Assembly: GCA_964347615.1 (NCBI GenBank)
Contig: CAYFZO010000002.1
Coordinates: forward strand, 22,261-86,260
Reading direction: 5' to 3'
Origin: an uncultured Chromatiales bacterium
Lineage (GTDB): Bacteria; Pseudomonadota; Gammaproteobacteria; Poriferisulfidales; Oxydemutatoraceae
Length of the DNA: 64,000 nt
In this document: positions 1-64,000 of the stretch, in pieces
How the letters are laid out: every line of letters begins with the position of its first letter
How positions within the stretch are numbered: the stretch's first letter is position 1
Made by a program: the position numbers and the translations under genes
Notes under the pieces: model-generated
The model's input: only the letters and a program-made list of their open reading frames with translations
Databases searched by the model: none
What the model was told of the DNA's origin: nothing

Positions 1-100
1 GCGCAGAGAGGCGTTCGATTCACGCCGGAGACGGGGACATACGAGTGACGGGGAAGCGTCCGCAACCCTGCCTCGGTCGCGTTGACTCGGCAAGCGGACT

Positions 101-928
101 TCAGAAAAAAACGGGCTTTCTGCGGTGGTAGTACTTGACGTCGCGGAAGCTGCCGGCGCTGTCGCTGACGCCGAGGTACAGTTCCTTGACGTCCTCGCGC
201 CCGCGCATGGCGGCGGCTTCGCCTTTCAGCATGACGCGCCCGTTTTCCATGATGTAGCCGTAATCAGCGTAACGCAACGCAATCATCGCGTTCTGTTCGG
301 CGACCAGAAAACTGACGCCTTCCTGTTGGTTCAACTTGCTGATGATCCTGAAAACTTCCTCGACGAACTGAGGGGCAAGCCCCATCGAAGGCTCGTCGAG
401 CAGAATCAATTTCGGAGACGCCATCAGCGCGCGCCCGATCGCGGTCATCTGTTGTTCGCCGCCTGAAATCAACCCGGCGGGGCTTTTGCGCCGGTCCTTG
501 ATCCGGGGAAAGTAGCTGTACACCATCTCCAAGCTGCGCCTGACGTCAGCGTGGCTCGCGGTCTTGCGGATGAAAGAGCCGGTCAGCAGATTCTCCTCGA
601 CCGTCAAATGCGAAAAGCAGTGTCGTCCCTCAAGCACCTGCACCACTCCTTCGTCCACCAGGTCGCTGGGAGACATCTCGGCGACGTCGCGGCCCGAAAG
701 TTCAATCGTCCCCTTGGTAACCATGCCGCGTTCGGCGGGCAACAGGTTGGAGCACGCTTTGAGGGTGGTCGTCTTGCCGGCGCCGTTTGCACCGAGCAGG
801 GAAATCACCTTGCCTTTCGGAACGTCGAGCGTGACGCCTCTAAGCGCCAATATCACCTGGTTGTAAACAGCCTCGATATTGTTGACGCTCAACAACGGCT
901 GCGTCTGCTCTGACTGGGACTGGGACAT
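101..928 (-). CDS. livF: branched-chain amino acid (Liv-type) ABC transporter ATP-binding protein LivF
   Basis: 275-aa ORF with Walker A GANGAGKTT, ABC signature LSGGEQQ and LILLDEP Walker B. Last gene of a minus-strand LivGHM-SBP-F cluster. Confidence 0.9.
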   Translation of the reverse strand: MSQSQSEQTQPLLSVNNIEAVYNQVILALRGVTLDVPKGKVISLLGANGAGKTTTLKACSNLLPAERGMVTKGTIELSGRDVAEMSPSDLVDEGVVQVLEGRHCFSHLTVEENLLTGSFIRKTASHADVRRSLEMVYSYFPRIKDRRKSPAGLISGGEQQMTAIGRALMASPKLILLDEPSMGLAPQFVEEVFRIISKLNQQEGVSFLVAEQNAMIALRYADYGYIMENGRVMLKGEAAAMRGREDVKELYLGVSDSAGSFRDVKYYHRRKPVFF

Positions 929-1022
929 GATGCGTATTCTACAGGCAAAAAAAAGGGCAAGGGAAGCGGTTATCCCTCCCTTGCCCCCGGTTGTTATGAC
1001 GTATCAGCCAATAAATCAGGCT

Positions 1023-2372
1023 TTAGATGTCAAAGTTGTCGCGCGACTCGGGATCGCTGCAATCACGCTTCGGAAACTCCGGATGCTCCGCCGCGTATTT
1101 CTCGGCGTTTTCATCAACGACTTGCTGAGAAAAGTCGCTGCGGCCTTCAATCCAGCCGCTGATGAGTTTCCACTTACGCGCGTTCGCGTCCCACTGCTGG
1201 AAACGCGCCTTGTGCAGCGCCGCGTGGTCGAGGCAGGTCACCTTAATCGGAGGCACCACGTCGGCGAGCCCCATCGTGTCCAGGTCCGCTTGGGTCAGCT
1301 CGATATTCTCGAAGCCCCAACGCACCATTGAACTGGTCAGCTCCTTGCCGAAACGCTTTTGCGCCACGCGGATAGCCTCGGAAGACATCACCGCAGCCCA
1401 GATTCCCAGGTTCCAGTAGACGCTGCCGATGCGGCTTTTGTCTTCCAGGTCACCTTTGCCGGCGTTGTAAAGCCGGTCGATGATTTCCTGAGCCGCAGGG
1501 AAGTCGGCGCCCGCCCGGTGGACGGTCACCGCCTGATAGCCGTTGGCGGCCTTACCTGCGGGAATAACGTCCTCGTCGGAGTTACTCCACTCGTTTCCGA
1601 TCAGCCGCGACACGGAATAACCGTTGCGCACGGCCGTCTGCATCGCAACCGGGTTCATGACGCCCCAGCCACGCAGGAAAACGAACGCAGGCTTCAGTCT
1701 GCGGATCTTCAGCCATTGAGCACCTTGCTCGTTGCCGGGATGCGGCACTTCGATCGGCACGTGCTCAAAGCCGTATTGCTCCCCAAGCGAGGTGAGGAAC
1801 TCGTTGGCTTCGCGGCCGTACGGGGAGCCGTGAAACAGAGTCACGATTTTTTCACCCTTCAGCTTGTCGATGCCGCCGAGCTGCGAACCCATGTGCTTAA
1901 TCGTCGCATACGCGAAGTCATAAGCGTTGGTGCCCAACGGAAACTGATACGGAAACACGTCGCCGCGCTCCGTCTCGGTTCTGCCGTGGTTCACGCTGAT
2001 GATCGAGAGCTTGTCTTTGCGCCCTTGTTCGATCAGCGAGGATGAAATACCGACACTCAACGGGTCAAAGTAAAGCGCTTCACCCAGCTCGCCTTTCTTT
2101 TGGCGGTGGTAGCACTCGATGCCTTTGGTGCGGTTGTACTCCGTTTCGCATTCATCCCAGACAATCTTGACGCCGCCGATGCCACCATCGCGCTCATTCA
2201 GAAGGTTATAGTAATCAATAATCCCCCCGAAGTAGCCCGTGCCACCGGCCGCATACGGACCGACTCTATATACCGGCATCGGTACATAGTAGTCCGCGAC
2301 TGCCGCGCTGGCGAACAACAACATTGCCACCAGACTGGATGCAGCTACTAAAAGTTTTCTCATGAGAAACAC
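1023..2372 (-). CDS. Liv-type ABC transporter periplasmic substrate-binding protein (branched-chain amino acid/amide family)
   Basis: 449-aa ORF with a hydrophobic N-terminal signal peptide (LLVAASSLVAMLLFASAAVA) followed by a type I periplasmic binding fold. Sits between the permease and ATPase genes. Confidence 0.8.
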   Translation of the reverse strand: MFLMRKLLVAASSLVAMLLFASAAVADYYVPMPVYRVGPYAAGGTGYFGGIIDYYNLLNERDGGIGGVKIVWDECETEYNRTKGIECYHRQKKGELGEALYFDPLSVGISSSLIEQGRKDKLSIISVNHGRTETERGDVFPYQFPLGTNAYDFAYATIKHMGSQLGGIDKLKGEKIVTLFHGSPYGREANEFLTSLGEQYGFEHVPIEVPHPGNEQGAQWLKIRRLKPAFVFLRGWGVMNPVAMQTAVRNGYSVSRLIGNEWSNSDEDVIPAGKAANGYQAVTVHRAGADFPAAQEIIDRLYNAGKGDLEDKSRIGSVYWNLGIWAAVMSSEAIRVAQKRFGKELTSSMVRWGFENIELTQADLDTMGLADVVPPIKVTCLDHAALHKARFQQWDANARKWKLISGWIEGRSDFSQQVVDENAEKYAAEHPEFPKRDCSDPESRDNFDI

Positions 2373-2597
2373 TCCTTAAAGTATTCAGCTTATCGGCATG
2401 AATTCAGTTTTGATGCATTCATGCAGACTCGCATTTCTATTGATACTCCACTCAAAAACTTTTGGGGAGTATTTTGTTTTGGGCTATTAGCCTATTACTT
2501 TTGAAAAATAACGCAATACCCAAATAAGCTATTGATAATCAAGGCCAAGCCTATCGCCGGCCGCCCGATACATCACTAAAGGGAGAGGGGGGAAGAA

Positions 2598-3734
2598 TCA
2601 GTGTGCAAACGGCCAGCTCCTGAGCTTCTCCTTATACCGCTGCCACAAAGCCGCAAACCCGCCGGGCTCCTTGATCAGCAACAGGATAATCACCACCCCG
2701 GTCAGCACCTTGGCAAGGTTTTCCACGAAGGCGGAGTCGAGCGCGCCGCCGAGCATCTTATCGCCGATGAAACTGATGACGATGTCGAACAGATACACGA
2801 AAGAGGCGCCCATAAATGCGCCCGAAATGGTCCCCAGCCCTCCGATGATAATCATGAACAGCACCTGGAAGGCACGATCGAGCTCGTGCATCCTGAGGTC
2901 TATGTTGGTTGTGTACGAGAACGAGAACAGCGCGCCGGCGATCCCGATGTAGAAAGTGCTGATGAAGAACGCGATCAACTTCGTCGCCGCAACCCGGATC
3001 CCGATGACGCTGGCGGCGATGTCCATGTCCCTGACCGCCATCATGTTCCTGCCGAAAGCGCTGCGCGTGAGGTTTTTGGCGATCACCGTCAACGCAATCA
3101 GGAAAAGAAGCACCAGATAATACTTGCCGGTCGTGGAATTGAGGTTGATTGTCGTGAGAGCGGGGAGGAAATAGTTTTCCGGGTCGAACGTGATCCAAGT
3201 CATTTCGTAGTAACGCGACGACAGCAAGACCACCCCGGCGCGGTCATAGTTGACGAAGTAGGTGTAGGTCCTGAAGAACCACAAGATGAAGTAATGCGCG
3301 GCGAGAGTGGAGACGATCAGATAGAAGCCTTTGATTCTGATGCTGGGCAGACCGAAAATAACGCCGGCCAAACCGGTCACGATGCCGCCCATGATGAACG
3401 CCAGCGGCAACGGCATGTCAAACGGGATGGTCTCGCCGTCGAAGCGGTAGATGAAATTGAACGTCATGATCGCCCCCATCAGCATGAAACCGCCGGTGCC
3501 GAGCGAGAGCTGTCCGGTGTAACCGGTCACGATGTTGAGCCCCAGTGCCGCCAAGGAGAAAACCATCAGAGGGATCAGGATCGCAGACAACCAATAGTCG
3601 TCGCCGATTTCGGGCACGATGAACAACATCACCGCCAAAATCGCGTAGATGAACCAGCGGTCCTGGCGCAGGGGCAGCATCCGCCGGTCCTGCAGATAGT
3701 GAGTGATGATCTGTCTGCCTTCTCGGTAAAACAC
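2598..3734 (-). CDS. livM: Liv-type ABC transporter permease LivM
   Basis: 378-aa polytopic membrane protein of the BPD_transp_2 family, lying between livH and the SBP gene. Confidence 0.85.
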   Translation of the reverse strand: MFYREGRQIITHYLQDRRMLPLRQDRWFIYAILAVMLFIVPEIGDDYWLSAILIPLMVFSLAALGLNIVTGYTGQLSLGTGGFMLMGAIMTFNFIYRFDGETIPFDMPLPLAFIMGGIVTGLAGVIFGLPSIRIKGFYLIVSTLAAHYFILWFFRTYTYFVNYDRAGVVLLSSRYYEMTWITFDPENYFLPALTTINLNSTTGKYYLVLLFLIALTVIAKNLTRSAFGRNMMAVRDMDIAASVIGIRVAATKLIAFFISTFYIGIAGALFSFSYTTNIDLRMHELDRAFQVLFMIIIGGLGTISGAFMGASFVYLFDIVISFIGDKMLGGALDSAFVENLAKVLTGVVIILLLIKEPGGFAALWQRYKEKLRSWPFAH

Positions 3735-3737
3735 GGT

Positions 3738-4661
3738 TCAGACCCTGTCTATGCCTTTTTCACCGAACAGCCCGGCCGGTCTCAGCAGGATGAACAACAT
3801 CGCAACCAAATAGCCGAACCAGTTTTCGATGCCTTGTCCGCCGAACAGGTCGGCAACGTAAATTTCGCCGAGCTTTTCAGCCACGCCGATCAGCAACCCC
3901 CCGACGATGGCGCCGGGTATCGAGGTCAGGCCGCCGATCAGGATCACCGGCAGACCTTTGAGCACCACCGCGGTCAAAGTGAACGACACGCTGATCCGGT
4001 CGGCCCACAGCAGTCCCGCGACCAGCCCGATGATGCCGGTCACCGCCCATACGATGCCCCAGATACGCGACAGCGGGATGCCGACGGCCATCGCCGCCAT
4101 GTGATCGTCGGAGACCGCACGCAGCGACATGCCGGTCTTGGTCTTCTGGAAGAAGAGCGACATCCCGAGGATCATCGTGCCCGCGACAATCGCCGCGAAG
4201 ATGTCAAAGGACGAAATGAGAATGTCGAGCCACGGTACGTAGTCGGCGACGAATATGGGGTCGGGACTCAGCAACTGGAAGTCGAAAAACTCCGACAGCT
4301 TAAGCCCGTGCACCGCCGAGTCCCAGATGCCTTGGGAGAAGCCTTCCAGGAAAACGCTGAGACCCACCGTCGCCATGAACAGCGACAACAGAGATTGGTT
4401 GGCGAGCGGGCGCATGATGAAACGCTCGATCAGCAAGCCCATTATGACCATTGCGCCGAGCGTCAGGATGAACGCGTACCAGAACGACACGCCCTGTTCG
4501 GTCATCTTGACGAAAGTTAAGCCGGCAAACAGCAACATTGTGCCCTGCGCGAAGTTGAACACCCCGGAAGACTTGTAGATCAGGACGAAGCCGATTGCGA
4601 CCAGCGAGTACATGATCCCGCTGAGCAATCCGACGACGACGGTTTCAATGAAAAACAGCAT
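3738..4661 (-). CDS. livH: Liv-type ABC transporter permease LivH
   Basis: 307-aa hydrophobic permease. The 3-nt gap to livM suggests tight translational coupling. Confidence 0.9.
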   Translation of the reverse strand: MLFFIETVVVGLLSGIMYSLVAIGFVLIYKSSGVFNFAQGTMLLFAGLTFVKMTEQGVSFWYAFILTLGAMVIMGLLIERFIMRPLANQSLLSLFMATVGLSVFLEGFSQGIWDSAVHGLKLSEFFDFQLLSPDPIFVADYVPWLDILISSFDIFAAIVAGTMILGMSLFFQKTKTGMSLRAVSDDHMAAMAVGIPLSRIWGIVWAVTGIIGLVAGLLWADRISVSFTLTAVVLKGLPVILIGGLTSIPGAIVGGLLIGVAEKLGEIYVADLFGGQGIENWFGYLVAMLFILLRPAGLFGEKGIDRV

Positions 4662-4690
4662 GTCGGTTGCTCTTGCGCCAGGCCCCCAGA

Positions 4691-5512
4691 TTAATGCGAA
4701 GTCCCGAGATAGGCTTCGATGACTTTCTCGTTCTTCTTGATTTCATCGGGCGTGCCGTCACCTATCTTCTCACCGTAGTCCATCACGATGACGTGGTCGG
4801 AAATGTCCATCACGACGCTCATATCGTGCTCTATCGCAACGATGGTGGTACCGAGCTCGCGGTTGATTTCCATGATGAAACAAGACATGTCCTGCTTTTC
4901 CTCGAGGTTCATGCCGGCCATCGGCTCGTCCAGCAGCAGCATCTTGGGCTCCATCGCCATCGCCCGGCCCAGTTCGACGCGCTTTTGCAGACCGTAGGAA
5001 AGCTTGCTGACCGGGGTGTTGCGGATTGACTGAATCTGCAAAAACTCGATGATCTCCTCGACTTTCTCCCGGTGTTTAACCTCTTCGCTGCGAGACCTGC
5101 CGAAATACACCATCTGCTCGACGAAAGTCGACTTAATCTTCAGATTCCTGCCGGTCATGATGTTCTCCAGGACCGTCATCCCTTGAAACAGGGCGATGTT
5201 TTGAAAAGTGCGCGCGATTCCCCGCACCGCGGCGTCGTGCGCCCGCATGCGCTTGGCGGTGTACCCGTCAAACGTAATCGTGCCTTGCTGTGCACGGTAC
5301 ACGCCGTTGATGAGGTTCAACATCGAACTTTTGCCCGCGCCGTTCGGTCCAATCAACGCACAGATCTCGTTTTCGATTACGTCGAAACTGATGTCGGCGA
5401 TCGCTTGGACCCCCTTGAAGCTCAGCGAAATGTTCTTGACGCTCAACAGCGGCCGACGCCCGCCGGAAGAAGCTGATTTGGATTCGGTCGGCATATCGGA
5501 TGGTACCCTCAA
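4691..5512 (-). CDS. livG: Liv-type ABC transporter ATP-binding protein LivG
   Basis: Walker A GPNGAGKSS, signature LSYGLQKR and LLLDEP. Its 5' end overlaps the upstream ligase gene by 4 nt. Confidence 0.9.
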   Translation of the reverse strand: MRVPSDMPTESKSASSGGRRPLLSVKNISLSFKGVQAIADISFDVIENEICALIGPNGAGKSSMLNLINGVYRAQQGTITFDGYTAKRMRAHDAAVRGIARTFQNIALFQGMTVLENIMTGRNLKIKSTFVEQMVYFGRSRSEEVKHREKVEEIIEFLQIQSIRNTPVSKLSYGLQKRVELGRAMAMEPKMLLLDEPMAGMNLEEKQDMSCFIMEINRELGTTIVAIEHDMSVVMDISDHVIVMDYGEKIGDGTPDEIKKNEKVIEAYLGTSH

Positions 5513-7353
5513 AAGCTTGAGATTCGGAAATCGATCCGGGAGCCGCTGCGCGGGTCGTCGAAAGCGAAGCTCTCCTGCCCGGCGTGCAGCGCCTGAAGCA
5601 TAGCGGAAAAGTGCTCCGCCATCACGCTTCTGCGCATTTTATGGGTCCACGTGAGCTCCTCGGTCTGCGGCGCCAGCTGCCGGTTGAAAATCAGAAAGTG
5701 CGCGACTTCAGGCTGGTCGCCCGCGGCGGCAAGACGCCGGTTCGCTTCCTCGACCTCCTGCCTGATCAACGCCAAAACTTCCGGTTTGGACGCCAGATCC
5801 GCGTAACCGGTGTAGCGAACGTCGTTGTGGTTGGCCCAAGCGCTGACGGTCTCGCCGTCTATCGTGACGACGGCGACGAGAGACTCCTCTCCGTCGCCGT
5901 GGACAAAAGCCTCGTTGACGTAGAGAGACTCCTTGATTTCCCTCTCTATCACTTTCGGCATGAAAGTCGCGCCGTCGCGTAACTTGCCGAGCGCCGACAG
6001 TCGGTCCACCACCGTCAGCTCGCCGCTGCCGCTCATCACACCGACGTCGCCGGTGTGAAACCAACCGTCTTGGTCCAAGGCCGCGGCGGACGTGGCTTCA
6101 TCCTCGTAATATTCGGTGCAGACGTTCTCGCCTCTGCACATCACTTCGCCGTTGGCGGCAATCTTTACTTCCATGCCGCTCACCGCGTGCCCGACGTTTT
6201 TCTCGGTTCTTTCCTCGACCTGCATGGTGGTGAATCCAAGCGTTTCGGTGGTGCCGTAAATTTGCTTCAGCTCGATGCCGAGCGAGTCGAAAAACATGAA
6301 TACGTCCCTGCTGATTGCGTCGCCCCCGGTAAAGGCAACGCGCAAATGGTTAAGGCCGTAGAGCTCGCGTATCGGCACGGCCACCAGAACGTCTCCCAGA
6401 AGCGAACGCTTGTTGCGCGACGCATCCCCCCCGTTCTCCATTCTTTTCATGTAATTATCGTACAGCCGTCTCGACAACCCCCGGGTCAACTCGATACGTT
6501 CACGGATCGTCGCGCGAATCTGCTTGTACACGTGGGGCGGCGCGAACAGAACCGACGGAGACACTTCACGCAGGTTCTCCATCACGGTTTCGGCGTTCTC
6601 GGGACAACTCAGGCACATGCCGGTGACGTGCGACAGGATGTAACCGCAAAGCAGATTGGTGGGCAAGAAAATCGGCATGAACGAAAGCACTTCGTCGGCC
6701 TCGGTTACTTTTTCGGCCTCGGCGACGTACTCCGCGACGTTGATGACGTGGCGGTGGCGCAGAACCAACGCTTTCGGATGCACCTCGACGCCTGAGGTGA
6801 ACAGGATCAACGCCGGATCGTCACCGCTGCCGGCGGCCACCGCTTCCGTGTAACAGCCAGGGTGTGCCGCGAGGTATTCGTCGCCGCGCTTTTGGACGCC
6901 CTCGAAATCACGCACCAGGCGCGGGTCGTAGCCGCTCATGCCCCGCCCGGCGGTGTAAATGATGAGCTCGAACGAAATTCCCAAGGAAGCCAAGCCGAGC
7001 ACGGCGTCCACCTGCTGCTGGTCTTCAGCCACCACGTAACGAGGAGCAACCTTCTTCAGTCTCTCGACGAGCTCTTCACCCGCAAGGTTGCCGTAAATCG
7101 GCATCGGTACCGCACCGATGGACTGACACGCGGTGATCGCGCAGAAAATGCGGGGGACGTTGCCGCCGATAACCGCAACCGCGTCTCCCTTGACCACTCC
7201 CGCGTCGGCAAGACCGCAAGCAAAACGGCGCACTTCAACCTGCACGTCGTCCCACGTCAAACTCTTCCACAATCCCAATCTCTTGGCGCGCATGGCCACT
7301 TTGGCGCCGCGGGTCCGGGCTTGATGGCTCAGTAGCTGGGGAAGCGTATTCAT
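5509..7353 (-). CDS. AMP-dependent synthetase/ligase (acyl-CoA synthetase family) associated with the Liv-type transporter
   Basis: Class I adenylate-forming enzyme motifs (FTSG...PKA, YGTTE, GWFHTGD) are present. I set the start at the ATG at 7351-7353 (MNTLPQL...); the longer track ORF (to 7503) adds a non-conserved arginine-rich extension. Confidence 0.8.
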   Translation of the reverse strand: MNTLPQLLSHQARTRGAKVAMRAKRLGLWKSLTWDDVQVEVRRFACGLADAGVVKGDAVAVIGGNVPRIFCAITACQSIGAVPMPIYGNLAGEELVERLKKVAPRYVVAEDQQQVDAVLGLASLGISFELIIYTAGRGMSGYDPRLVRDFEGVQKRGDEYLAAHPGCYTEAVAAGSGDDPALILFTSGVEVHPKALVLRHRHVINVAEYVAEAEKVTEADEVLSFMPIFLPTNLLCGYILSHVTGMCLSCPENAETVMENLREVSPSVLFAPPHVYKQIRATIRERIELTRGLSRRLYDNYMKRMENGGDASRNKRSLLGDVLVAVPIRELYGLNHLRVAFTGGDAISRDVFMFFDSLGIELKQIYGTTETLGFTTMQVEERTEKNVGHAVSGMEVKIAANGEVMCRGENVCTEYYEDEATSAAALDQDGWFHTGDVGVMSGSGELTVVDRLSALGKLRDGATFMPKVIEREIKESLYVNEAFVHGDGEESLVAVVTIDGETVSAWANHNDVRYTGYADLASKPEVLALIRQEVEEANRRLAAAGDQPEVAHFLIFNRQLAPQTEELTWTHKMRRSVMAEHFSAMLQALHAGQESFAFDDPRSGSRIDFRISSF

Positions 7354-7598
7354 GATTTTTTTAAACGAATCTTGCGCACCGTTGTTTATTTCATCATGCA
7401 AGCCGCCCACCAACTTCGTGCGCCCTGATAATATAAAAAAGCCGTTCGCCTCGGCGAGCGGCGGGCGCATTGTTGTTCCGCGAGGGCGGCAAAAGGTTAG
7501 CATTAATGCACAACCCCCCCCATAAATGCAAGTTTCGCCGAAATCCGGGGCATTTCACCGAACCCGCCCGGCGAATCCCGCCCGGGCGGTGCCGCAGG

Positions 7599-8972
7599 AT
7601 GCAGCTCGGGCTTGCGTTCGCAACGGTTGCCGTGGTTACGTCGGCCTGCAACGTGAATCAGCCGCCGGCGCACGAGAACCGGCTTTACGCCGTCGTCCGC
7701 ACCACGCCGGCCGCGTGGTATTTCGAAAGGGATACCAGCAAAGGCATCGACCACGATTTGCTGACGCTGTTCGCCGAGTCGCTGGACCTGGAACTCGAAA
7801 TCGACTACGTTCCCAACACCGCCGCCGCGCTCGACGCCCTGTGCAACCCCCGGGGACAGTTGGCCGTCGGGCTGCTGACGTCGCCGTCCGCCGGCAGCGA
7901 CAAATTCCGTGCCGGACCCCGCTACGGCGCACTGAGACAGCAGTTGCTCCGCCGTTTCGACCAACCCCACCCGTCGAGCACCACCGAACTGGTCATGAAG
8001 GACGTCGAGGTAGGCGCGGAACCGGCGCAAATCGAAACCCTGCGCCGCCTCAAGCAACGCAACGGCGATCTGACCCGATTGAACGTCCACGAAGATCTCA
8101 GCCCGCACGACCTGATTGAACTGACCGACCGGGGGTTCGTCGAATATACGGTTGCCGATTCACACGCAGTGAGGATGACCAAGCGTTTTTACCCGCGCAT
8201 AAAAGAAACCTTTGACCTCAGCGGCGAACTGCCGTTGCACTGGATATTCGGAGAATGCGCCGGCGACCGAATCGTTTCTTCGGCGGAGGCGTTTTTCGCA
8301 AGCGCCGAAACGAACGGAACACTCAAGCAAATCTTCGACCGCTACCACGGGCACGCGACGCAACTCAGCTACCCCGAAAAATTAACCTTCATAGAAAACG
8401 TTCAGCGGCGACTCGGACGATACAAACCGTTGTTCGTCGAAGCCGCCCGCGAGACCGGTCTCGACTGGAGGCTGCTGGCCGCGCTGGGGTACCAGGAATC
8501 CCGCTGGAACCCGAAAGCGCACTCGCCGAGCGGGGTCGAAGGACTGATGATGCTGACCTTGGAGGCAGCCAAACAAGTCAACGTTTGGGACCGCAACGAC
8601 CCCTACCAAAGCATCATCGGCGGCGCGCACTTTCTGCTCGACCTCAAAAAGCGGCTTCCCTCCGGGGTCGAGGAACCCGACCGCACCTGGTTCGCTCTGG
8701 CGGCCTACAACACCGGTCTCGCCCGCGTCGAAAGAGCGATGAAAGCCGCACGCGACAAGGGGCGCAATTCCCTGCTGTGGGTCGAAGTGCGCGATTTCCT
8801 GCGCACCTCCCCATCCAAGCACAAACGTCCTCTGAACGTCCCCCTCACCTTCGTCTACAACGTGCGCGCTTACCGCGACGTGTTGGCGTGGTCCGACGGC
8901 GCGTTGCGTTTCGACGTGCACGGCGAAGCGCCGAAAGCGCCCAAGCTACCTAGTGCCCCGGCGCCGATTTGA
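7599..8972 (+). CDS. mltF: membrane-bound lytic murein transglycosylase F
   Basis: N-terminal solute-binding-protein family 3-like domain plus C-terminal SLT domain containing the catalytic LGYQESRWNP motif. I placed the start at the ATG at 7599 (MQLGLAFATVAV signal peptide); the upstream track start at 7470 is unsupported. Confidence 0.85.
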   Translation: MQLGLAFATVAVVTSACNVNQPPAHENRLYAVVRTTPAAWYFERDTSKGIDHDLLTLFAESLDLELEIDYVPNTAAALDALCNPRGQLAVGLLTSPSAGSDKFRAGPRYGALRQQLLRRFDQPHPSSTTELVMKDVEVGAEPAQIETLRRLKQRNGDLTRLNVHEDLSPHDLIELTDRGFVEYTVADSHAVRMTKRFYPRIKETFDLSGELPLHWIFGECAGDRIVSSAEAFFASAETNGTLKQIFDRYHGHATQLSYPEKLTFIENVQRRLGRYKPLFVEAARETGLDWRLLAALGYQESRWNPKAHSPSGVEGLMMLTLEAAKQVNVWDRNDPYQSIIGGAHFLLDLKKRLPSGVEEPDRTWFALAAYNTGLARVERAMKAARDKGRNSLLWVEVRDFLRTSPSKHKRPLNVPLTFVYNVRAYRDVLAWSDGALRFDVHGEAPKAPKLPSAPAPI

Positions 8973-9432
8973 CCGCACCTCCGCCCTTTCGCGCCTGCTT
9001 CCGCTTGCGTCTGTCCTCGAAAAACGCCTGCAACAGGGCTGCACAATCCTCCGCGAGCACGCCGCCGCTGACCTCGAGACGATGATTGAACGCGGCAGCG
9101 GCGCGCAGGTCGAGCACGCCGCCGAGAACCCCGCTTTTCGGGTCGCGCGCGCCGAACACCAGCCGCCGAATCCGTGCGTGGACCGCGGCACCGAAACACA
9201 TCGCACAAGGTTCAAGCGTCACATACAAGACCGCGCCGGTGAGGCGGTAATTACCGAGCACTCGGGCGGCTTCACGCAAAGCCAAGACCTCGGCGTGGGC
9301 GGTGGGATCGTTTGCCCCGATCGGGGCGTTGCGGGCGCGGGCGACAACTTCTTGCCCCGCCGCGACCACCGCACCGACCGGGGTTTCGCCGGAATCGGCG
9401 GCAAGCTGCGCCTGCTCCAGAGCGCAACGCAT
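8950..9432 (-). CDS. tadA: tRNA-specific adenosine deaminase
   Basis: Cytidine/deoxycytidylate deaminase zinc motifs HAEVLAL and PCAMC are present. I trimmed the start to the ATG at 9430-9432 (MRCALEQA...). Lies downstream of guaA. Its 3' end overlaps mltF convergently by 23 nt. Confidence 0.85.
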   Translation of the reverse strand: MRCALEQAQLAADSGETPVGAVVAAGQEVVARARNAPIGANDPTAHAEVLALREAARVLGNYRLTGAVLYVTLEPCAMCFGAAVHARIRRLVFGARDPKSGVLGGVLDLRAAAAFNHRLEVSGGVLAEDCAALLQAFFEDRRKRKQARKGGGAVKSAPGH

Positions 9433-9466
9433 GAAATCGACGTCGGAGCGCGTCACGGCGAAGACC

Positions 9467-11072
9467 TCACTCCCATTCGATCGTCGCCGGCGGCTTGCCG
9501 GTAACGTCGTAACACACCCTCGACACCCCCGACACCTCGTTGACGATCCGCCGCGCGACCCCGTCGAGAAAATCCTCGGGCAGGCGCGCACGGCTCGCGG
9601 TCATGAAGTCGCTGGTTTCGACCGCGCGCAAAACGACGACGTGGCTGTACTCCCTGCCGTCCCCCATGACGCTGACCGACTTCACCGGCAGAAACACCGC
9701 GAACGCCTGAGACACCGAGTCGTACAAGCCTCCGCGTCTGAGCTCGTCGATGAAGATTCGGTCGGCCAAGCGCAGGGTCTCGACGTATTCCTCCTTGACT
9801 TCCCCTAAGACGCGAACCGCAAGCCCCGGGCCGGGAAAAGGGTGGCGACCGACGATCTCGTCGGGCAGGCCGAGTTCGCTCCCAAGCTTCCTGACTTCGT
9901 CCTTGAACAACGAAGACAACGGTTCAAGCAACTTCAGCCGCATGCGTTCGGGGAGGCCACCGACGTTGTGGTGAGATTTGATCAAGTGCGACGACTGCGA
10001 CGCCGCGGACTCGATGACGTCGGGGTAAATCGTGCCCTGCGCAAGCCAGGCGACCCGGGGAAATTTCGCCGCTTCCCTCTCGAAGACGTCTATGAACAGG
10101 CCGCCGATGATTTTCCTCTTCTCCTCGGGGTCGCTCACGCCGCGCAGCGCGCCAAAAAACGCGTCCTCGGCGCGCACGTGCACCAGATCAACGCCTACGT
10201 GCTTGGAGAAGGTCTCGACGACCTGCTCGGCTTCCCCCAACCTGAGCAGGCCCGTGTCAACAAACACGCAGTGCAGCTGCGGCCCGATTGCGCGATGGAT
10301 GAGCACCGCGGCCACCGCAGAATCAACGCCGCCCGACAAACCGAGGATAACTTCCTCGTCGCCGACCCGCCGACGAACCTCCTCGAGCTGCCGCTCGGCG
10401 ATCGCGTGCGGAGTCCACGACCGCCCGCAGCCGGCGATGACGGTCAAGAAACGCTCCAATATCGCGTTGCCGCTCGGCGTGTGCGTTACTTCGGGATGAA
10501 ATTGCAGGCCGTAATAACGACGAGACTCGTCGGCCATCGCCGCGACCGGCGAGCCGGCGGTGGCCGCCACCGCCTTGAATCCGGGCGGTATCTCGACCAC
10601 CTTGTCGCCGTGCGACATCCACACGTCCAAGGTATCGCTGCCGGCGTCGTGAACGCCGTCCAACAGCCGGTTGGAACACACCACCGACACTTGAGCGTGC
10701 CCGAATTCCCGGCGCCGCGACGGTTCAACCGCGCCGCCGAGCTGGTGCGCCATCGCCTGCATTCCGTAACAGATACCAAGCACCGGCACGCCGCGTTCAA
10801 ACACGCTCGGATGCACCGCCGGAGGATCGTCGACGTCGGCGGCGATCGATTCGGGCCCGCCCGACAAGATCACGCATTGCGGGGCGAACTCGGCGAGCAC
10901 GTCGGCGTTCACCGCCCGCCAGTCGAAAATCTCGCTGTAGACGCCGAATTCGCGCACTCGGCGTGCAATCAGTTGCGTGTATTGCGAGCCGAAATCCACA
11001 ATCAGCGCCTTGTCCCCGGCGCGCCCGATCGAATCCGCCGGGCGGGCGGCGGCGACCGCGCTGACCCGCGCT

Positions 11073-11080
<8 letters not shown>
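9467..11080 (-). CDS. guaA: GMP synthase (glutamine-hydrolysing)
   Basis: GATase motif [19 protein letters not shown] at the N-terminus and a C-terminal ATP-pyrophosphatase domain (SGGVDS), ending in the conserved TIEWE. The start is uncertain. My best candidate is the GTG at 11078-11080, which overlaps the guaB stop by 8 nt, because no ATG lies near the conserved N-terminus. Confidence 0.85.
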
Positions 11081-12527
<1,447 letters not shown>

Positions 12528-12582
12528 GGCGGCGTGCTTTCGGGCGATTGTATCATAAGGGGGAACGAAACCTCAGACGCTG

Positions 12583-13959
12583 ATGTCCGACGCCGAAACA
12601 GAATTCTCCGAAAACCGGCGCAAGGTTTACACGGTGAGCCGCCTGAACCGCGAAGTCAGGCGGCTGTTGCTCGACCACTTCGAACCGGTCCGGCTTGAAG
12701 GCGAGATTTCAAACCTTTCACGGCCCGCCTCCGGACACGTTTACTTCTCGCTGAAAGACACCGACGCCCAAGTTCGGTGCGCGATGTTTCGCGGCAGAAA
12801 CCGCACGCTCGATTTCAAGCCCGAGAACGGGATGCAGGTCCTGGTGCACGCGCGCGTTGACCTGTACGAGGTGCGCGGAGACTTCCAACTGATCGTGAAC
12901 TTCATGGAAGTCGCCGGACGCGGCGAACTGCACAGACGCTTCGAGGAAGTCAAACGCAAGCTGGCAAAGGAAGGATTGTTCGAGCAAGCGCGCAAACGGG
13001 CGATACCCGAGGCTCCGCGCCGCGTCGGCGTGATTACGTCCAAGCACGGTGCCGCACTGCACGACGTCCTGACGACGTTGAAGAAGCGTTTCCCCGCGAT
13101 CGAGGTCGTCGTGTATCCGACTCCGGTGCAAGGCGACGAAGCGCCCGCGTCAATCTGCCGGATGATCGAGACCGCCAACTCCCGTCGCGAAACCGACGTG
13201 CTGATCCTGGCCCGCGGCGGCGGATCGCTCGAGGATCTGTGGGCATTCAACGAAGAGCGCGTGGCACGCGCCGTCGCGGCTTCCGCCCTGCCGATCATCA
13301 CCGGCGTCGGCCACGAAGTGGACTTCACCATCGCCGACTTCGTCGCCGACGACCACGCACCGACGCCGACCGCCGCGGCGCAACGGGCAAGCCCCGACCG
13401 CGCCGCGCTGCTGCAAAACGCCGCCGACTTGCACCGACGCATGAGGAACCGCCTGACGGAACGGCTCAGGGCAACCGCGCAAACGTTGGCGTTGCAGCAA
13501 TCGCAGTTGATGCGCTTTCACCCGGCAACCCGCATCGAGCAGTGGATGCAAAAAGTGGACGAGGCGGGCGAACGCCTGCGTCTCGACGCCAGAAACTTCA
13601 TGGACGTCGCGGCCCGGCGGCTTGCATTCCTGAAGACGGCGCTGGAGCATCGCGCCCCGTTGGGCGACGTCCGCGCCGCGGCGGCGCGTTCGGCAAACGC
13701 CGCAAAAGCGATGAACCTCGCCGCCGGACGCGCGGTTCAGGTGCATCGCCACCGTCTCGAGCAGCTCTCGGCGCGCCTTGACGCCCGAAACCCGCTTGCC
13801 ACGCTGCAACGCGGCTACGCAATCGCCATTGACGAACGAGGCCGTGCGATTCGGTCGGTCGGCTCGGTCGAAACCGGGCAGAAAATCGAAGTGCGCGTAG
13901 CGGACGGACGAATCGGCGCCACGGTGAAAAGGCTGCACCGAGAGAAACAAACGACGTGA
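12583..13959 (+). CDS. xseA: exodeoxyribonuclease VII large subunit
   Basis: 458 aa with an N-terminal OB-fold (VSRLNREVRRLLLDHFEPVRLEGEISN...SGHVYFSLKD) and a central catalytic domain (ILARGGGSLEDLWAFNEE). Divergent from guaB, as in E. coli. Confidence 0.9.
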   Translation: MSDAETEFSENRRKVYTVSRLNREVRRLLLDHFEPVRLEGEISNLSRPASGHVYFSLKDTDAQVRCAMFRGRNRTLDFKPENGMQVLVHARVDLYEVRGDFQLIVNFMEVAGRGELHRRFEEVKRKLAKEGLFEQARKRAIPEAPRRVGVITSKHGAALHDVLTTLKKRFPAIEVVVYPTPVQGDEAPASICRMIETANSRRETDVLILARGGGSLEDLWAFNEERVARAVAASALPIITGVGHEVDFTIADFVADDHAPTPTAAAQRASPDRAALLQNAADLHRRMRNRLTERLRATAQTLALQQSQLMRFHPATRIEQWMQKVDEAGERLRLDARNFMDVAARRLAFLKTALEHRAPLGDVRAAAARSANAAKAMNLAAGRAVQVHRHRLEQLSARLDARNPLATLQRGYAIAIDERGRAIRSVGSVETGQKIEVRVADGRIGATVKRLHREKQTT

Positions 13960-14312
13960 TTCGCGCGGTTTGACGGGCGCTTGAACCACGCCGGAGCAGT
14001 GCCGGAATCGCCGCCCGGCCGTCGGGCCGGATGGACCCGGGCAACGCGGGAGCGCCCCGACCTCCCGGAACGGGGCAAGCGAGGCCGGTGCCGGCGGGAA
14101 TCTGCATCAGGAAGCATCGACCGGGTCCCGATCCGGCTCTGAGGCAAGGCTTTATCGCCTCAAAATCAAAGGCTGTTAAATCAAGACATTATCACAGCCT
14201 TGCGACCTGAGGCCCATACAGGCACTTGCACACGTTGGGCATAAGTTGTAAAAAGCGTGCGCCCAAAACAAGCCGACCAACCGAATAAGGCCAAACCAAT
14301 AAGGAAACTGTA

Positions 14313-15185
14313 ATGCCCGTAAAAAAGGCCAAAAAAAGCAAAACCAAAAGCGCGAGAAAGACCGTCTCGCCGCGGAAAAAGACCGTCAAGAAAAAGGCGG
14401 TGCGCAAAAAAACCCGCAGCGCGGTCAGGAAAAAAAGCGCGACCGCGAAGAGAAAAACCGCAAGGAAAAGCGTGAAAAAAGGCGCCGCCAAAAGGCGAAC
14501 CGCGTCTTCCGCCAAGAGAACCGTCCGTAAGAAGACCGCCCGCAAGAAGGTTGTCCGCAAGAAAGTCACCAAGAAAGTCGCCCAGAAAGTCACCAAGAGT
14601 GCGGCAAAAAAGAAAAAGGTCGCCAAGACGGCGAAGCGAAAGCCAGCACCCAAAAAGAAAACCGCAGCCAAGAAAAAGGCCGCTTTGAAACCACGCCGCG
14701 CGGCGACCAAACCGAGAAAACAACCACGAAAAAAACCAGGGGCGCGCATGCTCAAGCCCAAGGAAGAAAACGCGTCGCTCAGGCCGTCCAAGGCCTATCA
14801 GATCAAAAAAGGCGAACCCTACATGAACTCCCAGCAGCTAGAACACTTCAGTAAGATGCTGTTGGATTGGAAGAAAGAGCTGATGAAAGAGGTGGACAGG
14901 ACGGTTGATCACATGAAGTCTGGCGCCACCAACTTCGCCGACCCTGCCGACCGGGCGACTCAGGAGGAAGAATTCAGCCTGGAGTTGAGAACCCGCGACC
15001 GGGAAAGAAAGCTGATCAAGAAAATTGACGAGGCGCTGGGCATGATGGACATGGATGAATACGGCTATTGCAGCTCATGCGGCGCCGAAATCGGCGTGCG
15101 GCGACTCGAAGCACGCCCGACCGCAACGCTTTGCATCGACTGCAAAACGATGCAGGAAATCAAAGAGAAACAGATTGCTGACTAG
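14313..15185 (+). CDS. dksA: DksA-family RNA polymerase-binding transcription factor with an N-terminal ~145-aa lysine/alanine/arginine-rich histone H1-like extension
   Basis: The C-terminal 140 aa aligns closely to E. coli DksA. Shared elements are the coiled-coil tip motif DRATQEEEFSLELRTRDRERKLIKKID and the C4 zinc finger CSSCGAEI...CIDC. The N-terminal part is AKKSKTKSARK...KKKK low complexity. A good RBS (AAGGAAA) sits 7 nt upstream of the 14313 ATG. The internal Met at about 14754 (MLKPKEEN) could give a canonical-length isoform. Confidence 0.8.
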   Translation: MPVKKAKKSKTKSARKTVSPRKKTVKKKAVRKKTRSAVRKKSATAKRKTARKSVKKGAAKRRTASSAKRTVRKKTARKKVVRKKVTKKVAQKVTKSAAKKKKVAKTAKRKPAPKKKTAAKKKAALKPRRAATKPRKQPRKKPGARMLKPKEENASLRPSKAYQIKKGEPYMNSQQLEHFSKMLLDWKKELMKEVDRTVDHMKSGATNFADPADRATQEEEFSLELRTRDRERKLIKKIDEALGMMDMDEYGYCSSCGAEIGVRRLEARPTATLCIDCKTMQEIKEKQIAD

Positions 15186-15263
15186 GGGGCCGACTAGGGG
15201 GCCGACCAGGGGGCCGACCAGGGGGCCGACCAGGGGGCCGACCAGGGGGCCGACTAGGGGCTG
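15180..15263 (+). repeat. 12-nt tandem repeat (GAC[T/C]AGGGGGCC) x7, in frame with and containing the dksA stop codon
   Basis: Seven head-to-tail units. Position 4 of each unit is T (making TAG) in units 1, 2 and 7, and C (making CAG) in units 3-6. The first TAG is the dksA stop codon. Confidence 0.9.
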
Positions 15264-15285
15264 ATTAAGGGGCGATCGGGGCAAA

Positions 15286-15330
15286 CGGCGGCACCGCCGC
15301 CAAGCGAGGTGCCGCAAAAAAGCGTTTTTT
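15286..15330. terminator. putative bidirectional intrinsic terminator between the convergent dksA and monooxygenase-cluster genes
   Basis: GC hairpin GGCACC-GCCGCCAAGCGA-GGTGCC (15290-15313) followed by the palindromic A6GCGT6 tract, which gives a U-run in either orientation. Confidence 0.45.
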
Positions 15331-15370
15331 GGGAGGAGACGTTCGCCCCGGGAATTTCAACTCTCCCGGC

Positions 15371-15592
15371 TCAACTCTCCTGATCCTGATCCTTCAGCCA
15401 CTGCCACGGAGTCTCTTTCACGATCAGGAAATAAATCCAGATGTTGCCGACCACTGCGATCAGAAGCAGCACCGCGGCCCCCAAGCTCCACAGCACGTTG
15501 TGCATCACGTCCCGAAAGCCGATGAACTCCATCAGTGCCCATATCGCGAAAGACCAAACCGCCATGGCGGCAAAAGCTGTTAAGGTTTTCAT
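15371..15592 (-). CDS. small 2-TM membrane protein of unknown function, last gene of the monooxygenase cluster
   Basis: I place the start at MKTLTAFAAMAVWSFAIWALMEF, with a strong RBS GGGGAGAA upstream. It has two hydrophobic helices and lies 30 nt downstream of the reductase stop. Confidence 0.45.
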   Translation of the reverse strand: MKTLTAFAAMAVWSFAIWALMEFIGFRDVMHNVLWSLGAAVLLLIAVVGNIWIYFLIVKETPWQWLKDQDQES

Positions 15593-15622
15593 GTTCTCCC
15601 CCTTGGTTGTCAAACCGTCGTG

Positions 15623-16750
15623 CTAGCGCCCGCCCGGTATCGTGCTTGCGTCCAAAAACTTATCATAGAAAATACTTTCTTCGCAAAGCCCGGCTTCGGT
15701 CAGCGCCTTGATGCCCGCGTCTATCATCGGAGGCGGGCCGCACATGTAAGCTTGGCAAACCGTGACGTCAAGCAGACCGGGTTCGATGTAACGGCGGTGG
15801 AGATGCTCGGTGACAAACCCCCGCGGCCCGTCCCAGTCGCTGTCGTCCGGCTCGTTGGAAAGCACGAATTCAAACTCGAATTTATGGTCTTTATGCCAGT
15901 TTGAACGGATCTTTTCCATTTCCTCCCGGCAATAAATATCGGCCTGGGTGCGTGCACCGAACAAAAACACCGCGTCGCGTTGAATCTGGTCGTTGCACGC
16001 GGCTTCGAGCACCGCCTTGACCGCGCTCATGCCGCTGCCGCCGGCGATGCAAATCATCGGTGTGTCGCCGTCGCGCAGATAAAAATTGCCGTAGGGCGCC
16101 ACCACCGTCAAACGCGTCCCTTCACGGTTTTCGCCGAACAGCCACTCGGTGAACTCTCCGCCGGGGACAAGCCGCACGTAAAAGGTAACTTCTCCCTGGT
16201 TTTCGTTCTCGGGCGCTTTGGCGAACGAATAACTGCGTGGTTTGCTCAAGCCCGGGTATGAAATCTCCGCGTACTGCCCGGCCAAGACCCCGGCGGGAAT
16301 CGGCTCGTCGCAAACAATCGTCATCTCCATGATGTCGTGGGTCAGGCGGCGCGCGGAATTCAAGCTGCCTTCCCGGGTCACGACCGCAATCTTGCCGCTC
16401 TCCTCGAGCTCGACTTCGACCGCAACGTCACTTTTCAGCGCGGTCTGGCAGGCCAGGATCATGCCCTGGTTCAGCTGTTCAGGCGTCAAGACGTAGGAAA
16501 AGTCGTTGAGTGCCTTGATCTTGCCTTCCTTCAAGAAGCACCTGCACGTGCCGCAGCTGCCGACCCTGCAATCGTGCGGCCAATCAAGTCCCGCGGCGAG
16601 CCCCGCGGCAAGCAGGTTTTCACCGGCTTTCACGGTCAGCTCGTGTTCCGAGTTGATTGTCGCTCGCCAATCTTTTTTCTTAAACAGTCCAAACACCGTG
16701 AATAAAACCGCTGAAGTTAACCTCACTGCACGGGACACGCGCTTTCCCAA
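15623..16750 (-). CDS. XylA/CymAb-type monooxygenase reductase (N-terminal plant-type [2Fe-2S] ferredoxin fused to ferredoxin-NAD(P)+ reductase)
   Basis: N-terminal CxxxxCxxC...C motif (CRVGSCGTCRC...ILACQ), FAD-binding RSYSFA motif and NAD-binding ICIAGGSGMSAV motif. There is an unusual hydrophobic segment at the extreme N-terminus (LTSAVLFTVFGLF). Confidence 0.8.
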   Translation of the reverse strand: MGKRVSRAVRLTSAVLFTVFGLFKKKDWRATINSEHELTVKAGENLLAAGLAAGLDWPHDCRVGSCGTCRCFLKEGKIKALNDFSYVLTPEQLNQGMILACQTALKSDVAVEVELEESGKIAVVTREGSLNSARRLTHDIMEMTIVCDEPIPAGVLAGQYAEISYPGLSKPRSYSFAKAPENENQGEVTFYVRLVPGGEFTEWLFGENREGTRLTVVAPYGNFYLRDGDTPMICIAGGSGMSAVKAVLEAACNDQIQRDAVFLFGARTQADIYCREEMEKIRSNWHKDHKFEFEFVLSNEPDDSDWDGPRGFVTEHLHRRYIEPGLLDVTVCQAYMCGPPPMIDAGIKALTEAGLCEESIFYDKFLDASTIPGGR

Positions 16751-16838
16751 AAATAAAAGCGCCTGAGCCCATGATAAATGAGATCAAGCGCTTTTAGAAC
16801 AGAGCTTCACGCCCGAAAAGCTTCCGCCCGGGATAAAC

Positions 16839-17498
16839 CTAGACGTTGATAGAGATATCCCGCAACCGCCCTTCCTGCATGTCGTCCGCCGTCGGGACCG
16901 TCGTGAACGGAATGATTTTCTCCTTGCTCGTGCTCGGATGGCTCTTCACTTTCTCAAACCACGCGCTGATAGCGGGTTTCGAATTGACCACGTCGGCACG
17001 TCCCTTGACGTGCAGCATATTGGCGCACGCCGACCAATGAATGTCGGCCAAGGAAAAGTCACCGCATATAAAATCGCCTTTTTTCGGCGGGTTGGCGATT
17101 TGCTTGTCCAATGCGTCGAGAATCGGAGCAAGCTCCGAAACGGAGTCGTCGGCAATCATCTGCTGCGCCCGTCCCATCGCGACGGTAATCCACTGATACA
17201 TGATTGCGCGGTGAACACCGTTTCTCGGCACCAGCGACGGACCGAAACCCTTGTCGTCAAGGTATGACATCACGGCCAAAGTGCCGTAGACCGCATATTT
17301 GATGTCTCTCAGGGCCGGTGCTACCCCGAGAGGGGAAGTGCCGCTGAAATCGGAATCGGCGCCGGCGCTGTTCGGGTCAATCACCTTGGCTTCAATGTCC
17401 ACGCCTTTCTCGGCGGCGGTCTGCAAACATTTGGCAGTATCGATGCACTTGGGGTGCCCGTAAATCAACATCCGATTCCGTAACTGATCGCCAATCAT
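16839..17498 (-). CDS. glutathione S-transferase-like protein
   Basis: GST fold. The N-terminal thioredoxin-like part has a Cys (HPKC) near the usual catalytic position, and the C-terminal helical domain carries the DFSLADI motif. The start may be the internal MLIYGHPKC. Confidence 0.55.
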   Translation of the reverse strand: MIGDQLRNRMLIYGHPKCIDTAKCLQTAAEKGVDIEAKVIDPNSAGADSDFSGTSPLGVAPALRDIKYAVYGTLAVMSYLDDKGFGPSLVPRNGVHRAIMYQWITVAMGRAQQMIADDSVSELAPILDALDKQIANPPKKGDFICGDFSLADIHWSACANMLHVKGRADVVNSKPAISAWFEKVKSHPSTSKEKIIPFTTVPTADDMQEGRLRDISINV

Positions 17499-17606
17499 CT
17501 CAAAACGCCTCCTTTTTCTGGCTGGTCATCAAGAACACCGCCGCTTCAGCTACGGCGGCGCACGGGTCGCTGCGCCCGGCAGCTCCCAGCTGGCAAAACG
17601 CCGCGC

Positions 17607-17789
17607 TTAGCTCTCGTGTACGGTCAGTGCACCGGACGGGCACAGCTTGACCGTTTCACGAATGACTTCTTCGCTGGCGCCACTTTGGTCGATTACAAAC
17701 TTACCGTCCTCAACCTTGAACACGGTAGGCAGGTTCTCGACGCACTTACCCGCGTGGATGCAGGTGCCCTCGTCCCATCTTACTTCCAT
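17607..17789 (-). CDS. divergent 4Fe-4S mono-cluster (Fer4_19/DUF1271-like) small iron-sulfur protein
   Basis: 60 aa with the Cys pattern C-x-H-x-x-x-C...C-P (GTCIHAGKC...KLCPSGAL) typical of the divergent mono-cluster ferredoxin family. Confidence 0.5.
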   Translation of the reverse strand: MEVRWDEGTCIHAGKCVENLPTVFKVEDGKFVIDQSGASEEVIRETVKLCPSGALTVHES

Positions 17790-17940
17790 TGTCGGTATCC
17801 TCCATATATATCAAAACGAATAGGCACAAAAGTCCTTTCCGTCGTTATCGCTCCGGAACGACCCGCCCCGGAGGCAAAAGCACGGGTCCCGGGGGCAACC
17901 CCGAGACCCGCGATTTCTACCACGTCGGCCCGGTGAACCC

Positions 17941-19083
17941 TCAGGCGTAGCCCGCCTGCTTGTTCATCAGGTCCGCAATCCGTCGCTCGCCTTCAGAAGC
18001 CTCCTGCTCGTCCCACTTCTTCAACTGCTTCTGCATCATGGTGTGGAACAGCATCGGCAACAGCGCCACGCCGAACAACGCAAAATAGCCGTAGCCCGTG
18101 TTCGGAGCGCCCACTTCGTCCAATTCCCAAAAGTGGGTCTCGCCTCGGTCGTGGTGATCCGCCTGACGACCGATCTCGATGAAATACCAACTCGTGAACG
18201 CCGTCGAGTTGTCCCACGAGTGGCGGTAGTCTATCGGCTGACCCTTCTCCCGGATCAGACCATAGTGCTCCATGTAGTTCAGCGCCTCCAACTCAAAGTT
18301 CGAAACCAACCACATCACCGCCAAGCACGCTATACCCGTCCACCCGCCGGCGAACCAGAACAGGAACAACGACGGAAGGCTCATCGCGTAGCCGCGAAGC
18401 CAACGATTCTGCCACGACAAAAACGGAACTCCCAGACGCTCCAAGCGTTGCTTCTCCATGCTGTACAGAAACTTCGACTGACCCAGGTGGGACTTCGGAA
18501 AGTGAAGGTAGATGCTGCGACCGCGCGGGGACGTCGCCGGATCGTCGTCGCAACCCAACTCCAGATGATGGTTGTATACGTGCGCGTAGCAAAAATGCGA
18601 CGAACAACTCAATCCCATCATCCACCGCGAAATCACGAAACTGAAGCCTTTCGTGTGCGCCAACTCGTGTCCGTAAATTATCCCGATCCCCATGAATATC
18701 GCCGAAGACAGCGCCGCGCCCGCCAGTTGCGAACCCGTGATCCCCTGATACACCGTGATGCCCAGAATCTCCATCGTCCCAAAAGGCACCGCGTTCACGT
18801 ATTCATACACTCGCCACGCCAGGTTCAACTGCAACAGAATGAAAACCGCAAGCATCAGATACATCACCGCGTTCTGAAACGCCGGTATCCCATACAACTC
18901 GCCGTCCTCGTCGAAACCCGCGCCCATCGTGCGCCACGGCGTCAATGCGTCCAGCACAATCGCCATACCGAGCATATACACGCCCAGCCATACCCACGGG
19001 CCGCCTATGAATACGCCGTACATGCCCAGCACAATCGAAATCGGCGCCAGCATGTAACGACCGTTAATCAGGAACTTCTTCAT
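17941..19083 (-). CDS. AlkB/XylM-family integral-membrane non-heme diiron monooxygenase (alkane/xylene/p-cymene hydroxylase-like)
   Basis: Carries the histidine boxes HELAHTKG and HVYNHH. Also carries the AlkB-family signature NYMEHYGL and the ADHHDRG box, with multiple TM helices. I set the start at the ATG at 19081-19083 (MKKFLINGRY), which has a GGAGG RBS. Confidence 0.85.
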   Translation of the reverse strand: MKKFLINGRYMLAPISIVLGMYGVFIGGPWVWLGVYMLGMAIVLDALTPWRTMGAGFDEDGELYGIPAFQNAVMYLMLAVFILLQLNLAWRVYEYVNAVPFGTMEILGITVYQGITGSQLAGAALSSAIFMGIGIIYGHELAHTKGFSFVISRWMMGLSCSSHFCYAHVYNHHLELGCDDDPATSPRGRSIYLHFPKSHLGQSKFLYSMEKQRLERLGVPFLSWQNRWLRGYAMSLPSLFLFWFAGGWTGIACLAVMWLVSNFELEALNYMEHYGLIREKGQPIDYRHSWDNSTAFTSWYFIEIGRQADHHDRGETHFWELDEVGAPNTGYGYFALFGVALLPMLFHTMMQKQLKKWDEQEASEGERRIADLMNKQAGYA

Positions 19084-19292
19084 CGTTAAGCCTCCAGCTT
19101 GTTTACGTTGTTTATGAGGTTTGTTCTCTGTTTCCGGGAGGATTCGGAACCCAGCCCGACGTATAAAAGAGAGTGCCGTTCGGCACCCGCTTAATCTCAA
19201 TTGCATACCACAATTGCCCGACTACATCCAAGCATACATGCAAAAGCCTCTATATAACAATTGGTTAAGCTTGTGAATATCAGGCGGCAACC

Positions 19293-19691
19293 CTATGTCG
19301 AGAACGCGAGCGACACCGAATTGATGCAGTAGCGCAGGCCGTCGGGCGGCGGCCCGTCGGAAAAAACGTGCCCCAGATGCGCACCGCACGAGGCGCAATG
19401 CACCTCGGTCCTGACCATGCCGTGCGAACAGTCGGGTTCGGTTTCAACGCAAGTCGAATCAAGCGCTCGGGAAAAGCTCGGCCAGCCGGTACCGGAATCA
19501 AATTTGGCTTCGGATGAAAACAACGGCGACCCGCAACAGCTGCATTCATAAATCCCGGGGGTCTTGCAGTCGTGATATTCGCCACTGAACGCAGGTTCGG
19601 TACCTTTGAGTCGGCACACGCGAAACTGCTCGGGGCTTAGGGCGGCGCGCCACTCGGCTTCCGACTTGACGACCTTTTTCACGGCTTGCAC
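19293..19691 (-). CDS. msrB: peptide-methionine (R)-S-oxide reductase
   Basis: SelR domain with two CxxC zinc motifs ([20 protein letters not shown]) and the catalytic GTGWPSF region. The start is uncertain (GTG at 19689-19691 proposed). The track TTG at 19769 abuts the pnp stop and is unlikely. Confidence 0.8.
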
Positions 19692-19769
19692 CCCACTTGC
19701 GCCCCACCTGCACCTCGGGCCGACGGCGGAATCAAGTCTTGGAAAAGCGGCAAAGCCCCCGCGGGACAA

Positions 19770-21845
19770 TCAGGCTGAATCCCTCATGCTGAGGCGAATG
19801 CGCCCTTGCCTGTCGATTTCAAGCACTTTGACCTTGACGACGTCGCCCTCGCTCAACACCTCCTCCACGGTCTTGAGCCGCCGCCCGTCGGCGGCAACCT
19901 GAGAGATGTGCACCAAGCCGTCCCTGCCGGGAAGAATCGTAACAAACGCCCCGAAATCAACGATTTTCGCAACCCGCCCGTCGTAGATCTTGCCGACCTC
20001 GACGTCGGCGGTCAATTCTTCGATTCTGCGTCTTGCTTCCTCCGCGGATGCGCCGTCGCTGGAGGCGATAACAACTTTGCCGGAATCGTCAACGTCTATG
20101 ACCGTACCCGTCTCTTCGGTCAGCGCGCGAATCGTCGCGCCTCCTTTGCCGATAATGTCACGAATCTTGTCGGGATTGACCATTATCGTGAGCAGCCGCG
20201 GCGCGTACGGCGATAATTCGCCGGGGGCGCTAATGACGGCTTCCATCTTTTCCAGAATATGCAGCCGAGCCTCTTTGGCTTGGTCGAGCGCTACCGCCAT
20301 GATTTCCGGGGTCACGCCGTCAGCCTTGATATCCATCTGCAACGCGGTTACTCCTTGCTTGGTCCCGGCAACCTTGAAGTCCATGTCGCCCAGATGATCT
20401 TCGTCGCCGAGGATATCGGTCAGCACCGAAAACTTGTCGTCCTCCAAGATGAGCCCCATCGCAATCCCGGCCACCGGTGCCTTCAAAGGCACACCGGCGT
20501 CCATCAACGCCAAGCTGGTACCGCACACCGAGGCCATCGAACTCGAACCGTTGGACTCGGTGATCTCAGAAACCACCCGCAACACGTAGGGGAACTCGTC
20601 CGGGTCCGGCATGACCCCGAGCAAGCCTCGTTTCGCGAGCCTGCCGTGACCAATCTCGCGGCGCTTGGGTGAACCCATAAAGCCGGTTTCCCCGACGCAG
20701 TAAGGCGGAAAGTTGTAGTGCAGCATGAACCGGTCCTTGCTCTCGCCTTCAATCGCGTCGATGATTTGCGCGTCTCGGTTGGTACCCAAGGTCGCCGCCA
20801 CCAACGCCTGCGTTTCACCGCGGGTGAACAACGCGCTTCCGTGGACGCGGGGCAAGACCCCCGTTTCTATATTCAGCGGCCTGACGGTGCGGGTGTCGCG
20901 TCCGTCAATACGGGACTCGCCGGAAAGGATGCGTCCGCGGACAATCTTTTTCTCAAGCTTGGAAAAGCAGCGCAAAGCCTTGTTCTGCTCTTCTTCGTCC
21001 TCGATGCTTTCGGCCAGTTGATTGCGAAGTCCATCGAGGCGCGTGCGGCGCTGCATCTTGTCGGCGACCGTGTAGGCCTCCTCGACCGGCGCGCGAAAGC
21101 GAGCTTCCAGATCGGTCTCCAGGCCCTCGTCGGTCGCCGCCGGCGTCCATTCCCAGCGCGGCTTTCCGACTTCATCGGCGAGTTCGCGGATGGCGCGGAT
21201 CGCCGGCTGCATCTGCTCGTGTCCGAACATCACCGCGCCCAGCATCTGCTCCTCGGTCAGCAGCTTGGCCTCGGACTCGACCATCAGCACGTCTTTTTCA
21301 TTACCCGCAACGACCAGATCCAAGTCCGACTGCACCAACTGGCCGAAAGTCGGGTTCAGCACGTACCCCCCGTTCAGATAGCCGATCCTTGCGGCGCCGA
21401 CCGGGCCGTTGAAAGGAATGCCCGATATCGCAAGCGCGGCCGAGGCACCGAGCAACGCCGGCACGTCGGCGTCCACGTCCGGGTTCAGCGACACCACCGT
21501 TGCGATAATCTGGACTTCGTTGATGAATCCTTCCGGAAACGACGGGCGCAACGGGCGGTCTATCAACCTGCAAATCAAGGTTTCCTTTTCGCTGGGACGT
21601 CCTTCCCGCTTAAAAAAACCGCCGGGAATCTTGCCGGCGGAATAAGTGCGTTCCTGATAGTTGACCGTCAGCGGGAAAAAGCTTTGATTTTCGGCGGCTT
21701 CGCGCCGTCCGACGGCCGTAACCAGAACGATGGTGTCGGACACGTTGACCAGCACCGCACCGTCGGCTTGGCGCGCGTAGCGGCCGGTCTCCAGCGTCAC
21801 ACGGTGTGCGCCGTACTCGAACGTCTTGGTGGTGGGATTCAGCAA
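19770..21845 (-). CDS. pnp: polyribonucleotide nucleotidyltransferase (PNPase)
   Basis: 691 aa. The N-terminus [21 protein letters not shown] matches E. coli Pnp. It contains two RNase PH domains, a KH domain and a C-terminal S1 domain. A non-ATG (TTG) start is likely, as in E. coli. Confidence 0.95.
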
Positions 21846-21855
21846 AGTCGCCGGC

Positions 21856-22125
21856 TCAGGAGCGCAGGCCCAACGAAGAGACCAAATTCCTGTAGCGGTC
21901 TGGTTTTTTCGACTTGAGGTATTTAAGCAGCTTGCGGCGCGAACTGACCATCTTCAGCAATCCGCGCCGGGAATGATGATCTTGCTTGTGCTGTGAAAAA
22001 TGCTCGGCCAGCGCGTTGATGCGCGCGGTGAGCAATGCAACTTGAACTTCCGGAGAACCCGTATCGCTCTCGGTTTGTCCGTATTGTTTTACAACCTCGC
22101 TTTTTTGCTGGATTGTCAGCGACAT
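21856..22125 (-). CDS. rpsO: 30S ribosomal protein S15
   Basis: 89 aa, [17 protein letters not shown]...[20 protein letters not shown]. Canonical rpsO-pnp pair. Confidence 0.95.
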
Positions 22126-22322
22126 ATCGCTAAAGTCCTTTGTTTCCTTCTTGTATCAGGAAGCGATTATAGCCGAAGTCGCCCACCCCGTCCACACGCG
22201 CATCAGTGCGACGAGGCGTGAGCAAAGAGCGGCCGGCCCGGGTCGTCGTTGCCGGGCGTTCCGGACGTCTCGTCGGTGCCTCGACGCCGCGGCGTCAGCC
22301 CGCGTTCCCCTCGTCTCCGGCG

Positions 22323-23378
22323 TCAAGAGCCGCTTTGACCGCCCCTCTCGACCTCGCGCACGGCCTCGCGCACCGCGTCGGGAGAGATCTCGGTGAGACA
22401 ACGGTAATGTCCGTAGCGACAAGTCCTGCTCCAGCAAGGGCTGCACTCCAGGTTGAGCCACAGACACTTCGACCGGGCGATCATCGGCGGCGTATAGGCC
22501 GGTGTCGTCGCGCCGTAGAGCCCAACCAACGGGCAACCGATCGCGGCGGCGACGTGCATCAATCCGGAATCGTTGGTCGCCGCGAATTCAGCCACCGACA
22601 TCAGATCTATCGCTTCCCCCAACGTCGTACGCCCGCACAGGTTCACCGTCGCGGCACCCGAGGCCGCCTTGATCCGTTCGCCGATCTCACGGTCGGCGGC
22701 GGAACCGAAAATCCACGTCTGCCGTCCTTCGGCGGCGTAACGCCGCGCCAGCTCGGCGAAGTATCGCGGCGGCCACTGCTTGGAGCGCCCGAACGCGGCG
22801 CCCGGCATCAACGCAAACACCCGCGCGTCCGTCCCCAAGCCCAACCGACGCAAACAAGCGTCGCGGCAATCGGGGTCCACTCTCAACGCGGGGGGCGGCG
22901 TTTCAATTTCATCGGCGGGCGAAGCGTCGGGCGGCTGACCCAGAAACACGAAGCGAGTCACAACCCTCGGCATCGCTTTCTCGTCGAGCGAGCGAACGTC
23001 GTTGATCAGCCCGTAACGCAGCTCACCGCGAAACCCCGTCCTGACCGGCACTTCGGCGAACCACGGCAACAGGGCGGCTTTCAAGGAGCGCGGCAAGACG
23101 ATCGCCTGCTCATAGCCACGTCCGCGCAACCTCTTGCCGAGCCGCCGGCGCACACCGAGCTGGAGCTCGCCGTGCCCGACCGGCATCTCGATCACGCGCG
23201 AGACTTCCGGCATCCGCCGGAGCAAATCCGACGACCACGCGGGGGCAACGACGTCGATCTCGACCTCGGCGTCGCGCCGTTTCAATGATTTATACAGGCT
23301 CTGGGCGAGCACCGCGTCGCCGACCCAGGCCGGCCCGACCACCAGAATGCGTTTTGCCGGAACCGCCACTCCGTTCAA
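22323..23378 (-). CDS. waaF: ADP-heptose:LPS heptosyltransferase II
   Basis: Glycosyltransferase family 9. Aligns along its length with E. coli RfaF (ILVVGPAWVGD...MPEV...HGELQLGVRRRLGKRLR...RYGLINDVR). Confidence 0.85.
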   Translation of the reverse strand: MNGVAVPAKRILVVGPAWVGDAVLAQSLYKSLKRRDAEVEIDVVAPAWSSDLLRRMPEVSRVIEMPVGHGELQLGVRRRLGKRLRGRGYEQAIVLPRSLKAALLPWFAEVPVRTGFRGELRYGLINDVRSLDEKAMPRVVTRFVFLGQPPDASPADEIETPPPALRVDPDCRDACLRRLGLGTDARVFALMPGAAFGRSKQWPPRYFAELARRYAAEGRQTWIFGSAADREIGERIKAASGAATVNLCGRTTLGEAIDLMSVAEFAATNDSGLMHVAAAIGCPLVGLYGATTPAYTPPMIARSKCLWLNLECSPCWSRTCRYGHYRCLTEISPDAVREAVREVERGGQSGS

Positions 23379-24808
23379 TCACCGCCGTCGCCGCGGATCC
23401 CGGCGATCAAGCGGCTGGTGGAAAAGCCTTCAAGGGACTCGAGAATCACCACTTCTCCGCCGTGCGCGGTTACATGGTCGTAACCGACCACTTTCTCGGC
23501 GCTGTAGTCGCCGCCTTTGACCAACACGTCCGGTGTAACGCGCTCGATCAGCCGTTGCGGCGTGTCTTCGGAAAAGGGCACGACCCAGTCCACCGCTTCG
23601 AGCGCCGCAAGCAGACGCATGCGCTCGGGCAGGTGGTTGACCGGGCGGTCCCGCCCCTTGAGCCGCGTAACCGAAGCGTCGCCGTTGACCGCAACGATCA
23701 GGCGTCCGCCCAGGGCCGCCGCGCGCATCAGATAATCAATGTGTCCGGCGTGAAGGATGTCGAAGCAACCGTTGGTCATCACGATGCTCTCGCCGCGCCC
23801 GCGGGCCGCCGCGACCAGTTCCAGCAGTTCGTCTTCGTCGTGGACGCCGTGCGCCGTGGGCGTCGCGGCGAAACGCCGGCGCAATTCCTCGGCGGAGACC
23901 GCCGCCGTGCCGGCTTTCTCGACGACCAACCCCGCGGCGCAATTGGCGAGACGCGTCGCCTCGAGCAGCGAAGCACCGGCGCAAAAAGCCGCGGCCAGCA
24001 CCGAAATCACCGTGTCGCCGGCACCGGTGACGTCGTAGACCTCGTGCACCTCGGCGGACAAATGCACCGCGGCGCCGTCCTGCACCAGCGAGATACCCTC
24101 GCCGCCGCGCGTCACCAGCAGCGCGTCAAGGCCGAGGGCGTTGCACGTCGCTTCACCCTTGCGTTCGAGCTCGTCGTTGTCGGCGCAAGCACCGGCGACC
24201 GCCGTGAACTCGGCAAGGTTAGGCGTCAGCACGCTGGCACCGCGGTAGCACGAGAAGTCGGCGCTCTTGGGGTCGACGAACACGGGTTTGCCGGCTTCGC
24301 GCGCCGCCGCGATCAAACGCTCGACGCGCGAAAGGCAGCCTTTCGCGTAGTCCGACAGCACGACGGCGTCAACGTCCCCGAGCCGTTCGGAGAACGCCGC
24401 TTCGACCGCGTCGTGCGGCGCGGCGGAGAAACCGTCTTCAAAATCGATCCGCAGCAGCTGCTGCCCGCGGCTCATCACCCGCGACTTGATGATGGTCGGA
24501 CTGCCCGCGACGGTGACAAACCGACACTCGACGCCGCGTTCGTGCAACAGGCGCTCGAGCACGCCCGCGTCGCCGTCGTCGCCGACCAGTCCCAACAGAA
24601 CCACGTCGGTACCCAAGCTGCTTGCGTTGACCGCGACGTTGGCCGCGCCGCCGGGACGCTCCTCGACGCCGGCGACGTTGACCACCTGTACCGGCGCTTC
24701 GGGCGATATGCGTTCGGCCGGGCCGAGGTAGTAGCGGTCGAGCATCACGTCGCCGGCGACGAGCAAACGCACCGAGGAAAAATCGGGCAGCGGCGCGGCG
24801 GGTTTCAT
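23375..24808 (-). CDS. hldE: bifunctional D-glycero-beta-D-manno-heptose-7-phosphate kinase / heptose-1-phosphate adenylyltransferase
   Basis: N-terminal ribokinase-like domain and C-terminal cytidylyltransferase domain (IVMTNGCFDILHAGH). Overlaps the waaF start by 4 nt. Confidence 0.9.
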   Translation of the reverse strand: MKPAAPLPDFSSVRLLVAGDVMLDRYYLGPAERISPEAPVQVVNVAGVEERPGGAANVAVNASSLGTDVVLLGLVGDDGDAGVLERLLHERGVECRFVTVAGSPTIIKSRVMSRGQQLLRIDFEDGFSAAPHDAVEAAFSERLGDVDAVVLSDYAKGCLSRVERLIAAAREAGKPVFVDPKSADFSCYRGASVLTPNLAEFTAVAGACADNDELERKGEATCNALGLDALLVTRGGEGISLVQDGAAVHLSAEVHEVYDVTGAGDTVISVLAAAFCAGASLLEATRLANCAAGLVVEKAGTAAVSAEELRRRFAATPTAHGVHDEDELLELVAAARGRGESIVMTNGCFDILHAGHIDYLMRAAALGGRLIVAVNGDASVTRLKGRDRPVNHLPERMRLLAALEAVDWVVPFSEDTPQRLIERVTPDVLVKGGDYSAEKVVGYDHVTAHGGEVVILESLEGFSTSRLIAGIRGDGGD

Positions 24809-24820
24809 TTGCGCGGGGCT

Positions 24821-25741
24821 TCAGACAAAGGTAAGCCAGTCGGCGTGGGCGGGCGACCTTCCGTGCACCAGGTCAAAGTACAAGGACTGCAACTTCTCGG
24901 TCACCGCCCCGCGACTCCCGCCGCCGATGGCACGTTCGTCCAACTCGCATACAGGCGTCACTTCGGCGGCGGTTCCGGTGAAAAACACCTCATCCGCCGC
25001 GTAGACCTCGTCGGGCGTCATGCGCCGCTCGCCGACCTCAAGCCCCTGCTCGCGCGCCAGTTCGATCACGGTGCGCCGGGTGATGCCGTCAAGCGCCGCC
25101 GACAAATCGGGCGTGAACAACGCCCCGTCGCGGACGATGAACAGGTTCTCCCCGCTCCCCTCGCACACGAACCCGTCGGCGTCGAGCATCAAGGCCTCGT
25201 CGTAACCCGCGTCGCAAGCCTCGCGCAAAGCCAACATCGAATTGAGATAGCTGCCGTTGGCTTTGACCCTGCTCATCGTCGGGTGGGAATGGCAACGCAC
25301 GAACGACGAGGTCTTGACCCGGATGCCTTTCTTCATGTTGTCCTCGCCGAGGTAAGCGCCCCACTCCCAAGCGGCGACCATCACGTGAACGCTCAACGCA
25401 CCGGCGTGCAGCCCCATGCTTTCGGAACCGTAAAACACCATCGGCCGGATGTACGCCGATTTGAGATCGTTCTTGCGCAGCACTTCCTTTTGCACCTCGT
25501 TCATCTCATCCGCCGAAAACGCGAGCTCCATGCTGACGACGCCGGCGGAATTGAAAAGCCGCTGCGTGTGATCCTGAAGCCGAAAGATCGCGGTGCCGGC
25601 GTCGGTCGCGTACGCCCTGACGCCTTCAAACACCCCCATCCCGTAATGCAGGGTATGGGTCAATAAATGTACTTTGGCTTCTCTCCAAGAAACGAATTCG
25701 CCGTCGAACCAGATCCACCCGTCGCGTTGTTCCATCGACAT
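24821..25741 (-). CDS. ilvE: branched-chain amino acid aminotransferase
   Basis: 306 aa, class IV PLP aminotransferase (WFDGEFVSWREAKVHLLTHTLHYGMGVFEGVRAY...YIRPMVFYG). Confidence 0.9.
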   Translation of the reverse strand: MSMEQRDGWIWFDGEFVSWREAKVHLLTHTLHYGMGVFEGVRAYATDAGTAIFRLQDHTQRLFNSAGVVSMELAFSADEMNEVQKEVLRKNDLKSAYIRPMVFYGSESMGLHAGALSVHVMVAAWEWGAYLGEDNMKKGIRVKTSSFVRCHSHPTMSRVKANGSYLNSMLALREACDAGYDEALMLDADGFVCEGSGENLFIVRDGALFTPDLSAALDGITRRTVIELAREQGLEVGERRMTPDEVYAADEVFFTGTAAEVTPVCELDERAIGGGSRGAVTEKLQSLYFDLVHGRSPAHADWLTFV

Positions 25742-25964
25742 CAGTTGTTTTCCTTATGCAGAACCGGCAGGGACAAATAAAGTTTTCGGGAGTGCGAGAC
25801 GGTGCGACGCCTATTCTATATGCACCGCCGACGCCGCACCCGCCGGCGGGCGACGTACCGACGTCGCGCCGACGCCGTGTTGACAAGCACACGGGCAAAG
25901 CCGATAATAAGATTGATTTTTATTTAGGTTTCGAGCGGGACTCGACTGCTGTGGAGTTAACCTT

Positions 25965-26999
25965 ATGAATTTACGACGTTTTCACCGCGTCATCCCCCTC
26001 GCCGCACTGGTGCTGATTCCGCCGGCGGCGGCGGCGGAGGCGGTCAACGTCTACTCGGCGCGTCAGGAAGCCCTGATCAAACCGCTGCTCGACCGCTTCT
26101 CGCAAGCCTCGGGAATCAACGTGAACCTGGTGACCGGCAAGGCCGACGCCCTGATTGCGCGGCTTGAACTTGAAGGCGAGAACAGCCCCGCCGACGTGCT
26201 GATCACGATCGACGCCGGACGGCTCCACCGCGCCAAAACCGCCGGCCTGCTGCAGAAAGTCCCGTCAAAAATCTTAACCGACGCGGTTCCCGCCAATTAC
26301 CGCGACCAAGACGGCCACTGGTTCGGTCTGTCGCTACGCGCGAGAGTCATCATGGTGGTTACGGGCAAAGCCGGTGCGACAATCTTCAATTCCTACGAGT
26401 CGCTCGCGTCGCCCGCGTTGCGCGGCAAACTCTGCATCCGTTCGTCGGGCAATATATACAACCAGTCCCTGACTGCCTCGATGATTGCGGCGCACGGTGA
26501 GGAAGCCGCGCTCGAGTGGGCACGCGGACTGGTCGCCAACCTTGCCAGAACGCCGACCGGCGGCGACCGCGACCAGATCCTCGCGGCGGCGGGCGGGCTG
26601 TGCGACGTCGCGGTCGCCAACACTTACTACCTTGCGATGATGCTGTCGGGCGACAACCCGCGGCACCACGAGGCCGCGCGCGCGGTCACCGTGGTGTGGC
26701 CGAACCAGGACGGACGCGGTGCGCACGTCAACGTCAGCGGCGCGGGAATCACCCGTGCGGCAGCGAACCGCGAAGGCGCGACCGAAGCGGCGCTTCGGCT
26801 GCTCGAATATCTCGTGTCGGCGCCGGCGCAGAAATGGTACGCCGAGGTCAACAACGAATACCCGGTCACCCCGGGCGTCGAAATCAGTCCCGTGCTGCAA
26901 GCCTGGGGAGGCTTCAAACGCGACGCGATTGCGCTCGAGAAGCTCGGGGAACTGAACGTCGCCGCCGTGAAACTGATGGACAAGGCCGGCTGGAAATAA
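25965..26999 (+). CDS. fbpA: Fe(3+) ABC transporter periplasmic substrate-binding protein (FbpA/AfuA family)
   Basis: Signal peptide followed by a ferric-binding fold (VNVYSARQEALIKPLLDRF...). First gene of a three-gene fbpABC-like unit, divergent from ilvE. Confidence 0.8.
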   Translation: MNLRRFHRVIPLAALVLIPPAAAAEAVNVYSARQEALIKPLLDRFSQASGINVNLVTGKADALIARLELEGENSPADVLITIDAGRLHRAKTAGLLQKVPSKILTDAVPANYRDQDGHWFGLSLRARVIMVVTGKAGATIFNSYESLASPALRGKLCIRSSGNIYNQSLTASMIAAHGEEAALEWARGLVANLARTPTGGDRDQILAAAGGLCDVAVANTYYLAMMLSGDNPRHHEAARAVTVVWPNQDGRGAHVNVSGAGITRAAANREGATEAALRLLEYLVSAPAQKWYAEVNNEYPVTPGVEISPVLQAWGGFKRDAIALEKLGELNVAAVKLMDKAGWK

Positions 27000-27003
27000 G
27001 CGG

Positions 27004-28614
27004 ATGACGTCAGCCGCGCTCAAACCGGTGCCGGCTTTTTCCGCGCCGTCGCGCGGGCGACGAGCGCTGAACGCCGCCACGACCGCGGTCGTGGCGTTGC
27101 TTTCCCTGCCCTTTCTCGCGCTTGTCGCGCAGCTGTTCGCGCCCGAGTACGAAATCTGGTCCCACCTTGCCGACACCGTACTCAAGCATTACCTGATCGA
27201 GTCGCTGGCGCTGTGCGCGGGCGTCATGGCCGGCACTCTCCTGCTCGGCGTCCCGACCGCGTGGCTGTGCAGTGCTTGCGACTTTCCGGCGCGACGTTTC
27301 TTTGAATTCGCCCTGATCCTGCCGCTGGCCTACCCCGCTTACATCGCCGCGTACGTCTACACCGGCATCTTCGACTACGGCGGCGTGGCGTACGCGTGGC
27401 TCAGCGCCGCAGGCTTGCACGCGCCGCTGCCGATCCGCTCGTTGGGCGGCGCGATCGCCGTGCTGACGCTGGTGTTCTACCCTTACGTTTATCTGCTTGC
27501 GCGCGCCTCGTTCATGCAGCAGTCGAACCGGATCATTGAAGCCGGACGCACGCTGGGCACCCGCCCGGGCGGTTGTTTCCTTCACGTTGCGCTGCCTGCC
27601 GCGCGCCCGGCGATCATCGCCGGCGTCGCGCTGGTGATGATGGAAACGCTCGCCGACTTCGGCACCGTCGAGTATTTCGGCGTCAACACCTTCAGCGTCG
27701 GCATCTTCCGCACTTGGTTCGGCCTCGGCAGCATCGCGGGCGCGGCCCAGTTGTCGGTGCTGCTGCTCGCGTTCGTCGTCGCGTTATTGATCATGGAAAA
27801 ACGCGCGCGCCGCCGGGCGCGGTATTACGACGTCGAGCCGCGTCCGACGATCCCAAGCTACCACCTGCGCGGGGTCCACGCGGCAGGGGCAATCGCCGTC
27901 TGCGCGTTGCCGTTGCTGCTCGGCTTCGCCGTCCCGACCCTGCAACTGTCGACGTGGGCCGCCGAACGCCTGCCCGAAACCGAGCTGTCCGGCTACGCGA
28001 CGCTGGTCGCCAACAGCTTCGGCTTGGCGCTTGCAAGCTCGCTCGTCATCCTGACGCTTGCGGTCGTGGTCTCCTACACCAAACGCCTGTGCCCGACCGC
28101 CGGCGTCAAGCTCGCGGTGCAGACGGTTTCCTCGGGGTACGCGATTCCCGGCGTCGTGATTGCAATCGGCGTGCTGATCCTGTTCTCGGCGCTCGACCGG
28201 TGGGGCGGGCTCGCGTTGGGCGGCGGTTTCATCGCGCTGACGTTCGCGTACGCGATCCGCTTTCTCACGCTCGGGTTCAATCCGGTCGAAGCCGCGCTCG
28301 AGAAAGTGTCGCCGGATCTCGACCACGCCGCGCACGCGCTCGCCGCGTCAACGCCCGAAACCCTGGCCAAGGTCCATCTGCCGCTGATACGCGGCGGCCT
28401 GCTGACCGCGGCACTGCTGGTCTTCGTCGAGGTCATCAAGGAACTGCCCGCAACCTTGGTGTTGCGTCCATTCAACTTCAACACGCTCGCGGTCAGGGCG
28501 TTCGAACTCGCGTCGGACGAAAGACTCGCCGACGTCGCGTTGCCTGCGCTCAGCATCGTCGCCGTCGGCGTACTGCCGTTGATCGTGCTCGCCAGGGCGA
28601 CGCGCACGCCCTGA
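27004..28614 (+). CDS. fbpB: Fe(3+) ABC transporter permease (tandem-domain FbpB)
   Basis: 536-aa membrane protein with duplicated BPD_transp_1 permease domains, typical of FbpB/AfuB. Confidence 0.85.
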   Translation: MTSAALKPVPAFSAPSRGRRALNAATTAVVALLSLPFLALVAQLFAPEYEIWSHLADTVLKHYLIESLALCAGVMAGTLLLGVPTAWLCSACDFPARRFFEFALILPLAYPAYIAAYVYTGIFDYGGVAYAWLSAAGLHAPLPIRSLGGAIAVLTLVFYPYVYLLARASFMQQSNRIIEAGRTLGTRPGGCFLHVALPAARPAIIAGVALVMMETLADFGTVEYFGVNTFSVGIFRTWFGLGSIAGAAQLSVLLLAFVVALLIMEKRARRRARYYDVEPRPTIPSYHLRGVHAAGAIAVCALPLLLGFAVPTLQLSTWAAERLPETELSGYATLVANSFGLALASSLVILTLAVVVSYTKRLCPTAGVKLAVQTVSSGYAIPGVVIAIGVLILFSALDRWGGLALGGGFIALTFAYAIRFLTLGFNPVEAALEKVSPDLDHAAHALAASTPETLAKVHLPLIRGGLLTAALLVFVEVIKELPATLVLRPFNFNTLAVRAFELASDERLADVALPALSIVAVGVLPLIVLARATRTP

Positions 28615-28690
28615 ACACCCCCCCCTGAAAGCGCGCCGCGCGCAAAACCGACGCCCCGCGAACTCGAAGCCGATACAATGGGGCCGGGTC

Positions 28691-29773
28691 ATGCGTAAGT
28701 TGCTCGACATCCAGAACCTCAGCGTCTCGGTCGAAGGCCAGACGGTCGTCAACTCGGTCTCTTTCGGACTGAAACCCGGCGACGTCGGCTGCCTGCTCGG
28801 CCCGAGCGGCAGCGGCAAAACCTTATTGCTTCACTGCATCGCGGGGTTCCGCCGCGTCGACGCAGGCACGATCAGCCTCGACAACCGCCCTCTCAGCGGC
28901 CCCGGCGTGCACCTGCCGCCCGAACAGCGCCGCGTCGGCATGATGTTTCAAAGCTACGCGCTGTTCCCCCACCTCAGCGTGGAAAAAAACGTCGCGTTCG
29001 GCATCCGAAGAATGGACAAGGCACAACGCGAACGCAGCGTCGGAGAACTGCTCGAACTGGTCGGCTTGACCGGGCACGGGCACAAATACCCGCACGAACT
29101 GTCGGGCGGCGAACAGCAACGCGTTGCGCTCGCCCGCGCGCTCGCGCCCTCCCCGCGACTCCTGCTGCTCGACGAGCCGTTCTCGAGCCTGGACACCGAG
29201 CTCAGGCTGCAACTCGCCGAAGAGACCAAGCAAGTCGTCACCGAACGCAACATCACGACGCTGCTGGTCACCCACGACCAAGAAGAAGCGTTCGCAACCG
29301 CCGATATGCTCGGCGTGATCGACGACGGCCGCCTGTTACAGTGGAACAGCGCCTACGACGTCTACCACAAACCCGCCTCGCGCGACGTCGCCACGTTTAT
29401 CGGCATGGGCAGCATGCTGCGCGGAGAAATACAGCACGACGACCGCGTTGCAACCGCGCTCGGCCGCTTTCCGATGGGACGCGGAGAACGCGGGTTTGCC
29501 CGAGGCGAAGAAGTGGACGTCCTGATCCGGCCCGACGACGTCATCCACGACGACGCCAGCCCGATGAAAGCGGTCATCCGCAAGAAACAATTCCGCGGCG
29601 CGGAGTTTCTGTATCAGCTGCAGCTCGACAGCGGCGAGACCGTGTACTGCTTCGCCCCCAGCCACCACAACCACCAGATAGGCGAAGCGCTCGGCATCAC
29701 GGTGGACGTCGAGCACGTAATCATCTATTCGCGGCAAAGGCCAGCCCGATCAGGCGCAACCGCTAAGAACTAG
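28691..29773 (+). CDS. fbpC: Fe(3+) ABC transporter ATP-binding protein
   Basis: Walker A GPSGSGKTT, signature LSGGEQQRVALARAL and LLLLDEP, plus a C-terminal TOBE-like regulatory domain. Confidence 0.85.
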   Translation: MRKLLDIQNLSVSVEGQTVVNSVSFGLKPGDVGCLLGPSGSGKTLLLHCIAGFRRVDAGTISLDNRPLSGPGVHLPPEQRRVGMMFQSYALFPHLSVEKNVAFGIRRMDKAQRERSVGELLELVGLTGHGHKYPHELSGGEQQRVALARALAPSPRLLLLDEPFSSLDTELRLQLAEETKQVVTERNITTLLVTHDQEEAFATADMLGVIDDGRLLQWNSAYDVYHKPASRDVATFIGMGSMLRGEIQHDDRVATALGRFPMGRGERGFARGEEVDVLIRPDDVIHDDASPMKAVIRKKQFRGAEFLYQLQLDSGETVYCFAPSHHNHQIGEALGITVDVEHVIIYSRQRPARSGATAKN

Positions 29774-30010
29774 AACGCCAACGAGCGAACACGGACCGAA
29801 GCTCGCCAACAAATCGCGCGAAAGACCCGTCCTCTCCCACGACCCGGTCCAGATCCATCTCCACCACGACGTCACGCGCGAACTCGGTGCCGTCGAGAAA
29901 AAGAGTCTGACCCGTCTTATGGATCTCCTCCCTTAACTTCTGCTTGTAGCGAAAGTTCGACTTCCGGTCAAGCCGAAGCGAAGATACTTTCCGCCGTCAC
30001 AAAATCTATT

Positions 30011-33000
30011 CTACTCCGCCTTAGAGGGCAAGATCTTGTCGAACAGCTTCTTGAGCTTACCGGGCCCTTTCTCGACTTCGGGAGCGCCTTTGAAGTCCAC
30101 CTGCGGATCGTCCCAGCTGCCGTGCAGGTGGTAGCGCAGAGTGACGACCTTATCCACTTTCGAGCCGAGATCGGTCAGCTTGTCAACAAGAAACACCGCG
30201 GCGGCGCCGACAGGGCCGGCGAGCAAGGCACCGGCGACCGGCAGACCCGAGCTCAGGTTCGGCACGACGACGACCTCCTGGTCGTACTGCTTATTCCCGA
30301 CGTCGGTGGTGCCGCTGATCGACATCGCCAGCGCGGGCCCTGCGACGACAAAATCCTCGGTCCGCATGACGCTGTCTTGAAATCTGACTTCTCCTTCCAA
30401 GGTGTCGAAAGCCAACCCTTTCTCGATAACGTCGCGGAAGTCGAGCGACAGACGCCGCACGACGTGGCCGATGCTGAACAGCCCGAGCAGACGACCGACA
30501 CCGGGATCGGCTTTCTCGACAACGCCGTCCTTCAGATTAATTACGACTTCCCCCTTAAGTTTTTCAAGCGCGAACCCGGCGGGCGAGCCGGCCCAGTCGA
30601 CATCCCCGCTCAGGGAACCATCGCCGCCTTTAAGGCTGCTCGAAACGTCGAGCAGCCGCAGCATCCTCCCGTAGTCGCGTCCGTTCACGTCAAAATGAAA
30701 ACTGCTGAGGTGCCCTTGCTCGCCGAACGACCACTCCCCACTCATCACGCCCACCGTCTCACCGGCTTCAAAAGCGAGCCGGCTTATCCTCATGCCGCTA
30801 CTCGACGGTTCGGTGACAAGGTGCAGCTTGGACACCTGCAGATTCCCTAACCGGAACTCGGTGGCTTTGATTTCAAGCGGCGGCACGTCCGCCGGCTCCA
30901 GCTTCGAGGTGCCGGTCGGCGTACTCTTCGGCAAAAACAACCTCTCCATCTGCGCAAACACGGCGCCGTCGCCCCCGGGTATGAAGACCCACCCCTGCGC
31001 CCACGAGGCGTCCACCCGCAGCTTGCGCCCGCCGGTGGCGGGCTTGAGATCGACAAACGTCTCGCCCAACGGTTCGCCGCCTTTGCGCAGTTCGGCAAAC
31101 GACAAAGCGACGTGTTGCAGATAGGGGCTGCCCCCGGCACCGCTTGAACCGAACCAATCGTCAAGTTCGACCGGCTGATTGATTACGCCGCCAATCCTGA
31201 ACCGCCCGCGCTCGGGCGGCGGCTCGCCCGGACCGAAATGCAGATAACCCTGCGGCGTCGGCGAACGCGCACCCGCGTCCCTGATCAGCGCCGCCCTGAC
31301 GTCTTCCCCGTAAGACAACTCATACCGGGTCGTCTCGCCCAGATCGACGTCCGCCGAGAACTCGCGGCGTCGAGCCGCGGTTTTGCCGAACGGCGACGGC
31401 AAACCGATCTCGACCCCTTCAAGCGAAGAAGACAAGGTCATTTGCAACTCATACCCGCCTCCCTCGCGCAAGTTCGGTATCAGCAACTCGGCTTTCCACG
31501 GCGCCGTTCCCCGCACCGCGCCGCGCAGAGGCGTTTGCGACAGGTCGATCAATTCCGCCGCGGCCAAGTCGCCCTCGATCTCGAGCCGGGTCGCGCCCTG
31601 AGCGGGCGCCGCTTTGGCCCGCACCGGCACGCCGTTGAGCGTCGCCGCAAGCGACTGCGAACTGCCGCCGTTGCGATCGAAGTCGAGCGCGCCCGTCAAG
31701 TCGCTGAACTCAAGGTCGAGCGGCGCGACCCGCAAAGACGCCTTGTCAAAACTCAGCGTGCCGTTGACCGAGACGGGCTTGTCGACTTTCTTGCTCAACG
31801 GCGCCTTGACCGACAACCTGAGACTGCTGCCGCCGCCCGGCTCCAGATTGCGCATCACGACGCCGTCGGCGTCCACCAAGCGCGCGTCCTTGAGGTAATC
31901 GAGCACGCCCGGAAGCGGCCCCGTGCCGGACGCGGCGATGATGACGAAAGGTCGGGCGAGGTCTTCTATCTCGACCCGCGCCGACTGCGACAGCAATCCG
32001 TAATGTTCCAGCTTCGACGCCTCGACGACCAAGCGCTGGTTGTCAAAAACAACCCGCGCGTCGAGTTCGTGCAACGGTCGCCGATCTTTCTGGTAATTCA
32101 GCGTCGCGCCCGCAATCTCGCCTTCGGCGTGAAACCGCCCGTCGCCGTCCTTGAACGGAAACGACGACAACGCTCCGCTCAACTCGACGCGGGCGGATTG
32201 CAGAAAGCCCGCGTCGAACGCCCGTTCGAGCCACGCCTTAAGCCGCGGATTGATCCCGTCGCGCGGCAAAAAACCGCCGACCGAGGTCAGCGGCAGGTTT
32301 TCAAGCGACAACGCAAGGTCCAGCGACGGCTCCTCTTCGTCGAACCACGCAAGACGTCCGCCCAGACGCGCCTCGCCCAGCCTGAGCGACAGCTCGTCCG
32401 CACGGACGGTGCGAACCGCGCCGTCGTCGCTGTAACGCAACGCCGACGAAACACCGTCGAGATCGAACGAGCGGTCGGCCCAACCGGGAAACCGCACCGA
32501 GATCTTCTCCAGCGCCAACTTGCCCCGAGCCGTCTTGAGCGCGGGAAGCGAAAGCAGTCGGTCGACGTATCCGGCAGCGTATTCGGCGACGAAACGAACC
32601 CCGTCCTCGATCAGGCGCAACCGGTCGCGGTCGCCGCCCCCGGCAGCAACTCGGGCGGAAAACTCAGGGGGCGTGAAATCAGGGTGGGACAAAGACGCCG
32701 ACAGAGAAACCGAACCGCTTCCGGCGGAGACCTCGACGATTCGCGCCGACTCTTCCCCTCGTCCCGCGGCAAGCCGTGCACCCGCATCAAGCAACGCCGC
32801 GTCGAGTACCGGCATCCTTAACACCAGACCGGCGCCGTCCCCATAATAATCAACGGCGGCGTCGGCGTTGTGAATCACCAGCCGCGACGATTGCCAACCG
32901 ACGTCGAGCATCCCGAGCCGCCAACCGGCTTGATGTGCCCCCCACGACAGACGCGAGCGCGCCGAAATCGGTTCCGGTTGCGCCCCGGCAGCGCAAGCGT

Positions 33001-33829
33001 CGCAGGCAACCTCGCCGTCAAGCCATTGCAAAGCGCCGTCGCGCCAACCGCCCCACAGCTCGACGTTCAGCAGCCCCGTAGCGGCGCCGGGCCTGCCGAC
33101 TTGACGCGCCCATTGAGCCAGGTCGGCGTCGTCGGCGCGGACGTAAACCCGTCCCGCCCCCGCGTTGGCCGGGGCGTTTTCCCGACTATCTTGCTCGGGC
33201 GCGCCGACGTCGAAATCGGCGACGACGTGCAGAAACCGCCCGAGCTCCGCAGGCAGAAACGTCTTCAAGCCGAACCGAAACCGTCCGTCGCGGAATTCAA
33301 ACGCAACGTTGACGTTACTGAACTCGTGGTCGCTACCAACCCGTTCATTGCGCCAACGGACGTTCGCGTTTTCCAAGTGAAGGCTGACGCCCGCCGCCGC
33401 GGTCCCGCCCGAGGCGCCTTTGAGCAGATCGTCCAGAGGCAGAAAACCGGAGACGCGCGAACGGCCCTCGGCGTCGGTCACAACCAGGAAGTCGGTATCG
33501 AAAACGCGCAAGTCGGAAACCTTCACCGCGGCACTCAACAACGACCCGAGCAAATCAAATTCAACGTGCACCCGCCGGGCACGCAACGCTTGGTCGGAGA
33601 CGCCGGGCGGCTTGATCTCGACCTGAGACAGCTCGACAATCGGCTCGAAGCCACGCAACACCCCCTGCACCGTGCCCACCCGCACCTCGACGCCGATCGC
33701 TTCCGACAAGAACGCAACGACGTCGTCCGCGTAATAGTCCGCGTACGACAGCGCAAGCCTCAACCCCAGCGTCAACCCCGCAAAGAGAACCAGCGCCGCG
33801 GCGAAAACCGAAGCGACGCGCCCGACCAT
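30011..33829 (-). CDS. yhdP: YhdP-family (AsmA-like) large inner-membrane-anchored envelope protein
   Basis: About 1270 aa with a single N-terminal TM helix (VASVFAAALVLFAGLTLGL) and a long beta-rich periplasmic body. I set the start at ATG 33827-33829; it overlaps the maf stop in a TGATG configuration (translational coupling). The upstream 72 codons of the track ORF are arginine-rich GC artefact. Confidence 0.8.
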   Translation of the reverse strand: MVGRVASVFAAALVLFAGLTLGLRLALSYADYYADDVVAFLSEAIGVEVRVGTVQGVLRGFEPIVELSQVEIKPPGVSDQALRARRVHVEFDLLGSLLSAAVKVSDLRVFDTDFLVVTDAEGRSRVSGFLPLDDLLKGASGGTAAAGVSLHLENANVRWRNERVGSDHEFSNVNVAFEFRDGRFRFGLKTFLPAELGRFLHVVADFDVGAPEQDSRENAPANAGAGRVYVRADDADLAQWARQVGRPGAATGLLNVELWGGWRDGALQWLDGEVACDACAAGAQPEPISARSRLSWGAHQAGWRLGMLDVGWQSSRLVIHNADAAVDYYGDGAGLVLRMPVLDAALLDAGARLAAGRGEESARIVEVSAGSGSVSLSASLSHPDFTPPEFSARVAAGGGDRDRLRLIEDGVRFVAEYAAGYVDRLLSLPALKTARGKLALEKISVRFPGWADRSFDLDGVSSALRYSDDGAVRTVRADELSLRLGEARLGGRLAWFDEEEPSLDLALSLENLPLTSVGGFLPRDGINPRLKAWLERAFDAGFLQSARVELSGALSSFPFKDGDGRFHAEGEIAGATLNYQKDRRPLHELDARVVFDNQRLVVEASKLEHYGLLSQSARVEIEDLARPFVIIAASGTGPLPGVLDYLKDARLVDADGVVMRNLEPGGGSSLRLSVKAPLSKKVDKPVSVNGTLSFDKASLRVAPLDLEFSDLTGALDFDRNGGSSQSLAATLNGVPVRAKAAPAQGATRLEIEGDLAAAELIDLSQTPLRGAVRGTAPWKAELLIPNLREGGGYELQMTLSSSLEGVEIGLPSPFGKTAARRREFSADVDLGETTRYELSYGEDVRAALIRDAGARSPTPQGYLHFGPGEPPPERGRFRIGGVINQPVELDDWFGSSGAGGSPYLQHVALSFAELRKGGEPLGETFVDLKPATGGRKLRVDASWAQGWVFIPGGDGAVFAQMERLFLPKSTPTGTSKLEPADVPPLEIKATEFRLGNLQVSKLHLVTEPSSSGMRISRLAFEAGETVGVMSGEWSFGEQGHLSSFHFDVNGRDYGRMLRLLDVSSSLKGGDGSLSGDVDWAGSPAGFALEKLKGEVVINLKDGVVEKADPGVGRLLGLFSIGHVVRRLSLDFRDVIEKGLAFDTLEGEVRFQDSVMRTEDFVVAGPALAMSISGTTDVGNKQYDQEVVVVPNLSSGLPVAGALLAGPVGAAAVFLVDKLTDLGSKVDKVVTLRYHLHGSWDDPQVDFKGAPEVEKGPGKLKKLFDKILPSKAE

Positions 33830-34419
33830 CACGAGACCTCCAGCAAACCGACGCGCTCGAACATCCGTGAGACGACGAACAACGGCAGCCCCATCACGCC
33901 GCTGTAACTGCCTTCGAGCCGCTCGACGAACGCCGCGGCGCGACCCTGTATCGCATACGCACCCGCCTTGTCGCGGTATTCGCCGGTGTCGAGATACGCT
34001 TCGATGCGCCCGGCACCGAGTTCGGCGAACTTGACGTCGCTGCAATCGAGACGAACGTCTTCATCGCCGCCGTGCAACAGCGCCACACCGGTCAGCACCC
34101 GGTGCATCCTGCCCGACAAGGCGGCGAGCATCTTCGCCGCCGCGGAGCGCCCGGCGGGCTTGCCGAAGACTTCGCCGTCAAGCACGACGGCGGTGTCCGC
34201 CGCAAGCACCGGCAAAGACGCCTCCTTGAGGCGCTTCGCTTCGCGCGCCTTGCAACGGGCCAGCCGCACGACGTAATCCTCCGGCGCTTCCGCCGACACG
34301 CGCGTCTCGTCTATGCCGACGGGGGCCGACTCACAGACGACGCCCAGCTGTTCAAGCAGCTGGACGCGACGCGGGGAAGCCGACGCCAGAATGACCTTGG
34401 GTGTACGCAACGCGGTCAT
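33829..34419 (-). CDS. maf: Maf-like nucleoside triphosphate pyrophosphatase (septum formation protein Maf)
   Basis: 196 aa; ILASASPRR...LGVV...DE and the conserved GKP and AYAIQG motifs of the Maf/Ham1 family. Confidence 0.85.
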   Translation of the reverse strand: MTALRTPKVILASASPRRVQLLEQLGVVCESAPVGIDETRVSAEAPEDYVVRLARCKAREAKRLKEASLPVLAADTAVVLDGEVFGKPAGRSAAAKMLAALSGRMHRVLTGVALLHGGDEDVRLDCSDVKFAELGAGRIEAYLDTGEYRDKAGAYAIQGRAAAFVERLEGSYSGVMGLPLFVVSRMFERVGLLEVS

Positions 34420-34586
34420 GATTGACTGAAAATCTGCATCAAGCGCGAATTATGACACCCACGGCGCATCGAACCCCCGCCCGTCCGACGCCCCCCCCGC
34501 CGTTCATCGCCCCGGTTGAACCGCCCGCGGAAAATCCGGGAACACGCCAGGGCAAACACCGGCAAACACTCGGGGAAACGGCGCGC

Positions 34587-34904
34587 CTATTCTCGATGGT
34601 AAGAAGGCCCCGACGGCAACGACCATCCTCGACACAGCTGCTCGATGAGCATCAACCGCTTTGAAAACGACCAGCTCTCGCCGGCACCCGCCTCGCCTGT
34701 CGAACGTGCCGACGTCGCCGCAAGCACCGCGCGCCTTTCCTTCTCGAGACACGCCTGCACCGAAACGCCGCGGGTGCGCTTGACCTGAGGCACTTCCTTG
34801 ACAACGATCGGGCACGCCGCGTTCATTCGCTTAAGGTATTCGCCGGCGCCGGCCTCGGCTCACGCGGGCAGGCGGCGGCTGACCGGGACAATGCAAGACT
34901 TCAC
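34587..34904 (-). pseudogene. rlmH: degraded rlmH (23S rRNA m3-pseudouridine1915 methyltransferase) remnant
   Basis: Reading from the GTG right after the rsfS stop gives VKSCIVPVSRRLPA*AEAGAGEYLKRM...SGPSYHRE. This aligns to E. coli RlmH ([27 protein letters not shown]...NHPYHRE). Two lesions are present. One is an in-frame TGA at the conserved Trp codon. The other is an internal deletion of about 49 aa that removes the SPOUT SAM-binding core (LLIGGPEGL region). The track reports only the distal 79-aa piece. Confidence 0.5.
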
Positions 34905-34907
34905 CGC

Positions 34908-35276
34908 TCAACCCGCGTCGCGCGCGTCGGCGTTGCGTTCGGCGAACGTTTTGTGCTCGGTCCGCCACAGCTGTTCGAGGTTGTAGAACTCGCGGGTCTC
35001 CCGTTGCATCACGTGCACGACCGCGTCGCCGAAATCCAGCAGCACCCATTCACCGTCCTCCTTGCCTTCGACGCCGAGCACCTCGCCTCGTGCCTGCTTC
35101 ACCCGTTCGACAAGCCGCTCGGCGACCGCCTGCACGTGGCGGTTTGAAGTGCCGGTCGCAACAAAGACGAAGTCGGTGATCGTCGTCTTCCCGCGCACGT
35201 CCATCATCACCAAGTCCAGCGCCTTGGCGTCCTCAAGACCGCTCCTGACCAGCGCCGCCAGCTGCTCAGCCTGCAT
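34908..35276 (-). CDS. rsfS: ribosomal silencing factor RsfS (Iojap family)
   Basis: 122 aa; DLVMMDVRGKTTITDFVFVATGTSNRHVQAVAERL...WVLLDFGDAVVHVM matches RsfS/YbeB. Overlaps the nadD start by 11 nt. Confidence 0.9.
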   Translation of the reverse strand: MQAEQLAALVRSGLEDAKALDLVMMDVRGKTTITDFVFVATGTSNRHVQAVAERLVERVKQARGEVLGVEGKEDGEWVLLDFGDAVVHVMQRETREFYNLEQLWRTEHKTFAERNADARDAG

Positions 35277-35919
35277 CGTATCCGTAAAGACGGTGGCGAC
35301 GGATGTAATTCCACACCGTGCCGGGCATCAGGTAGCGGGGCTGCTCGCCGCGTTCGAGCAGGGCGCGTACCGCGGTGGACGACGCGGCGACGACGTCGTT
35401 GTCGAACCGGCACACCCGTCCCGCCGGCCGCCGCGCAAGCTCGGCGAGCTCGGCGGGGCCGCCGCTCGCCTCAAGCAGCGGGTGGTCCGCGCCGACCTCG
35501 GCGCAATCGGGGCGACGGGTGACAATCAAGTGAGCCAGCTCAAGCAGCTGCCGGTAATCACGCCAATGGCAAACGCCGCCGAACGCATCTTCGCCCATCA
35601 TGAAAGCCAGCGGCGCGTCGGCACCCAGCTCGGCACGAAATCCGCGCAAGGTATCCACCGTGTAGCCGAGGCCCTCGGCCTGCATCTCGCGGACGTCCAC
35701 GACCATCCCCGGCGGACGCAAGACCAAATTGAGCATCGCCAAGCGGTGTTCGTCGGAAGCGAGGTCGCCGATACGACCCTTATGCGGATGCAGGCGGCTG
35801 GGCACGAAAACCACCCGCGCGATCTCCTCTCGCTGCAGCAGCTGCAAAGCCGGTTTGACGTGCCCGAGATGAACCGGGTCGAAAGCGCCGCCGAAAATCG
35901 CGATGATTCCGCCGGGCAA
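35266..35919 (-). CDS. nadD: nicotinate-nucleotide adenylyltransferase
   Basis: HxGH-type nucleotidyltransferase motif (GGAFDPVHLGH) and C-terminal SSTAVR motif. Synteny is nadD-rsfS-rlmH. Confidence 0.9.
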   Translation of the reverse strand: MPGGIIAIFGGAFDPVHLGHVKPALQLLQREEIARVVFVPSRLHPHKGRIGDLASDEHRLAMLNLVLRPPGMVVDVREMQAEGLGYTVDTLRGFRAELGADAPLAFMMGEDAFGGVCHWRDYRQLLELAHLIVTRRPDCAEVGADHPLLEASGGPAELAELARRPAGRVCRFDNDVVAASSTAVRALLERGEQPRYLMPGTVWNYIRRHRLYGYDAG

Positions 35920-35937
35920 CGCATCCTCTCTCAGGCT

Positions 35938-37203
35938 TTAAGTGCGAACGTTGCCGTCGCCGAACACGACGAACTTCTGCGTGGTCAGACCTTCGAGCCC
36001 GACCGGCCCCCGCACGTGAAGGCGGTCGGTGCTGATACCGATCTCCGCACCCAGACCGTACTCGAAACCGTCGGCAAACCGCGTCGACGCGTTGACGATC
36101 ACCGAACTCGAATCAACTTCGCGCGTGAACCGCCGCGCTTTTTCCTCGTCCTCGGTCACAATCGCGTCGGTGTGGTGCGAGCCGTGCCGGGCGACGTGCG
36201 CCAGCGCCTCGTCGAAGCCGGCAACGGTTTTCACCGACAAAATCGGCGCCAAGTACTCGGTGTCCCAATCTTCTTCGGTCGCCGCCGCTGCGCCGTTGAG
36301 AAACGGCAAGCTTCTGTCGCAACCCCTGAGCTCGATGCCCGCCGTACGCAACGCTTCCGCGGCTCGCGGCAGGAACTCGGCGGCGATTCCGGCGTCGACG
36401 AGCAAGGTCTCCATCGCGTTGCACACCCCGACGCGTTGCGCCTTCGCGTTGACGGCGATCGCAAGCGCCTTGTCCAGGTCGGCGTCGCGGTCGACGTAGA
36501 CGTGGCAAACCCCGTGGAGATGCTTAATCACCGGGATCTTCGATTCCTCCGACACCCGTTCGATCAACGCTTTGCCGCCGCGCGGAATAATCACGTCAAT
36601 CAAGTCATCGAGCGAAAGCATCTCGCCGACCGCTTCGCGCGAAGTCGTCGCGACGAGCTGCACGCACCCCCGCGGCAGCCCCACCTCGGCGATGCCCGCG
36701 TGGACGCATTCGGCGATTGCCTGGTTGGAACGCATCGCTTCGGAACCGCCCCTGAGCAGCACCGCGTTGCCCGACTTCAGGCACAAGCCGGCGGCGTCCG
36801 CGGTTACCGTCGGGCGCGCCTCGTAGATGATGCCGATGACGCCGATCGGCACCCGCATCCGCCCGACGCGGATACCCGACGGACGGGACTGCATCCCGCT
36901 GACCGCACCGACCGGGTCGTCGAGCGCGACGATTTGACGCAAGCCTTCGGCCATCGCCTCGATGCGCTCGTCGTTCAACGCCAGACGATCGAGCAAGGCG
37001 TCGTCCATGCCCTTGCTCCTGCTCTGCGTCAGATCCTTGCGGTTTTCCTCGAGCAGGCGCGCACGGGCGTCGAGCAAGGCCGCGGCGATCGCTTCCAAGG
37101 CTCGGTTCTTTTGCGCGGCGTCGGCGGCGCCCAACGCCCGCGTGCTTTCGCGCGCCATCTCAGCGAGACCGCGCACCGAACCTTTTTGATAGTCGCTGCT
37201 CAT
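35938..37203 (-). CDS. proA: gamma-glutamyl phosphate reductase
   Basis: Aldehyde dehydrogenase-family ProA with the catalytic Cys region ([10 protein letters not shown]). I set the start at ATG 37201-37203 (MSSDYQKG). proA is adjacent to nadD, as in Pseudomonas. Confidence 0.9.
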
Positions 37204-37207
37204 CGTT

Positions 37208-38236
37208 TCACGCCTGCGTCGCCGGACGATAAACAAGGCGCCTGTGCATCGCCCGCGCACCCGCGATCCGGAGCGTCAACTCGAGCAACTCGTTCCACTC
37301 GGCGTCGTCGCCCACGCCCTTGGCCGCCTTGTCGGCCTCGGCGCACCAGAAGAGCAGGCGTTGCCAGCGCGCGCCGAGCTTTCTGCCGAGCGCCTTCTTC
37401 AGGATCCCGCGCTTGGTGCGCCATTCGCTCCTGAGCAAGGCGTCAACGCTTTCGCCGGCGGCGACGCGCCGTTCGAGCGTCGCGAGCTTCCTGACCTGCG
37501 CCACCAGTCCCCACAACACCAGCACGATCGGCTGGTTCTCGCTCCTGAGCCCGCGCAGAACCGTCACCGCGCGCTTGCCGTCCCCGACGACCGCCGCGTC
37601 GGCAAGGTCGTACGGACTGAACCGGGCGTTGTCGCCGACCGACGCAAGCACGTCTTCCTCACGAACCACTTCGTCGGGATAAAGCAGCGACAACTTGATC
37701 ACTTCCTGCGCCGCCGCGAGCATGTTGCCTTCGGTGTGTTCGATGATGATGTCAATCACTTGGCTTTCGGTCCTCAAACCCGCTTTCAAGGTCCGCTCCC
37801 TCAACCACGGTTTCATCTCGGTCGGTGTCTTTCGGTAGACCTGCACCAAGACGCCGATCTCGGCGGCTTTCTTGACCCACGCCAGACGCCCGTCGAGCTT
37901 CGGCGTACGCACCATGAGCAACACCCCCTCGGGAGGCGAGGCGACGAACTCCCTGAAGAAGTCGCTGCCACCGGACTTGGCCGACATGAAACACACGTCG
38001 AACAGCTGCCGCGTCGAAAACAACCCCAGATTGTTCGAAGCAAGGGTCATCCGACTCCAGTCAAATCCGTCGTCGACCGCAAACAGGCGGTGCTCCTCGA
38101 TGCCTTGCTTGCGCGCCGCCGCGCGAATCAAGTCGGCGGCTTCCATCCTTTGCAAAGGCTCGTCGCCGACAATCAGGTAAATCGGCGCGAGCGGTTTCTC
38201 CAACGCCGCGGGCAACCGGTTAAAATAGGTTTTCAT
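37208..38236 (-). CDS. holA: DNA polymerase III delta subunit
   Basis: 342 aa; N-terminus [28 protein letters not shown] is typical of HolA. Conserved lptE-holA neighbourhood downstream of leuS. Confidence 0.85.
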
Positions 38237-38280
38237 TCGTTGATTTTACCGCGAGCGGAACCTCTACCGGAGACCGAACC

Positions 38281-39159
38281 ATGCCCTCTGAAACCGTTTC
38301 TTTCATCGGCCCCGGCATCATGGGCGGACCCATGGCGCTGAACCTTCTCAAAGGCGGCCACCGCCTTTTCGCCTACGCGCGGCGGGCGCAGGCCCTCGAG
38401 CCACTGGCCGAGGCAGGCGCCGCGACCTGCGCCTCTTGCGCCGAAGCCGCCGCCGCGTCCGACTTCTGCATCGTCATGGTATCAGACACCCCCGACGTCG
38501 AAGAGGTCCTGTTCCGCGAGGACGGGGTCGCGGCGGGGGCACGCGCCGGCAGCGTCGTCGTCGTGATGAGCACGATCTCGCCGCAGGCGATTCCCGGGAT
38601 GGCCGAACGGCTTGCGCAAAAGGAGGTGCACCTGCTCGACGCACCGGTCTCCGGCGGCGACGTCGGCGCGCGCGCCGGTACCCTCTCGATCATGGTCGGC
38701 GGCGAGGAAGACGCCTTCAAACGCGCTTTGCCGATGTTGGAGTGCATGGGCAAGAACGTCGTGCACGTCGGCGCCGCCGGGGCCGGACAGGTCGCCAAGA
38801 CGTGCAACCAACTTCTCGCGGCACAGACCATCGCCGCGGTCGCCGAGGCGTTCGAGTTCGCACGCGCCGCCGGGGTTGACCGCGCCAAGGTGCGCGAAGC
38901 ACTGCTCGGCGGCTTCGCCTACAGCCGCGTGCTCGAGCTGCACGGGCAAAGAATGCTCGACGACGATTACGCCCCGGGGTTCAAGGCCGAACTGCATCTG
39001 AAAGACATGAACATCGCGGCGGATTTCGCCGCCGAGAGGCAACTCACGCTGCCGGGCACGGACGCCGCACGCGGCCTCCTGGAACAGTTGGTCGCCGAAG
39101 GCGGCGGCGAACTGGATTCATCGGCGATAGCCAAAGTGGTCGCGGCGAAAGCGCGGTAA
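38281..39159 (+). CDS. NAD(P)-dependent 3-hydroxyisobutyrate/tartronate-semialdehyde dehydrogenase-family oxidoreductase
   Basis: N-terminal Rossmann motif FIGPGIMGGPMALNL and the HIBADH-family catalytic region. Inserted on the opposite strand between holA and lptE. Confidence 0.8.
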   Translation: MPSETVSFIGPGIMGGPMALNLLKGGHRLFAYARRAQALEPLAEAGAATCASCAEAAAASDFCIVMVSDTPDVEEVLFREDGVAAGARAGSVVVVMSTISPQAIPGMAERLAQKEVHLLDAPVSGGDVGARAGTLSIMVGGEEDAFKRALPMLECMGKNVVHVGAAGAGQVAKTCNQLLAAQTIAAVAEAFEFARAAGVDRAKVREALLGGFAYSRVLELHGQRMLDDDYAPGFKAELHLKDMNIAADFAAERQLTLPGTDAARGLLEQLVAEGGGELDSSAIAKVVAAKAR

Positions 39160-39224
39160 CAGCGGCGGCAACGTCGATTCGGTCCGGGGCCGGGAAAACA
39201 CGGGGCCGCTGGCGCTTCACGCAA

Positions 39225-39761
39225 TCAGCGCCCGATCGTCGAAAGGCGCAGCACGATCTTTCTGCACAGTTCGGCTTCGAGGTCTCCGGCGACGGTGCGT
39301 TTTTCGTTCTTGGAGAGCAACGGCCGGTCGGGGTCGGTCAAGTACGCGGCTTCGGCCTTCACGGTCTGCTCGGGCAACAAGGTGTCAAGCTTCTTCCCGC
39401 CCGAGCGCACGCTGAACGACGTTTCAACGGTCAGCATGTACTCGCGCGCCTTGACGTCGTCGCCGACCGCGCTGCGCCTCTGGCGTTCGCGTCTGCCGGA
39501 AAAAATCAGACGCGCCGACGCGCGCGCCGGCGACACCACCTTGACGCCGTAGCCGTGCAAGGTGACGACCAGCGTCTTGCGTAAGCTTTCATATCGTCCC
39601 AGCCCCTCGATCGAAACCCGCTTCAACACCGGCGAAAAAATCCGCCCTCGGTCCTCGCCGGACCCGGCGAGGTGATAACCGCAGGCCGAGAGCGCCGCGA
39701 CCAGCGCCGCCGACGCCGCGAACGCCAACGCGCGAAAGACGAAACCTCGGAAAAGCGTCAT
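39225..39761 (-). CDS. lptE: LPS-assembly lipoprotein LptE
   Basis: 178 aa with a lipobox (LSACGY) after the signal peptide. Position is leuS-lptE-holA. Its 5' end overlaps the leuS stop by 4 nt. Confidence 0.8.
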   Translation of the reverse strand: MTLFRGFVFRALAFAASAALVAALSACGYHLAGSGEDRGRIFSPVLKRVSIEGLGRYESLRKTLVVTLHGYGVKVVSPARASARLIFSGRRERQRRSAVGDDVKAREYMLTVETSFSVRSGGKKLDTLLPEQTVKAEAAYLTDPDRPLLSKNEKRTVAGDLEAELCRKIVLRLSTIGR

Positions 39762-42202
39762 TTATCCACGACGAAGTTGACCAGCCGGTCGGGCACGACG
39801 ATGGTCTTGCGCACCGCCGCGCCGCGGGTGAACCGCTTGATTTTCTCATCGGCGAGCGCGGCTTCCGCTACGGCGTCGCGCTCACTGCCGACCGGCATCT
39901 CGATGCGCCCGCGCAGCTTGCCGTTGACCTGAATCGCGATCTCGCAGGTCTTCCTGACCAGCGCGTCCGGATCCGCCTGCGGCCACGGGCTGTCTATCAC
40001 CGCGTCGTCGTGCCCGAGCAACCGCCACAGGGCGTGCGTGACGTGCGGCACCACCGGCGACAACGTCCGAACCACCGCCTCGAACCCTTCCTGCCTGACC
40101 TCGTGCCCCGCGCGCGAGCGGTCGTCGAAACGCGCGAGCTCGTTGAGCAGTTCCATGTTGGCCGCGATCGCCGTATTGAACGTGTAACGCCTGCCGACGT
40201 CGTCGCTGACCTTGGCGATGGTCTCGTGGACGCGGCGGCGCAGCTCGACGCAACGTTCCTCGTCGCCCGCGACGTCTTCCGAGACGGTGCTTTCGCAATG
40301 CTCGGACACTTGCTTCCACAGCCGCTTGAGGAAACGGTACGCGCCCTCGACCCCGGCGTCGGACCATTCGAGCGACTGTTCCGGCGGCGCCGCGAACATG
40401 ACGAACAGACGCACCGTGTCGGCGCCGTAGCGCTCGATCAGTCCTTCGGGGTCCACCGTGTTGCCGCGCGACTTCGACATCTTGGCACCGTCCTTGAGCA
40501 CCATGCCCTGAGTCAGCAGCCGCTTGAAAGGCTCGACCTCCTTGACCAGCCCCATATCGTGCATCAACTTGTAGAAAAAGCGCGCGTACAGCAAGTGCAG
40601 CACCGCGTGTTCGATGCCGCCGACGTATTGATCGACCGGCAACCAGTAATCGGCCTCGTCGCCGAGCATCGCGGTCTCGCAGCCGGGGCTTGCGAAACGG
40701 GCGAAGTACCAGCTCGACTCGAAGAAAGTGTCGAAGGTGTCGGTCTCGCGCAACAGCGGCTTGCCGGCGCGGGTCTTGCCGGTGTCACGAAAGGCCGGCG
40801 CGTGCAACGGCGACGCGCCCGGCTCGAGCTCACCGCCTTCGGGCAAGGTGACCGGCAGATCATCGTCGGCCACCGCCTCGACCCGTTCGCCGGCGTGCAA
40901 CACCGGTATCGGCGCGCCCCAATAGCGCTGGCGTGAGACCCCCCAGTCGCGCAGCCGGTAGTTGACGGCTTGACGCCCCCTTCCGACCTGTTCCAAGTCG
41001 GCGGCGAGCGCCTCGAAAGCGGCGTCGAAGTCCATGCCGTCGTAAGCGCCCGAGTCGCAAAGCACCCCTTTCTCGACGAACGCGCCTTGCTCGACGTCAA
41101 CGTCCTCCCGTCCGGCGTGCGGACGGATGACCCGGCGGATCTCAAGCCCGTAGAGCTTGGCGAACTCCCAGTCGCGCTGATCGTGGGCCGGCACCGACAT
41201 CACCGCGCCCGATCCGTACTCCATCAAAACGAAGTTCGCGCACCACACCGGCAGCAACTCGTCGGTCAACGGGTGGCGACAACGCAAACCCAGGTCGAGG
41301 CCGGCTTTCTCCTCGACGGCGGCGGCGGCCTCGGCGGTCGAACGCCGTCGGCACGCCTCGACGAACCCGGCGATCTCGGGCTCGGATTCGGTGAGCCTCC
41401 CGACCAACGGATGCTCCGGCGCAAGCGCGAGGTAGGTCGCGCCCATCAGCGTGTCGGGGCGCGTCGTGAACACCGTGATCGAATCGTCGCGTCCGTCGAG
41501 CTCGAACTCGATCTCCAGCCCCCGCGAGCGACCGATCCAGTTGCGCTGCATCGTCCTGACCTGCTCGGGCCATTCGTCGAGCAGATCGAGGTCGTCGAGC
41601 AACCGCTGAGCGTAATCGGTGATGCGCAAGAACCACTGCGGAACGTTGCGGCGCTCGACCGGCGCACCCGAACGCCAGCCCTTGCCCTCGATAACCTGCT
41701 CGTTCGCGAGCACCGTGTTGTCCACCGGGTCCCAATTGACCCACGCCCGCTTGCGGTACGCGACGCCCTGCTTGAACAGGCGGGTGAAAAACCACTGCTC
41801 CCAGCGGTAGTACTCCGGCTTGCAGGTCGTGATCTCGCGCTCCCAGTCGTAACCGAAGCCGAGACGGCGCAGCTGCCCTTTCATGTGCTCGACGTTCGCC
41901 TCGGTCCACGCGGCGGGCGCCTGCTTGTTCTGGATCGCCGCGTTCTCGGCGGGCAAGCCGAACGCGTCCCAGCCCATCGGCTGCAGCACGTTCTTGCCGA
42001 GCATCCGCTGGTAGCGGCTGATCACGTCGCCGATCGTGTAGTTGCGCACGTGCCCTATATGCAGCCTGCCGCTGGGGTAGGGAAACATCGACAAGCAATA
42101 GTACTTCTCGCGCGCCGGGTCGGCGACGGCGCGAAAGCAGCGGTTTTTCTCCCAGTATTCCTGAGCCTCCCGCTCGAGGCGTCGCGGGTCGTACTTCTCC
42201 AT
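39758..42202 (-). CDS. leuS: leucyl-tRNA synthetase
   Basis: 814 aa, class I aaRS with HIGH (PYPSGRLHIGH) and KMSKS motifs, an editing domain and a C-terminal anticodon-binding domain. Confidence 0.95.
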   Translation of the reverse strand: MEKYDPRRLEREAQEYWEKNRCFRAVADPAREKYYCLSMFPYPSGRLHIGHVRNYTIGDVISRYQRMLGKNVLQPMGWDAFGLPAENAAIQNKQAPAAWTEANVEHMKGQLRRLGFGYDWEREITTCKPEYYRWEQWFFTRLFKQGVAYRKRAWVNWDPVDNTVLANEQVIEGKGWRSGAPVERRNVPQWFLRITDYAQRLLDDLDLLDEWPEQVRTMQRNWIGRSRGLEIEFELDGRDDSITVFTTRPDTLMGATYLALAPEHPLVGRLTESEPEIAGFVEACRRRSTAEAAAAVEEKAGLDLGLRCRHPLTDELLPVWCANFVLMEYGSGAVMSVPAHDQRDWEFAKLYGLEIRRVIRPHAGREDVDVEQGAFVEKGVLCDSGAYDGMDFDAAFEALAADLEQVGRGRQAVNYRLRDWGVSRQRYWGAPIPVLHAGERVEAVADDDLPVTLPEGGELEPGASPLHAPAFRDTGKTRAGKPLLRETDTFDTFFESSWYFARFASPGCETAMLGDEADYWLPVDQYVGGIEHAVLHLLYARFFYKLMHDMGLVKEVEPFKRLLTQGMVLKDGAKMSKSRGNTVDPEGLIERYGADTVRLFVMFAAPPEQSLEWSDAGVEGAYRFLKRLWKQVSEHCESTVSEDVAGDEERCVELRRRVHETIAKVSDDVGRRYTFNTAIAANMELLNELARFDDRSRAGHEVRQEGFEAVVRTLSPVVPHVTHALWRLLGHDDAVIDSPWPQADPDALVRKTCEIAIQVNGKLRGRIEMPVGSERDAVAEAALADEKIKRFTRGAAVRKTIVVPDRLVNFVVDK

Positions 42203-42213
42203 TTCGTTGCGGG

Positions 42214-43665
42214 CTAAGACTCGCCGGTTCTGCCGTAGTTGTCCTCGAAGCGTTCGATGTCGTCCTCACCGAGGTAGTCGCCGCATTGCACTTCGATCAG
42301 GTGGGCGGGGTCGGTCCCCGGATTCTCCAGACGGTGCTTGGTCTCGACCGGAATGTAGGTGGACTCGTTGACCCTGAGCGTGAAGCGTTCGTCGCCGCGC
42401 GTCACGAGCACTTCCCCGCGCACCACGACCCAATGCTCAGAACGGCGGTGGTGAAGCTGCAAGGACAGGCTTTGCCCGGGGTTGACGACGATGCGCTTGA
42501 CCTGAAAGCCGGCGGCGGCGTCAACGCTTTCGTAAGACCCCCACGGGCGATAGACCTTGCGATGTTCGGTCGCCTGAACCCGCCCGAGCCCGCGCAGTTT
42601 CTCGACCATGCGTTTGACCTCCTGCGCCTTGCCGCGTTGCGCGACCAACACCGCGTCGGACGTCTCGGCGATGATGCAGTCGTCGACGCCGAGCACGGCG
42701 ACCAGGCGTCCTCCCGCGTAGACGACGTTGTTCGAGGCGTCGGCGAACACGACGTCGCCGGCGGACGCGTTGCCGTCGCCGTCGCCGTCGAGCAACGGCG
42801 CGAGCGCCTCCCACGAACCGACGTCGCTCCAGCCGATTTTCGCCGGCACCAACGCGACGTTGCCGGCTTTCTCCATCACCGCGTAGTCCACCGATATATC
42901 GGGGCACGCCTCGAAAGCCTCACGCTCGGCGCAGACAAAGTCGAGGTTCGGCGTGCGCCCGGCGTACGCCTTCTCGCACGCCGCGTGGATTTCCGGCGCC
43001 ACGGCGCGCAGCTGTTCCAGATACGCACTCGCCTTGAACAGGAACATGCCGCTGTTCCAGTAATACTCCCCCGATTCAAGCCAGCGTTGCGCGGTCGCAA
43101 GGTCGGGCTTTTCATGAAACGCCGCGGCGCGATAAACCTCGCCCGCGCCGAGATCCAGCACCTCGCCCCTGCGGACGTAGCCGTAGCCGGTTTCGGCGCG
43201 TTCGGGGACGACGCCGAAAGTCGCGAGCATCCCTTCGCGCGCCGCTGACGCCGCCGCGTGCACCGCCTTGGCGAAGCCGTCGCGGTCGGAAACCACGTGG
43301 TCCGACGGCAACACCAGCATCAAGCCGTCGCCGTCGTGCTCGATCAGGTCAAACGCCGCGAGGGCGATCGCCGGCGCGGTGTTGCGCGACACCGGCTCGA
43401 CCAGGATCGAGAAGTCGACGCCCTTGAACCCGCTCAGGTTGTCCGAGACGAAAAACCGGGCGTCTTCGCTGCATAAAAGCAGTACGCGTTCCGGCGCGAG
43501 CGACGTCGCGCGCTCGAGCGTCGCGCGGAACAGGTTGCTCCCGGTGCCGCCGGGCGACGGCACCGGGGCAAACTGTTTCGGAAAACGCTTGCGCGACAAC
43601 GGCCACAGGCGCGTGCCCGCGCCGCCGCACAAGACGACCGGCGTCAGGTTCAGTTGGTTTTCCAT
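42214..43665 (-). CDS. manC: mannose-1-phosphate guanylyltransferase / mannose-6-phosphate isomerase (AlgA/XanB/ManC type)
   Basis: N-terminal nucleotidyltransferase motif VLCGGAGTRLWPLS and a C-terminal cupin domain. I set the start at ATG 43663-43665 (MENQLNLTPV). The 97-codon upstream extension in the track is GC artefact. Overlaps the lnt 3' end by 16 nt. Confidence 0.85.
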   Translation of the reverse strand: MENQLNLTPVVLCGGAGTRLWPLSRKRFPKQFAPVPSPGGTGSNLFRATLERATSLAPERVLLLCSEDARFFVSDNLSGFKGVDFSILVEPVSRNTAPAIALAAFDLIEHDGDGLMLVLPSDHVVSDRDGFAKAVHAAASAAREGMLATFGVVPERAETGYGYVRRGEVLDLGAGEVYRAAAFHEKPDLATAQRWLESGEYYWNSGMFLFKASAYLEQLRAVAPEIHAACEKAYAGRTPNLDFVCAEREAFEACPDISVDYAVMEKAGNVALVPAKIGWSDVGSWEALAPLLDGDGDGNASAGDVVFADASNNVVYAGGRLVAVLGVDDCIIAETSDAVLVAQRGKAQEVKRMVEKLRGLGRVQATEHRKVYRPWGSYESVDAAAGFQVKRIVVNPGQSLSLQLHHRRSEHWVVVRGEVLVTRGDERFTLRVNESTYIPVETKHRLENPGTDPAHLIEVQCGDYLGEDDIERFEDNYGRTGES

Positions 43666-45128
43666 ACCCGTCGCCTCGCCGCCGCAACCGCAAGGCCAAG
43701 CACCGAAAGCAAGGACCACGCCAGCACCGGGACGTCGCCCCAAACCGAATACGGAGTGCGCCCGCGGCGCGGTTCGACCGTCGCGGTGAGCAGCTGTTCG
43801 GCGAACTGCCGCGAACGTTCGACCACGTTCCCCTCGTGGTCGATGACCGCCGAGACGCCGGTGCTGGTCGCCCTGACCATCGCCCGCCCGGTCTCCGCCG
43901 TGCGCAACCGGGCAAGCTGCAAATGCTGATACGGCGCGGTCGAGTCGCCGAACCACGAGTCGTTGCTGACGTTGATCAAGTAAGCGGCCTCCGGCAAAGC
44001 GTCCATTATCTCACTTGCGAATGAAACTTCATAACAAATCGAAACCCCGACGTCGTGTTCGCCGACGCGCATCAAAGGTCGGTCGCGCCCGGCCTTGAGA
44101 TCGGACATCGGAATCAGTATCCACGCCCTGAAAAAGTTCAGCAGACCACGCAACGGCAGGTATTCGCCGAAAGGCACCAGATGCCGCTTGCGGTAGACCT
44201 GCGGCGGGGACGCGACCTTGACCAGCGCGTTGTAAGCGCCGCCGTCCTCGTCGCGCACGAAAGCGCCCAGCACGAACTCCCCGCCGGCTTCACGGATCTC
44301 GTCGCCGAGCGGCACCGCCAGCTCCTTCTCGAGCAAATCGTAATACGCCGGCACCGCGGTCTCCGGCCACAGCACGAGATCGGCGCCCAGCGCGCGCGCG
44401 CTCAGCCCGCGGTAAGCCTCGACGATGCGCCGGAAGTTGTCCCGGTCGAACTTGAGGTTCTGCTCGACGTTGCCTTGCGCCAGCGCAACCTCGACGCGCT
44501 CTCCGGCGGGGGCGGTCCATTCAAGCAACGCCGAGACCGCACCCGCGACCGAGACCACGACGAAAGCGCCGGCGGCGACGATGACAGTCCGGGTATTGCG
44601 ACGTGAGAAGGCGAGCACCAGACAGCCCGCAAGAAAAACCACAAGCCACGACGCGCCGGTCGCACCGAACACCGGCAACACCCCGGCGAGCGGAGAATCC
44701 ACCGCCGCCTGCCCGACGAAGTTCCACGGAAACCCGGTCAGCAGAACGCCCCTCAACCATTCGCTCAAGCTCCACAGCGACGGATACAGCAACAGGCACG
44801 AAGGCGCAATCGGAACGAAGCGCGCGGCGCACGAGACCGCCCAAGCCAAAGCCGCGAAATACACCGCCAAAGCCGCGACGAACAACAAGGTCGCCGCGAC
44901 CGCAAGCATCGCCGGCGCCTCGCCGAAGTCGTGCAAGCTGTAATAGACCCAGTAGAAGCTCGTGGCGAAATGCGCGAAACCGAAAACCCAGCCGCTCAAC
45001 GCCGCCGCTTTCGGCGTGCGCCGCCGCCACGACCACAGCACCGCCGCCGGCACCAGCGCCGCGAGAGGAAACCACGACAAGGGCGCGTAAGCGCCGGTCA
45101 GCGCAACCCCCGCCACCGCGTTGAACAT
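43650..45128 (-). CDS. lnt: apolipoprotein N-acyltransferase
   Basis: N-terminal polytopic membrane region and C-terminal CN-hydrolase (nitrilase-like) domain. Conserved position downstream of corC (ybeX). Confidence 0.85.
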   Translation of the reverse strand: MFNAVAGVALTGAYAPLSWFPLAALVPAAVLWSWRRRTPKAAALSGWVFGFAHFATSFYWVYYSLHDFGEAPAMLAVAATLLFVAALAVYFAALAWAVSCAARFVPIAPSCLLLYPSLWSLSEWLRGVLLTGFPWNFVGQAAVDSPLAGVLPVFGATGASWLVVFLAGCLVLAFSRRNTRTVIVAAGAFVVVSVAGAVSALLEWTAPAGERVEVALAQGNVEQNLKFDRDNFRRIVEAYRGLSARALGADLVLWPETAVPAYYDLLEKELAVPLGDEIREAGGEFVLGAFVRDEDGGAYNALVKVASPPQVYRKRHLVPFGEYLPLRGLLNFFRAWILIPMSDLKAGRDRPLMRVGEHDVGVSICYEVSFASEIMDALPEAAYLINVSNDSWFGDSTAPYQHLQLARLRTAETGRAMVRATSTGVSAVIDHEGNVVERSRQFAEQLLTATVEPRRGRTPYSVWGDVPVLAWSLLSVLGLAVAAARRRVWKTN

Positions 45129-45159
45129 CAGCCCCTTGAACGCAGCGGCGCCGATTGGA

Positions 45160-45999
45160 TCAGCCCTTTTTCCTGACCGACAATAAATGGATGCGCCGGT
45201 CGTCGGCGCGGACGACCTCGAACCGGAAGACGCCGATCTCGACGCTCTCCCCGCGTTTCGGCAGATGGCCGAAAGCGTTGACGACGACGCCTCCCACCGT
45301 GTCGGCGGAGCCGTTGGTCAGCCGGGTCTTGAAACGTTCGTTGAAGTCTTCCAAGGGAGTGAGCGCCTTGACCTGAAAATGCCCGTCGCGGTGCGCGAAG
45401 ATATAGCTGTCCTCGTCAACGTCGTATTCGTCGGTGATGTCGCCGACGATTTGTTCGAGGACGTCCTCGATTGTCACCAAACCGGAAACCCCGCCGTATT
45501 CGTCCACCACGATCGCCAAGTGATTGCGGTTGTTGCGGAACTCCCCGAGCAGCACCTTGAGCCGCTTGCTCTCGGGCACGATCACCGGCGGGCGCAAGTG
45601 CTCGTTGACGTCGAGAGACCGATTGCCTTCGTTGCTGAAGAAGTTCAGGAGATCCTTGGCGTGGAGTATTCCCTCGATCTTGTCGGGGTTGTCGCCGACG
45701 ACCGGAAAACGCGAGTGTGAACCGTCGGTGACCATCGCCAGAATCTGTTCGGCGGTCGCGTCCTTGCGGATGACCTTCATCTGCGGCCTCGGAACCATGA
45801 TGTCGCGCACCCGCAGGTCCGCGACGCAGAGTACGCCCTCGATCATCACCAGCAGGTCGCGGTCGAGCACGCCGTCGGCGGAGGCGCGCTTGAGCATCGT
45901 AATCAGTCCCTGCGAATTGCGCGGGCGCAGGCACAGCCGGGCGCTAAGACGCCGCAGCCAGCTTCTACTGGGAGGTTCTTCTTTGACGTCCTTACTCAT
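45160..45999 (-). CDS. corC: CorC/HlyC-family magnesium and cobalt efflux protein (YbeX)
   Basis: Tandem CBS domains and a C-terminal CorC_HlyC transporter-associated domain. The start is likely MSKDVKEE. Confidence 0.85.
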   Translation of the reverse strand: MSKDVKEEPPSRSWLRRLSARLCLRPRNSQGLITMLKRASADGVLDRDLLVMIEGVLCVADLRVRDIMVPRPQMKVIRKDATAEQILAMVTDGSHSRFPVVGDNPDKIEGILHAKDLLNFFSNEGNRSLDVNEHLRPPVIVPESKRLKVLLGEFRNNRNHLAIVVDEYGGVSGLVTIEDVLEQIVGDITDEYDVDEDSYIFAHRDGHFQVKALTPLEDFNERFKTRLTNGSADTVGGVVVNAFGHLPKRGESVEIGVFRFEVVRADDRRIHLLSVRKKG

Positions 46000-46531
46000 C
46001 GGATGAACGATCGGCGACCCGCACTCGGTAGGGATTCTCAAAACCCAGACGGCTCAGAACGGCGATTTCCCGTGCTTCCATCCGCTCGGCCTCCCGGTCC
46101 TCGGCGTGGTCGTAGCCTTGCAAGTGGAGCATCGCGTGAACGAACAGATGCGCCCAATGGGCGACGGGCTGCTTGCCCTGCTCGCGCGCCTCGGCCTCGA
46201 CCACCGGCGCGGCGATCACGACGTCGCCAAGCGGCTTCGGCTCGCCGCCGGGCGGCATCGGCGCGTCGCAAGGGAAAGCCAGCACGTTGGTCGGCGCAGG
46301 CCGGTTGAAGTGCCGCCGGTTCAACGCGGCGGACTCCTCGACGTCGACCACGACCACGCACACCTCGAGCCCCGCGTCCGGCCCGGCCTTCGCACCCGCG
46401 TCGAGCGCCGCGTCGGCCCAGCGGTTGAAGTCGGCGCGCGCCGGAACGTCGAAACGGGCGAGGTCGTCCAGGTTCGTCTTCAGGACGACCTCGACGGCGC
46501 GCGGCGGGTTGTCCTCACGACTTCTCTTCAT
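45992..46531 (-). CDS. ybeY: rRNA maturation endoribonuclease YbeY
   Basis: Metal-binding H-x3-H-x5-H motif (HAMLHLQGYDH) and a conserved NVLAFP segment. Overlaps the corC start by 8 nt. Confidence 0.85.
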   Translation of the reverse strand: MKRSREDNPPRAVEVVLKTNLDDLARFDVPARADFNRWADAALDAGAKAGPDAGLEVCVVVVDVEESAALNRRHFNRPAPTNVLAFPCDAPMPPGGEPKPLGDVVIAAPVVEAEAREQGKQPVAHWAHLFVHAMLHLQGYDHAEDREAERMEAREIAVLSRLGFENPYRVRVADRSSDE

Positions 46532-47519
46532 GGTCCTCGTAGGCGCGGATAATGCGCTTGACCAGGGCGTGGCGAACCACGTCCTCGGAGCCGAAGTGCA
46601 CGAAGTTGACGCCTTCGACCTTGTCGAGCACGCGCGTGACGTGCCTGAGCCCCGACTCCCTGTTGTCGGGAAGGTCCACTTGGGTGACGTCGCCGGTCAC
46701 CACGGTTCTCGAACCGAAGCCGACGCGCGTCAAGAACATCTTCATCTGCTCGATCGTCGTATTCTGCGCCTCGTCGAGAATAATGAACGCCTTGTTCAGG
46801 GAGCGCCCGCGCATGTAGGCCAGCGGCGCAATCTCGATCATGTTCTTGTCGATCAACTTGTTGACCCGGTCGAAACCCATGGTCTCGTAAAGCGCGTCGT
46901 ACATCGGCTTCAGGTAAGGGTCGACCTTCTGCGCCAGGTCGCCCGGAAGAAACCCGAGCCTCTCACCGGCCTCGACCGCCGGCCTGACCAGCACCAGCTT
47001 GTCCACCGCGTTCTTCTCCAGCGCCTCGACGCCCGCCGCGACCGCGAGATAGGTCTTGCCGGTGCCGGCCGGGCCGATGCCGAAAGTCAGGTCGCAATTA
47101 CGCATGCTCGTCAGATAATCGGCCTGGGCCGCGCCTTTGGCCTTGACCCGGGTGTGGCGCGTGCGCACCAGCACGTCCTCGCGCTGCGGCTCCTCGACCA
47201 CCTTGTGCAAATTGGCGTCCTGCAAGTAAAGGTGAACCTCGTTTGAAGTCAGTTCCTCGTCTTCGGTCGTGTCGTACAAGGCCTTGATGATCTTGACGGT
47301 TGCACGACCCGCCCCCTCGGAACCGGAAACCGAAAAGTAGTTGCCTCGGTTGAGAATCTGAACGCCGAAGCGTTGCTCTATCTGGCGCAAGTGCTCGTTC
47401 ATGGGGCCGCATAGATTGACCAAGCGGGGATTGTCGGCGGGCTCGAGAACGAGCGAGAAGCTGCGGATTCGGTCTGTCAAAAAAGTCTTGGGCGCACCGG
47501 TCGATAACGTGAGCGTCAT
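46515..47519 (-). CDS. phoH: PhoH-like ATPase (YbeZ)
   Basis: Walker A GPAGTGKTYLAV and the PhoH signature LVLVRPAVEAGERLGFLPGDL. I set the start at ATG 47517-47519 (MTLTLSTG). The upstream 82 codons of the track ORF are arginine-rich artefact. Confidence 0.9.
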   Translation of the reverse strand: MTLTLSTGAPKTFLTDRIRSFSLVLEPADNPRLVNLCGPMNEHLRQIEQRFGVQILNRGNYFSVSGSEGAGRATVKIIKALYDTTEDEELTSNEVHLYLQDANLHKVVEEPQREDVLVRTRHTRVKAKGAAQADYLTSMRNCDLTFGIGPAGTGKTYLAVAAGVEALEKNAVDKLVLVRPAVEAGERLGFLPGDLAQKVDPYLKPMYDALYETMGFDRVNKLIDKNMIEIAPLAYMRGRSLNKAFIILDEAQNTTIEQMKMFLTRVGFGSRTVVTGDVTQVDLPDNRESGLRHVTRVLDKVEGVNFVHFGSEDVVRHALVKRIIRAYEDHEEKS

Positions 47520-47596
47520 TATAGCAAGTCCGAAACCCCGCCCGCGCGAAGCCCTGCGCGCGGCAAGGCCCCGCCGGATTCCCCGTACCTCCCCCC

Positions 47597-48919
47597 TTAA
47601 GCCCGCACCCCGCGCAAAGAGTTGGGCAACGCCTCGGTAATCCGCATGGACAGGAACTCGCCGGGGCGGGTTTCCTGCGCTTCGAAATTGACGACGCGGT
47701 TGTTCCCGGTGCGTCCGCACAGCTCGCCGCGGCCTTTCTTCGCTTCGCCTTCGACCAGTACGCATTGCACGCTGCCGACCATCCGGTTCGAAATCTCCGC
47801 GGCGTTTCGGTCGAGCCTCGCTTGCAGGGTCTGCAGGCGTTCTTTCTTGACCTCCGCCGGCGTGTCGTCGGGCAACGCCGCCGCCGGCGTCCCCGGACGC
47901 GCGCTGTAAATGAAACTGAACGACTGGTCGAAACCGACCGCCTCGACCAAGTCCATCGTCTTCTGAAAGTCCTCGTCGGTCTCGCCGGGAAAACCGACGA
48001 TGAAATCCGACGACACCGATATTTCCGGCCTGAGCTCGCGCAGCTTACGGATGATGGATTTGTATTCGAGCGCGGTGTAGCCGCGTTTCATCGCCGCGAG
48101 CACCCGGTCTGAGCCGCTTTGCACCGGCAGGTGCAGGTGGTCGGGCAGCTGCGGCACGTCGGCGTACGCCTCGATCAGCTCGGGCGTGAACTCGATCGGA
48201 TGCGAGGAGGTGTAACGGATGCGCTCGACGCCGTCGAGCGCGGCGACGTAGTACAGCAACAACGCAAAGTCCACCGGCGTACCGTCCTCGGAGACGCTGC
48301 GGTAAGCGTTGACGTTCTGCCCGAGCAAGGTCACTTCCCTGACCCCGCCGGCGGTGAGCCGCCGGATTTCCTGCAGGACGCCGGCGACCGGACGGCTGAC
48401 TTCCTCGCCACGGGTGTACGGCACGACGCAGAACGAGCAGTATTTGCTGCACCCTTCCATGATCGAGACGAACGCGGTCGGCCCGGTGACCCGCGGTTCG
48501 GGCAGGCGGTCGAACTTCTCGACCTGCGGAAACGAGACGTCAACGAGGCGTTTCTTGCCCGCCACCGCCTCGTCGAACAAGCGCGGCAGACGGTGCAGGG
48601 TCTGCGGGCCGAACACGATGTCCACGCACGGCGCGCGCTCCTGCAAAGCCTTGCCCTCCTGGCTTGCGACGCAGCCGCCGACGCCGATGACCGTGCCCGG
48701 CTTGGCGGATTTCAGCGCTTTCCAGCGCCCGAGTTCGGAGAACACCTTCTCCTGGGCTTTCTCGCGCACCGAGCAGGTGTTCAGCAACAGCAGGTCGGCC
48801 TCCTCGGGCGTCTTCGCTTCGGTCATGCCATGTGATTTGCGCAGCACGTCGAACATCTTGTCCGAGTCGTACTCGTTCATCTGGCAGCCGTACGTCTTGA
48901 TGTGAACCTTTTTGCTCAT
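47597..48919 (-). CDS. miaB: tRNA-2-methylthio-N6-dimethylallyladenosine synthase
   Basis: UPF0004 N-terminal domain ([12 protein letters not shown]), radical-SAM CxxxCxxC motif (CSKYCSFC) and a TRAM domain. The order miaB-ybeZ-ybeY-ybeX-lnt matches E. coli. Confidence 0.9.
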
Positions 48920-49065
48920 GCCGTTTTCCGCAAGCCTTCGGGCATTGCTTGCAGCGACCGTCGATTATACAGCGTCCCCGGGACCCTCCCCGGGAACTCC
49001 CCCGGGAATCCCCCTGGGAACCTCGGGCGTCAGACTTGCACACGTGACAACCCTCCCCGCCGACG

Positions 49066-51327
49066 TCAGAACTTCAGACGAAGACCCGCGGTCGCGGTGC
49101 GGTCCTTGTTCGGCCGCGCGCCGTACGGATGACGCGCCACGACGTCGTCCTCGTCGGTGAGGTTCTCGACGCGACCGAAAATCTCGACCTTGTCGGTGAA
49201 CCGATAGTTGGCCGCCAGATCCAGGGTCCAAGTCTCGTCGGTGCGCTCGAACCTGCCGCACGACGCGCGTACGCACACTTCGTCGACGTAGTTGGCGCTC
49301 AGATAAGCCGCCCAATCCGCCTTCTCGATCCCGACCGACGCGCGCATCTGATGCTCCGGGACGTAGGGAATCGGGTCACCCTTGCTCACGTCGCCGAAGA
49401 AGTCGGTGTCGGCAACGTCGGAATCGAACTCAGCGTCCATATAGGTATAGCTCAGCGAAAACGGCGTATTGAAGCCGCGGTCCGGCGTCAAGTCGAGCGT
49501 GAACAACGCCTCGACCCCCTCGACCGTCGCGGCGTCGCCGTTGAACGCGTCGCCCGCCTCGCAGTCGGAACCCGACGACGAAGTGCATTCGCCGAGAATG
49601 TTGTCGTAGTCGCTGACGAAACCGATGACCTCACCGCGCAGGTTGGCGCCCGCGTAGCGGAATCCGAACTCGTAGTTGATCGCGTCCTCCTCGTCCACGC
49701 CGGGCGCGTTGCTCGGCGCGGTGAACCCCTTGTGCACGCCGGCGAGCAAGGTCCACTCGTCGCTCAAACGATAGAGCACGCCCAAGCCCGGCAGCCAAAC
49801 GCTGGTATGGTTCCTGCGGCTGTCCCGAAACACCCGAGCGGCGCCGTCGGAGTAGCGGGTCCGTTTCTGAGAGATATCCTCGTAGCGCACCCCCGGACTG
49901 AACGTCCAGTTGCCCCAATCTATGCTGTCGTAAACGTGTATCGCGACGGCTTCGGCCTCCTGCACGCGATTGCCGGCGTTGCCGAGCTCGCCGAGGTCGT
50001 CGAGCACCAGTTCACCGTTTTCCTGGTGGTAGGTACTGTTGCGTTGCAGCCGGTCCTCTTCGTCCTCGTGGTAGCGTACGCCGACCTCCAAGTCGTGGTG
50101 CATCGCACCGAGCTCGCCTTGCCAGTTGAAACCCAGCTGCACGCCGCGCGAGTAGTACTCACGCGCGTTCGAGCGCAGTTGGATGCTGCCGTCGGCGGTG
50201 TCCATCGTGCCGTCGAGGATGGCCTGCAACTCCGCCGGGGTAAGCCCCTCGTGGTCTTCACCTTTGTTGATCGCCTGGATGATGCTGAACCAGCTGGTGC
50301 GGTCGAAATCCTCGGCGTTCATGCTGCCGTCCGCGTCCAGCCCCTCGGTCTTGAACCAAGTGCGCTCGTGCTCGTTGTCGTAGGCGGTGACCGAAAAGCT
50401 CATCTCGTCGCTCAAGTCGAACTGGTAGCTGAGAATGTACTGATGGTGCTCGGTCTTGATGTTGTCGAGCGAAGACACGCCGTAGCGACGGTAGGAATCG
50501 GCGTCGAAGTCGGCGTCGGTCAGGCCGAGATAACTTTGATCCGAATCCTGGTCGGCGTACTGAAACTTGAAATTGACGCGGTGGCGTTCGTCGGGCGACT
50601 GATACCCCAGCTTGAACGTGTAGTCGTCCACGCTCAATCCGGTGTCAACGCCGCTGCGGTCTACGTGCTGGAAGCCGTCGGAACCCCATTGGTGGGTTTC
50701 GAGCAGGAAACTGAAGCCGTTGTGCAGCCCGCCGCCGTAGTAGCCGTGGGCGCGACGGGTCGCGTCCTCGCCGCCCTCGGCGAGCAGCGTGCCGCCCGAC
50801 TTCTCGGGGATCGGCGTCGAGATCATGTTCAACGCGCCGCCGATGGTGTACGGCCCCTGCGTAATCGCCGCCGGGCCTTTCAACACCTCGAACGCGTACA
50901 TGCGTCCCGGCGTCGGGAAGTAATAAGCCGCCGGCGCGGAATACGGCGCCGGCGCAATCAACACGTTGTCCTCCAACAACGTGATGCGCCCGCTGCGCTC
51001 GGTCGCAACGCCGCGGATACTGATGTTGGGACGCAAGCCGTAACCATCTTCAACCTGAACCGACACGCCGGGCACCTCGCGCACGATGCGCTGGATATCG
51101 GAATAGAAAAACTTCTCCAACTCCTCAGGACCGATGAAATAAGCCGACCCCGGAATCTCCTCGACGCGATGCTGGCTGCCGAGAATGACGATCTTCTCGT
51201 CCAGCTCGGTCCCGGCGACACCGATAACCGGCGCCGCGACACAAGCCAGTAAAACCAACCCGCCGACCGACAACGGCCTGAAACGTCGGTGCGGCCACCG
51301 CTGCGCGGACTCTGCGAACAAGAACAT
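49066..51327 (-). CDS. TonB-dependent outer-membrane receptor
   Basis: Signal peptide, N-terminal plug, 22-strand barrel repeats and a C-terminal aromatic residue (...AGLRLKF). The substrate cannot be assigned from the sequence. Confidence 0.85.
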   Translation of the reverse strand: MFLFAESAQRWPHRRFRPLSVGGLVLLACVAAPVIGVAGTELDEKIVILGSQHRVEEIPGSAYFIGPEELEKFFYSDIQRIVREVPGVSVQVEDGYGLRPNISIRGVATERSGRITLLEDNVLIAPAPYSAPAAYYFPTPGRMYAFEVLKGPAAITQGPYTIGGALNMISTPIPEKSGGTLLAEGGEDATRRAHGYYGGGLHNGFSFLLETHQWGSDGFQHVDRSGVDTGLSVDDYTFKLGYQSPDERHRVNFKFQYADQDSDQSYLGLTDADFDADSYRRYGVSSLDNIKTEHHQYILSYQFDLSDEMSFSVTAYDNEHERTWFKTEGLDADGSMNAEDFDRTSWFSIIQAINKGEDHEGLTPAELQAILDGTMDTADGSIQLRSNAREYYSRGVQLGFNWQGELGAMHHDLEVGVRYHEDEEDRLQRNSTYHQENGELVLDDLGELGNAGNRVQEAEAVAIHVYDSIDWGNWTFSPGVRYEDISQKRTRYSDGAARVFRDSRRNHTSVWLPGLGVLYRLSDEWTLLAGVHKGFTAPSNAPGVDEEDAINYEFGFRYAGANLRGEVIGFVSDYDNILGECTSSSGSDCEAGDAFNGDAATVEGVEALFTLDLTPDRGFNTPFSLSYTYMDAEFDSDVADTDFFGDVSKGDPIPYVPEHQMRASVGIEKADWAAYLSANYVDEVCVRASCGRFERTDETWTLDLAANYRFTDKVEIFGRVENLTDEDDVVARHPYGARPNKDRTATAGLRLKF

Positions 51328-51379
51328 GGGCTTTTCTCCTTTAATAAATGAGTGTTCGCGCTAGCCTACACAAATGCGA

Positions 51380-51410
51380 TAGGTAATGCAAATCATTATT
51401 ATTTATATTA
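51380..51410 (-). promoter_or_regulatory. candidate Fur box in the AT-rich promoter of the TonB-dependent receptor
   Basis: Minus-strand sequence ATAATAATGATTTGCATTACC matches the 19-bp Fur consensus GATAATGATAATCATTATC at about 14/19 positions. It lies 55-85 nt upstream of the receptor start in a 488-nt AT-rich intergenic region. Confidence 0.35.
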
Positions 51411-51815
51411 TAGAGAAAACCCGCGCCAATCGGCGCCTGCCGAACACAACCTCTTGAAATTACAAGGAAATCAGGGAGATGACCGGGAGCTTATGAAAGC
51501 GTAAAACCGCGGCGCGAAACCGGGCAGCCCCGACGGACAAGGGAACTATATTAAAGAAGAGTTGACGAGCAACCCTCAGATCAATCCGACGCTTCATCAC
51601 CCGACCAACATCGCCAGCTCCATGTCCAGCTGCCTCGTTCCTGGAGGCCGACCCGCCAGATACGGGCAGGCGTCATCAATCTGCCTCATTATTATTGAGG
51701 CGAGAGGCAGGCGCAGCCCGTCTTGTCAACTGATGTATAGAAGTCCCACGGATAACCCCGCCAAGCAAGCTCGGGAAAGCTGACGAAAAGCCCGCCGCCC
51801 AACGAGGCGCGTCCG

Positions 51816-53681
51816 TCACGAATCGCCGCGGGACGCCGCCGCTTCCCGGACCAAGGCCTCGACCTCGCCGCTGCGTCTGGTGTCGGCGGCCTGCTCGATC
51901 TTGTCGAGCAACGCCTCCAACGCCGACCACTGCGGCGGCGCGTTCTGCAGCCACAGGATTTTCGGATGGCCGGTCTCCAGGACGTTGCTGCCGGTCAGCA
52001 ACTCCTCGTTCAACTTCTCGCCGGGCCTGAGCCCGGTGTAGTGAATCTCGACGTCGCCCATCGGGCGGTCTTCGCTTTTGACGCTCAACCCGCTGAGGTG
52101 GATCATCTTGCGCGCGAGCTCGCCGATGTTGACCGGCTCGCCCATGTCGAGCACGAAAATCTCCCCGCCTTTCGCCATCGCCCCCGCCTGTATGACCAGC
52201 TCGACCGCTTCGTTGACCGTCATGAAGTAGCGCGTCGCGGCAGGGTCGGTGACGGTCAACGCCTTGCGTTCGGCGATTTGCTGGCGAAACAAAGGCACGA
52301 CCGACCCCGACGAGTCGAGCACGTTGCCGAAACGCACGACGCTGAAGCGGGTCTTCCCCGCCCCCGACGAAGCCAAGCCTTGCAGGATCATCTCGGCGAG
52401 CCGCTTGCTCGCCCCCATCACGCTGGTCGGACGCACCGCCTTGTCGGTCGAGATCAGAACGAACGTCGCGACCCCGGCCTTGACCGCGGCCTCGGCGACG
52501 ACGCGCGTGCCGAGCGCGTTGTTGCGTACGCCCTCGACGACGTTGCCCTCAACGATCGGCACGTGCTTGTAGGCCGCGGCGTGATAGAGCGTCTCGATCG
52601 AACCTTCGCGCAACACCGCCTCGATCAGGTTACGGTCGAGCACCGAACCCAGCACCGCCGTCAACGAATCCCCGCCGCCGTGCTCGCGCAGACGCCGCTC
52701 GATCTCGTACAGGGCGCTCTCCGACTGCTCCAGGACGACCAGCCGACGCGGGCCCAAATCAAGCACCTGGCGGCACAGCTCCGAACCGATCGAACCGCCG
52801 GCGCCGGTCACCAATACGTTGCGTCCCTTGACGTCGGCCTCGAGCGACGCACGTTGCGGCGGCACCGGGTCGCGCCCGAGCAAGTCCTCGGCGTCCACCT
52901 GCCGGAAGTCGGCGAAGTCCACCTTGCCCTGAGCCAGCTCCGACACCAGCGGCATCAGACGCACCCGCACCGAATACGGCTCGAGCTTGTTCACCAAGCG
53001 ACTGCGTTCCTCGTGCGAACGCGCCGGGATCGCAATCAACACTTCCTTGACGCCGTAGCGGTCGCGAATCTTTTCGAAGCCCTCCAGCGGATGCACGCGC
53101 AAGCCCGCGACGTGGCTTCCCTGCAGACTCGGCGCGTCGTCGAGAAACGCGACCGGCGACACTTCGGCGCTGTGCTGCAACGCGGTCGCCAACTGCACCC
53201 CGGAAGAACCCGCACCGTAAATCACGATGCGCTCGCCGGCGGTGTGCCGCAAAAGCCAGCTCGCGACAAGACGTCCGACGCCGACCAGGGCTAACACCAG
53301 CAACCCATAAATGAACACGACTGAACGCGGCAAGTCGGGAAACCGCAACAGCAAGGCAACCGATACCCACGCGAGCACCGCAACGATCACCCCTTTCGCT
53401 ACCATCCACAGAACCTGAAACCCGACGTGGCGCACCACCACCCGATACAAACCGAGATACGCGAAAAACGGCAAGGCCAACACCGGCGCCGCGACGAACA
53501 ACGGCCACCACTTGCCGGTCACCGCAACCGGTTCGCCGAGACGTAGCCAGAAAGCGAGCCACAACGACAACGGCACGACCACCAGGTCGAACACGACGGC
53601 GAGGAACACTTTCCATCCGCCCGGCAACTCGAGCAGCCACTCGACCGCCGCCGCCGCGGCATTCCTGACAAGCTTGGCCAT
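51816..53681 (-). CDS. wbpM: membrane-anchored nucleoside-diphosphate-sugar 4,6-dehydratase/epimerase (WbpM/PglF/CapD family)
   Basis: N-terminal TM helices plus a C-terminal Polysacc_synt_2 domain with the NAD-binding motif VLVTGAGGSIGSELCRQ. The start is likely MAKLVRNAAA at about 53681. Confidence 0.85.
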   Translation of the reverse strand: MAKLVRNAAAAAVEWLLELPGGWKVFLAVVFDLVVVPLSLWLAFWLRLGEPVAVTGKWWPLFVAAPVLALPFFAYLGLYRVVVRHVGFQVLWMVAKGVIVAVLAWVSVALLLRFPDLPRSVVFIYGLLVLALVGVGRLVASWLLRHTAGERIVIYGAGSSGVQLATALQHSAEVSPVAFLDDAPSLQGSHVAGLRVHPLEGFEKIRDRYGVKEVLIAIPARSHEERSRLVNKLEPYSVRVRLMPLVSELAQGKVDFADFRQVDAEDLLGRDPVPPQRASLEADVKGRNVLVTGAGGSIGSELCRQVLDLGPRRLVVLEQSESALYEIERRLREHGGGDSLTAVLGSVLDRNLIEAVLREGSIETLYHAAAYKHVPIVEGNVVEGVRNNALGTRVVAEAAVKAGVATFVLISTDKAVRPTSVMGASKRLAEMILQGLASSGAGKTRFSVVRFGNVLDSSGSVVPLFRQQIAERKALTVTDPAATRYFMTVNEAVELVIQAGAMAKGGEIFVLDMGEPVNIGELARKMIHLSGLSVKSEDRPMGDVEIHYTGLRPGEKLNEELLTGSNVLETGHPKILWLQNAPPQWSALEALLDKIEQAADTRRSGEVEALVREAAASRGDS

Positions 53682-53685
53682 CACG

Positions 53686-54759
53686 TTACGAAGAGGCGGT
53701 GTGGCGCGCGGTGAACAACACCGACGCCACCAACGGCGCGAGCGCGACGCCCGCCAACGCCGCACTCCATACGGGCCACAACGCCGCGGCGACCGCCAGC
53801 GGCGTCAGCCAGAACAAGTTGATCGCCCCAATCGCCAGCGAGACGGTGCGGTGCGCGTTCGCCCGCGCCTGCTCGGGCGACAACATCACCCCCTCGGCCT
53901 TTTGCAAACTGCGCGACAACCTTTGATACGCATGTCGGCGATGCGCGTGCGACAAACGCTCGCGGGCGACGACGCGCAACACCAGGGTCACGGTCGAATC
54001 GGTGAAGAACACGCCGAACAGGATCAGCCAGCACCACACGTTGACCCCGACCATCTCGCCCGGCCCCGAGGTCACCAACGCGAACTGCGCCAGCAGGAAA
54101 CCCAGAAACCCGCTCGCCGCGTCGCCCATGAAAATCTTCGCCGGCGGCCAGTTCCAAAGCAGGAAACCCGCGACCGCCGCCGCCAGCAACCACAAGTAAG
54201 GCGCCAACACGTGGCCCGGGGCCGCGACCGCAAGCAAGATCCACGCGCCGATCGCCATCGTCACCGCCTCGACCGCCGCGATGCCGTCTATGCCGTCCAT
54301 GAAATTGAAAAAGTTAAGGCACCACACCATCGCAATCGCCGCCAGCGGCCAACCCAACCAAGCCAAGTCAATCATCCACGGCCCCAGCGGAACGTCGGGC
54401 ACGCCGAAATACACGACGCAGACGAACGCCGCCGCGAAATGCGCCGCAATCCGAAACGACGGCGATAACGAACGACGGTCGTCAAGCCAGCCGACAACCG
54501 CGACCACCAAAGCGGTCAACCCGATCACCGAAGCGTCGAGCGCCTCCATCGCGGTCGGCATCGACCATACCGACAACGCCGCCGCGACGACAAAAAACAC
54601 GATGATGATCGCCACGCCGCCTCCGCGAGGCGTCGGCTTGAGGTGCGAACTGCGGGCGTTCGGGACGTCAAGCACCCGATGCTTCAGCGCGTAATCGCGG
54701 GCGACGCCGACGCCGAACACCGACAACAGGAACGAAACGACGGCAAGTATGAAAAGCAT
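53686..54759 (-). CDS. wbpL: glycosyltransferase family 4 (WecA/WbpL/MraY-like) undecaprenyl-phosphate sugar-1-phosphate transferase
   Basis: Polytopic membrane protein with the conserved NFMDGIDG motif. The order wbpL-wbpM matches the end of Pseudomonas O-antigen clusters. Confidence 0.8.
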   Translation of the reverse strand: MLFILAVVSFLLSVFGVGVARDYALKHRVLDVPNARSSHLKPTPRGGGVAIIIVFFVVAAALSVWSMPTAMEALDASVIGLTALVVAVVGWLDDRRSLSPSFRIAAHFAAAFVCVVYFGVPDVPLGPWMIDLAWLGWPLAAIAMVWCLNFFNFMDGIDGIAAVEAVTMAIGAWILLAVAAPGHVLAPYLWLLAAAVAGFLLWNWPPAKIFMGDAASGFLGFLLAQFALVTSGPGEMVGVNVWCWLILFGVFFTDSTVTLVLRVVARERLSHAHRRHAYQRLSRSLQKAEGVMLSPEQARANAHRTVSLAIGAINLFWLTPLAVAAALWPVWSAALAGVALAPLVASVLFTARHTASS

Positions 54760-54867
54760 GATGAGGGCGAATGAAGCGTGTTCCTTATGAATAACCGGCG
54801 CCGGCTGCCGGGGAGCGGAGAATCAAGCTCGAAGCGCAACCCGGCCGACACATTATATTAAAGGCTC

Positions 54868-55626
54868 TCACGCATCTTCGGAAACCGAGCGTTTGCGGCG
54901 GCGATCCGGCAGAAACTCCTCGTATATTTCCGGGTCCGGGTCCAACTCGACCACCTTGCCGTCGATCCAAGTCACCACCTTGGTTTCGGTCAGATAGGCG
55001 ATAAAGTGGGCACGTCTGTAAGCGCGACGGAGCGCCGCCAAGACACGCTCCTGATCCAAACCTTCCGGCTCGTCCTGTTTTTGTTCGGACACTTTTTTCA
55101 CTGCTGCTTCGTTTTTCCCTCTCTCCAGCACGGTCGGCGCTCGCCCGGCGTTGTCATACAGAGTCCAATCGTCAACGCAACGGCGATAGATTGCCTTGAA
55201 GTTTCCCAAGCCGCTTGCGAAACGGTGACGTATCACTTCTCCGGGAACGTCGTGCCCGCCTTGCCGCACCCTGAATTCTACCCGCCGGATCGCCTCTTCG
55301 GGAGCCGGAAGCAACAGGAATATCAGACTGACGCGGTATCCGTTCTCGCGCCATCCGTGAATCCGACGGATATAACCCCGCCCCGACAACGTCGTCTCAA
55401 ACGCGAAGTTCCTGCCGGCGCGGGCGTGACCGTCAATATCCTGCAACAGCAACCGCCCGGCGCGGAAACCCGAAGCACCCGACTGGAACGGAGACAAGCC
55501 CGCCGAAATCAAGTCCGCATTGACAAAGATCAAGCAATCCTTTTCGCGAGGCAGATACTCCCGGGCGAAAGTCGTCTTGCCGGCGCCGTTCGGCCCGGCG
55601 ATGATGATGATTTTCTTGGTTGGCAT
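54868..55626 (-). CDS. zeta-toxin/AAA_33-like P-loop kinase with ~70-aa C-terminal extension
   Basis: Walker A IIIAGPNGAGKTT near the N-terminus, plus a zeta-toxin-like core (ETTLS...). I set the start at ATG 55624-55626 (MPTKKIIII). No epsilon-like antitoxin ORF is recognisable upstream. Confidence 0.6.
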   Translation of the reverse strand: MPTKKIIIIAGPNGAGKTTFAREYLPREKDCLIFVNADLISAGLSPFQSGASGFRAGRLLLQDIDGHARAGRNFAFETTLSGRGYIRRIHGWRENGYRVSLIFLLLPAPEEAIRRVEFRVRQGGHDVPGEVIRHRFASGLGNFKAIYRRCVDDWTLYDNAGRAPTVLERGKNEAAVKKVSEQKQDEPEGLDQERVLAALRRAYRRAHFIAYLTETKVVTWIDGKVVELDPDPEIYEEFLPDRRRKRSVSEDA

Positions 55627-56006
55627 CGCGACCTCTCTGCAACGCCCTCGACAGCCGGCAAACCGCGCTTGAACCTGCACGGGCGGGCGATTTTATCACC
55701 CTGCTTGGCAGTAACCTGCCGTCGCGTACGCCAAGTGAGCAAGACAACGCTCGCAAAGGACGTTGTTAAGGGCATGGGTGCGATGCCGACGTCTCGCCGC
55801 GCCTAGCCGACTACGAGTTCTCCCACAACTACCAACACCCGCACCGGGTGCTGGCTTCGAGCATTCCAATGGAGTATCTTGAGCACCTCGGAATAGCTGT
55901 TTGAAAGAGAGGCCTTTTGTCTCATAATGTCCTGAACCCATACATTGACGTAGAGCACGTACTCTCATACATTATCCTGTTCTCGTATTTCCCTCAGGAT
56001 GGGTCT

Positions 56007-56552
56007 ATGAAGAAAATAAGCATCAAAGAGACGACATTCGAACGTCTCCGCCGCCACGCAAAGCCGCTAGAGGACACCTCGGACACCGTTATCAACCGGG
56101 CACTGGACGCGTTGGAGATGCGAGATGGAAACGCAGCACCCCCAGAGAGAGCAGACGATGAACGAAGAATAGACCCAAGCATGCTCCCAGACTTGAGATA
56201 CACCAAGATCATCGATGCATCCGTTGACGGAAGCGATATAGCACGACCAGAATGGATTCGCTTGTTCGGCCGCATCGTCATCCTTGCCACGAAAAAGCTC
56301 CCTGATCTTGAGAAAGTTAAGCAGCTATGTTCTGTGAAAATGGTCGAGGGATGGAAAAAGGATAAGGGCTATCATTATCTGGAAGAAATCGATAAATCAG
56401 TCCAGGGAAAGAGCGCGAACGCTACCTGCCAGTCAGTGGTAACAGCGGCGCAGGAACTCGGCATCTCCATTAACATCGGACTCCAGTGGAGGCGCAACAA
56501 AAAAGCGCCGCACCCTGGAGAACGAGCACGTTTGGTCATATCCGAATCTTAG
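56007..56552 (+). CDS. hypothetical protein with N-terminal ribbon-helix-helix-like DNA-binding domain fused to a ~130-aa unknown C-terminal domain
   Basis: I set the start at ATG 56007 (MKKISIKETTFERLRRHAKPLEDTSDTVINRALDALE has a beta-alpha-alpha pattern typical of Arc/MetJ/CopG RHH). GC is about 50% versus about 65% for the core. Confidence 0.45.
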   Translation: MKKISIKETTFERLRRHAKPLEDTSDTVINRALDALEMRDGNAAPPERADDERRIDPSMLPDLRYTKIIDASVDGSDIARPEWIRLFGRIVILATKKLPDLEKVKQLCSVKMVEGWKKDKGYHYLEEIDKSVQGKSANATCQSVVTAAQELGISINIGLQWRRNKKAPHPGERARLVISES

Positions 56553-56837
56553 CAGTCCGGCAACCGGACCAGGGCTGTGTGAAGCAAGGCTGGGAAAAAT
56601 ACGCGAGCCGATAATAAAACACCGAAAGAAGATGGAAAAGGCACGTTGATTCCGGATTATGAAACAGAAATCGATTACCTGAACTGCGAATCAATATCTC
56701 GAAACGCCCAGTGAGTATACTGTCTCATTAGAGGCCGCTTGATTCCCCGATGTCATAATGTACTGAGCCAGCCGCGCGGCAACTTGCTTGGTTGTTGAAC
56801 TTCAGCTATCGTTGTCACCGGGAACCTTGGAGGCCCA

Positions 56838-57098
56838 ATGATGAGCAAAGAAGACTTACGCGACTCCCGTTTTTCACAGGACCGGACACGCCCCAGTGAG
56901 GCTGAAGTTATCCAGCTTCTCCAAGAAGCGGCACGACAGTACGAGGAGTACATGCGTCTTGCAGATCTGGCTGACATATCCGCGGAAGATGAAATCATCT
57001 ATCCAAGATACGCATGGGACAATCCTATAGGACTTATAGTGGAGAGGCCGTCGAATGCCGGGTTGAGTTGGTCTTCAGAACGGATTGAAGCGCATTGA
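56838..57098 (+). CDS. small hypothetical protein (86 aa)
   Basis: ORF in the low-GC island, convergent with the AAA+ ATPase gene. It has no recognisable motifs, and I cannot confirm it is coding. Confidence 0.25.
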   Translation: MMSKEDLRDSRFSQDRTRPSEAEVIQLLQEAARQYEEYMRLADLADISAEDEIIYPRYAWDNPIGLIVERPSNAGLSWSSERIEAH

Positions 57099-57213
57099 GC
57101 CAGCCAAGAGAAGCCATCACGTATTCCTTAGCAAGGCGAAATTCCGCAATATCAGGAGAAGCTTCTATAAATCTTGTTCAACTGAACTCGGTGAACTCGC
57201 CCGGCACAATCCT

Positions 57214-58179
57214 TTACTTCTCCTCCTTTCCATAAGCCAGACGTCGTTCATGCAGCATTTTTTTAAGGCGGGTTGCCGTTACCGTCGTCTTGTCGGATAA
57301 GATCGAGTCTTTAATAGCATCGTTGCACGCTTGCGCAATTTCAGAGTGGCTGAGGCCTTCGGATTCTTTCACCACAATTTTCAAAGAAAAACCTTTATTA
57401 ATAAACTGTGCAAGGCGATTTTCTACGAGGCGCTTGATTTCATTTTCGTCGGGAAGGTGGTAGTAAAGCACGTCGTCAAAGCGGCGAAAAAGCGCTCTGT
57501 CCAAAATCTCAGGATTGTTGGTGGCTGCCACAATCAAACTGAGTGAATCATCTTGCTCGATAAACTGTAGGAACGAGTTAAGGACCCGCCGCATTTCACC
57601 CACGTCATCACTTCGCCCCCGTTCACCTCCGATTGCATCGAACTCATCGAATAGATATACCCCGCGTTGATCTTTGATTACGTCGAAGATTTGCCGAAGC
57701 TTGGCACTAGTCTCACCCATGAATTTGGTTACCAGCTTATCCATGAGGATCGTATGAAGCGGCAGATGCAGCTCACCCGCCAGAGCGGCTGCTGTCATCG
57801 TCTTGCCGGTACCCGGGGGGCCTGCCAACAAAAGTTTGCGGCGGTTGTTCAGACCATATTTCTTTATTTTTCCCTGCTGGCGATACTCCTGCAGGATACG
57901 GCTGATGCGATCTCGCATACCGTCGGAAACAATTAGATCCTTAAGCCGCTCCCGAGGTTCAGTGGAAATTACTAAGTCACTTAATTCTCGCTTAAAGGGG
58001 ACGATTTGAACCTGAGTCAATTTAGCCTTATCTATGATGGCGCGTATTTCACGCGCGAGCGAACCGTGCCCCTGATTTGCTTCATGAGCCGCCAACTGCA
58101 AGGCAACGGTAACGAACCGCTCGCGCTCGTCCCCGAAATGAGAACGTATAAGTGACTTTAGTTGATCAGCTGTGGCCAT
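57214..58179 (-). CDS. SpoVK/CbbX-like AAA+ ATPase (classic-clade AAA, PF00004-like) with ~110-aa N-terminal domain
   Basis: Walker A LLAGPPGTGKTMTA, Walker B VYLFDEFDAI, the second region of homology ATNNPEILDRALFRRF and the FMGETSAKLRQIF motif. Lies 157 nt downstream of hsdR on the same strand. Confidence 0.8.
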   Translation of the reverse strand: MATADQLKSLIRSHFGDERERFVTVALQLAAHEANQGHGSLAREIRAIIDKAKLTQVQIVPFKRELSDLVISTEPRERLKDLIVSDGMRDRISRILQEYRQQGKIKKYGLNNRRKLLLAGPPGTGKTMTAAALAGELHLPLHTILMDKLVTKFMGETSAKLRQIFDVIKDQRGVYLFDEFDAIGGERGRSDDVGEMRRVLNSFLQFIEQDDSLSLIVAATNNPEILDRALFRRFDDVLYYHLPDENEIKRLVENRLAQFINKGFSLKIVVKESEGLSHSEIAQACNDAIKDSILSDKTTVTATRLKKMLHERRLAYGKEEK

Positions 58180-58336
58180 GGCCGCTCACCGAGCCGGATT
58201 CTCGCACTTTATAGCCCACCGATTGCAAACCCAATCTCAAAAAGCGCGGCAAGCAAGGCCAAAGCCGCGTGGACAAGTGCCTCAAGTGCCTAAGTAATAC
58301 TCGGCGACAAGAAATCAGCCGCCCGGCGTCAGCCGG

Positions 58337-61300
58337 TTAATGGGTGGTTGCTTCGGCGTAGACCGGCGACGGGAGCGTCGGGTATGCGCGACGCACGTGA
58401 CGAAAGACTTCCTCCGATATCTTCCTGACTTCTTCCTCCGTGTAGAGGTTGGCGGAAAGTCCACTTTTGTCGTTGAAAAGAAACCTTTCGATGTCGGTTC
58501 TTACGCCGTCGCTCGTGCTCTGTTTCTCCGTCCACTGATAGGCGCAAAGCGATCGGGTTTTCAACGTCTTCAATAAGTCAACCGAAACGTTTTTGATCCG
58601 CTTGATCTCCGCCTTGCTCAAATCCGGCTTTCTCAGGAGGTCGAAAATCGCCAGCTGCTCCTCGTCCAAACCTTCTCGAACCGCCCGGCTTTCCTCCTCG
58701 TCCAACTCATCAGTCAGCTTGATCAACTCCTCAAAAACCCTCTCGATCGTTGCTTGGTCTTTATTGCGGTTGTATTCCTCGACCAGTTTCTCGTAGTGCG
58801 TCTGGAAGTTGGTGCGCATCGGATTTTGCTTCAGCAGGCGTTGCAACTTTTTTTCCACGATATGCATCAGCGTTTGGGTGGCGGTACGTCTCGTGGTGCT
58901 TCTCTCAAACTCCACTTTCAGTTTCTTGGCGTTGACGTGGCTGATATCGTAAAGCTTCGTGTCTCTGACCTCGCCGTCGGGAGGCTGAGCCACAATCGCC
59001 TCATCCACGACGCCGTGCAGCGCGCGGATGACGTCGCTGATGTCCGCTCTATCGCGGTCCTGTTGCAGGCTCTTGTAGATGATGCTGATGGCCTTGTGCT
59101 CCGCCCGGTACTCTTCCATGCCCTTGACGTTGATGCAGGCTTTGTAGCAGTTGAAAACCTCACGGCACATCACCTCGAAACGCTTGCGGGTTTCGTGGCT
59201 TTCGTTGACCGCCTCTTTGCAGGCTACGATGGCAGCGTTGAGAGCAAAGCCTTCCTGCCCGATGACGTCGTCCAATGAGGTCTGTCGCTCTTCAAGGAAC
59301 GCCCGCACCAGCGCAATCGCCTGAGCCAGCTTCTCCAGCAGCTTTTCGATGGGCTCGGTGGGACCGCCACCGCCTTCGCCCTCGCCCTCGCCCGGCTCTT
59401 GGGCACCAAAAGTCGCCAGCGCACGGCGCAGATGCTGGAGGATGCCGCAGTAATCCACGATCAAGCCGTTGGTCTTGCTTTCGTTGACGCGGTTGGCGCG
59501 CGCGATGGCCTGCATCAAGGTGTGCGCCTTGAGCGGCTTGTCGAGGTAAAGCGTCGAAAGGCTGGGGACGTCGAAACCGGTCAGCCACATCGCGCAGACG
59601 ACGGCAATGCGGAAAGGATGGTCCTGATGCTTGAACGCCTCGTCGAGCGGCATGGACACCTTGCCTTGAAACTCAGGCCTGCCGCGCATGGATTCCGGCA
59701 GGTCCACGCCGTCCTTGATGAGCCTGCGGTGCGGCCTGATGTCAATACCCCACTTGCGAAACGCCTCGACCTCGCCTTGCTCCTCGCTGATGACCACCGC
59801 CATACGGGTTTCTTTCATCCAGTTGATCTGGTTCCGGATCTGCACCGCTTCCTGTTCGTCGACGCATCGCTTTTCCGCTGCCTCCAACTCGCCGATGCGC
59901 TCGCGCCAATGACGGTCGATCAACTCGTACATGCGCACGCAGGTCACCTTATCTATGCAAACCAGCATCGCCTTGCCGCTTTCCCAAGCCGTCGAGTAGT
60001 GTTCGACGAAGTCCCGCGCGACCTGATCCAGGCGTTTCTCCGCGGTCATCACGTGGTAATCCCGCCTGAGCTCCTGCTCCAGACGCTGCACCACGTCTAT
60101 ATCCTCGGTCTCCAAATCCCCGAACTCTTCCAGCTTGTTCGCAATGCGCTCGTTCAGGTCGCCGACGGCGATGTCGAGCTTGTCGCCGCGGGCATCGTAG
60201 TAAAGCGGCACCGTGGCCCCGTCGTCCACCGCGCGCTGAAAGTCGTAGGTCGAGACGTATTCTCCGAAAACCCGCCGCGTGATCTCGTCGTCCTTGAACA
60301 ACGGCGTGCCGGTGAAGCCGATGTAACTCGCGTTGGGCAACGCGTCGTGCATATTGCGCGCGAGATCGCCGTACTGAGTGCGATGAGCTTCGTCGGTGAT
60401 GACAATGACGTCGTCCCGGTCGGAATACGCCTCTCCCGGCCCGATTTCCTGATTGAACTTCTGAATCAACGAGAAGACGTAGGACTTGTTCTCGCCGAGC
60501 AGACGTTTCAAATGCGTACTGCTCGCCGCCCGGCAATCGTCGCTCTCGTTCGTCACTTCGCAACCGGCGAAAGTCTTGTAAATCTGCACGTCGAGGTCGA
60601 GACGGTCGGTCAGCACCAGAAAGGTGAAGTTGCCGCTGAGTCTGCGATGCACCTTGCGGGTGAACATGACCATCGAATAACTCTTGCCCGCGCCCTGCGT
60701 GTGCCAAAAGACGCCCAGCCTGCCCTTGCGCGCCTTGCGCTCGCGCACCGCCTCGATCGCGCGGTTGACGCCGAGAAACTGATGGTTGCGCGCGAGGATC
60801 TTCCTTGTCTTGCCGGTGGAATCGTCGAAAAGGATGAAGTTCTCGAACAAGTCCATGAAGTTGCGCTTGTCGCAGACGCCCTTGAGCAAGGTCTCCATGT
60901 CCACCCTGCCTTCGTCGCCCTCGGCCAGCCGTTTCCATTCGTGAAAATGTCCCCACTCGCTGGTGATCGACCCGATTTTCGCCTTGTCGCCGTTGCCGAA
61001 CATGATGATCGCGTTGTAATGGAACAGATGCGGGATGGTGACACGATAGTCGGAGTAGTTCTTTTCAAAAGCCGTCCGGAGATTCCGATGGATGTTCTTC
61101 AACTCGACGAAGAGCAGCGGCAAGCCGTTGATGAACCCGACGACGTCGAGCCGACGGCGATAAAGATCGCCGCGCACCCAGAGCTCACGCACGCAGAGGA
61201 AGCGATTGTTCTCCGGCGCGTCAAAGTCAAAGACCCGCAGCCTCTTTCGGACCGACTCGCCCTTGTCGTTGCGAAAAGAAACCTGCACGCCGTCGCGTAT

Positions 61301-61588
61301 CAGCGCATACTTCTCCTTGTTGGCGGGCACGACGTCCTGCGAAGCGGTCGGAGCGGCAATCTTCCGCACCGCGTCGTCATAAGCCTCATCAGGCAGGCCC
61401 GGATTGAACTCGACGAGCTTCTCGCGCAGGGTGCGCGTCAGCACCACTTCATGGTCGGAAGCTCGACCCAGCAGACTGTCCGGCCCGAAGTCCTCCCTGT
61501 TGTAAGCGTAGACGGATTCCCAACCGAGCTGCTGCTCCAGATGATCCGCCATCGTTTTCTGGACGATGGTGTCTTCGGTGTAGTTCAT
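58337..61588 (-). CDS. hsdR: type I restriction enzyme R (restriction/helicase) subunit
   Basis: 1083 aa with an HSDR_N nuclease domain at the N-terminus, SF2 helicase motifs (GAGKSYSMV, VITDEAHRTQYG, FTGTP) and a C-terminal domain. ATG at 61586-61588 has a GGGAGAA RBS. No hsdM or hsdS is present in the window. Confidence 0.9.
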   Translation of the reverse strand: MNYTEDTIVQKTMADHLEQQLGWESVYAYNREDFGPDSLLGRASDHEVVLTRTLREKLVEFNPGLPDEAYDDAVRKIAAPTASQDVVPANKEKYALIRDGVQVSFRNDKGESVRKRLRVFDFDAPENNRFLCVRELWVRGDLYRRRLDVVGFINGLPLLFVELKNIHRNLRTAFEKNYSDYRVTIPHLFHYNAIIMFGNGDKAKIGSITSEWGHFHEWKRLAEGDEGRVDMETLLKGVCDKRNFMDLFENFILFDDSTGKTRKILARNHQFLGVNRAIEAVRERKARKGRLGVFWHTQGAGKSYSMVMFTRKVHRRLSGNFTFLVLTDRLDLDVQIYKTFAGCEVTNESDDCRAASSTHLKRLLGENKSYVFSLIQKFNQEIGPGEAYSDRDDVIVITDEAHRTQYGDLARNMHDALPNASYIGFTGTPLFKDDEITRRVFGEYVSTYDFQRAVDDGATVPLYYDARGDKLDIAVGDLNERIANKLEEFGDLETEDIDVVQRLEQELRRDYHVMTAEKRLDQVARDFVEHYSTAWESGKAMLVCIDKVTCVRMYELIDRHWRERIGELEAAEKRCVDEQEAVQIRNQINWMKETRMAVVISEEQGEVEAFRKWGIDIRPHRRLIKDGVDLPESMRGRPEFQGKVSMPLDEAFKHQDHPFRIAVVCAMWLTGFDVPSLSTLYLDKPLKAHTLMQAIARANRVNESKTNGLIVDYCGILQHLRRALATFGAQEPGEGEGEGGGGPTEPIEKLLEKLAQAIALVRAFLEERQTSLDDVIGQEGFALNAAIVACKEAVNESHETRKRFEVMCREVFNCYKACINVKGMEEYRAEHKAISIIYKSLQQDRDRADISDVIRALHGVVDEAIVAQPPDGEVRDTKLYDISHVNAKKLKVEFERSTTRRTATQTLMHIVEKKLQRLLKQNPMRTNFQTHYEKLVEEYNRNKDQATIERVFEELIKLTDELDEEESRAVREGLDEEQLAIFDLLRKPDLSKAEIKRIKNVSVDLLKTLKTRSLCAYQWTEKQSTSDGVRTDIERFLFNDKSGLSANLYTEEEVRKISEEVFRHVRRAYPTLPSPVYAEATTH

Positions 61589-61597
61589 TTTTTCTCC

Positions 61598-61616
61598 CGA
61601 TATACCGGATATATCG
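61598..61616. promoter_or_regulatory. near-perfect palindrome immediately upstream of the hsdR RBS (candidate operator)
   Basis: CGATATA-CCGG-ATATATCG (an 8/7-nt inverted repeat centred on CCGG) lies 9-27 nt upstream of the hsdR start codon in the 245-nt hsdR-S8 intergenic region. Confidence 0.3.
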
Positions 61617-61833
61617 TACTCACTAATGCCTTGAATTTCTTACCTCGCGTCCATACTTGAGCGGGCAACACAAGGCCGCCGCAGTTAAAAATATCAACTG
61701 GGATTTTCAACAAGGCGACGAGGAGGAATATCCTTAATCTCCGGCGCACGACCGCCTAACTCGGCAAGCCGCCGCGCACTTTCCCGTTCTATCAATGCTT
61801 TCAACACTGTATAACTTCGTATGAAAATATATT

Positions 61834-63993
61834 TTATTCATTTTCCGGCGCACCGATTCCAACGCGCGGAGCAATGCGCTCACGAATTTCCTCATAAATA
61901 GGAATACCAATAATAGGAATATCAACTCCTTCAACGATTTCAAGAGTTACAGCGAGTCCGTATGTCACAGGTTTTTGGACATCTTCCGCATCCTTCCGGC
62001 AATTTACTTTAATTGTGAAAATACCGTCATCCACTATCGCAACAGATTTAGAACCTTCGAACACCTCGTGCTGTACGGTCCCTCGCCGAGACGTATTGTT
62101 GTCAATCTCTCTGCGAGAGGTCTCGACAACATTTGGGTTATTCTGGTCGTTCACTTCAAACCACAACTGCGTAGAACGATAGGCTTGTGTATTCACCGCG
62201 ACAGGAGATATCCAAGCTAGCGTAACTGTAAGCCGTCGTCTTACATGCTGTGCACTCAGAGAAGGAGGTAAAGGCAAGCCAAAAAGATGGGCGCCCTCAT
62301 CCAAGAGTTCCCCATACCCAAGTACTGTAGCCCTCTGTGCTGTACACGCCAAAACACGAGTATGGTCTGGAACACCGTAACCCAACCACCGACTAATCCA
62401 TTTTTTTGTATCTCTTCCATCAATTTCGGGTTGTAAAGCAGCTTTGAGATGACCCCTTATCTCCCCCCAAGAACAACCATGAACAACCATGGCTTTGATA
62501 AGAGAAGTTATATATCGATCCGGTTCGTCCTCAGGCTTTTGCTCCTTAAATATCTCCAGCAGGGTGTCGTGACAAATCGCTGCCGTTCTGGAAGTCAGGG
62601 CAGCTGCATTACTGGTTCCACAACAATTCTTAACTCCATTTAACTTTCCACTTACACGGCCAAGCGTAGCTGTTCGATTTCCTGACGCATTCCCGCCGGA
62701 TGATATTTGAAATGTTGTATCGGGATTGTTTCCATGTATCTCCCGATAAAGAACTCGCCCTCCATTAAACAAAAGATCCGGTTTAACGGATCTTCTATAT
62801 CCACCCCCAAATGCAGAAATTGGGCTTGGCAACTGATGCTTAAACAAATCAACTGAACTTCCCTGATAATCTTCTTTCGAAGCATCGTGATGAAAAGCAC
62901 CAACCGCGATGCTATTGATGCTCTCACTTGGTGCCAAGATTCTTCTTTTCCGCTCATCCTCGTACAAAGCCTTAACAACTTGCTTTTCTTTTTCTTCATC
63001 CGACAGGCGATTAAACTCCGTTGTCGGCATGTTGATTTTGATATCCTCTTGATGGTTTCCCGCGCTAACGACAAAAAGAACCGGGTATTTAACGCTCAAC
63101 CAATCTAATAGCCTAGCTAAGGGACTTAACGCTCGTGTGAATTGCCGGCATCGGTCGCCAATTGAAAAATTGATTACTCTAATTGTCGGGGCGATGGCCG
63201 GAGTCGAACCTTCGCCCTCAAATATACGACGAACGGCTCGATGAATATAATCGACCATCAAAACATCACGTGGTAAAGCCTCCGAGGGTGTTTCGCTCGA
63301 TTGAACAGGTTTCATGACGGGGCGAACATAAACAGGACGAGAAAGCGGTGATGTCCCATCGTTCAAATCACCATGAACAACTAAAGACGCCATTGCAGTT
63401 CCATGTGCCCGATTTGAAACTGGATACTCTGAGGCATAATTATCCGGGTCATCGATTATCAATCTATTTTGGAGTAACTCATGATTTTCTAATGGAAGCC
63501 CATCTAAAATTGCTATAATCGGGTCCCCCTCTGGTACCGCGTCTTGTTCCAGCTTATGGCTAGATAGGTTTTCTTCCATCAAGTATTTTCCCGTCGTCAT
63601 CTGACCAACAGGGCGGACAAACATTACTTCATCACTCTTAATAAGATCTACATCCTGATGTTCGATAATGTTTTCAGCTTCACCTGCCGGTATTTCTGCA
63701 AGTAACGCATGATAGCTGATATCGTCAATTACGCAGCTGCTAAGAACCATCCCGTTAAGACTGCTAACTAAAGTTTCAATCCTTTCTTTAGCATTTCGCC
63801 TTTTTTCTTTGGCAGCACGAAACCACAACTCGACTTCAAATCGAACTGGGCGGTTCTGGTCATATTTCAAATCTTCTTCCCAAGCATTCAAAAGACCTGT
63901 CTCGTCAAGACGGTCTTCAACGTCCCACCTACGAATATTTCTAAGCCATTTGAAAACCTCTTTAAATTTAGCTTGACCTCTTTCAAACACCAC
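61834..63993 (-). CDS. subtilisin-like S8 serine peptidase, cytoplasmic (no signal peptide), N-terminally extended; probably runs past the window edge
   Basis: Catalytic triad motifs in order are Asp (IIAILDGLP), His (HGTAMASLVVHG) and Ser (GTSNAAA), with the oxyanion-hole Asn (VVSAGN). The reading frame stays open to position 64000, so the true N-terminus may lie outside the window. Confidence 0.8.
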   Translation of the reverse strand: MVFERGQAKFKEVFKWLRNIRRWDVEDRLDETGLLNAWEEDLKYDQNRPVRFEVELWFRAAKEKRRNAKERIETLVSSLNGMVLSSCVIDDISYHALLAEIPAGEAENIIEHQDVDLIKSDEVMFVRPVGQMTTGKYLMEENLSSHKLEQDAVPEGDPIIAILDGLPLENHELLQNRLIIDDPDNYASEYPVSNRAHGTAMASLVVHGDLNDGTSPLSRPVYVRPVMKPVQSSETPSEALPRDVLMVDYIHRAVRRIFEGEGSTPAIAPTIRVINFSIGDRCRQFTRALSPLARLLDWLSVKYPVLFVVSAGNHQEDIKINMPTTEFNRLSDEEKEKQVVKALYEDERKRRILAPSESINSIAVGAFHHDASKEDYQGSSVDLFKHQLPSPISAFGGGYRRSVKPDLLFNGGRVLYREIHGNNPDTTFQISSGGNASGNRTATLGRVSGKLNGVKNCCGTSNAAALTSRTAAICHDTLLEIFKEQKPEDEPDRYITSLIKAMVVHGCSWGEIRGHLKAALQPEIDGRDTKKWISRWLGYGVPDHTRVLACTAQRATVLGYGELLDEGAHLFGLPLPPSLSAQHVRRRLTVTLAWISPVAVNTQAYRSTQLWFEVNDQNNPNVVETSRREIDNNTSRRGTVQHEVFEGSKSVAIVDDGIFTIKVNCRKDAEDVQKPVTYGLAVTLEIVEGVDIPIIGIPIYEEIRERIAPRVGIGAPENE

Positions 63994-64000
63994 CCTTTCA

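What the first reader, a model, noticed from the sequence alone, without database searches (positions are those of the whole stretch)
57214..64000. Low-GC defence-like island: SpoVK-like AAA+ ATPase + orphan type I HsdR + large cytoplasmic S8 subtilase
The last ~9 kb drops from about 65% to about 50% GC. On one strand it encodes an intracellular subtilisin-like S8 peptidase of at least 719 aa, an HsdR restriction subunit with no hsdM or hsdS anywhere in the window, and a 321-aa classic-clade AAA+ ATPase with its own N-terminal domain. An AAA ATPase paired with an S8 subtilase is the signature of the IetAS anti-phage system described by Gao and colleagues. Here, however, the two genes are separated by hsdR, and the ATPase lies downstream of the protease. 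An HsdR cannot restrict without the HsdM2S methyltransferase/specificity complex, and none is encoded in this window. Possible explanations are a split or rearranged IetAS-like pair, an HsdR co-opted by another module, or an uncharacterised composite system in which the AAA ATPase and HsdR cooperate. The S8 gene runs off the window, so its operon partner may lie just beyond 64000.
Basis: partly seen in the sequence, partly recalled or inferred. Interest (0 to 1): 0.7.

Follow-up and report, generated by a model that had tools for sequence, protein, structure and literature searches.

The report
Restriction locus carrying embedded IetAS defence
This is an ordinary anti-phage island: a complete type I restriction-modification locus with a known protease/ATPase defence pair (IetAS) inserted in it, plus a leftover ATPase from a second, destroyed copy; it looked odd only because the window cuts the island in half.

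Summary
The three genes exist as described: an S8 protease that runs off the window, a 1083-aa HsdR and a 321-aa AAA+ ATPase. The puzzles disappear once the contig is extended. Two assemblies that match the window base for base add 16 kb beyond position 64000. They show hsdM, a Fic-like ORF, hsdS, a PsyrA-like gene with a 449-aa partner, and then a 331-aa IetA that overlaps the start of the S8 gene by one base. HsdR is therefore not an orphan, and the protease has its own cognate ATPase in the canonical IetA-then-IetS order. The ATPase in the window is a second, divergent IetA, only 27% identical to the first. Its relatives are followed by their own roughly 830-aa protease in 65 of 72 loci. 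Here that protease is reduced to a 45-nt remnant and replaced by about 1.5 kb of unrelated DNA. In a sister strain the same ATPase carries a stop at codon 6. About 10-12% of loci of both IetAS subtypes lie between hsdS and hsdR, and Payne et al. (2024) already described embedding of defence cassettes in type I R-M loci. Verdict: a known kind of island, of low interest.

The parts
61834..64000 (-). 3' 2.17 kb of ietS1, encoding aa 142-862 of an 862-aa cytoplasmic S8 serine protease (the IetS toxin/effector). The remaining 141 codons and the cognate ietA1 lie just beyond the window end.
   Evidence: PADLOC IetS PDLC04233: E=2e-280 for the window part, E=0 and 1098 bits for the full length. The catalytic motifs AILDG, HGT, SAGN and GTS are present. 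The full gene is seen in L001 5965-8553, which is 100% identical to the window over 15,664 bp.
58337..61588 (-). hsdR, the restriction/translocase subunit of a complete type I R-M system. Its hsdM and hsdS lie 6.6 and 5.1 kb beyond the window end.
   Evidence: Pfam HSDR_N, SWI2_SNF2/ResIII, T1R_D3-like and T1RH-like_C. PADLOC REase_I E=8e-162, with no DrmD hit. The nuclease motif D..ELK, Walker A GAGKS and the DEAH box are intact. hsdM and hsdS are found in L086.
58316..58335 (-). Terminator-like hairpin immediately after the hsdR stop codon. This is weak evidence.
   Evidence: Consensus scan. The total number of terminator-like sites is not above the shuffled expectation, so this is only suggestive that ietA2 is transcribed separately.
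57214..58179 (-). ietA2, an orphan second IetA-family classic-clade AAA+ ATPase (the antitoxin-type partner). It is intact but lacks its protease.
   Evidence: PADLOC IetA PDLC02196 E=3e-73. It is 27% identical to IetA1. Walker A, Walker B and the RRF arginines are intact. Homologues at 52-85% identity are followed by an ~830-aa S8 protease in 65 of 72 loci. The sister-strain copy has a stop at codon 6. dN/dS against that copy is 0.10.
57124..57168 (-). 45-nt remnant of the deleted ietS2, corresponding to aa ~234-250 of the ~828-aa partner protease.
   Evidence: tblastn gives 15/17 identity to IetS of L089. blastn gives 80% over 45 nt, collinear between the ietA block and the kinase block. Other homologues give E=4e-4. 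The profile HMM hit is weak (E=0.003, hmm positions 231-249).
56007..56552 (+). 181-aa SepA-family ORF on the opposite strand, inside the ~1.5 kb of DNA that replaced ietS2.
   Evidence: NCBIfam NF047386 T4SS_SepA_fam scores 171.9 bits against a cut-off of 110. The ORF is also called in the sister strain L088.
54868..55626 (-). 252-aa zeta-toxin/AAA_33-like kinase. It was the ancestral downstream neighbour of the ietA2-ietS2 module and marks the low-coordinate edge of the island.
   Evidence: Pfam AAA_33 and Zeta_toxin. It is 75% identical to the gene that directly follows ietS in L089.

Best explanation
The window holds the downstream half of a ~19-kb horizontally acquired defence island in an uncultured gammaproteobacterium. 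The island sits between polysaccharide-biosynthesis genes. Its backbone is a complete type I restriction-modification locus, in the order hsdM, a Fic-like ORF, hsdS, then further genes, then hsdR. Other defence cassettes are embedded between hsdS and hsdR: a PsyrA-like DprA/SLOG gene with a 449-aa partner, and a canonical IetA1-IetS1 pair.

Mechanism, inferred from what is known of these families. HsdM2S methylates the host's own DNA, and with HsdR it translocates and cuts unmethylated incoming DNA. IetAS acts independently as a toxin-antitoxin-like module: the AAA+ ATPase IetA1 restrains the cytoplasmic subtilase IetS1 until infection releases it.

The 321-aa AAA+ gene downstream of hsdR is not part of either system. 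It is the surviving antitoxin-type half of a second, different IetAS module (ietA2, ietS2, kinase). The protease gene of that module was replaced by unrelated DNA, leaving a 45-nt scar. Loss of the toxin with retention of the antitoxin is the direction of decay that a toxin-antitoxin pair tolerates.
For: Shown:
1. L001 and L086 match the window, or each other, with 0 mismatches over 15,664 and 11,332 bp. Together they carry hsdM, Fic-like_C, hsdS, a PsyrA-like gene, a 449-aa ORF, IetA1, IetS1, HsdR and IetA2, all on one strand.
2. IetA1 and IetS1 match PADLOC PDLC04232 and PDLC04233 at E=9e-149 and E=0 over their full length. The two genes overlap by one base.
3. All catalytic motifs of IetS1, IetA1, IetA2, HsdR and HsdM are intact.
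4. IetA2 is 27% identical to IetA1. Of 72 IetA2-type loci with enough downstream DNA, 65 have a full IetS2 directly downstream. All 60 IetA1-type loci have a full IetS1.
5. The closest intact relative, L089 (85% identical), has the order ietA, ietS, kinase. Only three collinear blocks survive in the window: ietA at 78%, a 45-nt piece of ietS, and the kinase at 79%.
6. The sister strain L088 has the same scar, a stop at codon 6 of ietA2, and an 8.7-kb cassette between its intact hsdR and ietA2.
7. The closest IetA2-type relatives (L007, L008, L011) show hsdM, YhcG, hsdS, ietA, ietS, hsdR. In L011 ietS is cut down to its first ~80 codons. Their HsdR is 69-75% identical to the one here. Among loci with at least 4.5 kb of DNA downstream of ietA, 6 of 60 IetA2-type and 6 of 48 IetA1-type have hsdR directly after ietS.

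From the literature:
- IetS is the toxin and IetA the antitoxin on pTiC58 (PMC5006074; PMC13069673).
- Defence cassettes embedded in type I R-M loci are well described. One embedded two-gene cassette was folded into PADLOC's IetAS model (10.1101/2024.01.29.577857 and its supplementary table 8).
Against: - The extension beyond position 64000 comes from metagenome assemblies rather than the window itself, although the overlaps are identical.
- The ietS2 remnant is short: 45 nt, with a profile E-value of only 0.003.
- ietA2 is intact in the window and shows purifying selection since the split from the sister strain (dN/dS 0.10; 30 synonymous against 11 non-synonymous changes). It may therefore still do something rather than being a dead relic.
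- NCBIfam's equivalog cut-offs for IteA and IteS are not reached (204.5 against 510 bits; 96.7 against 900 bits). These proteins are family members, not close equivalents of the experimentally tested system.
- No function was tested experimentally here.
Confidence: 0.85

Rival explanations
1. Composite three-gene system. The S8 protease, HsdR and the downstream AAA+ ATPase would act together as a split or rearranged IetAS in which HsdR has been co-opted without HsdM or HsdS.
For: The three genes are co-oriented and adjacent. A validated variant, ietHAS, needs an SNF2-family helicase in addition to IetA and IetS (PMC13069673).
Against: The protease has its own overlapping cognate IetA1 upstream. 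hsdM and hsdS are present. HsdR has the full type I architecture and hits only REase_I models, not DrmD. None of the 80 IetA2-type loci has hsdR upstream of ietA. In the sister strain 8.7 kb separates the intact hsdR from ietA2, and ietA2 carries a nonsense codon.
Confidence: 0.04
2. The orphan IetA2 is a retained, functional solo antitoxin. It would act as an 'anti-addiction' or cross-protective factor that neutralises IetS2-type proteases brought in by plasmids or other mobile elements, or that buffers IetS1.
For: The ORF is intact with all ATPase motifs. dN/dS against the sister-strain copy is 0.10, although both copies share the same ietS2 deletion scar. The substitutions therefore appear to post-date the loss of the protease. 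IetA is the antitoxin in the pTiC58 and SGI1 systems. IetA2-type genes without a detectable full IetS2 recur in 7 of 72 loci.
Against: The sister strain has a stop at codon 6, so the gene is dispensable. At 27% identity to IetA1, cross-neutralisation of IetS1 is unlikely. In other loci that lack the protease, transposase or integrase genes lie nearby, which fits plain decay. A dN/dS from 41 substitutions cannot tell which lineage was under constraint.
Confidence: 0.25
3. The embedded IetAS is functionally coupled to the type I enzyme rather than merely sharing its locus. It would act as a PrrC-like guard or back-up that fires when a phage inhibits restriction, or would use the HsdR motor much as IetH is used in ietHAS.
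For: Two IetAS subtypes only 27% identical at the IetA level both occur in the same slot, directly upstream of hsdR. The frequency is about 10-12% of loci, and the HsdR partners are diverse (25-75% identity). Embedded systems can complement or be regulated by their host system (TgvAB in PMC11411939; PrrC is mentioned). ietHAS shows that IetAS can depend on an SNF2 ATPase.
Against: About 88-90% of loci of both subtypes have no hsdR nearby, L003 for example. The slot between hsdS and hsdR is the generic insertion site for many unrelated cassettes. The cassette content differs between two sister strains, as expected for a cassette hotspot. The 245-nt gap between ietS1 and hsdR gives no sign of translational coupling.
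Confidence: 0.1

Closest known systems
IetAS anti-phage / toxin-antitoxin system. It comprises the IetA AAA+ ATPase and the IetS S8 protease, was first described on pTiC58, and was listed as an anti-phage system by Gao et al. 2020 (the last point is from my own knowledge; it is cited as ref. 19 in PMC13069673).
   Same: IetA1 and IetS1 form an overlapping, co-oriented ATPase-then-protease pair. Both give full-length PADLOC matches, and the Walker motifs and Asp/His/Ser triad are intact. IetA2 is also a family member.
   Different: Both proteins score far below NCBIfam's equivalog cut-offs, so they are divergent subtypes. IetA2 has lost its protease. No toxicity or phage phenotype has been tested here. 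The mechanism of IetAS is still unknown according to PMC13069673.
Type I R-M loci with embedded defence genes. Examples are PrrC in the E. coli prr locus, TgvAB in V. cholerae VPI-2, and the 'guilt-by-embedding' survey of Payne et al. 2024.
   Same: The hsdM, hsdS and hsdR backbone has same-strand cassettes inserted between hsdS and hsdR. An IetAS-like two-gene cassette was already found embedded and merged into PADLOC's IetAS model.
   Different: This locus carries at least two embedded cassettes, plus a relic downstream of hsdR. No dependence on the R-M enzyme of the kind known for PrrC has been shown.
ietHAS, an IetAS variant with an essential SNF2/DrmD-like helicase called IetH (PMC13069673).
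   Same: An SNF2-superfamily ATPase gene lies next to an IetAS pair.
   Different: Here the ATPase is a bona fide HsdR, with the HSDR_N nuclease domain, the T1RH-like C-terminal domain and cognate hsdM and hsdS. It lies downstream of ietS rather than upstream of ietA, and it hits no DrmD model.
Orphan antitoxins and 'anti-addiction' modules left after toxin loss. This is a general toxin-antitoxin concept taken from my own knowledge.
   Same: The antitoxin-type gene (ietA2) is kept while the toxin-type gene (ietS2) is reduced to a 45-nt scar. There are signs of purifying selection.
   Different: No neutralising activity has been shown, and the sister strain has already inactivated the gene.

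Membership tests
IetAS (protease in the window plus its partner) | Two adjacent, co-oriented genes, with the AAA+ ATPase (IetA) immediately upstream of the S8 protease (IetS) | tested here: met
   ietA1 is at L001 4970-5965 and ietS1 at L001 5965-8553, overlapping by 1 nt (TAATG). All 60 related loci show the same pairing.
IetAS (protease in the window plus its partner) | Significant full-length match to IetA and IetS profile HMMs | tested here: met
   PADLOC PDLC04232 gives E=9e-149 over residues 1-326 of a 330-position profile. PDLC04233 gives E=0 over 1-856 of 855 positions.
IetAS (NCBIfam equivalogs IteA NF042959 and IteS NF042956) | Score above the curated equivalog cut-off | tested here: not met
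   IetA2 scores 204.5 bits against a cut-off of 510. IetS1 scores 96.7 bits against 900. They are relatives, not equivalents, of the reference proteins. IetA1 was not scanned against NCBIfam.
IetAS | Intact catalytic residues: Walker A, Walker B and the arginine finger in IetA; the Asp/His/Ser triad and oxyanion Asn in IetS | tested here: met
   GPPGNGKT / FFDEF / RRF in IetA1. GPPGTGKT / LFDEF / RRF in IetA2. AILDG, HGT, SAGN and GTS in IetS1.
IetAS | Toxin-antitoxin behaviour and an anti-phage phenotype | not testable with these tools
   This needs expression and phage-challenge experiments.
IetAS (the AAA gene in the window, ietA2, as part of a working pair) | A cognate IetS encoded next to it | tested here: not met
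   Only a 45-nt ietS2 remnant lies downstream. In 65 of 72 homologous loci a full protease is present.
Type I restriction-modification system | hsdM, hsdS and hsdR in one co-oriented locus | tested here: met
   L086 carries hsdM at 7532-9646 and hsdS at 10001-11239, with hsdR starting at 18706. L086 is identical to L001 and the window in the overlaps.
Type I restriction-modification system | HsdR has a PD-(D/E)xK nuclease domain, an SF2 motor and a C-terminal assembly domain. HsdM has the NPPF motif. HsdS is a full-length specificity subunit. | tested here: met
   Pfam domains; the motifs ELK, GAGKS, DEAH and NPPF; PADLOC Specificity_I matches, the best E=8e-79, and one (PDLC03068, E=5e-51) covering residues 2-398 of 412.
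Type I restriction-modification system | Sequence-specific m6A methylation and ATP-dependent restriction | not testable with these tools
   This needs methylome sequencing or restriction assays.
ietHAS | A DrmD-like SNF2 helicase (IetH) encoded upstream of ietA-ietS as a dedicated third component | tested here: not met
   The adjacent SNF2-type protein is downstream of ietS. It matches only type I REase models and has cognate hsdM and hsdS.

The most novel reading that the evidence does not exclude
IetAS cassettes of two very different subtypes repeatedly occupy the slot directly upstream of hsdR, in about 10-12% of sampled loci of each subtype. The most novel reading still open is that this reflects functional coupling. 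On this reading IetAS would guard the type I enzyme, or use its motor, and would fire when a phage blocks restriction, as PrrC does. This would be analogous to the dependence of ietHAS on an SNF2 helicase. The orphan IetA2, still under purifying selection, would be a retained solo regulator or anti-addiction factor.
Probability: 0.1. Interest if true: 0.55.

Novelty: new member of a known kind. Interest (0 to 1): 0.15.

Why it matters
It matters little beyond annotation. The case shows how a window edge can make a standard embedded-defence type I R-M locus look like an orphan HsdR with a split IetAS. Two points have modest value. First, it documents that two distant IetAS subtypes both recur between hsdS and hsdR. 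Second, it gives a clean example of toxin-first decay of an IetAS module, in which the AAA+ antitoxin outlives its protease. If the minority reading were true, and IetAS were coupled to the restriction enzyme, it would offer a route to the still unknown trigger of IetAS.

Tried and rejected
1. Island borders. I looked for a tRNA or integrase border. ARAGORN gave two odd tRNAs more than 16 kb from the island. Rfam supports neither and both overlap long ORFs. No integrase was seen next to the island. The island is bounded by polysaccharide-biosynthesis genes.

2. Promoter and terminator scan. Counts were not above the shuffled expectation: 8 promoter-like sites against 6.1 expected, and 7 terminator-like sites against 10.6. 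Only the hairpin after hsdR is noted, as weak evidence.

3. Profile-HMM search for more ietS2 debris in the 1.6 kb downstream of ietA2. Only the one short hit was found (E=0.003). The rest of the segment is unrelated DNA.

4. hsdR debris downstream of ietA2 in the window. None was found. The sister strain does carry a 105-codon hsdR 3' fragment and an IetS2 C-terminal fragment upstream of ietA2.

5. Solved structures. None exists for IetS1. IetA2 matches only generic classic-clade AAA+ proteins. No structure prediction was run, because it would not change the verdict.

6. The window's genome is not among the GTDB species representatives scanned. The host was therefore placed only roughly: its MiaB is at most 70% identical to named gammaproteobacteria such as Sedimenticola.

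7. A split or rearranged IetAS, and a co-opted HsdR, were considered and rejected for the reasons given under the rival explanations.
Full report
**The observation.** Three large ORFs lie on the minus strand of the window's last 7 kb. An S8 protease ORF spans 61834 to beyond 64000, with 721 codons in the window. HsdR spans 58337-61588 (1083 aa). An AAA+ ATPase spans 57214-58179 (321 aa). Pfam gives Peptidase_S8 for the first. For the second it gives the full type I HsdR set: HSDR_N, SWI2_SNF2/ResIII, T1R_D3-like and T1RH-like_C. For the third it gives AAA. PADLOC calls them IetS (E=2e-280, starting at profile position 149, so about 145 residues are missing), REase_I (E=8e-162) and IetA (E=3e-73). 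The GC drop is real but mosaic. Window 1-54000 is 62.5% GC, against hsdR 58%, ietS 45% and the AAA gene 49%. No hsdM or hsdS is detectable inside the window.

**Extending the contig.** An exact-protein look-up of HsdR returned an ENA metagenome contig (L001). It is identical to the window over all 15,664 overlapping bases and continues 6,386 bp past position 64000. A second assembly (L086) is identical to L001 over 11,332 bp and continues a further 9.9 kb. The island reads as follows, all on one strand:
- two sugar epimerase genes (chromosomal flank)
- a Dam-like D12 methyltransferase
- hsdM (704 aa, NPPF motif)
- a 117-aa Fic-like_C ORF
- hsdS (412 aa)
- a PsyrA-like DprA/SLOG protein (PADLOC E=3e-129)
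- a 449-aa unknown ORF at 35% GC
- a VapB fragment and a 77-aa ORF
- IetA1 (331 aa; PADLOC PDLC04232 E=9e-149)
- IetS1 (862 aa; PDLC04233 E=0), overlapping ietA1 by one base
- hsdR
- the 321-aa AAA gene (IetA2)
- about 1.6 kb of other DNA
- a zeta/AAA_33-like kinase
- a family-4 glycosyltransferase and a WbpM-like dehydratase (chromosomal flank)

HsdR is therefore not an orphan. The protease also has its own cognate ATPase in the canonical order. All catalytic motifs of HsdR, HsdM, IetA1, IetA2 and IetS1 are intact, and IetS1 has no signal-peptide-like N-terminus.

**What the AAA gene in the window is.** IetA2 is only 27% identical to IetA1. It belongs to a very large, horizontally spread family whose members are 52-85% identical across many phyla. 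Of 72 genome loci with enough downstream sequence, 65 have a full ~830-aa S8 protease starting a few bases after the ATPase gene. The closest intact relative, L089 (85% identical), has the order ietA, ietS (828 aa), then a kinase 75% identical to the window's kinase. At the DNA level, only three collinear blocks of that module survive in the window: ietA at 78%, a 45-nt piece of ietS (window 57124-57168, matching IetS residues ~234-250 at 15/17), and the kinase at 79%. The remaining ~1.5 kb is unrelated and carries a SepA-family ORF on the opposite strand. A profile HMM built from 61 IetS2 proteins finds only that one short remnant (E=0.003).

IetA2 is therefore the surviving half of a second IetAS module whose protease was destroyed. 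This is the expected direction of decay, because IetS is the toxin and IetA the antitoxin in the pTiC58 and SGI1 systems. A sister strain (L088, about 96% identical in DNA with the same chromosomal flanks) carries the same scar and a CAA-to-TAA stop at codon 6 of ietA2. It also has an 8.7-kb PsyrTA-like cassette between its intact hsdR and ietA2. However, dN/dS between the two ietA2 copies is 0.10 (30 synonymous and 11 non-synonymous changes). The orphan was thus under constraint for much of the time since the protease was lost. A residual function as a solo antitoxin cannot be excluded.

**Is the IetAS-HsdR adjacency special?** The nearest IetA2-type relatives (L007, L008, L011; 76-77% identical) show hsdM, a YhcG/DUF1016 nuclease, hsdS, ietA, ietS and hsdR. 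In L011 ietS is cut down to its first ~80 codons. Their HsdR is 69-75% identical to the window's. Among loci with at least 4.5 kb of DNA downstream of ietA, 6 of 60 IetA2-type and 6 of 48 IetA1-type have hsdR directly after ietS. Several of these also have hsdM and hsdS upstream. No locus has hsdR upstream of ietA, as in the window. Embedding between hsdS and hsdR is therefore recurrent but a minority state. Most IetAS pairs are free-standing.

This matches published work. Type I R-M, BREX and DISARM loci commonly carry same-strand embedded defence cassettes (Payne et al., 10.1101/2024.01.29.577857). That study's supplementary table 8 lists a two-gene cassette, CAS_00044 (count 514), with the decision 'Incorporate into IetAS model'. 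I infer that this is the origin of the PDLC0423x models that best match IetA1 and IetS1. TgvAB in the Vibrio cholerae VPI-2 type I locus is a characterised example of such embedding. A recent paper describes ietHAS, an IetAS variant that needs a DrmD-like SNF2 helicase. The HsdR here differs from that helicase. It is a complete type I R subunit with cognate hsdM and hsdS, it lies downstream of ietS, and it hits no DrmD model.

**Mechanism.** What is shown is gene content, order, intact motifs and the comparative pattern. The rest is inferred from family knowledge. HsdM2S1 methylates a bipartite target, and with HsdR it translocates and cleaves unmodified DNA. IetA1 restrains the cytoplasmic subtilase IetS1 until infection, after which proteolysis aborts or blocks phage growth. 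The trigger and the substrates of IetAS are unknown in the literature. The embedded cassettes probably share the hsd operon's regulation and mobility but act independently. IetA2 has no partner, and it is either decaying or acting as a spare antitoxin.

**Membership.** The pair IetA1-IetS1 meets the IetAS criteria that can be tested here: adjacency and order, PADLOC profile matches, and catalytic residues. NCBIfam's strict equivalog cut-offs are not met for the two proteins scanned: IetA2 scores 204.5 bits against 510, and IetS1 scores 96.7 against 900. These are divergent subtypes. The type I R-M criteria on gene set and domain architecture are met. The ietHAS criteria are not met.

**Verdict.** The 'orphan HsdR / split IetAS / composite system' reading is an artefact of that edge. 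The locus is a new example of a known kind: a type I R-M locus with embedded IetAS and other cassettes, plus a toxin-less IetA relic. Interest is low (0.15). The only reading with some novelty is functional coupling of the embedded IetAS to the restriction enzyme, or a working solo IetA antitoxin. It has weak support (about 0.1).

Noticed in passing
L001 1460-4013 (beyond the window end; virtual window coordinates ~66374-68927): A PsyrA-like DprA/SLOG protein (PADLOC PsyrA E=3e-129; weaker hits to ShosA) is followed by a 449-aa ORF at only 35% GC. That ORF has no Pfam, PADLOC or NCBIfam match, in place of the usual PsyrT helicase or ShosT phosphoribosyltransferase. It may be a new toxin partner for a DprA-like antitoxin. 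About 80% similar DNA occurs inside a 686-aa ORF in the sister strain L088.
   Followed up: partly
window 56007-56552 (+): A 181-aa ORF matches NCBIfam T4SS_SepA_fam above its cut-off (171.9 bits against 110). It lies in the DNA that replaced ietS2 and is conserved in the sister strain. Its role in a defence island is unexplained.
   Followed up: partly
window 54868-55626 (-): A 252-aa zeta-toxin/AAA_33-like kinase is 75% identical to the gene that directly follows ietS in L089. The kinase may therefore be a recurrent third neighbour of IetA2-type IetAS modules.
   Followed up: partly
window ~51816-54759 and L086 3979-5958: The ~19-kb defence island is inserted between two sugar epimerase genes on one side and a family-4 glycosyltransferase plus a WbpM-like dehydratase on the other. 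It thus lies inside or at the edge of a surface-polysaccharide gene cluster. No tRNA or integrase marks its borders.
   Followed up: partly
L088 1-9740 (sister strain): The sister strain has a second, 3'-terminal fragment of hsdR (codons 979-1083, 91% identical). This fragment is preceded by an IetS2 C-terminal fragment. An 8.7-kb cassette lies between the intact hsdR and that fragment and carries a helicase-PRTase gene and a DprA gene (a PsyrTA-like pair). This suggests cassette exchange by recombination at the 3' end of hsdR, and an older ietS2-hsdR junction.
   Followed up: partly
L086 6285-7214 and 9643-9996: A Dam-like D12 methyltransferase lies just upstream of hsdM, with no obvious partner endonuclease. 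A 117-aa Fic-like_C ORF is wedged between hsdM and hsdS.
   Followed up: no
window 34036-34127 and 38322-38418 (-): ARAGORN calls a 92-nt tRNA-Ser(GCT) and an unusually long 97-nt tRNA-Gly(GCC). Rfam finds no tRNA there at the gathering threshold or at E<=1, and both calls overlap long ORFs. They are probably false positives.
   Followed up: yes
L011 10973-11209; L082 10970-11452; L058, L063, L064, L069: Other genomes also carry IetA2-type genes whose protease is truncated or absent (7 of 72 loci). An IS66 transposase or an integrase lies nearby in some of them. All 60 IetA1-type loci have a full protease. Toxin-first decay therefore seems to recur in the IetA2 subtype.
   Followed up: partly
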